Of a stretch of DNA of 51,553 nt, positions 1-51,553 are shown one piece after another. Made by a program: the position numbers and the translations under genes. The notes under the pieces are model-generated. The model searched no databases. It was not told where the DNA came from and saw only the letters and a program-made list of their open reading frames with translations. The DNA is taken from NCBI RefSeq assembly GCF_039654945.1, contig NW_027361819.1:1624448-1676000 (forward strand). Reading direction: 5' to 3'. This DNA comes from Dendrobates tinctorius (lineage: Eukaryota). The number at the start of each line of letters is the position of its first letter. Within the stretch, counting starts at the first letter, position 1.

Positions 1-34
1 TTAGATTTCCACACGCTCTGCTGCTAAAATCACA

Positions 35-197
35 TTGTAGACTGTGAGCCCTCGCGGGCAGGGTCCTCTCTCCTCCTGGACCAGTCGTGACTTGTATTGT
101 TATAAGATGACTGTACTTGTATGTATTATGTACACCCCTCCTCACATGGAAAGCGCCAAGGAATAAATGGCGCTATAATAATAATAATAATAATAAT
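35..197 (+). mobile_element. 3' end of an L2/CR1-clade LINE (3' UTR plus (AAT)n tail)
   Basis: TAGACTGTGAGCCC...GGGCAGGG, then AGCGCC...AATAAATGGCGCT stem and an (AAT)n tail at about 176-197. Resembles amphibian L2 3' ends; family call is by recognition only. Confidence 0.6.
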
Positions 198-199
198 TC

Positions 200-350
200 C
201 GATACTGGATAAATGGCAATCAGAGGAAATAGTCTGATAATGTCTTATCCCCCGATATTCGCTGGGATTCAGAGATGTTTGCAGTGAGATCCCAGATAGC
301 GGCTCCTCCACCTTCATCAGCGGCCCTTATAATTGTATCCCCAGTGCTCC
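200..350 (-). mobile_element. Degraded Penelope-like retroelement RT fragment
   Basis: Minus-strand translation LRSTGDTIIRAADEGGGAAIWDLTANISESQRISGD resembles the Penelope RT N-terminal motif IIxxADKGxxxVIxD...Y..E..R.L.D. Cut off by a TTAACCCCTT element end at 351. Confidence 0.55.
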
Positions 351-453
351 TTAACCCCTTCACGACATATGATGTACAGTTACGCCGTATGTCGGGTCCC
401 TGCCTGTGATGGGGGATACGGACACAACGATTGTAATACACATGTAACGCTGA

Positions 454-1773
454 GGCCGTGTTCACACTTAGTGTAGATGCTGCGTTTATTTGCTGAAGAT
501 GTGAATCCGTCTTTTTAACAGTTTTTAATAGTGTAGAAAAGCTTTGATTCTGAGCTTAAAAATGCAGCAGCGTTATTTTACATGCTTTTCTTTAGGCTCC
601 AAATAGAAGTCTATAGAGGGGAAAAAGCACCAAAACTGCAGAGTTCAGCAGGGTCTTTGGACCACAGGGGACGAAGATTTCAGGAGATCACATTCACTTT
701 GCTTAGACATTTAGACCATGTTCCCATGTAGCAGAAATGTAGATTATTTTCTGCACAGAAATTCTGCTGTTTATCTCCAAGCAAAGTGGATGTGATTTCA
801 TGAAAATTGCGCCCCCCGGTGGCCTAATGACGCTGCTGAATTCTGCAGATTTTGGAGCGGTTTTCTTCTCTCTTGTCTTCTATGTGAAGCCTAAAAAAGT
901 AGAAAACTGCAGATACTTTATTAAGTGCAGAATCAAAGCTTTTCTCTACTGTAAAAAACACATTAAAAAAGCGGCTTCTAGTGATGAGAGAACGTGCTCG
1001 GTAAGGTGTTATCTGAGCATGCTCGGGTGCTAACAGAATGTCTTCAGCGCACTCCAAATATATATTAGAGTCCCCACTGCTGTTAGACAGCCACAAGACA
1101 TGATGGGATTGCCCGTTTGTTAGACAGCCGACCTGGAGACAGCGGACAGTCCCGGCTGTCTCCTGCCAGGGTGGAACAAAATGGTGAATGGGCGTGGTTA
1201 GGGGTGTGGCCATGGGCGTGGTCAACCTTTGCCAGGCGCACTGTGCGCAGCATAATTTCTTCCTCTTTCTATTCTTAAACAGTTGGGAATACTGAACATG
1301 TGAGCGTGGCCTTAGACACAGCGGGCAGCAGTTCTCATGAAATCACATCCACGTTGTTTGCACAGTTAGGTCGTGTTCACACGTAGCAGAAATGCTGCTT
1401 TTTTTCTGCAGAAAATCTGCTGCGTTTAACTGTCCAAGCAAAGTGGATGTGATTCCATGTGACCTCCTGCGCGCTGTGGTCTAAAGACGCTGCTGAACGC
1501 TGCAGTCTTGGGGCGTTTTATCTTTATGAGGAGCCTGAAAAAGACACAAAAGACACAGTTGTATTTTTAATGCAGAATCAAAGATTTTCTGTAGTACGAA
1601 AACTTTAAAAACGCGGCTTCACATCTGCACCAAAAACAATCAAAAGGAAAAAAGGCATAAAAAACCCCAACAAAAACGCAATAATGACAGATTGTTATTG
1701 TGCAGTTTGGTGCACAAGTAGATAAGAAGCAACAGAGAAAAACGCAACAGTTACGCTACATGTGAACACGGCC
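454..1773. mobile_element. Cluster of nested non-autonomous DNA transposons (MITEs)
   Basis: Outer inverted termini GGCCGTGTTCACA (454) and TGTGAACACGGCC (1773), with internal inverted blocks. Related sequence occurs at about 14570-14910. Confidence 0.55.
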
Positions 1774-2732
1774 GTACAGAAAGGATTGGGAAAATGGTTG
1801 TTAAAAAGCGCAACATCTCACAAGAAAGAGAAACCTCATATAACGAAGAGGAAAAGTTCTCGCTGCTACAACTATGAATGAACAAAAATAATAAATGCAC
1901 AGGTCCCAACCGTCCCGGATACGGCGGACAGTCCCGGATTTGGGTCTGCGTCCCGCTGTCCCAGGCGTCTGCTGAATGTCCCCCACCGCCCCTCTGACAT
2001 CTGTCCGTGGTTCTCACAGATGGACTATAACAGGTACATGGTTTATGGGGCTGTTCACATGTCCGTGTTTTTTGTGGGACGAGTGGTCGGCAAAACATCC
2101 GGCAACATGTTCATTATTTATACAAATTAAACTGAACAATTCACGTCTATGAGTCTGAAAAATAATCACAGACGGCGTCAGTGCGACTAACATTGTATCA
2201 GACAGGAGAAGCTTCACCCTCATCTGTGAAAATCACCAATAAAACACTGATGGTAAAAACTGACCGAACACTGAAGAAAATGAGAACAAAACCACTGATG
2301 GACAACGGCTCGTGATTTCACTGATGTGTGAATAAGACCTAACGATGAGTCCTTCATCAGCCACATACAGCGTCGTCTGCCGGACCCCAAATGTATATTT
2401 CAGCCTGATAGGAAGAGGTGGAGATGGATTTTACTTCACCCAACTCACAATTTGTGAAGACTCTTCTTATTATGCACTGAAGTTTTATGGGTTATCTGCT
2501 TACTTCTCCTGCATCATACTGGTGGTGGATTATGTTCATAATAAGACCAGGTGGAGTCACTCCAACTCCTAATCCTACACCAGATCCTCATGACTGATCA
2601 GTGCTTTCTTTCTAAGTTGGATTCAGCAGTGAGCACAACTATGGAGCTGAAGGCTTAATTATTCTCACACTCCTCCGCCCTTCTTATGGAAAGAAACTTT
2701 TTAGCTTTTGGTTCCTGCTCTTTCCCACTACA

Positions 2733-4301
2733 ATGGCGTCTGCGGAGCTGAGGGATGAGCTGAACTGCTCCATCTGCCTGAGCCTCTATACAGATCCCGT
2801 ATCCCTGAGATGTGGACACAACTTCTGCCGCTCGTGTATTGTGAGTGTGTTGGATGCCCAGAAGGCGGCTGAAGGGTATTTTTGTCCTGACTGCAGAGCA
2901 GAATATCCGGAGCGTCCGGCCCTGAAGAAGAACCGGAAGTTGCAGAACATAGTGGAGCGTTTCTCATCTACTCAGCCTGGTATGGAGGAGACCAGGATCT
3001 CCTGTACTTACTGTACAAAGTCTCCTGTACGGGCTGTGAAATCCTGTTTGCAGTGTGAGAATACTTTCTGTAATGACCACCTGAATGTCCACAACAAGAC
3101 ATTAGATCACATATTAATAGATCCTACAAGATCTTTTGGTAACAAAAAATGTTCCCACCACAAGAAGCTTCTGGAGTACTACTGCCTGCAGGACTCGGCT
3201 TGTCTGTGTGTGTCTTGCTGTCTGGTTGGCGAACACCGTGGACATCTGGTGGAACTTCTAGATGAGGCTTCTGAGAAGAAGAAGATGAAACTGATGGAAT
3301 ATCATAATGAACTAAATCCACAAAAAGCAGAACTTCAGACAAAAGTCCAATATCTGCAGGATCATAAGTGGAATATCCAGGAGAAAGCCTCCGATGAGAG
3401 GAACAACGTCAGGAAGATATTCAATGCCATTAGGAAGCAAGTGGAAATGGCAGAAAAGAAAGCGCTGAGTGAGGTCTCCAGGCAGGAGGAGAAGATTGTG
3501 TCTAAGATATCTGATCTGATCAAGAAGCTGGAAATACAGGAGGAAGAGCTGTCCAGGAAGATGCGTCACGTGGAGGAGATGTGTCATGTCACCGACCCAA
3601 TAAGACTCTTACAAGAAAGTGACATTACAGTATGTAGTCATGGAGGTGATGAGGACACAGAGGAAGATGGTGGAGAGGTCAGTTCTGAGGAGGCTCTGGA
3701 TGAGGTTATGATCTCACTGACCTTACACCGATCTATGCGGGATATTGTCACCAATGTGACATCAGAGCTCGGATTCCATGTCCCAGACATATTACTGGAT
3801 GTGGACACTGCTCATAGATGTGTGAAGGTATCAGAAGATCTGAAAACAGCAGCAGATTCAGATAAAGAACAGGTGAGACCAGAATCACCAGGGAGATTTT
3901 TGACTTACTCCCAAGTGTTAAGCAGATGTGGCCTCTCCTCAGGACGACATTACTGGGAGGTAGAGTGGAACCAGAAAGGAACATATGAATTGGGAATGTC
4001 CTATCCCAGTATAGAAAAGAAAAGAAAGGAGTCTGGTATGGGATATAATGATAAATCTTGGTGTCTGTGTATGTATGATGGAGAATATAAAGTATATCAC
4101 AACTCAGATGAACTAACCCTCAATGTAAAGCCAAAATGTCCAATACTTGGTATCTTCTTAGACTATGAGGCCGGGCTTCTGTCCTTCTATGAGCTGTGTG
4201 ACCCCATCAGACACTTACACACCTTCACCGCCTCCTTCACTGAACCCCTACATGTCGTCTTCTGTGTGGATGATGGGGCCTCTGTTACAATAAGAAGCTG
4301 A
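2733..4301 (+). CDS. Intronless TRIM E3 ubiquitin ligase, TRIM25/finTRIM-like architecture (copy A, 522 aa)
   Basis: C3HC4 RING (CSIC...CGHNFCRSC...CPDC), B-box1 (CTYC...CLQC...CNDHLNVH), B-box2 (CSHH...YC...CLCVSC...HRGH), coiled coil, PRY (LLDVDTAH) and SPRY (SGRHYWEVEW, GIFLDYEAG..SFY). Uninterrupted ORF. Confidence 0.95.
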   Translation: MASAELRDELNCSICLSLYTDPVSLRCGHNFCRSCIVSVLDAQKAAEGYFCPDCRAEYPERPALKKNRKLQNIVERFSSTQPGMEETRISCTYCTKSPVRAVKSCLQCENTFCNDHLNVHNKTLDHILIDPTRSFGNKKCSHHKKLLEYYCLQDSACLCVSCCLVGEHRGHLVELLDEASEKKKMKLMEYHNELNPQKAELQTKVQYLQDHKWNIQEKASDERNNVRKIFNAIRKQVEMAEKKALSEVSRQEEKIVSKISDLIKKLEIQEEELSRKMRHVEEMCHVTDPIRLLQESDITVCSHGGDEDTEEDGGEVSSEEALDEVMISLTLHRSMRDIVTNVTSELGFHVPDILLDVDTAHRCVKVSEDLKTAADSDKEQVRPESPGRFLTYSQVLSRCGLSSGRHYWEVEWNQKGTYELGMSYPSIEKKRKESGMGYNDKSWCLCMYDGEYKVYHNSDELTLNVKPKCPILGIFLDYEAGLLSFYELCDPIRHLHTFTASFTEPLHVVFCVDDGASVTIRS

Positions 4302-4976
4302 GGCCGATGTCGTCCTCGTCACATTATAATGACATTATTCCTTGTCACATGGACACATCTGTATATAGTGAGTTATCAGCGGGACCCTTTAATAATACAA
4401 TGTATATGGTGGAGTCATGGGGGGATTGTTCCTATTGTTTTTTCCTCTTCCCTGTAGATTAGATGCAGAATCAATGATTGAGGAGAATGTAAAAATGACT
4501 GAATTGTTGTGAGACTGATAATTGTTCAGTAAAGGGTTAATCATGGTATATAGCTGGGATATGTCAGCACTCTCTGACTCCCGGGACCCCCACCGATCCT
4601 GAGACTAAAGGGGCTGCAGCATTAATCCAGCCTCCTGCACATCGGAGCTCTGGACTCCCCCGGTGCAGGAGCTGCAGTACGGCCGCAGTGTATGGGGGGC
4701 ACATCGGGGGTCCGGAGCGTCACACTAAATCAGCACTGTGGCTCCTCCATTCTCGGGGTCTGTGGGGTCCGCACCAGTCAGACACTGATGGGATACTCTA
4801 GCTATATACCACCATGTGAAATGTCCTGTAATCTCCCGATGTCTCCAGCAGTGTTACAGGACCCCGGTGACGTCTGATCTGTGTGATCTGATCGCCCGGA
4901 CTGTGGAGGATGATGGGAGTTGTGGTCTCCTCGTTGTGTATTTTTTATTAGATCTTCTCAATATTATATGAAATTA

Positions 4977-4982
4977 AATAAA
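4977..4982 (+). terminator. Candidate poly(A) signal for TRIM copy A (paralogous site 28105-28110)
   Basis: First AATAAA seen after the stop codon, about 680 nt downstream in AT-rich context. Conserved in unit 2 and deleted in unit 3. Confidence 0.5.
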
Positions 4983-6855
4983 GATTTCCTTTAATCCCAC
5001 CAGAAACATCTCATATATAGGAGGACGTGTGATCAGTAATCAGGGGACGAGGGCAGGGACCCCAGTGATCCTGAGATCGGGGGTCCTGTGTGCGCTCAGC
5101 CGCTTCTCTATCCCCCTGTATCTCTGTAGTCACTAAGGCGCCGTACACACAGCAGAGCCGGATACACGGAGGGGCGCACAGGCTCTGGTGGGGTCCTATG
5201 TGCGGAGATCCCCCCATAGATGCAATGTGTGCTATATCCAGACTGCAGACAGATCATCATGGCGCCGCGGGCTCTGAGCTTCACTCTGGTTCTGTGTTCT
5301 GGTGGTTCTCTGTTGGGGGATGTTCACACCACTTCTTTTTCAGTCGGGTTTGGAGCCGGTTCACTTCTGAAAATTGCCTTAAAAAGTGCTGAGAAAATGC
5401 TGCGTAGAATGGACGTATTTCTGCTGTGTGAACACGACGCGCGTCACGTGCTCAGGATTTTCCGGCTCTTGGGTTGGGTGAGGGCTTATTGTTTTCCGCC
5501 TTGAGGTGACTTTTTAATTGATACCATTTTGGGGCAGATTCGATGTTTTGATCGTCTGTTGCACATTATTGCGACAACCAAACAATGTGTAATTCTGGGA
5601 ATTAGATTTTTTTTTTTCTCCTTACACTGTTTAATTCTTTAATCAGTCATGAAGGGGTTAAATGTCCTCTATCAGCGCAGAACGACTGTTCACACCAAGT
5701 CCGGGCGCTCGGGGCATCATGGCGGCCAATCATTTATAGTGAACCCTCCCACCTGCTTGTTTTCCCGCTATCTCCGCCCCTTCTTCTTTGATTGACAGTT
5801 CTGACTTCATAGTGCTGAGAAGGACGGAGATAGATGGGAAGCTGCACGGAGCTGGCTGGCCGCCATGATGGGGCCTGGACTTGGTGTGAACAGTCGTTCG
5901 GTGCTGACAGTCGCCCTTTAGTATTACATTTACATGGTAATACGGTAACCAAGGTAACCAGGTGACTTCTCTAAGGTAACAGGGTGAATGGTAACCCATA
6001 GCAACCAGCACAGGGTAGTCTCGGAGAGCCCTGAAGAGAACCATGGTAGGTGGCATCACACCTGGTGTCAGGAGGAGGATGGCGGCTCATTTCCATCTCT
6101 TACGATGAGGTTTTCTTCCATATATCTGACAGATTCACAGACATTTCCTCAGATCGATGGTGTAATCGTGTGTTCAGAGCTGATAAATGGCGCGGCCGGC
6201 TGTGTGTTATGTGCAGGAAGAGGCGGCTGTGACCCCTCACACAACAGCTGAGACGCCATTTCAGGAGCAGAATCCTGGTCGGCCATTTTGTAGCTGTGCT
6301 CGGTGTAACGGAGGCTTTATGGTCAGTGACAGAAATGATCTCTGAGGAGACAGTTTGTGTAGGACGGAGGCCGGCCGCCATATTACAGGGTTTCCAGAAC
6401 TCTGTGTCACTAATCGCTTTATGTGAAGGCGATGGAGACCCCGGCTGTACGGAGCGCGGGCAGCCATGCTGGATCTCCACAGGGAGATGAGCGCACCAGG
6501 GTGACACAGACGTCCGACATCGATGACCTATGTGAGGAGAGTTAGGGCCGCACACCCTTAGTGTTAATGTACAGGTGACCAATACACGGCGTGGCCACAA
6601 TTTCCTGTCAGCGGAGCTGTGTGACGGCTGTGTCTGCTGGGACGAGCTGTGGTTTCCATTGGTGTCTTTCTGGGGTACATGGGACTGTGTCATCACCTTA
6701 TATTAACCCTGTAGAGGCCAAAATAACAAAAAACAGCAATTTCCGCCCGTTTTTGTTGCAGATTTTTCTCCAGTCACGGTAACACAAATCCTACATACTA
6801 GATAAAGAAAAGACCTGATTGGGGTAAAAATCAGTCACTTGGATTAAATTTTAAT

Positions 6856-7248
6856 TGTCGGGATCCCTCAGATTACTCTTTCATCTGAAGGACCGATGTT
6901 CTTGGGTGTGAAGCATCATATGTCTCTAATTAAATCAGCTCCTTGGAGAAGAACTACACAGACACCAGCTGTATGGTACAACTCAGGATGCCTCCAAGAC
7001 GCCTCTGGCTTATCAGTTAGGCTTCCGTCTTTTATAGTAAAGAATTTAAACATTTTACAGACATGCGCAGTACAAATGATTTTACAACTTGTTTTCGACA
7101 AAGAAAGTCATTTAGGCGAAAAAGCAGAGGTATTTGACCTTGGTTCACAAGGGAGATGTCTGAGACATCTCCTCGAAGAACAGATAAGGTTTTAAACAAG
7201 AGAATGCAACATAGACAGAACTCAATTTAACTCCTTCAGTTCCTATCA
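6856..7248 (-). repeat. ERV 3' LTR
   Basis: Direct repeat of 13798-14190 with one visible mismatch (6943 T vs 13885 G). Adjacent to the polypurine tract. Confidence 0.96.
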
Positions 7249-7259
7249 TTCCCCCCTTT
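7249..7259 (-). other. ERV polypurine tract
   Basis: Minus strand reads AAAGGGGGGAA immediately before the 3' LTR TG. Confidence 0.9.
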
Positions 7260-7505
7260 GACATCTTCATTTTCCACAATCTGGAACACTGGATCCTGCA
7301 ACAACAGCGGATAGTGGCTCGTTCACCAGGTACTATCCCAGGCCGACGGGTTGCCCAAGGGAGACAGGTCTTCTACCTTCTCCATCCCCCAGATACTGAA
7401 GCCACGTCCATCATTGCAAGAGTACGCTCCTTCATGCCAGAAATGAGATGTCAATCTAGGACTCAAAGGAATAATAGTTAAATTCTTGTTTACAGTCAAA
7501 CTTCC

Positions 7506-9034
7506 TTATCTATTTCTACATCTTTTCTTGCATACAGAGATACACCAAAAAACAAGTTTCAATAGCACATATATTACGAAGATACAAACAACAATACGTA
7601 ATAGACTTAGTATAATCCCAGCTATCCAGCCTCCAATACCCTTAAACCAATTAGCTGGATTAAGAAAGGAGAATGTATCTGACCACCAACTATCCTTAGT
7701 ACGATCATTGTCTTTATCGTACTGATCTCTAAGTTTTTGAACATCCTCTATTTTCAATTTTAACTTTAAACTACTGTTGGGATCTATATAATGACAGCAA
7801 GCTGGTCCGATGACTTGACACATACCACCTTGCGCTGCAGTTAAATAATCTAGTACTATGGTATGCTGATTAGTGACTATGATGAGCTGATTTTGGACAG
7901 CAACGGTGGTGTTCAATATATCCAATATATCCCATATTTGGTCATCTAAGTAATCTGTAGCCCTGACTAATTTATCCCACATTTGAGTGATCATAGGATA
8001 AATAAAAATAGAGCTGACAATTTTATTGGCCACACTCATCTGCACTATATGTGGTCTCCCAGAGAGGCGAGGTGTATTGTCAGCAGCTCTTTTGTACAAC
8101 GTGTGTTTAGGTATGCTCTGAGTATTCAACTGGTCATTCGGAATAACAAAGGTAGCTGGAGTCAAACAACCCAGAGTACAAGCACCTTTTACCCCTACTG
8201 GCAACCATTTATATGCATTGTCTCCACATACCCAGTACATGTCACTAGGTAGGTCCCATAGGGCTGAATGTTGTAATACCAGTCTATGAACTAAATCTAT
8301 GAACGCAGATACATTCTGAAGCATACACCAATTTGGAAGTTGTCCTAAAGGGCTACAATACCCTACATCGGGATTTCCACAGGTGGGAGTTCCTTTCTCA
8401 TATCCAGATGACTCGTTGCAAGGTATATTACCTGAAATATTAAAACAAGTTTCATTATTGCCCTGGGGAAATAAATTGGAATACTCCCAGGACGTGTTAT
8501 GTAACCTTCTTTCTAGCAGTATTGGTTTGAAGGCATCAGTAGAGTGGGAAGTTACATTAAAACTAACTTGTAGGCCATACATTGGAATTTGCCCCAGGTA
8601 GGTTAATCGAGTTCTATTCCTGGGTACCCAAGCCCCCCCCTTTATATGCCAGATATTGAAGGTATGTATTACTTCCTGAAAGATTACCCTGCCACCAAGG
8701 GTATCCTACCCATCCCACAATAGGTATTCCAACAGTTGTGTTCCATAACTTCACATTATTTGTGGCATTATTAGCAAGTGTATCAGAACAACTGGTCCAG
8801 GCAAATAATTCCTCGGGTGGCACAGGAATAACAAGGAACGGAATACTAGTGGCTGATACTGCTGAATGTGTGCAGATCCAGCAATCTGCTGGAGATTGAG
8901 TGTCTTTTTGACCAATCATTCAGTATTTTTTCATGATGTTGTATAAACTTATTATTCAAGGACATTGGAGAATTTAGACTATCCCACGCAGCTACCATTA
9001 TTACAGATAATGCAACAAAACCAAACCAAAACAT
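7506..9034 (-). pseudogene. env: Gamma-type env, frameshifted twice in SU; C-terminal 358 codons open
   Basis: Hydrophobic signal MFWFGFVALSVIMVAA (9034), CWIC motif (8614-8919 ORF), basic cleavage site LYKR, immunosuppressive-like QHTIVLDYLTAAQGG followed by CX6CC (CQVIGPACC), and a TM anchor. Frameshifts near 8915 and at the G-run near 8635. Confidence 0.92.
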
Positions 9035-9043
9035 TATGCACTC

Positions 9044-10905
9044 TTATGCTTTGTTAATTCCTGTGGCTAGTGTGCAATGCGATGCGTGGATCCAGGTTGG
9101 TCGTCCCTCCAACTTAACAGAAGTAGGCGTTATTAGGAGTACTTGGTAAGGTCCTTGATATCGGGGTTCAAGGGTCTTTCTGGAGTGTTTCTTGACATAT
9201 ACGTAATCACCAGGTTGTAGACAGTGATTCCTTCCACACTATCTGGATCTGGAGTGGAAGAGAAAACTAGAGAATGCATTTGAGTTAAATGCTTTTGCAA
9301 CTGGATTACATAACTTGTCAAATTATCCACATTGAGTGTTAAGACCTGTGGGTAGTACAACCCTGTGTTCAGTGGTCTTCCAAACAGTATCTCGAAGGGT
9401 GACAGTTTAGCTTTCCCCGTGGGTGTGTACCTTACTGAGAATAATGCTAATGGGAGACACTCTGGCCATGGTTTATGGGTTTGTTCCATGGTTTTCTGTA
9501 TTTTCAATTTTAGTGTCCCGTTCATTCTCTCTACCTTCCCTGAACTCTGTGGGTGGTAGGGTGTATGAAATGCTTGTTCTACACCTATCATTTGCATTAC
9601 ATTTTGCATTACCTCAGCAGTAAAGTGTGTACCTCTGTCTGATTCAATTGTTTCAGGGACACCGAATCGTGGTACTAGTTCCATCACCAGTTTCTTTGCA
9701 GTGGCTCGAGCTGTAGCCGTTTTCACCGGGTAGGCCTCTGGCCATCCAGAGAAGAGATCTACACATACTAGGATATTTGCATACACTCCTACCTTGGTAG
9801 CTGTATGTCGTCAATCTGCCGTCTCTGAAACGGGTAGAGAGGCCTAGGTGTCGCTTTCTTAGGGACTTTTACTGTTTTACCTGGGTTGTGCTGTGCACAG
9901 ATGAGGCATGATTGTACAAGTTTCGCGGCTGCGCAACTGAAGCCAGGAGCGATCCAGAAGGCATCTACCATGGCACACATGTGACTTTTTGAGGTGTGAT
10001 TGGGGCCATGTGCTGCTTGCGCCATGATTGGGAACAGGGACTTTGGTGGGCACATTTTATCCTTATTCTCCCATACTCCATTTGAGTTCAGCTCAGCTCC
10101 CAGTCTCCCTCGGTGTACCTTCTCTGTTTGGGCAGCCTTTTGCTGGAGGGATTTCAGGACATCTAGACCCAATGTGGCTGGAATACGCTGACTCCACGCC
10201 ACCGTCCACTGCTCTCTCTAGGCCGCCTTGTGCTATTTTAGCAGCCTCGTTCGCCCTTCTATTGCCCTCTACCTCCACGGAGTCACCTTTGTGTGTGCTT
10301 TTACCTTGACAATGCCAACCTGGACTGGTAACATCAATGCCTCCATCAATTGTTTCACCAGCTCTGCATTTTTAATGGGCTTCGAATCTGTGAAAATATT
10401 AGCGACTTTACCTGCAGCGGCTCTACACGCCTCAGTGAGTGCCTTCAACTCTGCCTCCTGCGCCGACATGTGAGGAGAGAGTGGTTCCGCTCGGATTACC
10501 TCATGTGAGGATACTACTGCATATCCAGTGTAGAATCGTCCATCCTGGTGGTATCTGGGGCCATCTACAAAAAAGAAACTCAAAGTCTGCATTAGGAACA
10601 GGTTTTTCATGAATGTGTGCAAACCCAACTGTCTCCTGACTCATCAGTTCTATGCAGACATGTTCATGCGTCATGTCACAGTATCCTTCCTCACTTGCCA
10701 ATACGGTCACCAATTCCCCCTTTTCTGAATCCACAGGCAGGAGGGTGGCTGGATTCAGAACGTTACATCTTTTGAGGAGTGACATACTCAGGAATTAGTA
10801 GAGCACACTCAAGTCAGAGCTGTCTGGCCATAGACAGATGTTTTGGTTGAACTTGTAGGAGTATGGCATGGATGTCATGTGGGGAATAGATTGTCAAAAG
10901 AAACG
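9044..10905 (-). pseudogene. pol: pol remnant: RT connection/tether, RNase H and integrase only
   Basis: Tether TIYSPHDIHAILLQVQPKHLSMAR...LNPATLLP; RNase H FVDG...SAQEAEL...NIFTDS...VKAH; integrase HHCC (HGPNH...CLIC), QID, SDRG and VERMNGTLK; C-terminal GPY...WIHASHC. Several frameshifts and a stop codon. Confidence 0.93.
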
Positions 10906-10916
10906 TCAGTGTCATC

Positions 10917-11622
10917 TCACATGCCTTCCCTATTACGTCTCCACTTTTTCCCTTGTGCTCCAGCATACATGACAGGTCGTTTTATTGTCCTTGTTTGCTC
11001 AATTTCTTTAGCTACCTTAAGGAGGTCTTTCGGATCTACATGTCTCCATTCAGGTCTGGCTGTCTGTACTGCGTCTCGTAAGTCTTTGTTCATACCGTCA
11101 ATGAATGCATTCACCAGTATTCTAACATCAAGTGGGTTTATGCAAATGTACCCCATGTCTGCCCATTTCAGCTGTAACCGTCCAAGGTATATCTCTACTC
11201 TCTCTCCTCTTTGCTGTGTCACATTAGTCAGGAGTACAGACTGCTCTGATTGTTCCACTGCAGCCCATTGTCTTAGTGACTCACAGTACGTCTCCCCAGA
11301 TCGTGCAGATTTATCATCCATGCCCCAAGCCTGATTCTTTGTCACATCTGTGTGTCTTAATTATATGATCTAGTGCGTCACCTGCCTTTAAACTCACCAA
11401 CCTCTCTAGGTCTGCCCAGGTACACTTATATGTTTGCTGCACTTCCTTTATGTGTCTGTAAAACGGGAATGGTTGGTCTTCAGGGGCAGGCAGCTGCTTC
11501 AGCAAAGCTAGCTGGTCAGAGGGGCTCCAGGGATAATACACCTGTATCTTTCTTATTCTAGTCACACTTCTAGGTCCTGATGGGGTTGGCCATCTGATGT
11601 CTACTGTCAGCTTACTCCTCAA
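10917..11622 (-). pseudogene. gag: gag (capsid) remnant
   Basis: YYPWSPSDQLALLKQLPAP and MHR-like QQRGERVEIYLGRLQ...LVNAFIDGM. Split between two frames, no zinc knuckle; true start upstream is not identifiable. Confidence 0.75.
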
Positions 11623-13772
11623 GGGCCAATGTCCCCACTACCCACTATCCACACTATTATTATGTCAGCTTCTTATGATCTTGTCTGGATAGGATTTAGT
11701 GCAATTCTCTTAGGTCAGTAGCACAGGTCACACAAGTAGCTATTCAGTCTGGATTTGTCTGAGTCTGACCACAGTGTTTACAAGTCCATCTGTTTTGTCT
11801 GGGTCTCTGGTTACACTTTGTCAATCAAACATTCATAATACACCTTTCACACTGCTGCACATTCTCAAGCATCATTTATTCACTTGCTATTTTCTTCCCT
11901 TGTCTGTGCCTTTTTGTACATCCAAACATTCACACTCTGGTATTTTTGCCTTTTTCAATGTTTGTCCCACTTGTTTTACTGCTTCCTTCCTTCTCTGTCT
12001 TTTGTAATTTGACACAATTTGCTATACAAATCAATCACACAACTAGAAGAAGGTTCAAACACATTAATGACCAAGCAATCACTTACAATTCCCTTCTAAA
12101 TTAGGCACCATATCTTACTTTTAACTTCCAATCTTCAATTAAGTACTGTTGCTTTAAAATGCACAAATCTTTCAGCGTGTACCTTACGGATAGAATTACA
12201 GAGAATTTTGAGCACAGCTCACACTCAGCAGAGATAAGAGCGAAGGGAGAAGAAAAACTACGCAGCTCCATCCTTCCCCCCTCCCGTCAGAATGCAGCGT
12301 CGTCCTTCACAGAATTCTGTAGTTCTTTAGACTTATCAAAATCAATTTCTACAAAGAAACTCAAAATCACGGGATTTCACTGTAAGGGCAGATAACTGTA
12401 TAATGAGATTAACCATGCCTTGCCCTTTTTCTGGCCAAATGCATTCAGGAAACTTTACAATGTAATGCCACATATAACACGAACTATATCATTACTCAAT
12501 TCATTCAGTCTCAGATGTAGATTTGAAATATCTATAACGCATCTGTCCGGGATTCCACCACAACTAGAAAGGTCACAAATCTCTTGACACAAAAACGATG
12601 TGTGATGATTCATTCATACGTGCTCATTCACTGATTTTTTTTTTTTTTTTTACTCAATTACTCATCTCTCATCTTATTCAGAGGTTCTCATAGACATATA
12701 TACAAGGATTCACACAGCCTGCCTATCTTGCACTTTGGATTTGATTAATACTTTTTCCAGGTTCTTTGCTGCACTACTTCCATATCTATCCTCAATTATA
12801 TCACATAACCGATTTCCTTCTTCAGGTATCTTTCCCTGACTGTTCCCCATCTTATCTTTTATTCTTATCCTGTCTCTCTTGTTGTCTTCCTGTTAGTCCC
12901 CTGCCTTAGGTGGTGTATTGGGTAAGCTCAAGACTAGGCTCTACTATACCTCGTTACCTTCTTCCTAAGGTGCTAACAGGCTAAATGGAGTGTCTGTTCC
13001 TCGGTGTACTACGTGTTTCGTGTACTTATATGCTATGTAGCATCCGAACAGAAATACTCCCACAACACACAGGATTGTAAATAAAGTGTCCATCTTCTGG
13101 GGTTCTTCAGTCATATCCTGTCACAGGCTCATTTCACGGTCCTGTGCTCATTCGGTCACACTCTTATCTGTCACAAGGTTTATTCGTAAAGGGTGTTGAT
13201 TTAAGCTTAGGCGGTGACCTCCCCGAAAGGACGCTGTCACATGACCCAGTTAGGCAATATCACCACTCTTTGAACGAATACCTACTGTGCAGCTTATTTG
13301 TCTACTTTTCACAGTCCTTCAAATCAAGGCAGTCACTCAACAACCTCCTCTATTCCTAGTGCGGAATCGTCTATTGTGAAAAACTTGTCCGTCCGGGCTG
13401 CGCAGTATGAACTGTTCACCCAGCCTTATATTCCGTAATGTCAGACCTCTCCCATTTTGATTTGCATCAGCTCTTTTTCTAAAAATAGCTGTGCACACAC
13501 AGAACCTACAGTAACCTCTCATTCGAGCAGAAATTACATATGCGTGTCACACCCGATTTCCTCAGAGTTCTTATATGGACCTGATTTTACGGCCCCCTCC
13601 TCTACTAGATTCCCCTTTATACGGACCTTAGTTATAATGATAGATTATGAAGAGCAGAGAAGAGAAAAATTGATCTCTTACCTGGCCAGGTGTTTAGGTC
13701 TGCTGTTCACAATTTCATCAGTAACTGGAGTGGTCTGTAGATCGGGTAGTCTTGGAGAGGTGCCTATATCAG

Positions 13773-13791
13773 GTCCCTGTTTCGGGCGCCA
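13773..13791 (-). other. Primer binding site, tRNA-Lys3(UUU) type
   Basis: Minus strand TGGCGCCCGAAACAGGGAC equals the canonical Lys3 PBS TGGCGCCCGAACAGGGAC plus one A. Lies 6 nt from the 5' LTR. Confidence 0.88.
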
Positions 13792-13797
13792 GGAAAC

Positions 13798-14190
13798 TGT
13801 CGGGATCCCTCAGATTACTCTTTCATCTGAAGGACCGATGTTCTTGGGTGTGAAGCATCATATGTCTCTAATTAAATCAGCTCCGTGGAGAAGAACTACA
13901 CAGACACCAGCTGTATGGTACAACTCAGGATGCCTCCAAGACGCCTCTGGCTTATCAGTTAGGCTTCCGTCTTTTATAGTAAAGAATTTAAACATTTTAC
14001 AGACATGCGCAGTACAAATGATTTTACAACTTGTTTTCGACAAAGAAAGTCATTTAGGCGAAAAAGCAGAGGTATTTGACCTTGGTTCACAAGGGAGATG
14101 TCTGAGACATCTCCTCGAAGAACAGATAAGGTTTTAAACAAGAGAATGCAACATAGACAGAACTCAATTTAACTCCTTCAGTTCCTATCA
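13798..14190 (-). repeat. ERV 5' LTR
   Basis: 393-bp repeat with minus-strand TATAAAA near 13972-13978. Abuts the PBS. Confidence 0.96.
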
Positions 14191-15664
14191 TAATAAATAA
14201 CCATAAAAAACCATAACATTGAAACCAATAACCAGTTATCACATAAATATAAAAGACCCAAGGGCTGGGCGATGTTCCCACAGGCCGCGCTCCGACGAGA
14301 CGTGGCCCTCAGGACCCCACAGCCCCTTTCATCATGGCCTGAAAATCTAAATGAGAGATATCTAGAGCGGTGCCGGACAGACGTCCCCGATCTCTTCTGT
14401 GTGACCCCGGAGTGAGAAAACCATCAACCAGAACCATACAGCTTTCTAATGCTTTGTTATTCCTTTTCCTTATTTTTTCCATGAATAAAAACCCTTTTTT
14501 GACCAAATTATTCTGGGGATTTTATTCGGAAAAGACGAAACAAGTAAAAGGAAAAACTCCACTTTAATGAGCTTTTTATAGTGTAGAAAAGCTTTGATTC
14601 TGCCGTTTTTTACCTGCATTTTTTTAGTCTCCACATAGAAGACAAGAGAGAAAAAAAAAAAGCACCAAAACCGCACAGTGCAGCCGCGTCTTTAGACCAC
14701 AGGGGGCGCCGCTCTCATGAAATCACACTCACTTTGCTGGAACTGCAGAATTTCCGTGCAAAAAAAGCAAAAACGCATCAAATATGGGAGAAAACGCATA
14801 AAAGAAACTCTGCAAACACGCAGTAATCAGAGGAGATTGTTATTGCGCTGTGTGGTGCAGACACCTGCCGAAAAAAACGCGGCATTTACGCTACGGTGTG
14901 AACACGGCCTCAGCATTACACTTTTATTACATTTTTAATGGTTTTTGTAGAGCAAAAATATCAATCGCAGCATATGTTTTACACCATTTACCGATTTCTG
15001 TGAATAATCTGATCGCTGTGTTGTGCTAGTCGTTACAGGGACACCATATATATCCATGTTATTGACCGATTCGTTATGTTTATTATTTAAAAAAAAAAAT
15101 GCTAATTAATACTGACATTATTGTAATTGTTTTTCATTTTTTTTAGTAATTTTATAGGAAGAAAACAAATCTCTTTTATTCTCCGTCTAGAATACAGAGA
15201 CATAGAGAGACACTGCTATGTCCAGATGTATCTCTATGTAATCAGCCTGCAGAGTCTGAGCCTGCAATACAGATCACGTATAAAAACAATTATCCCAGGG
15301 ACATCACCAGAGCCTGTGGTGCAGTAGCTTTAGCTGTTGCCGGTAATGTTGAAGGTTGTGTATTTGAGACCTTGGAAGACTCACAAAAATAGAATTAATT
15401 TTTATAACTGCTTTTTATTATTTTTTTGTAGTTTTATTAAACAAAAAAAATCTGACTTTTTCTTCCCCTCTGTATAGAAATACAAATACAGTGCTGTATA
15501 TAATGTACATGTATAATCTGCTTCTAGGGTCACTTCCTGCAATATATTCTCCTGAATGTATCATCATTGGTTTTGGCTCCTAGCTAGAGCTGCTGCTTGA
15601 GAACATGGAGATTTGAGTTGGAGTCCCGGGGAGACCCGATCACAGGAAAGGAGAACAAGTGTTA

Positions 15665-15818
15665 GGCCGGGGTCACACTTGCGAGAAACTCGCACAAGTC
15701 TCGCGTCTCAATCGCCGGCAATCGGACCGGAGCACTCAACTACATGCAGCCGCACACTCCAGTCCTGAGTGCCGGGTATTGAGACTCGTGTGTATTTCTC
15801 GCAAGTGTGACCCCGGCC
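15665..15818. mobile_element. 154-bp MITE, PIF/Harbinger-like (paralogs 31447-31600, 44343-44487)
   Basis: Perfect TIR GGCCGGGGTCACACTTGCGAGAAA with TTA target duplication on both sides. Confidence 0.85.
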
Positions 15819-17839
15819 TTAATGTTATAATTTAATTTACGTCAGTGCAGTGAGATTATACCCCCCATCCCGATGAGGAGGAGCTACATAGCAACTAGAA
15901 GAATGGAGAGAGGGTGAGTAATAGAAGCGGGGACAAAAGCCCAGACATGGTGGGACTAAGCGCCCAGATCGTGACAGTCCCGCTGAATCCGGTACGGTTG
16001 GGAGCTATGTTGTTGCGCATTACAAACACCCAGGGTCGGTATTTCTCATTTGTGTCTCTTCTATTCAGCATTGAACGTTCCCGTAGCAGTTTTGCACCTT
16101 TGTCTCATTATTGGGCCATGTTCAGTATTTGGTCAGTATTTTACATCAGTATTTGTAGCCACAATCAGGAATAGAAAAGTCTAATAGAAACTCGTCACCA
16201 CTTCTGGATTTATCACCCACTCCTGGTTTTGGCCACAAATACTGATGTAAAATACTGACCGTGTGAACGAGGCCTTAGGGTGAACATAAATTGGTTGTAA
16301 GTGAAGGTAATAAATGTTTTGATTCCGGTATTTCTATCACCATAGCAAGTTATAAAGGGGCAGCAGCCGATTATTGTGAAGTAACAGATAAAACCTAAGA
16401 TGGAAACAACATGAACATATCCGCTGCTATAAGTAAGTAAAAAGCAATAATGCAAATAAATAACATGGGGGGCTCGGTAATCAGTGTTATTGATGACACC
16501 AGCGACAAGGTGCAACCAGTCGGGACGGTCCTAACTTCTAGTATTAACACCTTACATGTGAGCACTACGTATAATGGCGTTACGCATAATGGCCAGTGTG
16601 AACATGCACCTACATGTTGCCTCTATGCCAACTTATACTCCAGCTCATTTCTTTTGGTTTTTATAGTGAAGAAACATACTAACTCCACTGATAGAGAACT
16701 TAAAGGGGTTGTCCAGAATTGGGCCACATTCACATGATGAGATTTAGATTTTGGGGATAGGTTTAGCGTTGGGGCGATGGTTAGTTTTTTTCCACAAATA
16801 AATGCAAGTCATATCGAAGAAATTTTCCCACTATCATGACGTACAATATGTCACAATAAAACTCAGAGTCACCGGGATCTGTTGAAGCGTTCCAGAGTTA
16901 TTACCTCATAAAGGGACAGTGGTCAGAATTGCAAAAATTGGCCCGGTCATTAAGGTCAAAATTGGTTCTAAGGGGTTAAAGGGATCCTGTCACCCCCCCA
17001 GGGCGTTTTTAAATGAAGAGCCACCTTCAGCAGCACTAAGGCCGCATTCTGTGAAGGTGGCTCTTATGTTTCTGATCCCTAGTAATGCCGAAATATAGAC
17101 TTTTATAAATTCCCCACCATACCTCTTGTGTGTCCGGGAGGTTTGTTTTCTCCCCCGGTGTCCAGCGTCTTAGAGCCGTCCATCATCCCCCTCTTGCGTT
17201 GTTGCGCCGCCTCCTCAGCGGTAGTGGAAATGTGAGAAGTCATATATGTCTTTCTTGTAATCTCTGCAGCTGAGTCCTGGCTGGAGAAGTTGTCATGTTG
17301 GTCTGGGCCAGATGGAAAAGACGGTAAAAGTGAATGTTTCCTTTAGAAAGAACGTCAGCTGTAAGTCACCATCTATAACTGTACTGTAATCTGCTATATG
17401 TTCTGCAGAAGTGGTATCTACCGCACCATGTGGCGGTAATAAGTGTTTTTTCTTTTTATAGAGATTAATTTTCAGTAATGCCATGATTAACGGCTGAGGT
17501 TCCCTTATGCCTAGGGCCGGCATTAGGAGTAGCCAGACCAGACAGCTGCCTAGGGCCCCCACTCCTCTAGGGGCCCTAGCCAGTGACCGCTATGGGACCC
17601 GTGAGTAAGAGGGGCCCGGTGCTGCCCCCTTCCCCCGCATTCAACTTATCAGCATAATAGATGCTGATACTGTTGAAAGCAGTGATGGAGGAGAGAGCAT
17701 CACATGACACTCCTCCCATAACTCCACCTCTGCCTCAGTGTGTGCCAGCAGGGGAGCTGAGACGCTCTGCAGAGTGTAGAAGCCATGCAGGGGGAAACGA
17801 GTATACTGTCTGTGTGAATGCATTCTAGTTTGTGTGTGT

Positions 17840-18230
17840 CTGCTGCACTATACTGTGTGTAGGAGCTGCATTATACTGTGTGTGGGGCTGCATTAAACTC
17901 TGAGGGGACTGCATTATACTCTGAAGGCGCTGCATTTTACTGTGTGTGTGGGGCTGCACTATAATGTGTGTCTGTTTGTGGGGGAGCTGAATTATACTGT
18001 GTGTGTTTGTGGGGGGGCTGAATTATATTGTGTGTAGGGTGGCTGCATTATACTTACTTTGTGGGGCTACTTTATACTTTGAGGGGGATGCCTTATACTG
18101 TGTGTAGAGCTGCACTATATTCTGGGGGGCTGCATTATACAGTGCGTGGGGGGCTGCATCAAACTGTGTTTGTAGGGGTGCATTATACTATGTGTGTAGG
18201 GGGGGTGCATTAAACTCTGTGGGGGCTGTA
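17840..18230 (+). repeat. Minisatellite, unit about 20-25 bp (GGGGCTGCATTATACTGTGTGT); resumes at 19334-19530
   Basis: Directly visible degenerate tandem repeat, also at about 33620-34010, 35113-35300 and 48715-49214. Confidence 0.85.
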
Positions 18231-18231
18231 A

Positions 18232-19333
18232 TGTAAGCAGGAACATGGGATGCAGTGACGGGCAGGAGGCAAAGCAAGGGTTAACAGGTATATTATCAGG
18301 GAATACTCCATGCAGGGAGGCAATGGATTAAACGGTAAAAACAGTACAGTTAGCAACGGATATGGTGAGGTGAAGAAATAACGGTTCAAATACTGGCAGT
18401 TTTGATGAGTCAATGATTCCTAAGTCCATGAAATGGATAGCACTGACAACAGCTGGTGCGGTATCTTTTCCAGAAAGGTCCTGTGGGCATCATTGCCCCG
18501 TCTTCTGGTGGCAGCGGTCGGTCTCCGGTACCTTCCGCTGAGCCCTAGTCCATATACTGATGTGGCCGGAGGAGTGTTGGCCACGGCACTGTCTGAGCCC
18601 GATGTGTCCCCTGCACAACTCTTCTCACAGTCTCTGTCAGCGGTGGCGGTCGTGGTGCTTGGGTGTGGGCCTACGCTGTACGGATGCTCTGGGACTGAAG
18701 CACTCACTGGTCCCTGCTGTAGTGTCTGACAAGGGTACGTGCCACAGTCCTGTACGAGCCCAACGTGGCTCGGCATATATTTACTGGCACAGTCAGAGTG
18801 CAAGTGTCTGTCCTGTCCCCGGTCACTCTTATGGGGCACGTGTGTTGTACTCATGGACATGGAACATTCTCTGCTTTGCTTTCTGGTAGTCACTGGCACA
18901 CTGCACCTCTCTCTGTAGTCACCAGGCACACACTGCATGTTCCTCTCCCTCTCTGGTCTGCTGCTCATGCTGGACACACAGATCCCTGTCCTTCAGGTCT
19001 GCTGCAGCAAGCCTGGCCCTTCTCTGTGCTGCGGCCCCTCTGCAGGTGGTGGGGCCTGTCACAGCGCTGGTACTCTCTGGAGGGATGGGACATGACGCTC
19101 CTCTTTCTGTGTGCTGCCCCAGTTTCGCACCAAAACTCCCCTGCTTTGTGCGCTTTTCCTCACTCTCTCTTCGCCTCCCCAGGTCAGCAGAAAGGTCCGC
19201 CTCTCTCGGCCTTCACCCAGGCAACAGGGGAAGGTCCGGCACACTAAGGCTTCCCCCCCGGAAACTGGGGATGCAGCCTCAACATTTCTGGACCCGGCAT
19301 GCAGGTACCCGCGGTCCGGTCGTCCCCCTTACA
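18232..19333. mobile_element. Solo LTR (about 1.1 kb) inserted in the minisatellite (paralogs 34012-35112 and 49215-49749 truncated)
   Basis: Termini TGTAAG...CTTACA. Right flank is GTAT; left flank is GTAA here but GTAT in unit 3 (49211-49214), consistent with a 4-bp TSD. Confidence 0.7.
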
Positions 19334-20943
19334 GTATTATACTCTGAGGGGGCTGCATTGTACTCTCAAGGGGCTGCATTACACTCTATGAGGGGACTAC
19401 ATTATACTCTGAGGGAGCTGCAGTATAATCTGCGGGAGGCTGCATTATACTCTGTGAGGGGGGCTGCATTATACTCTGTGAGGGGTCTGCGATATACTAT
19501 ATGTACTATATGGGACCTGCATTATACTGTTTCGAGGACTATCTGTACCCATCATTCTTCCTCACCGGTGTAAAGAGGCAGGGAAACAAGTGTCGAATGA
19601 CTTAAATATTGTCGATCACACTCATTTAGCGGCCTGAACTCAGCGCATGTAAATACAGCATAAATATTTCTTTGTGATAGTGCACGATGTGAGCATTTGG
19701 GGCCCCACTTTAAACTTTTGCCCAGAGCCCTACTTTGTCTAAAAGCGGCCCTACCTATGCCAACAATTAGGGTGCCCCACCATCGTTTTAATCAGGGTTA
19801 TTTAGAGGCCCAGTCAGATGTTTTGCCCTCCCTGAGCTAAACCCCTAGCCATGCCTTTGCTCAGAAGAGAACACTTTTCTGCACACCTAAAAAGACAGAC
19901 ACTGCCAGATCACAGGCCAGACGGCATCCACAGTGCCTCCTTCTGCCTCATTATAGGGAATCTTCCGCCAGGGGTTCTCACTGAATCATGTATTTTCATA
20001 GATTTACATGGAAACCCCGGTGTAAGTGCTCAATGCAGAGCGCAGGATAAATGTGCACCGAGCCTTACTGAGATCTTTAGGAGGCAGAATGAAAAAATCA
20101 ACAGCAGGTGAAGAGTTGGTTTTATTTATTTTAATGCCATTCCTTGCGCAGTATAAGTGATTAGATAACTTTCTTCTTTGGGTCAGTATGATTACAGCAA
20201 TACTAAATTTATATAGTTTTTTTATGTTTTGGTGCTTGTATACATTAAAAACAATTTTATATGAAAAATTTTTTGCATCGCTTTATTCTGAGAGCTATAG
20301 CTTTTTTATGTTTTAGCTAACAGCTATATGGCAGCTTGTTTTTTGAGGGACAAAACGATATTTTCAGCTATACCATTTCAATTTCCATTCGACTTTTTTA
20401 TCGCGTTTTATTCCACTTTTAGTTCCGCAGTATGATGATAAAAAAGTGGCAAATAAACGATGCTTTATTTTTTTTTCGGTATTCATGGAAAGGATTAACC
20501 AGTAGGGCAGTTTTATAGGTTGGGTCGTTATGGACGTGGCAATACAAAAAATTTTTTTTGTATAAATATTGTATGTGCATTTATTGGTAGAAATTTTTTT
20601 TTTTTTTGGTTATTTTGTGATTTTGTTTTTTCAAATATTTTTACAATTATTTTTACTTGGTTCCTCTATAGGACTTTTTTTTACTCTGATCACTGGTATA
20701 GCACACTGCAATGCATTATACCCGTGAAAGCTGCACAGAGAGAAGCCACTTGGACCATGCTCCTAACATGGCCTAACAGGCTTGGTATAGCTGGCTGAAC
20801 TTGAGGTCGTGGCAACGATTGGGCCCTGGTGATGACATCATGGGGACGCCGGTCAAAAGGAAGAGGGAGTCACCTTCCTTTCCCAGCCATCTAAGTGCGG
20901 GCAATGCTCCTGGCAATGACAGCCAGGTTCCGCTTTAACTTAA

Positions 20944-21398
20944 AGAAGTTGTCCTTTACTTGGACAACACTTTTCATCCCCCACGCTTGGCCCCGATAAA
21001 ATAAAGCCTACACTCCCCTCTCGTGCCGGCGCTGTTCCCATGTTGTCAGCACTCGTTCTCCCCGAAACTCTCATGCTGTTGTTGTGACACGTGACCCAGG
21101 CACCCAATCCACGCTGGCGTTACTGTCCTCGCCTCCTGTCGAATTGAACATGAAGAAGTCAGAGATCAGCTACAGCCCGGACTTCATCATGCTCAATTTG
21201 CCCGAAGGCAGAGACAGTGATGCCTGCGCTGATTGGGCACCAAGCTAACTTGTCACAAGACCACTCGATAGTCCCAGGACCATGAGTGCCGACACCACTG
21301 GAAATGCATCGGCATGGTAGGTGAGTATAGGCTTTTTTATTTTATCGGGGCCAAATATTTTCTTCAGTAAAGTGTTGTCCTTGTAGTGGACAACCCCT
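20944..21398. mobile_element. TTAA-flanked palindromic MITE, Kolobok/T2-MITE-like (paralog 36714-37168)
   Basis: TTAA on both sides, termini AGAAGTTGTCC...GGACAACCCCT, long imperfect inverted arms. Confidence 0.75.
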
Positions 21399-21925
21399 TT
21401 AAGTTGAGCTCCTGGTGGCAACCACGGGGGGCACATCTCCTGTGTCTCCGCACAACTGCCATGACATCAAAAGGCGTGAAGGGGATAACTGCCCAAACTC
21501 CTGCCTGCTGTGGGTCTGTGCAATTTTGGTGCATTTTTTTTTTTGACTAGCCTTAAAAAAACATGAAACATACAGGGAAAAACTGTAATTGAAAGATTTA
21601 CACCTGTTCTGTGCTTTGGAGTTGCTACTTGTTTTGGAACAGAAATACTGATAAAATTCTGATTAAAAATACTAATGTGTGACTGAGGTCTAATATGATC
21701 AGGTGGAGTCACTACAACTCCTAATCCCACACCAGATCCTCATGGCTGATCAGTAAGGGGATGTGCAGATGATCAGTAATCGGCAGCGCTTTGGACGCAG
21801 CTCATGTCCGCTGCCGGCTATAGAACGCAGGTGAATCCCCATGTGATCATAGAATCATAGAATCGTAGAATTGGAAGGGACCTCCTGGGCCATCTGGTCC
21901 AACCCCCTGCTCAAAGCAGGATTCG

Positions 21926-24690
21926 CTAAATCATCCCAGTTAGATGTCTGTCCAGCCTCTGTTTGAAGACTTCCATTGAAGGAGAACTCACCACTTCTCG
22001 TGGCAGCCTGTTCCACTCATTGATCACTCTAACTGTCAAAAAGTTTTTTCTAATATCTAATCTGTGTCTCCTCCCATTCAGCTTCATCCCATTGCTTCTA
22101 GTCTTTCCTTGTGCAAATGAGAATAAAGTTGATCCTTCTACAATGTGACAGCCCTTTAGATATTTGTAGACAGCTATTAAGTCTCCTCTCAGTCTTCTCT
22201 TTTGCAAACTAAACATTCCCAAATCCTGCAACCTTTCCTCATAAGACAGGGTTTGCAGACCGGTCACCATTCTGGTCGCTCTTTTCTGAACTTGCTCCAG
22301 TTTGTTGATGTCTTTTTTCAAATGTGGTGCCCAAAATTGGACACAATATTCCAGATGAGGTCTGACCAAAGAGGAGTAGAGGGAAATAATTACTTCACGT
22401 GATCTAGACTGTATGCTTCTGTTAATACATCCTAGAATTGCATTTGCCTTTTTTGCTGCTGCATCACACTGTTGACTCATATTCAGTCTGTGATCTATTA
22501 GTATACCCAAGTCTTTTTCACATGTGCTGTCACTTAGCCCTATTCCTCCCATTCTATATATGCTTTTTTCATTTTTATTGCCCAGATGTAGTACTTTGCA
22601 TTTCTCCCTGTTAAAAACCATTCTGTTAGTTGCTGCCCACTTCTCCAGTTTATTTAAATCTTTTTGAATCCTCTCTCTCTCTTCTCTAGTATTAGCTATC
22701 CCTCCTAGCTTTGTGTCATCAGCAAATTTAATCAGTTTACACTCAATTCCTTCATCTAAATCGTTGATAAAGATGTTGAACAATACAGGGCCCAGGACAG
22801 AGCCCTGTGGTACCCCACTTGAGACATTCTTCCAACTGGATGTGCAGCCATTTACGACCACTCTTTGGGTCCGATCACTAAGCCAGTTATGAATCCACCT
22901 AACAGTTGCCTTGTCCATTCCATACTTAGTCATTTTTTCAATAAGGATTGTATGAGAGACTTTGTCAAATGCTTTGCTGAAGTCAAGATATACTATATCT
23001 ACAGCATTTCCTTGATCCACCCAATCAGTGATACCGTCATAGAAGGAAATTAAGTTAGTCTGACATGACTTATTAGTTACAAACCCATGCTGACTCTGTT
23101 TAATCACTTCATTCTTATTCAGGTATTGACATACATGTTGTTTAATAATTTGTTCAAAGATCTTTCCTGGTATAGAAGTCAGACTCACCGGCCTATAGTT
23201 GCCTGGGTCCACCTTCTTCCCCTTTTTGAAGATAGGAACAACATTTGCTCTTCTCCAGTCTTCTGGCACTTCTCCTGTTCTCCAAGAATTTTCAAAGATT
23301 ATGGGGAGGGGTTCAAAAATTTCTTCTGCTATCTCCTTCAGTACTCTGGGGTGTAATTCATCTGGACCTGGAGACTTGAATACATTTAGGTTAGCTAAGT
23401 GTTTCCTCACTATCATTCTGTTTATAGATATCCTGGATTCTTCTATTCCCTTAATAGGATAGTGAATAACAGTTGATGTTACATTTCCTTTCTGAGAGAA
23501 AACAGATGCAAAATAGGAATTTAAAAGTTCAGCCTTCTCAACATCCTGTCTTACCATTTCATCATTTTCATCCTGTAAAAATCCTATAGCATCTTTGACT
23601 TTTCTTTTACTTTTGACATATCCCCAAAATCCTTTATTATTGCTTTTGACATCTCTTGCAAGCCTCAATTCATTTTCAGCTTTAGATAATCTGATTTGTG
23701 CCTTGCAGGTTCTGCAGACAGCATTATATTCTTCTTTAGATATGCCTCCTTCTTTCCATTTTATAAACATTTTTTGCTTCCTTTTTAGCATGTGCTTAAG
23801 TTCTGTGTTCATCCATCCTGGTTTCCTTAAATGCTTCCTATTCTTCCCTCTTCGGAATTGTTAACAACTGTGCTTTGAGAATTTCATTTTTCAAGATTTC
23901 CCATCCTTCCTGGACATTTTTGTCTTTAAGGATATCCAGCCATTGGATCCCTCCAATTCTCTTTCTGAATCCCTTAAAATCTGCCTTTCTGAAATCTAAC
24001 CTTGACGTCTGAGTCTTCACAGGTCTTCCGCCTCTAGTTATCCAAAATTCTAAAATAGCATGGTCGCTACCTCCTAGGGTCCCAGCCACTTTTACCTCCT
24101 CAACCATTTCCTCCCTGTTTATAAGGATTAGATCCAAGGTAGCAGTTCCCCTTGTTTTCTCCTTTACCTTTTGGAAGATAAAGTTGTCAGCAAGAGAGGA
24201 TAAGAATTTCCTTGACCTGTTAGTTTTGCCTGAGAGAGATTCCCAACAAATGTCTGGATAGTTGAAATCTCCCATGACAACTATGTCATATTTTTTGGAG
24301 AACTTGGCCATTTGATGCATAAAGAGTTCATCCATATCTTCAGCTTGCACAGGCGGCCTGTAGTAAATGCCTACAATGGTGTCCTTTCCATTGTTCTGTC
24401 CTTGTATTCTTACCCAAACAGTTTCCACAGAACTCCCAGTCTCTGAAGCTTCAATCTCTGTGCAGATATACGCATTTCTAACATACAATGCGACACCCCC
24501 TCCTCGTTTATCAAGTCTGTTTCTTGCAAATAAGTTGTATCCTTCTAGTCTTGTATTCCAATCATGTGTATTGTCCCACCAAGTTTCAGTGATTCCAATG
24601 ACATCATATTTCTTTTCCTGTGTTAGTAGTTCCAATTCTCCTTGTTTGTTGCCCATGCTTTGTGCATTAGTATAGAAACATTTTAGTTTG
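21926..24690 (-). pseudogene. CR1 ORF2 (APE endonuclease plus reverse transcriptase) with one frameshift near 23845
   Basis: APE motifs YTNAQS, GITETW, MGDFN and SDH. RT motifs NYRPVSLTS, LDFSKAFD, GVPQGSVLGP and FADD. ORFs 23838-24656 and 21926-23812 are joined by a single frameshift; start codon not defined. Confidence 0.92.
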
Positions 24691-24835
24691 TGATTGGTTT
24701 CTCTTTCTCCAATATTTTTTTTTATTAGATTCTTTCGTCTTTGTTCTTCCTTTCCACTTCTAATAGCAGAGTTCTCAGTAGCATTTGTCAGGTGTATGGC
24801 TTTTTCTGGTCTTTTGCTTCCCTTCCCATGTTGTT

Positions 24836-25159
24836 CTAGTTTAAAGCTCTCCTTACAAGTGTAGCAAGGCGACTTCCAAATACATGCTTTCCAGTCTTCG
24901 TAAGGTGCACCCCATCTCTAGCAAGTAGTCCATCGTATAAGTAGTTCACTCCGTGATCCAGAAATCCAAATCGTTGCTGACGGCACCATCGACGTAGCCA
25001 GTTGTTCACCTGCAGAATCTTATTCCACCTCCTTGTTCCATGGCCATCCACTGGGAGGATGGAAGAGAAGACCACCTGCGCTCCCAGTTCTTTCACTTTC
25101 TTGCCTAAGTCTTCAAAGTCTCTGCAGATGGTTTCCAGGTCGTTTCTTACGGTGTCATT
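24836..25159 (-). pseudogene. CR1 ORF1 C-terminal fragment (SGNH-esterase-like domain)
   Basis: TNDT...VVFSSILPV...NNWLRRWC...FGFLDHG...DGVHL...RRALN, typical of the CR1 ORF1 esterase domain. Confidence 0.85.
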
Positions 25160-25539
25160 TGTGATCACTGAATGTGAGGAATCACCGCATCCAATACATT
25201 GTACAGGTGAAATTTATCTTGCGGAAGCTCGCGTCTCTGCAAAATAGACTTACTGTGGTCTGGAAAGACACACCGCATGTCCGTCTCCGCAGGTAGCCAC
25301 AGGTATCGGTGCACGCTTAGCGGGTATAGGATTTCTTGAAATCCCATCCACTATGCTGTAACATCTGGACGATGTGGATGTACGCAGTGTCTAACCCGCA
25401 GCGTTTACTGACCGTGTGCCCCTACCCTAAGTGCTTTCTTCCTAAATATGGATCAGCATTCAGCAGTGATCACAACCAAGGAGCTGTAGGGGTTAATGAT
25501 CCTGCACAGACTCTCCGCCTTCCTACTGAGAGGAAACTC

Positions 25540-25555
25540 TTTCACTTTCAGTTCC
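25540..25555 (+). promoter_or_regulatory. ISRE/IRF-E-like motif upstream of TRIM copy B
   Basis: TTTCACTTTCAGTTCC (reverse complement GGAACTGAAAGTGAAA, matching GAAANNGAAA) about 20-30 nt before the ATG. Confidence 0.55.
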
Positions 25556-25571
25556 TGCTCTTCCCACTACA

Positions 25572-27116
25572 ATGGTGTCTGCGGAGCTGAGGAATGAGCT
25601 GAACTGCTCCATCTGCCTGAGCCTCTATACAGATCCCGTATCCCTGAGATGTGGACACAACTTCTGCCGCTCGTGTATTGTGAGTGTGCTGGATGCCCAG
25701 GAGGCGGCTGGAGGGTATTCCTGTCCTGACTGCAGAGCAGAATATCCGGAGCGTCCGGCCCCGGAGAAGAACCGAAAGCTGGAGAACATAGTGGAGCGTT
25801 TCTCATCTACTCAGCCTGATATGGAGGAGACCAGGATCTTCTGTGCTTACTGTACAAAGTCTCCTGTACTGGCTGTAAGGACATGTCTACAGTGTGAGAC
25901 CTCTCTATGTGACGACCACCTGACAGCTCACAACAAGACAATGGATCATATATTAATAGATCCTACATGATCTTTTGGCAGCAAAAAATGTTCCCATCAC
26001 AAGAAGGTTCTGGAATATTACTGCCCGCAGGACGCGCAGGTTGGTGAACACCGAGGACACCAGGTGGAACTTCTAGATGAGGCTTCTGAGAAGAAGAAAA
26101 AGGAACTGAGGAGATATCTGGATGAACTAAACCCACAAAAAGTAGAAATTCAGACAAGAGTCCAGAATCTGCAAGATCATAAAGAAAATATCCAGGAGAA
26201 AGCCTCCGATAAGAGGAAGAACATCAGTAAGATATTTATGGACATTAAGGAGCAACTGGAAATGGCAGAAAAGAAAGCGCTGAGCGAGGTCTCCAGGCAG
26301 GAGGAGAAGATTATGTCCCAGATATCTGATCTGATCAAGAAACTGGAAATACAGGAGGACGAGCTGTCCAGGAAGATGCGTCACGTGGAGGAGATGTGTG
26401 GTGTCACCGACCCAATAAGACTCTTACAAGAAAGTGACATTACAGTATGTAGTCATGGAGGTGATGAGGACATAGGAGGAGATGGTGGAGAGGTCAGTTC
26501 TGAGGAGGATCTGGATGAGGTTCTGATCTCACTGACCTTACACCGATCTATGAGTGATATTGTCACCACTGTAACATCAGAGCTCGGGGTCCATGTCCCA
26601 GACATATTGCTGGATGTGGACACTGCTTACGAATGTATGAAGGTATCAGAAGATCTGAAAACAGCAACAATATCAGAAGAAAAACAGGAAATGCCAGAAT
26701 CACCAGAGAGATTTGTGGATTACTCCCAGGTGTTAAGCAGATGTGGCCTCTCCTCAGGACGACATTACTGGGAGGTAGAGTGGGACCAGATGGGAGACTG
26801 TGCCATCGGATTGTCCTATCCCAGTATAGAAAAGGATGGCGATAAGTCTGCTATTGATTCTAATGATAAATCCTGGTGTTTGGATGTGAATAATGAAGAA
26901 TATAATGTATGGCACAACTCAGTTGTATTAACCATCAGTGTAAAGCCAACATGTCCAACACTTGGGGTCTTCTTAGACTATGAGGCCGGGCGTCTGTCCT
27001 TCTATGAGCTGTGTGACCCCATCAGACACTTACACACCTTCACCGCCTCCTTCACTGAACCCCTACATGTTATCATCTATGTGAGTGATGGAGCCTCTGT
27101 TACAATAAGAAGCTGA
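25572..27116 (+). pseudogene. TRIM copy B, disrupted
   Basis: AGA>TGA nonsense at codon 133 (25968-25970), plus a net 24-nt in-frame deletion at about 26037 removing the CLCVSCC core of B-box2. Remainder co-linear with copy C (1545 vs 1569 nt). Confidence 0.9.
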
Positions 27117-27419
27117 GGCCGATGTCGTCCTCGTCACATTATAATGACATTATTCCTTGTCACATGGACACATCTGTATATAGTGAGTTATCAGCGGGAC
27201 CCTCTAATAATACAATGTATATGGCGGAGTCATGGGGGGATTGTTCCTATTGTTTTTTCCTCTTCCCTGTAGAAGAGGAAGAATCAATGATTGAGCAGAA
27301 TGTAAAACTGAATCACTGAATTGTTGTGACACTGATAATTGTTCAGTAAAGGGTTAATCCTGGTATATAGCTGGGATATGTCAGCACTCTCTTACTCCTG
27401 GGACCCCAACCGATCCTAA

Positions 27420-27729
27420 GGCTGAGTGCAGACGGACTTTTTGGCCCTGCGGATTTTTCCGTGCAGAATGGAAGAAATCCGCAGGTCAAATGACCCGCAT
27501 TTTTCCTACGGATTTCTTCCATTTTTCATGCCGTTTTCTTGTGGTTTTTGTGCCGTAACATGCTGTGGATTTTGTACCACGGAAAAATCCGCAGCGTCTG
27601 CACAATGTTTTTTTTTTTTTTTTCCATTGATTTTAAGGCTACTGTACATCACAATGCAGATATGCAACGTTTCTAAGCGGTAAAATCCGCTGCGGAACCG
27701 CTTCAAATCTGCATGGTGTGCACACAGCC
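27420..27729. mobile_element. MITE in the 3' UTR region of TRIM B (paralog 39897-40208; absent after copy A)
   Basis: Termini GGCTGAGTGCAGAC and GTGTGCACACAGCC. Empty site CCGATCCTGAGACTAAAG at about 4593-4610. Confidence 0.8.
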
Positions 27730-30700
27730 TTCGACTAAAGGGGCTGCAGCATTAATTCAGCCTCCTGCACATCGGAGCTCTGGACTCCCCCGATGCAGGA
27801 GCTGCAGTACGGCCGCAGTGGATGGGGGGCACATCGGGGGTCCGGAGCTCCACACTAAATCAGCACTGTGGCTCCTCCATTCTCGGGGTCTGTGGGGTCC
27901 GCACCAGTCAGACACTGATGGTATACTCTAGCTATATACCACCATGTGAAATGTCCTGTAATCTCCCGATGTCTCCAGCAGTGTTACAGGACCCCGGTGA
28001 CGTCTGATCTGTGTGATCTGATCGCCCGGACTGTGGAGGATGATGGGAGTTGTGGTCTCCGTTGTGTATTTTTTATTAGATCTTCTCAGAATTATATGAA
28101 ATTAAATAAAGATTTCCTTTAATCCCACCAGAAACATCTCATATATAGGAGGAGGTGTGATCAGTAATCAGGGGACGAGGGCAGGGACCCCAGTGATCCT
28201 GAGATCGGGGGTCCTGTGTGCGCTCAGCCGCTTCTCTATCCCCCTGTATCTCTGTAGTCACTAAGGCGCCGTACACACAGCAGAGCCGGATACACGGAGG
28301 CCGCACAGGCTCTGGTGGGGTCCTATGTGCAGAGATCCCCCATAGATGCAATGTGTGCTATATCCAGACTGCAGACAGATCATCATGGCGCCGCGGGCTC
28401 TGAGCTTCACACTGGTTCTGTGTTCTGGTGGTTCTCTGTTGGGGGATGTTCACACCACTTCTTTTTCAGTCGGGTTTGGAGCCGGTTCACTTCTGAAAAT
28501 TGCCTTAAAAAGTGCTGAGAAAATGCTGCGTAGAATGGACGTATTTCTGCTGTGTGAACACGACGCGCGTCACGTGCTCAGGAATTTCCGGCTCTTGGGT
28601 TGGGTGAGGGCTTATTGTTTTCCGCCTTGAGGTGACTTTTGAATTGATGCCATTTTGGGGCAGATTCGATGTTTTGATCGTCTGTTGCACATTATTGCGG
28701 AAACCAAACAATGTGTAATTCTGGGAATTTGATTTTTTTTTTTTCTCTCCTTACACTGTTTAATTCTTTAATCAGTCATGAAGGGGTTAAATGGCCTCTA
28801 TCAGCGCAGAACAACTGTTCACACCAAGTCCGGGCGCTCGGGGCATCATGGCGGCCAATCATTTATAGTGAACCCTCCCACCTGCTTGTTTTCCCGCTAT
28901 CTCCGCCCCTTCTACTTTGATTGACAGTTCTGACTTCATAGTGCTGAGAAGGACGGAGATAGATGGGAAGCTGCACGGAGCTGGCTGGCCGCCATGATGG
29001 AGCCTGGGCTTGGTGTGAACAGTCGTTCGGTGCTGACAGTCGCCCTTTAGTGTTACATTTACATGGTAATACGGTAACCAAGGTAACCAGGTGACTTCTC
29101 TAAGGTAACAGGGTGAATGGTAACCCATAGCAACCAGCACAGGGTAGTCTCGGAGAGCCCTGAAGAGAACCATGGTAGGTGGCATCACACCTGGTGTCAG
29201 GAGGAGGATGGCGGCTCATTTCCATCTCTTGCGATGAGGTTTTCTTCCATGTATCTGACAGATTCACAGACATTTCCTCATATCGATGGTGTAATTGTGT
29301 GTTCAGAGCTGATAAATGGCGCGGCCGGCTGTGTGTTATGTGCAGGAAGAGGCGGTTGTGACCCCTCACACAACAGCTGAGACGCCATTTCAGGAGCAGA
29401 ATCCTGGTCGGCCATTTTGTAGCTGTGCTCGGTGTAACGGAGGCTTTATGGTCAGTGACAGAAATGATCTCTGAGGAGACAGTTTGTGTAGGACGGAGGC
29501 CGGCCGCCATATTACAGGGTTTCCAGAATTCTGTGTCACTAATCGCTTTATGTGAAGGCGCTGGAGACCCCGGCTGTACGGAGCGCGGGCAGCCATGCTG
29601 GATCTCCACAGGGAGATGAGCGCACCAGGGTGACACAGACGTCTGACATCGATGACCTATGTGAGGAAAGTTAGGGCCGCACACCCTTAGTGTTAATGTA
29701 CAGGTGACCAATACACGGCGTGGCCACAACTTCCTGTCAGCGGAGCTGTGTGACGGCTGTGTCTGCTGGGACAAGCTGTGGTTTCCATTGGTGTCTTTCT
29801 GGGGTACATGGGACTGTGTCATCACCTTATATTAACCCTGTAGAGGCCAAAATAACAAAAAACAGCAATTTCCGCCCGTTTTTGTTGCAGATTTTTCTCC
29901 AGTCACGGTAACACAAATCCTACATACTAGATAAAGAAAAGACCTGATTGGGGTAAAAATCAGTCACTTGGATTATATTTAATAAATAACCATAAAAACC
30001 CATAACATCGACACCAATAACCAGTTATCACATAAATATAAAAGACCCAAGGGCTGGGCGATGTTCCCACAGGCCGCGCTCCGACGAGACGTGGCCCTCA
30101 GGACCCCACAGCCCCTTTCATCATGGCCTGAAAATCTAAATGAGAGATATCTAGAGCGATGCCGGACAGACGTCCCCGATCTCTTCTGTGTGACCCCGGA
30201 GTGAGAAAACCATCAACCAGAACCATACAGCTTTCTAATGCTTTGTTATTCCTTTTCCTTATTTTTTCCATGAATAAAAACCCTTTTTTGACCAAATTAT
30301 TCTGGGGATTTTTCTCAGAAAAGGCGAAACAAGTAAAAGGAAAAACTCCACTTTAATGAGCTTTTTATAGTGTAGAAAAGCTTTGATTCGGCCGTTTTTT
30401 ACCTGCATTTTTTTAGTCTCCACATAGAAGACGAGAGAAAAAAAAAAGCACCAAAACCGCACAGTGCAGCAGCGTCTTTAGACCACAGGGGGCGCCGCTC
30501 TCATGAAATCACACTCACTTTGCTGGAACTGCAGAATTTCCGTGCAAAAAAAGCAAAAACGCATCAAATATGGGAGAAAACGCATAAAAGAAACTCGGCA
30601 AACACGCAGTAATCAGAGGAGATTGTTATTGCGCTGTGTGGTGCAGACACCTGCAGAAAAAACGCGGCATTTACGCTACGGTGTGAACACGGCCTCAGCA

Positions 30701-33700
30701 TTACACTTTTATTACATTTTTAATGGTTTTTATAGAGAAAAAATATCAATCGCAGCATATGTTTTACACCATTTACCGATTTCTGTGAATAATCTGATCG
30801 CTGTGTTGTGCTAGTCGTTACAGGGACACCATATATATCCATGTTATTGGCTGATTCCTGATGTCTATTATTTAAAAAAAATGATAATTAAAACTGACAT
30901 TATTGTAATTGTTTTTCATTTGTTTTAGTAATTTTATAGGAAGAAAACAAATCTCTTTTATTCTCCGTCTACAGTACAGAGACATAGAGAGACACTGCTA
31001 TGTCCAGATGTATCTCTATGTAATCAGCCTGTAGAGTCTGAGCCTGCAATACAGATCACGTATAAAAACAATTATCCCAGGGACATCACCAGAGCCTGTG
31101 GTGCAGTAGCTTTAGCTGTTGCCGGTAATGTTGAAGGTTGTGTATTTGAGACCTTGGAAGACTCACAAAAATAGAATTATTTTTTATAACTGCTTTTTAT
31201 TATTTTTTTGTAGTTTTATTAAACAAAAAAAATCTGACTTTTTCTTCCCCTCTGTATAGAAATACAAATACAGTGCTGTATATAATGTACATGTATAATC
31301 TGCTTCTAGGGTCACTTCCTGCAGTATATTCTCTTGAATGTATCATCATTGGTTTTGGCTCCTAGCTAGAGCTGCTGCCTGAGAACATGGAGATTTGAGT
31401 TGGAGTCCCGGGGAGACCCGATCACAGGAAAGGAGAACAAGTGTTAGGCCGGGGTCACACTTGCGAGAAACTCGCACAAGTCTCACGTCTCAATCGCCGG
31501 CAATCGGACCGGAGCACTCAACTACATGCAGCCGCACACTCCAGTCCTGAGTGCCGGGTATTGAGACTCGTGTGTATTTCTCGCAAGTGTGACCCCGGCC
31601 TTAATGTTATAATTTAATTTACGTCAGTGCAGTGAGATTATACCCCCCATCCCGATGAGGAGGAGCTACATAGCAACTAGAAGAATGGAGAGAGGGTGAG
31701 TAATAGAAGCGGGGACAAAAGCCCAGACATGGTGGGACTAAGCGCCCAGATCGTGACAGTCCCGCTGAATCCGGTACGGTTGGGAGCTATGTTGTTGCGC
31801 ATTACAAACACCCAGGGTCGGTATTTCTCATTTGTGTCTCTTCTATTCAGCATTGAACGTTCCCGTAGCAGTTTTGCACCTTTGTCTCATTATTGGGCCA
31901 TGTTCAGTATTTGGTCAGTATTTTACATCAGTATTTGTAGCCACAATCAGGAATAGAAAAGTCTAATAGAAACTTGTCACCACTTCTGGATTTATCACCC
32001 ACTCCTGGTTTTGGCCACAAATACTGATGTAAAATACTAACCGTGTGAACGAGGCCTTAGGGTGAACATAAATTGGTTGTAAGTGAAGGTAATGTTTTGA
32101 TTCCGGTATTTCTATCACCATAGCAAGTTATAAAGGGGCAGCAGCCGATTATTGTGAAGTAACAGATAAAACCTAAGATGGAAACAACATGAACATATCC
32201 GCTGCTATAAGTAAGTAAAAAGCAATAATGCAAATAAATAACACGGGGGGCTCGGTAATCAGTGTTAATGATGACACCAGCGACAAGGTGCAACCAGTCG
32301 GGACGGTCCTAACTTCTAGTATTAACACCTTACATGTGAGCACTACGTATAATGGCGTTACGCATAATGGCCAGTGTGAACATGCACCTACATGTTGCCT
32401 CTATGCCAACTTATACTCCAGCTCATTTCTTTTGGTTTTTATAGTGAAGTAACATACTAACTCCACTGATAGAGAACTTAAAGGGGTTGTCCAGAATTGG
32501 GCCACATTCACATGATGAGATTTAGATTTTGGGGATAGGTTTAGCGTTGGGGCGATGGTTAGTTTTTTTCCACAAATAAATGCAAGTCATATCGAAGAAA
32601 TTTTCCCTCTATCATGACGTACAATATGTCACAATAAAACTCAGAGTCACCGGGATCTGTTGAAGCGTTCCAGAGTTATTACCTCATAAAGGGACAGTGG
32701 TCAGAATTGCAAAAATTGGCCCGGTCATTAAGGTCAAAATTGGTTCTAAGGGGTTAAAGGGATCCTGTCACCCCCCCAGGGCGTTTTTAAATGAAGAGCC
32801 ACCTTCAGCAGCACTAAGGCCGCATTCTGTGAAGGTGGCTCTTATGTTTCTGATCCCTAGTAATGCCGAAATATAGACTTTTTTAAATTCCCCACCATAC
32901 CTCTTGTGTGTCCGGGAGGTATGTTTTCTCCCCCGGTGTCCAGCGTCTTAGAGCCGTCCATCATCCCCCTCTTGCGTTGTTGCGCCGCCTCCTCAGCGGT
33001 AGTGGAAATGTGAGAAGTCATATATGTCTTTGTTGTAATCTCTGCAGCTGAGTCCTGGCTGGAGAAGTTGTCATGTTGGTCTGGGCCAGATGGAAAAGAC
33101 GGTAAAAGTGAATGTTTCCTTTAGAAAGAACGTCAGCTGTAAGTCACCATCTATAACTGTACTGTAATCTGCTATATGTTCTGCAGAAGTGGTATCTACC
33201 CCACCATGTGGCGGTAATAACAGTGTTTTTTCTTTTTATAGAGATTAATTTTCAGTAATGCAATGATTGACGGCTGAGGTTCCCTTATGCCTAGGGCCGG
33301 CATTAGGAGTAGCCAGACCAGACAGCTGCCTAGGGCCCCCACTCCTCTAGGGGCCCTAGCCAGTGACCGCTATGGGACCCGTGAGTAAGAGGGGCCCGGT
33401 GCTGCCCCCTTCCCCCGCATTCAACTTATCAGCATAATAGATGCTGATACTGTTGAAAGCAGTGATGGAGGAGAGAGCATCACATGACACTCCTCCCATA
33501 ACTCCACCTCTGCCTCAGTGTGTGCCAGCAGGGGAGCTGAGACGCTCTGCAGAGTGTAGAAGCCATGCAGGGGGAAACGAGTATACTGTCTGTGTGAATG
33601 CATTCTAGTTTGTGTGTGTCTGCTGCACTATACTGTGTGTAGGAGCTGCATTATACTGTGTGTGGGGCTGCATTAAACTCTGAGGGGACTGCATTATACT

Positions 33701-36700
33701 CTGAAGGCGCTGCATTTTACTGTGTGTGTGGGGCTGCACTATAATGTGTGTCTGTTTGTGGGGGAGCTGAATTATACTGTGTGTGTTTGTGGGGGGGCTG
33801 AATTATATTGTGTGTAGGGTGGCTGCATTATACTTACTTTGTGGGGCTACTTTATACTTTGAGGGGGATGCCTTATACTGTGTGTAGAGCTGCACTATAT
33901 TCTGGGGGGCTGCATTATACAGTGCGTGGGGGGCTGCATCAAACTGTGTTTGTAGGGGTGCATTATACTATGTGTGTAGGGGGGGTGCATTAAACTCTGT
34001 GGGGGCTGTAATGTAAGCAGGAACATGGGATGCAGTGACGGGCAGGAGGCAAAGCAAGGGTTAACAGGTATATTATCAGGGAATACTCCATGCAGGGAGG
34101 CAATGGATTAAACGGTAAAAACAGTACAGTTAGCAACGGATATGGTGAGGTGAAGAAATAACGGTTCAAATACTGGCAGTTTTGATGAGTCAATGATTCC
34201 TAAGTCCATGAAATGGATAGCACTGACAACAGCTGGTGCGGTATCTTTTCCAGAAAGGTCCTGTGGGCATCATTGCCCCATCTTCTGGTGGCAGCGGTCG
34301 GTCTCCGGTACCTTCCGCTGAGCCCTAGTCCATATACTGATGTGGCCGGAGGAGTGTTGGCCACGGCACTGTCTGAGCCCGATGTGGCCCCTGCACAACT
34401 CTTCTCACAGTCTCTGTCAGCGGTGGCGGTCGTGGTGCTTGGGTGTGGGCCTACGCTGTACGGATGCTCTGGGACTGAAGCACTCACTGGTCCCTGCTGT
34501 AGTGTCTGACAAGGGTACGTGCCACAGTCCTGTACGAGCCCAACGTGGCTCGGCATATATTTACTGGCACAGTCAGAGTGCAAGTGTCTGTCCTGTCCCC
34601 GGTCACTCTTATGGGCATGTGTGTTGTACTCATGGACATGGAACATTCTCCGCTTTGCTTTCTGGTAGTCACTGGCACACTGCACCTCTCTCTGTAGTCA
34701 CCAGGCACACACTGCATGTTCCTCTCCCTCTCTGGTCTGCTGCTCATGCTGGACACACAGATCCCTGTCCTTCAGGTCTGCTGCAGCAAGCCTGGCCCTT
34801 CTCTGTGCTGCGGCCCCTCTGCAGGTGGTGGGGCCTGTCACAGCGCTGGTACTCTCTGGAGGGATGGGACATGGCGCTCCTCTTTCTGTGTGCTGCCCCA
34901 GTTTCGCACCAAAACTCCCTTGCTTTGTGCGCTTTTCCTCACTCTCTCTTCGCCTCCCCAGGTCAGCAGAAAGGTCCGCCTCTCTCGGCCTTCACCCAGG
35001 CAACAGGGGAAGGTCCGGCACACTAAGGCTTCCCCCCCGGAAACTGGGGATGCAGCCTCAACATTTCTGGACCCGGCATGCAGGTACCCGCGGTCCGGTC
35101 GTCCCCCTTACAGTATTATACTCTGAGGGGGCTGCATTGTACTCTCAAGGGGCTGCATTACACTCTATGAGGGGACTACATTATACTCTGAGGGAGCTGC
35201 AGTATAATCTGCGGGAGGCTGCATTATACTCTGTGAGGGGGGCTGCATTATACTCTGTGAGGGGTCTGCGATATACTATATGGGACCTGCATTATACTGT
35301 TTCGAGGACTATCTGTACCCATCATTCTTCCTCACCAGTGTAAAGAGGCAGGGAAACAAGTGTCGAATGACTTAAATATTGTCGATCACACTCATTTAGT
35401 GGCCTGAACTCAGCGCATGTAAATACAGCATAAATATTTCTTTGTGATAGTGCACGATGTGAGCATTTGGGGCCCCACTTTAAACTTTTGCCCAGAGCCC
35501 TACTTTGTCTAAAAGCGGCCCTACCTATGCCAACAATTAGGGTGCCCCACCATCATTTTAATCAGGGTTATTTAGAGGCCCAGTCAGATGTTTTGCCCTC
35601 CCTGAGCTAAACCCCTAGCCATGCCTTTGCTCAGAAGAGAACACTTTTCTGCACACCTAAAAAGACAGACACTGCCAGATCACAGGCCAGACGGCATCCA
35701 CAGTGCCTCCTTCTGCCTCATTATAGGGAATCTTCCGCCAGGGGTTCTCACTGAATCATGTATTTTCATAGATTTACATGGAAACCCCGGTGTAAGTGCT
35801 CAATGCAGAGCGCAGGATAAATGTGCACCGAGCCTTACTGAGATCTTTAGGAGGCAGAATGAAAAAATCAACAGCAGGTGAAGAGTTGGTTTTATTTATT
35901 TTAATGCCATTCCTTGCGCAGTATAAGTGATTAGATAACTTTCTTCTTTGGGTCAGTATGATTACAGCAATACTAAATTTATATAGTTTTTTTATGTTTT
36001 GGTGCTTGTATACATTAAAAACAATTTTATATGAAAAATTTTTTGCATCGCTTTATTCTGAGAGCTATAGCTTTTTTATGTTTTAGCTAACAGCTATATG
36101 GCAGCTTGTTTTTTGAGGGACAAAACGATATTTTCAGCTATACCATTTCAATTTCCATTCGACTTTTTTATCGCGTTTTATTCCACTTTTAGTTCCGCAG
36201 TATGATGATAAAAAAGTGGCAAATAAACGATGCTTTATTTTTTTTTCGGTATTCATGGAAAGGATTAACCAGTAGGGCAGTTTTATAGGTTGGGTCGTTA
36301 TGGACGTGGCAATACAAAATTTTTTTTTTGTATAAATATTGTATGTGCATTTATTGGTAGAAATTTTTTTTTTTTTTGGTTATTTTGTGATTTTGTTTTT
36401 TCAAATATTTTTACAATTATTTTTACTTGGTTCCTCTATAGGACTTTTTTTTACTCTGATCACTGGTATAGCACACTGCAATGCATTATACCCGTGAAAG
36501 CTGCACAGAGAGAAGCCACTTGGACCATGCTCCTAACATGGCCTAACAGGCTTGGTATAGCTGGCTGAACTTGAGGTCGTGGCAGCGATTGGGCCCTGGT
36601 GATGACATCATGGGGACGCCGGTCAAAAGGAAGAGGGAGTCACCTTCCTTTCCCAGCCATCTAAGTGCGGGCAATGCTCCTGGCAATGACAGCCAGGTTC

Positions 36701-37524
36701 CGTTTTAACTTAAAGAAGTTGTCCTTTAGTTGGACAACACTTTTCATCCCCCACGCTTGGCCCCGATAAAATAAAGCCTACACTCCCCTCTCGTGCCGGC
36801 GCTGTTCCCGTGGTGTCAGCACTCGTTCTCCCCGAAACTCCCATGCTGTTGTTGTGACACGTGACCCAGGCACCCAATCCACGCTGGCGTTACTGTCCTC
36901 GCCTCCTGTCGAATTGAACATGAAGAAGTCAGAGATCAGCTACAGCCCGGACTTCATCATGCTCAATTTGCCCGAAGGCAGAGACAGCTTGGTGCCCAAT
37001 CAGCGCAGGCATCACTAACTTGTCACAAGACCACTCGATAGTCCCAGGACCATGAGTGCCGACACCACTGGAAATGCATCGGCATGGTAGGTGAGTATAG
37101 GCTTTTTTATTTTATCGGGGCCAAATATTTTCTTCAGTAAAGTGTTGTCCTTGTAGTGGACAACCCCTTTAAGTTGAGCTCCTGGTGGCAACCACGGGGG
37201 GCACATCTCCTGTGTCTCCGCACAATTGCCATGACATCAAAAGGCCTGAAGGGGATAACTGTCCAAACTCCTGCCTGCTGTGGGTCTGTGCAATTTTGGT
37301 GCATTTTTTTTTGACTAGCCTTAAAAAAACATGAAACATACAGGGAAAAACTGTAATTGAAAGATTTACACCTGTTCTGTGTTTTGGAGTTGCTACTTGT
37401 TTTGGAACAGAAATACTGATAAAATTCTGATTAAAAATACTAATGTGTGACTGAGGCCTAATATGATCAGGTGGAGTCACTACAACTCCTAATCCCACAC
37501 CAGATCCTCATGGCTGATCAGTAA

Positions 37525-37878
37525 GGGGATGTGCAGACGATCAGTAATCGGCAGCGCTTTGGACGCAGCTCATGTCCGCTGCCGGCTATAGAACGCAGGT
37601 GAATCCCCATGTGATCACTGAACCGTGAGGAATCACCGCGTCCAATACATTGTACAGGTGAAATTTATCTTGCGGAGGCTCGCGTCTCTGCAAAATAGAC
37701 TTACTGTGGTCTGGAAAGACACACCGCATGTCCGTCTCCGCGGGTAGCCACAGGTATCGGTGCACGCTTAGCGGGCATAGGATTTCTTGAAATCCCATCC
37801 ACTATGCTGTAACATCTGGACGATGTGGATGTACGCAGTGTCTAACCCGCAGCGTTTACTGACCGTGTGCCCCTACCC
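37525..37878. mobile_element. MITE upstream of TRIM C (paralog 21757-25427 is split by the CR1; absent upstream of A)
   Basis: TAA on both sides. Imperfect TIRs GGGGATGTGCAGACGATCAGTAA and TTACTGACCGTGTGCCCCTACCC. Confidence 0.75.
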
Positions 37879-37990
37879 TAAGTGCTTTCTTCCTAAATAT
37901 GGATCAGCATTCAGCAGTGATCACAACCAAGGAGCTGTAGGGGTTAATGATCCTGCACTGACTCTCTGCCTTCCTACTGAGAGGAAACTC

Positions 37991-38006
37991 TTTCACTTTC
38001 AGTTCC
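37991..38006 (+). promoter_or_regulatory. ISRE/IRF-E-like motif upstream of TRIM copy C
   Basis: TTTCACTTTCAGTTCC, identical to the copy B site. Confidence 0.55.
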
Positions 38007-38022
38007 TGCTCTTCCCACTACA

Positions 38023-39591
38023 ATGGCGTCTGCGGAGCTGAGGGATGAGCTGAACTGCTCCATCTGCCTGAGCCTCTATACAGATCCCGTATCCCTGAGA
38101 TGTGGACACAACTTCTGCCGCTCGTGTATTGTGAGTGTGCTGGATGCCCAGGAGGCGGCTGGAGGGTATTCCTGTCCTGACTGCAGAGCCGAATATCCGG
38201 AGCGTCCGGCCCTGGAGAAGAACCGGAAGCTGGAGAACATAGTGGAGCATTTCTCATCTACTCAGCCTGATATGGAGGAGACCAGGATCTTCTGTGCTTA
38301 CTGTACAATGTCTCCTGTACCGGCAGTAAGAACTTGTCTGCAGTGTGAGACCTCCCTATGTGACGACCACCTGACAGCCCACAACAATACAGTGGATCAT
38401 ATATTAATAGATCCTACAAGATCTTTTGGCAGCAAAAAATGTTCCCATCACAAGAAGGTTCTGGAATATTACTGCCCGCAGGACGCGGCTTGTCTGTGTG
38501 TGTCTTGCTGTCTGGTTGGTGAACACCGAGGACACCAGGTGGAACTTCTAGATGAGGCTTCTGAGAAGAAGAAAAAGGAACTGAGGGAATATCTGGATGA
38601 ACTAAACCCACAAAAAGTAGAAATTCAGACAAGAGTCCAGAATCTGCAAGATCATAAAGAAAATATCCAGGAGAAAGCCTCCGATAAGAGGAAGAACATC
38701 AGTAAGATATTTATGGACATTAAGGAGCAACTGGAAATGGCAGAAAAGAAAGTGCTGAGCGAGGTCTCCAGGCAGGAGGAGAAGATTATGTCCCAGATAT
38801 CTGATCTGATCAAGAAACTGGAAATACAGGAGGACGAGCTGTCCAGGAAGATGTGTCACGTGGAGGAGATGTGTCGTGTCACCGACCCAATAAGACTCTT
38901 ACAAGAAAGTGACATTACAGTAAGTAGTCATGGACGTGATGAGGACATAGGAGGAGATGGTGGAGAGGTCAGTTCTGAGGAGGATCTGGATGAGGTTCTG
39001 ATCTCACTGACCTTACACCGATCTATGAGGGATATTGTCACCAATGTAACATCAGAGCTCGGGGTCCATGTCCCAGACATATTGCTGGATGTGGACACTG
39101 CTTACGAATGTGTGAAGGTATCAGAAGATCTGAAAACAGCAACAATATCAGAAGAAAAACAGGAAATGCCAGAATCACCAGAGAGATTTGTGGATTACCC
39201 CCAGGTGTTAAGCAGATGTGGCCTCTCCTCGGGACGACATTACTGGGAGGTAGAGTGGGACCAGATAGGAGACTGTGCCATCGGATTGTCCTATCCCAGT
39301 ATAGAAAAGGATGGCGATAAGTCTGCTATTGGATATAATGATAAATCTTGGAGTCTGGATATGTATAATGGAGGTTATAAAGTATGGCACAACTCCAATG
39401 AACTAACCCTCAGTGTAAAGCCAACATGTCCAACACTTGGTATCTTCTTAGACTATGAGGCCGGGCGTCTGTCCTTCTATGAGCTGTGTGACCCCATCAG
39501 ACACTTACACACCTTCACCGCCTCCTTCACTGAACCCCTACATGTTATCATCTATGTGAGTGATGGAGCCTCTGTTACAATAAGAAGCTGA
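38023..39591 (+). CDS. Intronless TRIM E3 ubiquitin ligase, TRIM25/finTRIM-like architecture (copy C, 522 aa)
   Basis: Same RING, B-box1, B-box2, coiled-coil and PRY/SPRY motifs as copy A. Uninterrupted ORF. Confidence 0.95.
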   Translation: MASAELRDELNCSICLSLYTDPVSLRCGHNFCRSCIVSVLDAQEAAGGYSCPDCRAEYPERPALEKNRKLENIVEHFSSTQPDMEETRIFCAYCTMSPVPAVRTCLQCETSLCDDHLTAHNNTVDHILIDPTRSFGSKKCSHHKKVLEYYCPQDAACLCVSCCLVGEHRGHQVELLDEASEKKKKELREYLDELNPQKVEIQTRVQNLQDHKENIQEKASDKRKNISKIFMDIKEQLEMAEKKVLSEVSRQEEKIMSQISDLIKKLEIQEDELSRKMCHVEEMCRVTDPIRLLQESDITVSSHGRDEDIGGDGGEVSSEEDLDEVLISLTLHRSMRDIVTNVTSELGVHVPDILLDVDTAYECVKVSEDLKTATISEEKQEMPESPERFVDYPQVLSRCGLSSGRHYWEVEWDQIGDCAIGLSYPSIEKDGDKSAIGYNDKSWSLDMYNGGYKVWHNSNELTLSVKPTCPTLGIFLDYEAGRLSFYELCDPIRHLHTFTASFTEPLHVIIYVSDGASVTIRS

Positions 39592-42500
39592 GGCCGATGT
39601 CGTCCTCGTCACGTTATGATGACATTATTCCTTGTCACATGGACACATCTGTATATAGTGAGTTATCAGCGGGACCCTCTAATAATACAATGTATATGGC
39701 GGAGTCATGGGGGGATTGTTCCTATTGTTTTTTCCTCTTCCCTGTAGATCAGATGCAGAATCAATTATTGAGCAGAATGTAAAACTGAATCACTGAATTG
39801 TTGTGACACTGATAATTGTTCAGTAAAGGGTTAATCCTGGTATATAGCTGGGATATGTCAGCACTCTCTTACTCCTGGGACCCCAACCGATCCTAAGGCT
39901 GAGTGCAGACGGACTTTTTGGCCCTGCAGATTTTTCCGTGCAGAATGGAAGAAATCCGCAGGTCAAATGACCCGCATTTTTCCTACGGATTTCTTCCATT
40001 TTTCATGCCGTTTTCTTGTGGTTTTTGTGCCGTAACATGCTGTGGATTTTGTACCACGGAAAAATCCGCAGCGTCTGCACAATGTTTTTTTTTTTTTTTT
40101 TCCCATTGATTTTAAGGCTACTGTACATCACAATGCAGATATGCAACGTTTCTAAGCGGTAAAATCCGCTGCGGAACCGCTGCAAATCTGCATGGTGTGC
40201 ACACAGCCTTCGACTAAAGGGGCTGCAGCATTAATTCAGCCTCCTGCACATCGGAGCTCTGGACTCCCCCGATGCAGGAGCTGCAGTACGGCCGCAGTGG
40301 ATGGGGGGCACATCGGGGGTCCGGAGCTCCACGCTAGATCAGCACTGTGGCTCCTCCATTCTCAGGGTCTGTGGGGTCCGCACCAGTCAGACACTGATGG
40401 TATACTCTAGCTATATACCGCCATGTGAAATGTCCTGTAATCTCAATAATCAGGGGACGAGTGCAGGGACCCCAGTGATCCTGAGATCGGGGGTCCTGTG
40501 TGCGCTCAGCCGCTTCTCTATCCCCCTGTATCTCTGTAGTCACTAAGGCGCCGTACACACAGCAGAGCCGGATACACGGAGGCCGCACAGGCTCTGGTGG
40601 GGTCCTATGTGCGGAGATCCCCCATAGATGCAATGTGTGCTATATCCAGACTGCAGACAGATCATCATGGCGCCGCGGGCTCTGAGCTTCACACTGGTTC
40701 TGTGTTCTGGTGGTTCTCTGTTGGGGGATGTTCACACCACTTCTTTTTCAGTCGGGTTTGGAGCCGGTTCACTTCTGAAAATTGCCTTAAAAAGTGCTGA
40801 GAAAATGCTGCGTAGAATGGACGTATTTCTGCTGTGTGAACACGACGCGCGTCACGTGCTCAGGATTTTCCGGCTCTTGGGTTGGGTGAGGGCTTATTTT
40901 TTTCCTCCTTGAGGTGACTTTTTAATTGATACCATTTTGGGGCAGATTCGATGTTTTGATTGTCTGTTGCACATTATTGCGGCAACCAAAAAATATGTAA
41001 TTCTGGGAATTTGATTTTTTTTTTCTCCTTACACTGTTTAATTCTTTAATCAGTCATGAAGGGGTTAAATGTCCTCTATCAGCGCAGAATGACTGTTCAC
41101 ACCAAGTCCGGGCGCTCGGGGCATCATGGCGGCCAATCATTTATAGTGCACCCTCCCACCTGCTTGTTTTCCCGCTATCTCCGCCCCTTCTACTTTGATT
41201 GACAGTTGTGACTTCATAGTGCTGAGAAGGACGGAGATAGATGGGAAGCTGCACGGAGCTGGCTGGCCGCCATGATGGAGCCTGGACTTGGTGTGAACAG
41301 TCGTTCGGTGCTGACAGTCGCCCTTTAGTATTATATTTACATGGTAATACGGTAACCAAGGTAACCAGGTGACTTCTCTAAGGTAACAGGGTGAATGGTA
41401 ACCCATAGCAACCAGCACAGGGTAGTCTCGGAGAGCCCTGAAGAGAACCATGGTAGGTGGCATCACACCTGGTGTCAGGAGGAGGATGGCGGCTCATTTC
41501 CATCTCTTACAATGAGGTTTTCTTCCATATATCTGACAGATTCACAGACATTTCCTCAGATCGATGGTGTAATCGTGTGTTCAGAGCTGATAAATGGCGC
41601 GGCCGGCTGTGTGTTATGTGCAGGAAGAGGCGGCTGTGACCCCTCACACAACAGCTGAGACGCCATTTCAGGAGCAGAATCCTGGTCGGCCATTTTGTAG
41701 CTGTGCTCGGTGTAACGGAGGCTTTATGGTCAGTGACAGAAATGATCTCTGAGGAGACAGTTTGTGTAGGACGGAGGCCGGCCGCCATATTACAGGGTTT
41801 CCAGAATTCTGTGTCACTAATCGCTTTATGTGAAGGCGATGGAGACCCCGGCTGTACGGAGCGCGGGCAGCCATGCTGGATCTCCACAGGGAGATGAGCG
41901 CACCAGGGTGACACAGACGTCCGACATCGATGACCTATGTGAGGAGAGTTAGGGCGGCACACCCTTAGTGTTAATGTACAGGTGACCAATACACGGCGTG
42001 GCCACAACTTCCTGTCAGCGGAGCTGTGTGACGGCGGTGTCTGCTGGGACAAGCTGTGGTTTCCATTGGTGTCTTTCTGTGGTACATGGGACTGTGTCAT
42101 CACCTTATATTAACCCTGTAGAGGCCAAAATAACAAAAAACAGCAATTTCCGCCCGTTTTTGTTGCAGATTTTTCTCCAGTCACGGTAACACAAATCCTA
42201 CATACTAGATAAAGAAAAGACCTGATTGGGGTAAAAATCAGTCACTTGGATTATATTTAATAAATAACCATAAAAAACCCATAACATCGACACCAATAAC
42301 CAGTTATCACATAAATATAAAAGACCCAAGGGCTGGGCGATGTTCCCACAGGCCGCGCTCCAACGAGACGTGGCCCTCAGGACCCCACAGCCCCTTTCAT
42401 CATGGCCTGAAAATCTAAATGAGAGATATCTAGAGCGATGCCGGACAGACGTCCCCGATCTCTTCTGTGTGACCCCGGAGTGAGAAAACCATCAACCAGA

Positions 42501-43238
42501 ACCATACAGCTTTCTAATGCTTTGTTATTCCTTTTCCTTATTTTTTCCATGAATAAAAACCCTTTTTTGACCAAATTATTCTGGGGATTTTTCTCAGAAA
42601 AGGCGAAACAAGTAAAAGGAAAAACTCCACTTTAATGAGCTTTTTATAGTGTAGAAAAGCTTTGATTCTGCCGTTTTTTACCTGCATTTTTTTAGTCTCC
42701 ACATAGAAGACGAGAGAAAAAAAAAAAGCACCAAAACCGCACAGTGCAGCAGCGTCTTTAGACCACAGGGGGCGCCGCTCTCATGAAATCACACTCACTT
42801 TGCTGGAACTGCAGAATTTCCGTGGAAAAAAAAGCAAAAACGCATCAAATATGGGAGAAAACGCATAAAAGAAACTCGGCAAACACGCAGTAATCAGAGG
42901 AGATTGTTATTGCGCTGTGTGGTGCAGACACCTGCCGAAAAAACGCGGCATTTACGCTACGGTGTGAACACGGCCTCAGCATTACACTTTTATTACATTT
43001 TTAATGGTTTTTATAGAGCAAAAATATCAATCGCAGCATATGTTTTACACCATTTACCGATTTCTGTGAATAATCTGATCGCTGTGTTGTGCTAGTCGTT
43101 ACAGGGACACCATATATATCCATGTTATTGGCTGATTCGTGATGTTCATTATTTAAAAAAAAAATGATAATTAAAACTGACATTATTGTTTTTCATTTTT
43201 TTTAGTAATTTTTATAGGAAGAAAACAAATCTCTTTTA

Positions 43239-43873
43239 GGCTGGAGTCACATTAACCTGCGCAAAATACGGTCAGTATTTTACATGCGTAATACGGATGA
43301 CAGACCCCTAAATAGTGCTCCGTATGTCATCCGTAATCAAGGTGTGGTTGCGTATTTTGCGCATGTAAGCATCCGTATGTAATCCGTATGGCATCCGTAT
43401 GGAGAGATTTTCTCGCAGGCTTGCAAAATGGACATATAATGGAGCCCTATGACAGTTTTAATAAAGAAATGAAAGAATAGATATAGACACATAGAATGCA
43501 TATATATATATATGTATTCTATGTGTATATATCTATTCTTTCGTTTCTTTATTAAAACTGTCAGTGTGAGTTTACTGTATAGCGCACTGAATTGCCGGCT
43601 TTGCTAAAAGACACCGGGTGCGTATTTCTCGCAAGTCACATGTGTGGTCCGTGTGCAATCCGTATTTTTTGCGCACCCATAGACTTGCATTGGCGTACTA
43701 CGGGCGTAGTACGCTGACAATCGCAGCATGCTGCGAGTGGCACGGAGCGGAGGATACGGAGGAGAAATATACTCCTGGTGCGAGTGACCCCATAGAGAAT
43801 CATTGGTCCGTGTCTAATGCGTGCTTTTTGCGCCTCTCACGCACCCGTATTCCTCGCCAGTGTGACTCCGGCC
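43239..43873. mobile_element. 635-bp Harbinger-like non-autonomous element specific to unit 3
   Basis: TIRs GGCTGGAGTCACA and TGTGACTCCGGCC, TSD TTA. Empty sites at about 15178 and 30960. Confidence 0.88.
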
Positions 43874-44842
43874 TTATTCTCCGTCTAGAATACAGAGACA
43901 TAGAGATACACTGCTATGTCCAGATGTATCTCTATGTAATCAGCCTGCAGAGTCTGAGCCTGCAATACAGATCACGTATAAAAACAATATAAAAACAATT
44001 ATCCCAGGGACATCACCAGAGCCTGTGGTGCAGTAGCTTTATCTCTTGCCGGTAATGTTGAAGGTTGTGTATTTGAGACCTTGGAAGACGCACAAATTAT
44101 TTTTAGTAGTTTTATTAAACAAAAAAAATCTGACTTTTTCTTCCCCTCTGTATAAAAGCACAAATACAGTGCTGTATACAATGTACATGTATAATCTGCT
44201 TCTAGGGTCACTTCCTGCAATATATTCTCCTGAATTTATCATCATTAGTTTTGGCTCCTAGCTAGAGCTGCTGCCTGAGAACATGGAGATTTGAGTTGGA
44301 GTCCTGGGGAGACCCGATTCCAGGAAAGGAGAACAAGTGTTAGGCCGGGGTCACACTTGCGAGAAACTCACACGAATCTCGCATCTCGATCGCCAGCACT
44401 CGGACCGGAGCACTCAGCCGCACACTCCAGTCCCGAGTGCCCGGGTATTGAGACTCGTGCGTGTTTCTTGCAAGTGTGACCCCGGCCTTAATGTTATAAT
44501 ATAATTTACATCAGTGCAGAGAGATTATACCCCCCATCCCGATGAGGAGGAGCTACATAGCAATTAAAACAATGGAGAGAGGGTGAGTAATAGAAGCGTG
44601 GACAAAAGCCCAGACATGGTGGGACTAAGTGCCCAAATTGTGACAGTCCTGCTGAATCCGGTACGGTTGGGAGCTATGTTGTTGCGCATTACAAACACCC
44701 AGGGTCGGTATTTCTCATTTGTGTCTCTTCTATTCAGCATTGAACGTTCCCGTAGCAGTTTTGCACCTTTGTCTCATTATTGGGCCATGTTCAGTATTTT
44801 ACATCAGTACTTGTAGCCACAATCAGGAATAGAAAAGTCTAA

Positions 44843-45746
44843 GGCTATGTGCTCACGTAGCGTTTTAAAACGCTCACTAAAAACCGGACTCCTTCCCAGA
44901 AATCGCACGTTTTTTTTCCGCGCGATTTCACGGCGATTATGATCGCGATTTTGCCGCGATTTTCGCGTGCGATATTCAAGCACTTTCCAAGCGATTTGAA
45001 GCATCGCTTGAAAAGTGATTGACAGGTTGGTCACACTCGTCAAACATAGTGTTTGACAAGTGTGACCAGGTTTTTACTATTGAGGCCGCCTATGCGGCCT
45101 CAATAGTAAAAGATAGAATGTTAAAATGCTAAAAAAAATAAAAAAATCAGTGTATATTTACCTTCCGGCGTCCCGCGCTGCATTCCCGGGCCTCAGCGTT
45201 CCCAGTAATGCCTTGCGAGACCTGTGATGACGTAGTCTCGCGTTGCTATAGCGATCTCGCAAGACTACGTCATCACATGACCTTGCCGCAAGGCATTACT
45301 GGGAACGCTAGGCCGGGAATGCAGCGCGGGACATCGGAAGGTAAATATACCCCGATTTTTTATTTTTTATTCTTTTTTTTACAGGGGGATGGTACCCAGG
45401 GCCTGGAGGACAGTCTCCTCTCCTCCACACCATGGGTACCAACCGCACATGAGACGCTTAACTTCCCGCATGGTGGGCATAGCCACATGCGGGAAGTAAG
45501 CGATTCTCATGCATTCCTATGGGTGCGGAATCGCGGCAATTCTTTGCGATTCCGCACAAAAGAATGAGCATGCTGCGATTTTTTTTCCGCGATGCGATTC
45601 CGGCGCAGAAAAAAGCGCAGCATTAGCACAGCATGTGCGGAATGCCATAGGAATGCATGGGGGGCGTTCTGTACACGATTTTTAAATGTTTTCGCGCCGA
45701 AAATCGCAGCAAAAACGCTTAAAAATCGCTACGTGTGCACACAGCC
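44843..45746. mobile_element. 904-bp Harbinger-like non-autonomous element specific to unit 3
   Basis: TIRs GGCTATGTGCTCACGTAGCG and CGCTACGTGTGCACACAGCC, TSD TAA. Empty sites GAAAAGTCTAATAGAAAC at about 16182 and 31964. Confidence 0.88.
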
Positions 45747-47343
45747 TAATAGAAACTCGGCACCACTTCTGGATTTATCACCCACTCCAGGCTTTGGCCA
45801 CAAATACTGATGTAAAATTCTGACCGTGTGAACGAGGCCTTAGGGTGAACATAAATTGGTTGTAAATGAAGGTAATAAATGTTTTGATTCCGGTATTTCT
45901 ATCACCATAGCAAGTTATAAAGGGGCAGCAGCCGATTATTGCGAAGTAACAGATAAAACCTAAGATGGAAACAGCATGAACATATCCGCTGCTATAAGTA
46001 AGTAAAAAGCAATAATGCAAATAAATAACACGGGGGCTCGGTAATCAGTGTTATTGATGACACCAGCGACAAGGTGCAACCAGTCGGGACGGTCCTAACT
46101 TCTAGTATTAACACCTTACATGTGTCAAAAATGACAAAACTGTAAAAAGTGATCAGAAGTGTACGGCTGAGCACTACGTATAATGGCGTTACGCATAATG
46201 GCCAGTGTGAACATGCACCTACATGTTGCCTCTATACCAACTTATACTCCAGTTCATTTCTTATGGTTTTTACAGTGAAGTAACATACTAACTCCACTGA
46301 TAGAGAACTTAAAGGGGTTGTCCAGAATTGGGCCACATTCATATGATGAGATTTAGATTTTGGGGTTAGGTTTAGCGTTGGGGCGATGGTTAGTTTTTTT
46401 CCACAAATAAATGCAAGTCATATCGAAGAAATGTTCCCACTATCATGAAGTACAATATGTCACAATAAAACTCAGAATCACCGGGATCTATTGAAGAGTT
46501 CCAGAGTTATCATCTCAAAAAGGGACAGGGGTCAGAATTGCACTAATTGGCCCGGTCATTAAGGTCAAAATTAGTTCTAAGGGATTAAAGGGAACCTGTT
46601 ACCCCCCCAGGGCGTTTTTTAAATGAAAGAGCCACCTTCAGCAGCACTAAGGCCGCATTCTGTGAAGGTGGCTCTTATGTTTCTGATCCCTAGTAATGCC
46701 GAAATATATACGTCGTGTGTGTCCAGAAAGTGTGTTTTCTCCCCCCGGTGTCCAGCGTCTTAGAGCCGTCCATCATCCCCCTCTTGCGTTGTTGCGCCAC
46801 CTCCTCAGCGGTAGTGGAAATGTGAGAAGTCATATATGTCTTTGTTGTAATCTCTGCAGCTGAGTCCTGGCTGGAGAAGTTGTCATGTTGGTCTGGGCCA
46901 GATGGAAAAGACGGGAAAAGTGAACGTTTCCATCAGAAAGAACATCAGCTGTAAGTCACCATCTATAACTGTACTGTAATCTGCTATACGTTCTGCAGAA
47001 GTATCTACCGCACCATGTGGCGGTAATAACAGTGTTTTTTCTTTTTATAGAGATTTATTTTCAGTAATACCATGATTAACGGCTGAGGTTCCCTTATGCC
47101 TAGGGCCGGCATTAGGAGTAGCCAGACCAGACAGCTGCCTAGGGCCCCCACTCCTCCAGGGGCCCTAGCCAGTGACCGCTATGGGACCCGTGAGTAAGAG
47201 GGGCCCGGTGCTGCCCCCTCCCCCCGCATTCAACTTATCAGCATAATAGATGCCTATACTGTTGAAAGCAGTGATGGAGGAGAGAGCATCACATGACACT
47301 CCTCCCATAACTCCACCTCTGCCTCTGACTCAGTGTGTGCCAG

Positions 47344-48632
47344 TGGGATTCCCTCACACCCAGGGCTGTGGGGTACTCGGTACCGGGCCCGGTGGATCTC
47401 AATGGAAGTTGTCACGGTAGCTGTGACGCGTCCCGTGGCCCTTTGCGCCCATTGTAAATGTTCAGTGTGAATGAATAAGTCATGACGCCACCTGAGGTGT
47501 TCAGCAATGTAGATGCTAGGCCGATGCTGCAGACAGATCCTCTGGGACAGATGGTGTGGTGCAGCAGTGATGGTATAGTCCTCCACAGGCAGGGCTGTAG
47601 TCCCAGGGCAGAGTAGATATGGTGACACTTACATGGTGTAGTGTCAGGCGCAGGGGAGGTAGCAGTGCTGGGCAGGTTGACGCAGGTATAAGTGGAGGAC
47701 ACCAGGGCATGTAGTTCCAAAGCTTTACTCACAGTCTGTCGTACAAACAGGTGCCTGCCTCCGTGCCGTGTCCTCCGGGTCTGGGACTCAGTCAACCCCC
47801 AGGCCAGATGGAATACTCCTTTCCAACACTCCGCCAACTTGTGCCTTTCTGAACGTCTCCTCTTATAGCGCCTTTAGATGAAGTACTTCTAGTACTGAGT
47901 TACACTGGAGTTCCTCCTGTCTGATGTTCCTATGAACTCTACTTGTACTGCAGACAGCTGTAGCCTGCTTCGGGGACTCCTTGCTACTAAGTCCCGGCTC
48001 ACTATCCAGTTGCTGTTGTGCCCCCAAGTCTTGTGTGGGAATAAAGTGGTCTCTACTTCTATTCCTCCGGTGTCTGCTGCAGGACCATTAGTATCCGTTC
48101 AACCTCGGGGACCAGGGACCGGCCTTGCGCTTAGAACTTGTAGGAAGGGTTCTCTTCTCACCCACGTCCTCTGTTCTCTTCTACGCCTCATGTTCCGTAC
48201 TAATCCTTTCTTTCTATGGTGAGTCAAGCTTTCAGTCTATGTTGCTCTGTCTTTCTCTCTTTCCCGTGCCAGCAGACCCAGATCACTCGGATCTGCTGCA
48301 GCACTTCCATCCATCTATCCCTCTCTCTAGGGATCTTCTCTCTCCAACCAACTACTGACTAACTGACTTAAACTCTTCCCGCTCCTTGAAATGTAATCTA
48401 ACCCCACCCACCTCCCAGCACGTTTCGTGTTCCAAGCAGGGAGCCACCAATGGGTGCTTTGCTATACTCCAAGCAGGGAGCCGCCGAAGGTGCTTTGCTA
48501 CACTACTTTGTGGTGTCAGGTGCAGGTGTTGGGAGCGTGGTCAGGAGTCTCCACCTTACCTGGATGGTGGGGTACCACACCTCAGGAGGAGGTGCAGTAC
48601 CTCTGTGGCGACTAAGCCTCAGGGGCGCCACA
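47344..48632. mobile_element. Solo LTR (1289 bp, probably Gypsy-type) specific to unit 3
   Basis: TG...CA termini with 4-bp TSD CCAG (47340-47343 and 48633-48636). Empty site GTGTGCCAGCAGGGG at about 17745 and 33525. Confidence 0.8.
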
Positions 48633-49754
48633 CCAGCAGGGGAGCTGAGACGCTCTGCAGAGTGTAGAAGCCATGCAGGGGGGAACGAGGAGGAGAGGTA
48701 AGCATTGTGTGTGTCTGCTGCACTATACTGTCTGTGTGAATGCATTCTAGTGTGTGTATGTGTGTGTCTGCTGCATTGTACTGTGTGTGGGGCTGCATTA
48801 AACTCTGAGGGGGCTGCTTTATACTCTCGGGGGCTGCATTATACTCTGAAGGCACTGCATTATACTTTGTGTGCGGGGCTGCACTATAATGTGTGTCTGT
48901 TTGTGGGGGAGCTGAATTATACTGTGTGATTGTGGGGGGGCTGAATTATACTGTGTGATTGTGGGGGGGCTGCATTACACTGTGTGTGTTTGTGGAGGGG
49001 CTGAATTTTATTGTGTGTAGGGTGGCTGCATTATACTTTGTGGGGCTACTTTATACTTTGAGGGGGCTGCCTTATACTGTGTGTAGAGCTGCATTATATT
49101 CTGAGAGGGCTGCATTATACAGTGTGTGGGGGGCTGCATCAAACTGTGTGTGTGTGGGGGGTGCATTATACTATGTGTGTAGGGGGGGTGTATTAAACTC
49201 TGTTGGGGCTGTATTGTAAGCAGGAACATGGGATGCAGTGATGGGCAGGAGGCAAAGCAAGGGTTAACAGGTATATTATCAGGGAATACTCCACGCAGGA
49301 AGGCAATGGATTAAACAGGGTAAAAACAGTACAGTTAGAAACGAATATGGTGAGGTGAAGAAAAAACTGTTCAAATACTGGCAGTTTTGATGAGTCAATG
49401 ATTCCTAAGTCCATGAAATGGATAGCACTGACAACAGCTGGTGCGGTATCTTTTCCAGAAAGGTCCTGTGGGCATCATTGCCCCGTCTTCTGGTGGCAGC
49501 GGTCGGTCTCCGTTACCTTCTGCTGAGCCCTAGTCCATATACTGATGTGACCGGAGGAGTGTTGGCCACGGCACTGTCTGAGCCCGATGTGGCCCCTGCA
49601 CAACTCTTCTCACAGTCTCTGTCAGCGGTGGCGGTCGTGGTGCTTGGGTGTAGGCCTACGCTGTACGGATGCTCTGGGACCGAAGCACTCACTGGTCCCT
49701 GCTGTAGTGTCTGACAAGGGTACGTGCCACAGTCCTGTATGAGCCCAACATTTC

Positions 49755-49998
49755 TTTGGGGGCCATGCTAAGTAATCTACCCAGGTTCTTCGGCAGCAAT
49801 ACTATGCTGTAGAACTGGCGGAGCGAATGCGTGGGTTATTCAGGATGCATCCGCTTACCCTTGACCTAGAGGCAGAAGTGGCCCTGATGGCGTTGGACGG
49901 GGAAGCCCGGGATACCGTAATGTTGAGGCCCTGGGGGCAGCGAAACACCTTTGTCAGGGTGTTACAGATCTTAGAAGAGGCCTATGGGGACCCGACCG
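49755..49998 (+). mobile_element. Gypsy/Ty3 gag (PNMA-like capsid) fragment
   Basis: LPRFFG...ERMRGLFRMHPL...VALMALDGEARD...LQILEEAYGDPT resembles Ty3/Gypsy capsid. Contains a stop and a frameshift. Confidence 0.55.
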
Positions 49999-49999
49999 A

Positions 50000-50361
50000 T
50001 AGAGTTGAGCGAAACGGGTCGAACAATTTCAAAAGTCGCCAACTTTTGGCAAAGTCGGGTTTCATGAAACGAAACCCGACCCTAGGATGAGGTCGGCCAC
50101 GAGGTCGGCGACTTATGCGCCAAAGTCGCGTTTCAAAAGTTTGTTTAGCGCTCTTTTTCAGCCAATCAGGATCCACGGACACTGTGGGCAACGTGATGAC
50201 ATAGGCAGGGGTCACCACCATCTTTCAGAAGGGCATGCAAGTGATTGGCTTGCTTTGGTGGGCGTCACAGGGGTTATAAAAGGGCGTGCACGCCGACCGC
50301 CATCTTACTTCTGCCGATCTTAGCATAGGGAGAGGTTGCTGATTCTGTAGGGAGAGCGTTA
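50000..50361 (+). mobile_element. End of a hAT-like non-autonomous element
   Basis: Begins TAGAGTTGAGCG, a terminus typical of amphibian hAT-like repeats. Interrupts the gag fragment; other end not in the window. Confidence 0.45.
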
Positions 50362-51553
50362 GGCCTCTTTCACACATCAGGTTTTCGCCGTCAGGCGCGA
50401 TCCGGCGCTTTTGACAGAAACCGGATCCGGCGAAATGCAATGCCGGATCCGGTTTCCCCCCCATTGACTTGCATTTGCGCCGGATCGCGCCGGATGGCCA
50501 TGCGTTTCATCCGGTTTTCGCCGGATCCGGCAATGTGTCGCAATGTGTCGCGATCCGGCGTCTGGAAAAAACGTCTACTGTAACGTTTTTTGTCTCCGGC
50601 GAAAAAGCCGGACACGCCGGATCCGGCGCGTCCGGCTTTTTCACACAATGAAAGCCTATGAGCGCCGCAATGCGCCGGATCCGACGGCCGGATCCGTATT
50701 TTTGGTCTGAGCATGCTCAGTAGCTCTGCCCACAAGACATATATAAAAGCAAGACAGTGGGACCCACAGCCACACCCAACATGCCACCCAAGACAGCAAC
50801 CAGGCGCAGGAGAAGGCAGGAGACATCTGCAGCAGCACCATCAGCACCACCCCAATTGGAGCAGCATGCTGAACAACGGGAGGGGAGTCCAGCAGCAGAT
50901 GAGAGACGGTAATTATCAAATCACCCATTCCTCCAAACTAGGGCTATTGAATATCAAGATATTCATTGGCCCTTTGTTTCTCTTCATTCAACAGCCGCCC
51001 AATAGATGCAGCAGCAGCAATGGCAGCAGCTTGAACACCACCCACAGGCATGGAGTGTGGCCACCAGGAAGACAGCACATCATCTTCTGGGAGCCCTCCC
51101 TCGCATCGTCAGCGTTTGACGGTAAGTTTTTATTTCCAAAATCCATCTTCTCTGTAATATATGTCTATTCATGGCCTTTTATTTCAAAACAGGAATCACA
51201 AGATGAAGAGGAGCTCCCAGAAGAAGAAGGAAGGGGTGGACAGACACCTGGAGTGGGCTCACAATTGGTAAGTTTTTTGCATCAAACGCAGAAACACAAC
51301 ATCACACTACACACAACACATAGAAAACAATGTTCTGCAGACCACACACAGCAAACAAATGCCTACATCCAAAGACATAACATTTTTTGTTTTCTTCTCT
51401 AGTCTTCCCAATCTGGTGCTTGGCCAAGAGGTCCTCGCAGTGCCTCCCAGGGTCGTCGGCGACAGCAACGCGGCGGTCACCAGCGTGTAAGTATAAATAT
51501 TTTTGCTTTGTTTTTTTGCACTTTTTATTTCATTTCTTTTGTGGAGGCTAATT
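50362..51553 (+). mobile_element. Left part of a probable PIF/Harbinger transposon
   Basis: TTA followed by GGCCTCTTTCACAC terminus, subterminal CCGGATCCGG repeats to about 50700, then a spliced ORF. Right end lies outside the window. Confidence 0.5.
51050..51486 (+). CDS. First three coding exons (51050-51121, 51193-51267, 51403-51486) of a spliced gene with low-complexity N-terminus; continues beyond the window
   Basis: Three phase-0 exons, GTAAGT donors and pyrimidine-rich AG acceptors. Spliced frame is open: MECGHQEDSTSSSGSPPSHRQRLT-ESQDEEELPEEEGRGGQTPGVGSQL-SSQSGAWPRGPRSASQGRRRQQRGGHQR. Confidence 0.6.

Follow-up and report, generated by a model that had tools for sequence, protein, structure and literature searches.

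A recent endogenous retrovirus of Dendrobates tinctorius with a broken, RT-less core, probably recombinant and mobilised in trans

Introduction

How can an endogenous retrovirus (ERV) with a badly broken interior carry two nearly identical long terminal repeats (LTRs)? An element of D. tinctorius raises this question; it lies in a 51,553-nt stretch of contig NW_027361819.1 (the window, to which all positions refer). A reading of the sequence alone, made earlier, had regarded its interior as the old, decayed genome of one lineage copied by an intact helper virus. We re-examined the locus by alignments, trees and contigs from four other studies (runs X1, X5, X9 and X10, one possibly the window's source).

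Results

Insertion and age

The insertion is defined by the following features:

6852..6855, no strand, target-site duplication (TSD), left copy, 4 bp
6856..7248, minus strand, 3' LTR, 393 nt, TG...CA (self-comparison of the sequence)
7249..7259, minus strand, polypurine tract (PPT; sequence)
13773..13791, minus strand, primer-binding site (PBS), tRNA-Lys-like, 6 nt off the LTR (sequence)
13798..14190, minus strand, 5' LTR, TATA box at 13978-13973 (sequence)
14191..14194, no strand, TSD, right copy, 4 bp
29980..29983, no strand, empty paralogous site 2
42258..42261, no strand, empty paralogous site 3

The hallmarks of reverse transcription (paired LTRs, TSD, PBS and PPT) are all present. The PBS, one base longer than a tRNA-Lys PBS, is one that we take to be of the tRNA-Lys type. 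The LTRs differ at 1 of 393 nt, and the locus is part of a tandem duplication, both paralogs of which are 98% identical and without the insertion; the 4-bp TSD sequence is present as a single copy at each empty site, and the left flank of the element has one additional T relative to both paralogs. The sequence-only reading had noted these marks of recent integration and the retained LTRs, PBS and PPT, and both observations hold. Its description of the LTRs as brand-new overstates the case, since one mismatch allows 0.003-0.71% divergence per LTR. With a rate from the D. tinctorius genome preprint and our own arithmetic, the LTRs would date the insertion to about 0.5 My, and up to 2.8 My (about 3); as both paralogs are empty, this age is capped. 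Against X1 contigs, 52 of 6,524 letters of the window differ (0.8%), more than predicted at the point value of the LTR age, and the insertion may therefore be older than the LTRs suggest. The letters at 6976 and 6980, common to both LTRs, are absent from the X1 and X10 contigs, so other LTR variants exist. None of four poly(A) hexamers tried was found in canonical form in the element.

Anatomy and missing parts

The interior was mapped as follows:

7506..9034, minus strand, gamma-type env belonging to the young lineage, with breaks near 8905 and 8640 (Pfam TLV_coat, env models, motifs)
9047..9755, minus strand, young-lineage integrase core and C-terminal domain, with a frameshift near 9227 (95-98% identity to protein P0133; rve, MLVIN_C)
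9721..9775, minus strand, 3' crossover zone, where the foreign core meets the young integrase (step in identity to P0133 and P0001; contig ends)
9756..10932, minus strand, pol remnant of the putative foreign core: end of RT connection, RNase H, integrase zinc finger (alignments, trees)
10932..10933, minus strand, deletion junction joining the end of gag to the RT connection, with a loss of at least 1.6 kb (gag-pol mapping, loose contig ends)
10933..11637, minus strand, capsid-region remnant, frame change near 11350 (open reading frames, ORFs; tblastn with P0011, P0049 and P0047)
11638..12850, minus strand, decayed matrix-side gag (stops per frame)
12848..12851, minus strand, 5' boundary of the foreign core, at the likely start codon of gag (loose ends, depth step, bridging contig)
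12851..13772, minus strand, 5' leader (sequence; folding)

The env carries CxxC in SU and CX6CC in TM, and is 88.5-94.3% identical to 14 full-length D. tinctorius env models and 97.8% to P0094. The nearest relatives are found in frogs, and the MLV-type integrase C-terminus (MLVIN_C) and gamma-type env suggest a class I ERV of anuran type. After a published D. tinctorius family, we presume it to be 'epsilon-like' (RMERV/Xen1 group); the matches include no named reference viruses. PDB matches were limited to foamy and lentiviral integrases and are uninformative for class; the viral contigs searched held no relative. The young lineage is represented in D. tinctorius by the 14 env models and two open RNase H-integrase models; no RT-bearing protein of it appeared among 90 protein matches, which gave one D. 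tinctorius cluster of two members, neither with RT.

Met-Gly at 12850 is the putative gag start. The capsid-region and gag pieces had no Pfam match, and the search with the capsid piece gave no longer homologue among 207 candidates. Folding of the 5' end gave z -5.2 for 13500-13950 and -2.2 for 13651-13950. We did not retain this signal as evidence for the 5' end: within 300-nt windows it is modest, and 9651-9950 shows one as strong (2 of 13 windows with z < -2).

The Bufo gag-pol model P0011 reaches residue 84 at 10968 and resumes with residue 619 at 10936. Because these residues adjoin in the window, and the model has its protease at residues 88-186 and its RT at 305-472, at least 1.6 kb including both is missing. 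No protease motif or Cys-His box was found in any minus frame of the element, where the sole YxDD lies inside env. Undeleted relatives diverge from the window at 10932/10933 in all four runs; X9 record 28 (10489-11439) and X1 record 5 cross the deletion with no gaps. Protease and the RT polymerase domain are indeed gone, as had been read from the letters, and the junction lies at 10932/10933 rather than at 10905-10920. By frames, motifs and domain mapping, the element has no capacity to encode gag, protease or RT.

A mosaic pol

Three pieces upstream of 9755 share 44-63% identity with P0133 and three downstream share 95-98%, a sharp step. The RNase H and zinc-finger part groups with a Ranitomeya ERV and not with the open-frame D. 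tinctorius ERV proteins: the zinc-finger piece is sister to Ranitomeya imitator P0154 (support 100/99), and one clade with P0133 and P0001 is rejected (p-AU 0.006 for RNase H, 1e-6 for the zinc finger). The integrase core is sister to P0001 (100/98), which keeps similar neighbours in both trees; it groups with P0002-P0004 in the zinc-finger tree (97/95) and in the integrase-core tree (89/68), and the window joins them only in the latter. Short pieces (58 and 121 aa) went into the trees, and the groups to be tested were picked with the identity step already known. Compared over integrase and env, the element's ends match open-frame models at 95-98% and 88-94%, respectively.

To judge from these alignments and trees, the central segment is that of a different, decayed retroelement, with its 5' edge placed by loose contig ends and depth. 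The foreign core extends from the putative gag start codon (12850) to about 9755, ~3.1 kb. The reading of the interior as the decay of one lineage had missed this mosaic; the interior is apparently old because recombination brought it in from a second ERV lineage.

A derivative of a single ERV lineage with a plain internal deletion, mobilised in trans in the manner of IAP I-delta-1, would leave P0133 and P0001 as the recombinants instead. Such a derivative would fit the undeleted core relatives in all four runs (loose ends at 10932) and the weak support for deep branches in the short-piece trees. We consider it unlikely, because P0001 stays with P0002-P0004 in both trees and the window does so in one, because all eight lesions shared with other contigs lie within the core, and because depth and loose ends shift at both core edges. 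Neither the P0133 identity pieces nor the trees yield a single parent lineage throughout.

Lesions shared with other contigs

The deletion and 11 further lesions bring the total to 12. Frameshift-aware alignment placed a stop at 10814, pol frameshifts near 10775, 10575, 10285, 10200, 9790 and 9227, and a 24-codon RNase H gap near 10380, so that the remnant at 9756-10932 holds one stop, five frameshifts and the gap; all seven frog references agree on the pol lesions, with some scatter and one or two extra calls at 10176-10235. All 14 full-length env models agree on frameshifts near 8905 and 8640, and the ORF list gives a gag frame change near 11350. The gag, tether, pol, RNase H and env lesions listed earlier were thus recovered, and the frame change in gag was confirmed; the extent of gag decay had been understated, as 11638-12850 is riddled with stops (20-39 per frame).

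Contigs of at least one of the four runs cross 8 of the 12 lesions, the deletion included, without gaps; X1 record 4 (9704-10927) has no gaps against the window. All eight are inside the foreign core, and the young coding part (integrase core to env) has only three lesions. None of the four runs has a contig with the stop at 10814 or the frameshift at 9227, and three of the runs lack the frameshift near 8640; these three lesions look specific to the copy in the window. Near 8905, the X1 and X5 contigs have, among the rows listed, an 18-column gap of unlocated position. Since insertion, 0.8 indels would be expected (upper bound 4.7), and 11 were observed; with the age at its upper bound, the probability of at least 11 is 0.009, which is not negligible. 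That the lesions predate the insertion, as first proposed, is therefore supported by the indel excess and the eight shared lesions, and does not extend to those at 10814, 9227 and near 8640. With most lesions older than the insertion, a defective RNA would have been reverse-transcribed and integrated by proteins from elsewhere.

Alternatively, an old provirus could have decayed at its site, gene conversion having homogenised its LTRs; the other contigs would then be alleles or segmental copies of the locus. The tandem duplication makes conversion plausible, and the 0.8% difference from the X1 contigs is within the upper bound of allelic divergence. This course of events is improbable, given that both 98% identical paralogs are empty and cap the age, that the young coding part has so few lesions, that contig depth is 44-87 times that of the flanks, and that conversion leaves the mosaic pol unexplained.

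Junctions and depth

Other contigs diverge from the window at 9721, 10932 and 12851. At the 3' crossover, X5 has a loose end at 9721, and X9 record 26 bridges the site with no differences; at the 5' core edge, X5 and X9 have loose ends at 12851, X10 has a depth step, and X1 record 7 bridges it. Nearly all depth in X1 lies on the path that passes through every junction. X10 summed depth was 10,050-35,938 in the bins of 9724-12770, compared with 3,565-4,658 for the leader and 36 for the left flank. In the young ends, individual X10 contigs had depth 1,845-2,400 vs 28-42 in the flanks (44-87x). Contig depth is no measure of copy number.

The contigs of the four runs include none that spans the whole element and no second insertion site with its own TSD. 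A mosaic formed in a single DNA event, whether ectopic conversion or an exchange involving two resident proviruses, and never amplified would account for the lack of a spanning contig and of a second full-length mosaic, the contigs then coming from the locus and the parent families. We think this very improbable: contigs spanning each of the core edges come from runs that differ from the window at other places, and the X1 path across all junctions holds nearly all depth. That the indels are consensus errors of the assembly, a caveat of the sequence-only reading, can be dismissed for the core, since 8 of the 12 lesions recur in short-read contigs of other studies and the two flanking 522-codon host TRIM frames are open, which argues against an indel-prone assembly; three frameshift sites lie in or beside homopolymer runs of 6-8, and the break near 8640 alone, in a homopolymer and absent from three of the four runs, may be such an error.

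In X1, X5 and X9, the flanks are thinly covered and depth is concentrated in env, and X9 has a GT-AG joint; these features hint weakly at transcription, and X9 may be an RNA run. Contig ends at 9472 in three runs were rejected as an env splice acceptor (no AG; a codon difference vs P0001 lies there). An X10 empty-site contig was rejected as presence/absence polymorphism, because its 2 and 4 differences are exactly those of paralog 2.

Discussion

The anatomy, the mosaic pol and the lesions and junctions shared with other contigs lead us to regard the element as probably a recent copy of a non-autonomous recombinant ERV, in which young integrase and env ends surround a broken, RT-less core of a second lineage, likely mobilised in trans by the proteins of a competent relative. 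An older dendrobatid ERV lineage would have lost protease and RT and then decayed. Its RNA would have been co-packaged with that of a younger, env-bearing virus, and two template switches, one at the start of gag and the other within a conserved integrase stretch, would have supplied the leader, LTRs, PBS, PPT and env. The recombinant would then have been copied in trans to new sites, reaching the window within the last ~0.5 (up to 3) My, with packaging, reverse transcription and integration likely by a competent relative's proteins. Co-packaging, trans-complementation, the young origin of leader and LTR, and multiple insertion sites are here inferred.

The element appears to be of the central-swap, helper-dependent kind of recKoRV, the bovine ERVK D-type and ETn, a kind well known in mammals. 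The D-type of bovine ERVK[2-1-LTR] is likewise ~7 kb with no intact gene, its centre replaced by an old retroelement piece (2.7 kb vs 3.1 kb in the frog) and its ends, as may hold for the frog element, common to a competent clade; it differs in being class II and mammalian, with mobilisation measured in sperm, and in retaining part of the competent gag, the frog element having its 5' edge at the gag start (PMC10924933). The koala recKoRV resembles the frog element in its young LTR ends, old core, genuine TSDs and junctions common between individuals; its parents KoRV and PhER are dissimilar and joined at microhomologies, whereas those of the frog element would be related class I lineages joined in register, with the young integrase core and whole env kept (PMC6112702). 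Mouse ETn/MusD and IAP I-delta-1, too, are defective; they depend on proteins supplied in trans, as the frog element probably does, and are able to dominate both transcripts and new insertions. They are class II, env-less and intracellular, unlike the frog element, and I-delta-1 is a simple deletion (PMC1331978).

One described host family is ERV-Epsilon-Dti, a recent, transcribed class I family of D. tinctorius with >100 genomic copies and a possible young parent; likely of the same host or genus, it is reported with intact ORFs, 10,370 nt and 495-bp LTRs, against the 393-nt LTR and broken ORFs here, a comparison by description (PMC12690878). No amphibian non-autonomous recombinant ERV was found in the literature searched, most subscription papers lying outside its reach.

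LTR dating yields an age for the insertion but not for the interior, and RT-less families of this type escape pol-based surveys of amphibian ERVs. The central swap has been called a striking parallel among three mammalian ERV pairs, and partial competent gag has been suggested to aid trans-complementation (PMC10924933); a swap that apparently begins at the gag start codon bears on this gag-retention idea, and a class I case in a frog would make the central swap a general fate of invading retroviruses. Speculatively, the RT-less core might be a serial passenger, present in hundreds of copies under at least two sets of ends, which took over the LTRs and env of a newly invading virus precisely where gag starts, is now represented by more transcripts than its helper and continues to insert in the germ lines of poison frogs. 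If so, doubtful as this is at present, amphibians would offer a living example of an ERV family being driven towards extinction by a defective element.

Structure and age of the insertion

The ERV carries two 393-nt LTRs that differ at one position, and a 4-bp target duplication lies on either side of it. The host locus is a three-copy tandem duplication, ~98% identical around the insertion site, and the target four bases are present once each at the paralogous sites 29980 and 42258. The LTR match, the perfect duplication and the two empty sites claimed in the sequence-only reading were thus confirmed. The proteins closest to the ERV are frog proteins, with best matches from Dendrobates tinctorius, which makes this species or a near relative the likely host. 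The features are as follows.

6856-14190 (-): ERV, delimited by two LTRs and the target duplication
13978 (-): TATA box, from the sequence
13773-13797 region (-): PBS-like 19-mer, 6 nt from the 5' LTR
near 11350 (-): gag frame change, from reading frames
10814 (-): pol stop
near 10775, 10575, 10285, 10200, 9790 and 9227 (-): pol frameshifts
RNase H (-): gap of 24 codons
near 8905 and 8640 (-): env frameshifts, from 14 full-length env models
adjoining the 3' LTR (-): polypurine tract, from the sequence
21926-25213 (-): LINE, near full-length, in pieces, with esterase-like ORF1, endonuclease and RT

The PBS exceeds the tRNA-Lys site, as we take that site to read, by one base. Across 13773-13797, contigs from sequencing runs of three other studies (X1, X5 and X9) are the same as the window, and those of a fourth (X10) are shorter in a minority of depth (672 of 6,422).

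The single mismatch corresponds to a per-LTR divergence of 0.13% (95% range 0.003-0.71%), or an age of ~0.5 My, up to 2.8 My, at an annual 2.5e-9 substitutions per site, the rate given in the accessible part of bioRxiv 2023.11.06.565769. The insertion is therefore recent, not necessarily brand-new as had been proposed. Combined with the indel ratio seen in the flanking paralogs, this divergence predicts 0.8 indels after integration, or 4.7 at its upper limit; 11 were observed.

Each tandem unit bears a single-exon TRIM gene (+; 2733-4301, 25572-27116 and 38023-39591) with RING, B-box, coiled-coil and PRY-SPRY domains (Pfam, copy 2). Copies 1 and 3 have open frames of 522 codons, and an in-frame stop (25968-25970) interrupts copy 2. 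The ERV is antisense to copy 1 and lies 2.5 kb downstream of it. The LINE, which we take to be CR1/L2-like, is missing at the corresponding place of the other unit.

Lesions shared with other sequencing runs

Aligned with a Bufo model that includes protease and RT, the window skips from residue 84 to 619 within ~30 nt. Contigs of undeleted relatives depart from the window at 10932/10933 in 4/4 runs; the deletion noted earlier is upheld, and its junction moves there from ~10905-10920. No Cys-His box is present in the element, so nucleocapsid is presumably missing as well. Frameshift-aware alignment to seven frog pol proteins gave the pol lesions, and the discrete lesions number 12, including 11 indels. 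The segment from 12850 to 11638 is decayed throughout and was counted apart; the earlier estimate of about ten lesions besides the deletion holds.

Of 24 runs listed, 16 from one organism and five studies contain 63-71% of sampled words, and contigs were aligned on the ERV from four of them, each from a different study. In X1, contig record 4 (9704-10927; four differing letters, no gaps) has six pol lesions, and record 5 spans the deletion. X9 record 28 (10489-11439, no gaps) runs across both the deletion and the change of gag frame, and four pol lesions recur in X5 records 18 and 19. Because these records cross them, 8/12 lesions count as common to the window and other runs. For these eight the proposal that the lesions predate the insertion stands. 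It is not supported for the stop at 10814 or for the 9227 frameshift, found in contigs of none of the four runs, nor for the frameshift near 8640, missing in three and mixed in X10. The frameshift near 8905 is missing in X9 and X10 contigs, and X10 contigs are mixed for the lesions near 10775 and 11350. Overall, the window differs from X1 contigs at 52 of 6,524 letters.

X10 is a DNA run, with contig depth of 1,845-2,400 in leader and integrase vs 28-42 in the flanks; this hints that related copies number from tens to a few hundred, contig depth being no copy number. An X10 contig over the empty site was rejected as a presence/absence polymorphism, as it matches paralog 2.

A probable foreign core between young ends

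Two D. tinctorius pol models, P0133 and P0001, have open RNase H and integrase. The window is 95-98% identical to them in the integrase core and C-terminus, but this falls to 44-63% for the tether, RNase H and zinc finger; the change occurs at 9754-9784. Its RNase H is 78-86% identical to Ranitomeya imitator P0154 and Phyllobates terribilis P0049, and upstream pol pieces are nearer to ERV remnants of other dendrobatids than to P0133/P0001. In trees of short pieces, built on the subsets of matches covering each (16-29 rows), the zinc finger groups with P0154 (100/99) and the integrase core has P0001 as its sister (100/98). Placing the window in one clade with P0133 and P0001 is rejected for zinc finger (p-AU 1e-6) and RNase H (0.006). 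The interior is old, as first read, and the identity step and trees make pol a mosaic in place of a single RT-less lineage.

At the 3' edge of this probable foreign core (12850 to ~9755), one X5 contig departs from the window at 9721 and X10 summed depth climbs from 7,015 to 35,938. At the 5' edge, 12851, X5 and X9 contigs depart and depth drops from 13,056 to 4,658 and 3,565; this is one base before a Met-Gly codon pair, a putative gag start. X9 record 26 spans the 3' edge with zero differences, and X1 record 7 spans the 5' edge. The 3.1-kb core contains all eight shared lesions, 8/9 of its own; of those in the young part, 0/3 were demonstrated as shared. Since core depth exceeds that of the ends and some contigs attach the core to other ends, it could have travelled under more than one LTR set, which we consider rather unlikely.

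A 17-base homopolymer inside matrix-side gag (12635-12651) may be an old insertion's tail. At 9651-9950 (-), over the 3' crossover, predicted folding is stronger than in shuffled sequences (z -2.6, lowest of 13 windows), which may be chance. In env, one X9 contig omits 610 nt (8429-9040) with GT..AG ends on the minus strand and a donor few bases ahead of the env start (short side 28, weak), and another omits 7459-8190. The 'syncytin-A-like' D. tinctorius model P0094 (358 aa, 97.8% identical to the window env) begins at the same Met (8582) as the window's truncated frame and probably marks a sibling locus whose env start is broken, rather than a domesticated gene.

Origin and relation to known elements

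Lacking gag, protease and RT, the element would be incapable of copying itself; given the marks of recent reverse-transcribed integration, established retroviral biology suggests that the proteins for reverse transcription and integration came from elsewhere. The two lineages would have recombined in register, most simply through co-packaging and template switching. The helper is likely the young lineage, because 14 full-length env models are available for D. tinctorius, with 88.5-94.3% identity to the window env. The retrieved matches included no RT-bearing protein from this lineage, an absence of little weight, as many annotated pol models start after RT.

The accessible part of PMC12690878 describes ERV-Epsilon-Dti, an ORF-intact, transcribed D. 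tinctorius family of 147 copies with a 495-bp LTR vs 393 nt here, a comparison of LTR length only. In its Table S2 many "copies" are short pieces, with lengths of 1,151 nt and 86 nt recurring ~4.44 kb apart. This suggests that the genome contains related or defective families, and it leaves the figure of 147 uncertain.

In bovine ERVK C/D, MusD/ETn and KoRV/recKoRV, as described in the accessible part of PMC10924933, the ends are kept and a central segment is exchanged for an old retroelement piece. The ERV here works like these pairs and shows three of six defining features of such elements. Unlike them, it is an amphibian class I element, joins two related viruses in register and apparently retains no young gag; no amphibian example was found in the literature searched. 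These results indicate that the original observation is real, now with firmer support and greater specificity than at first, and that the ERV belongs to a known kind.
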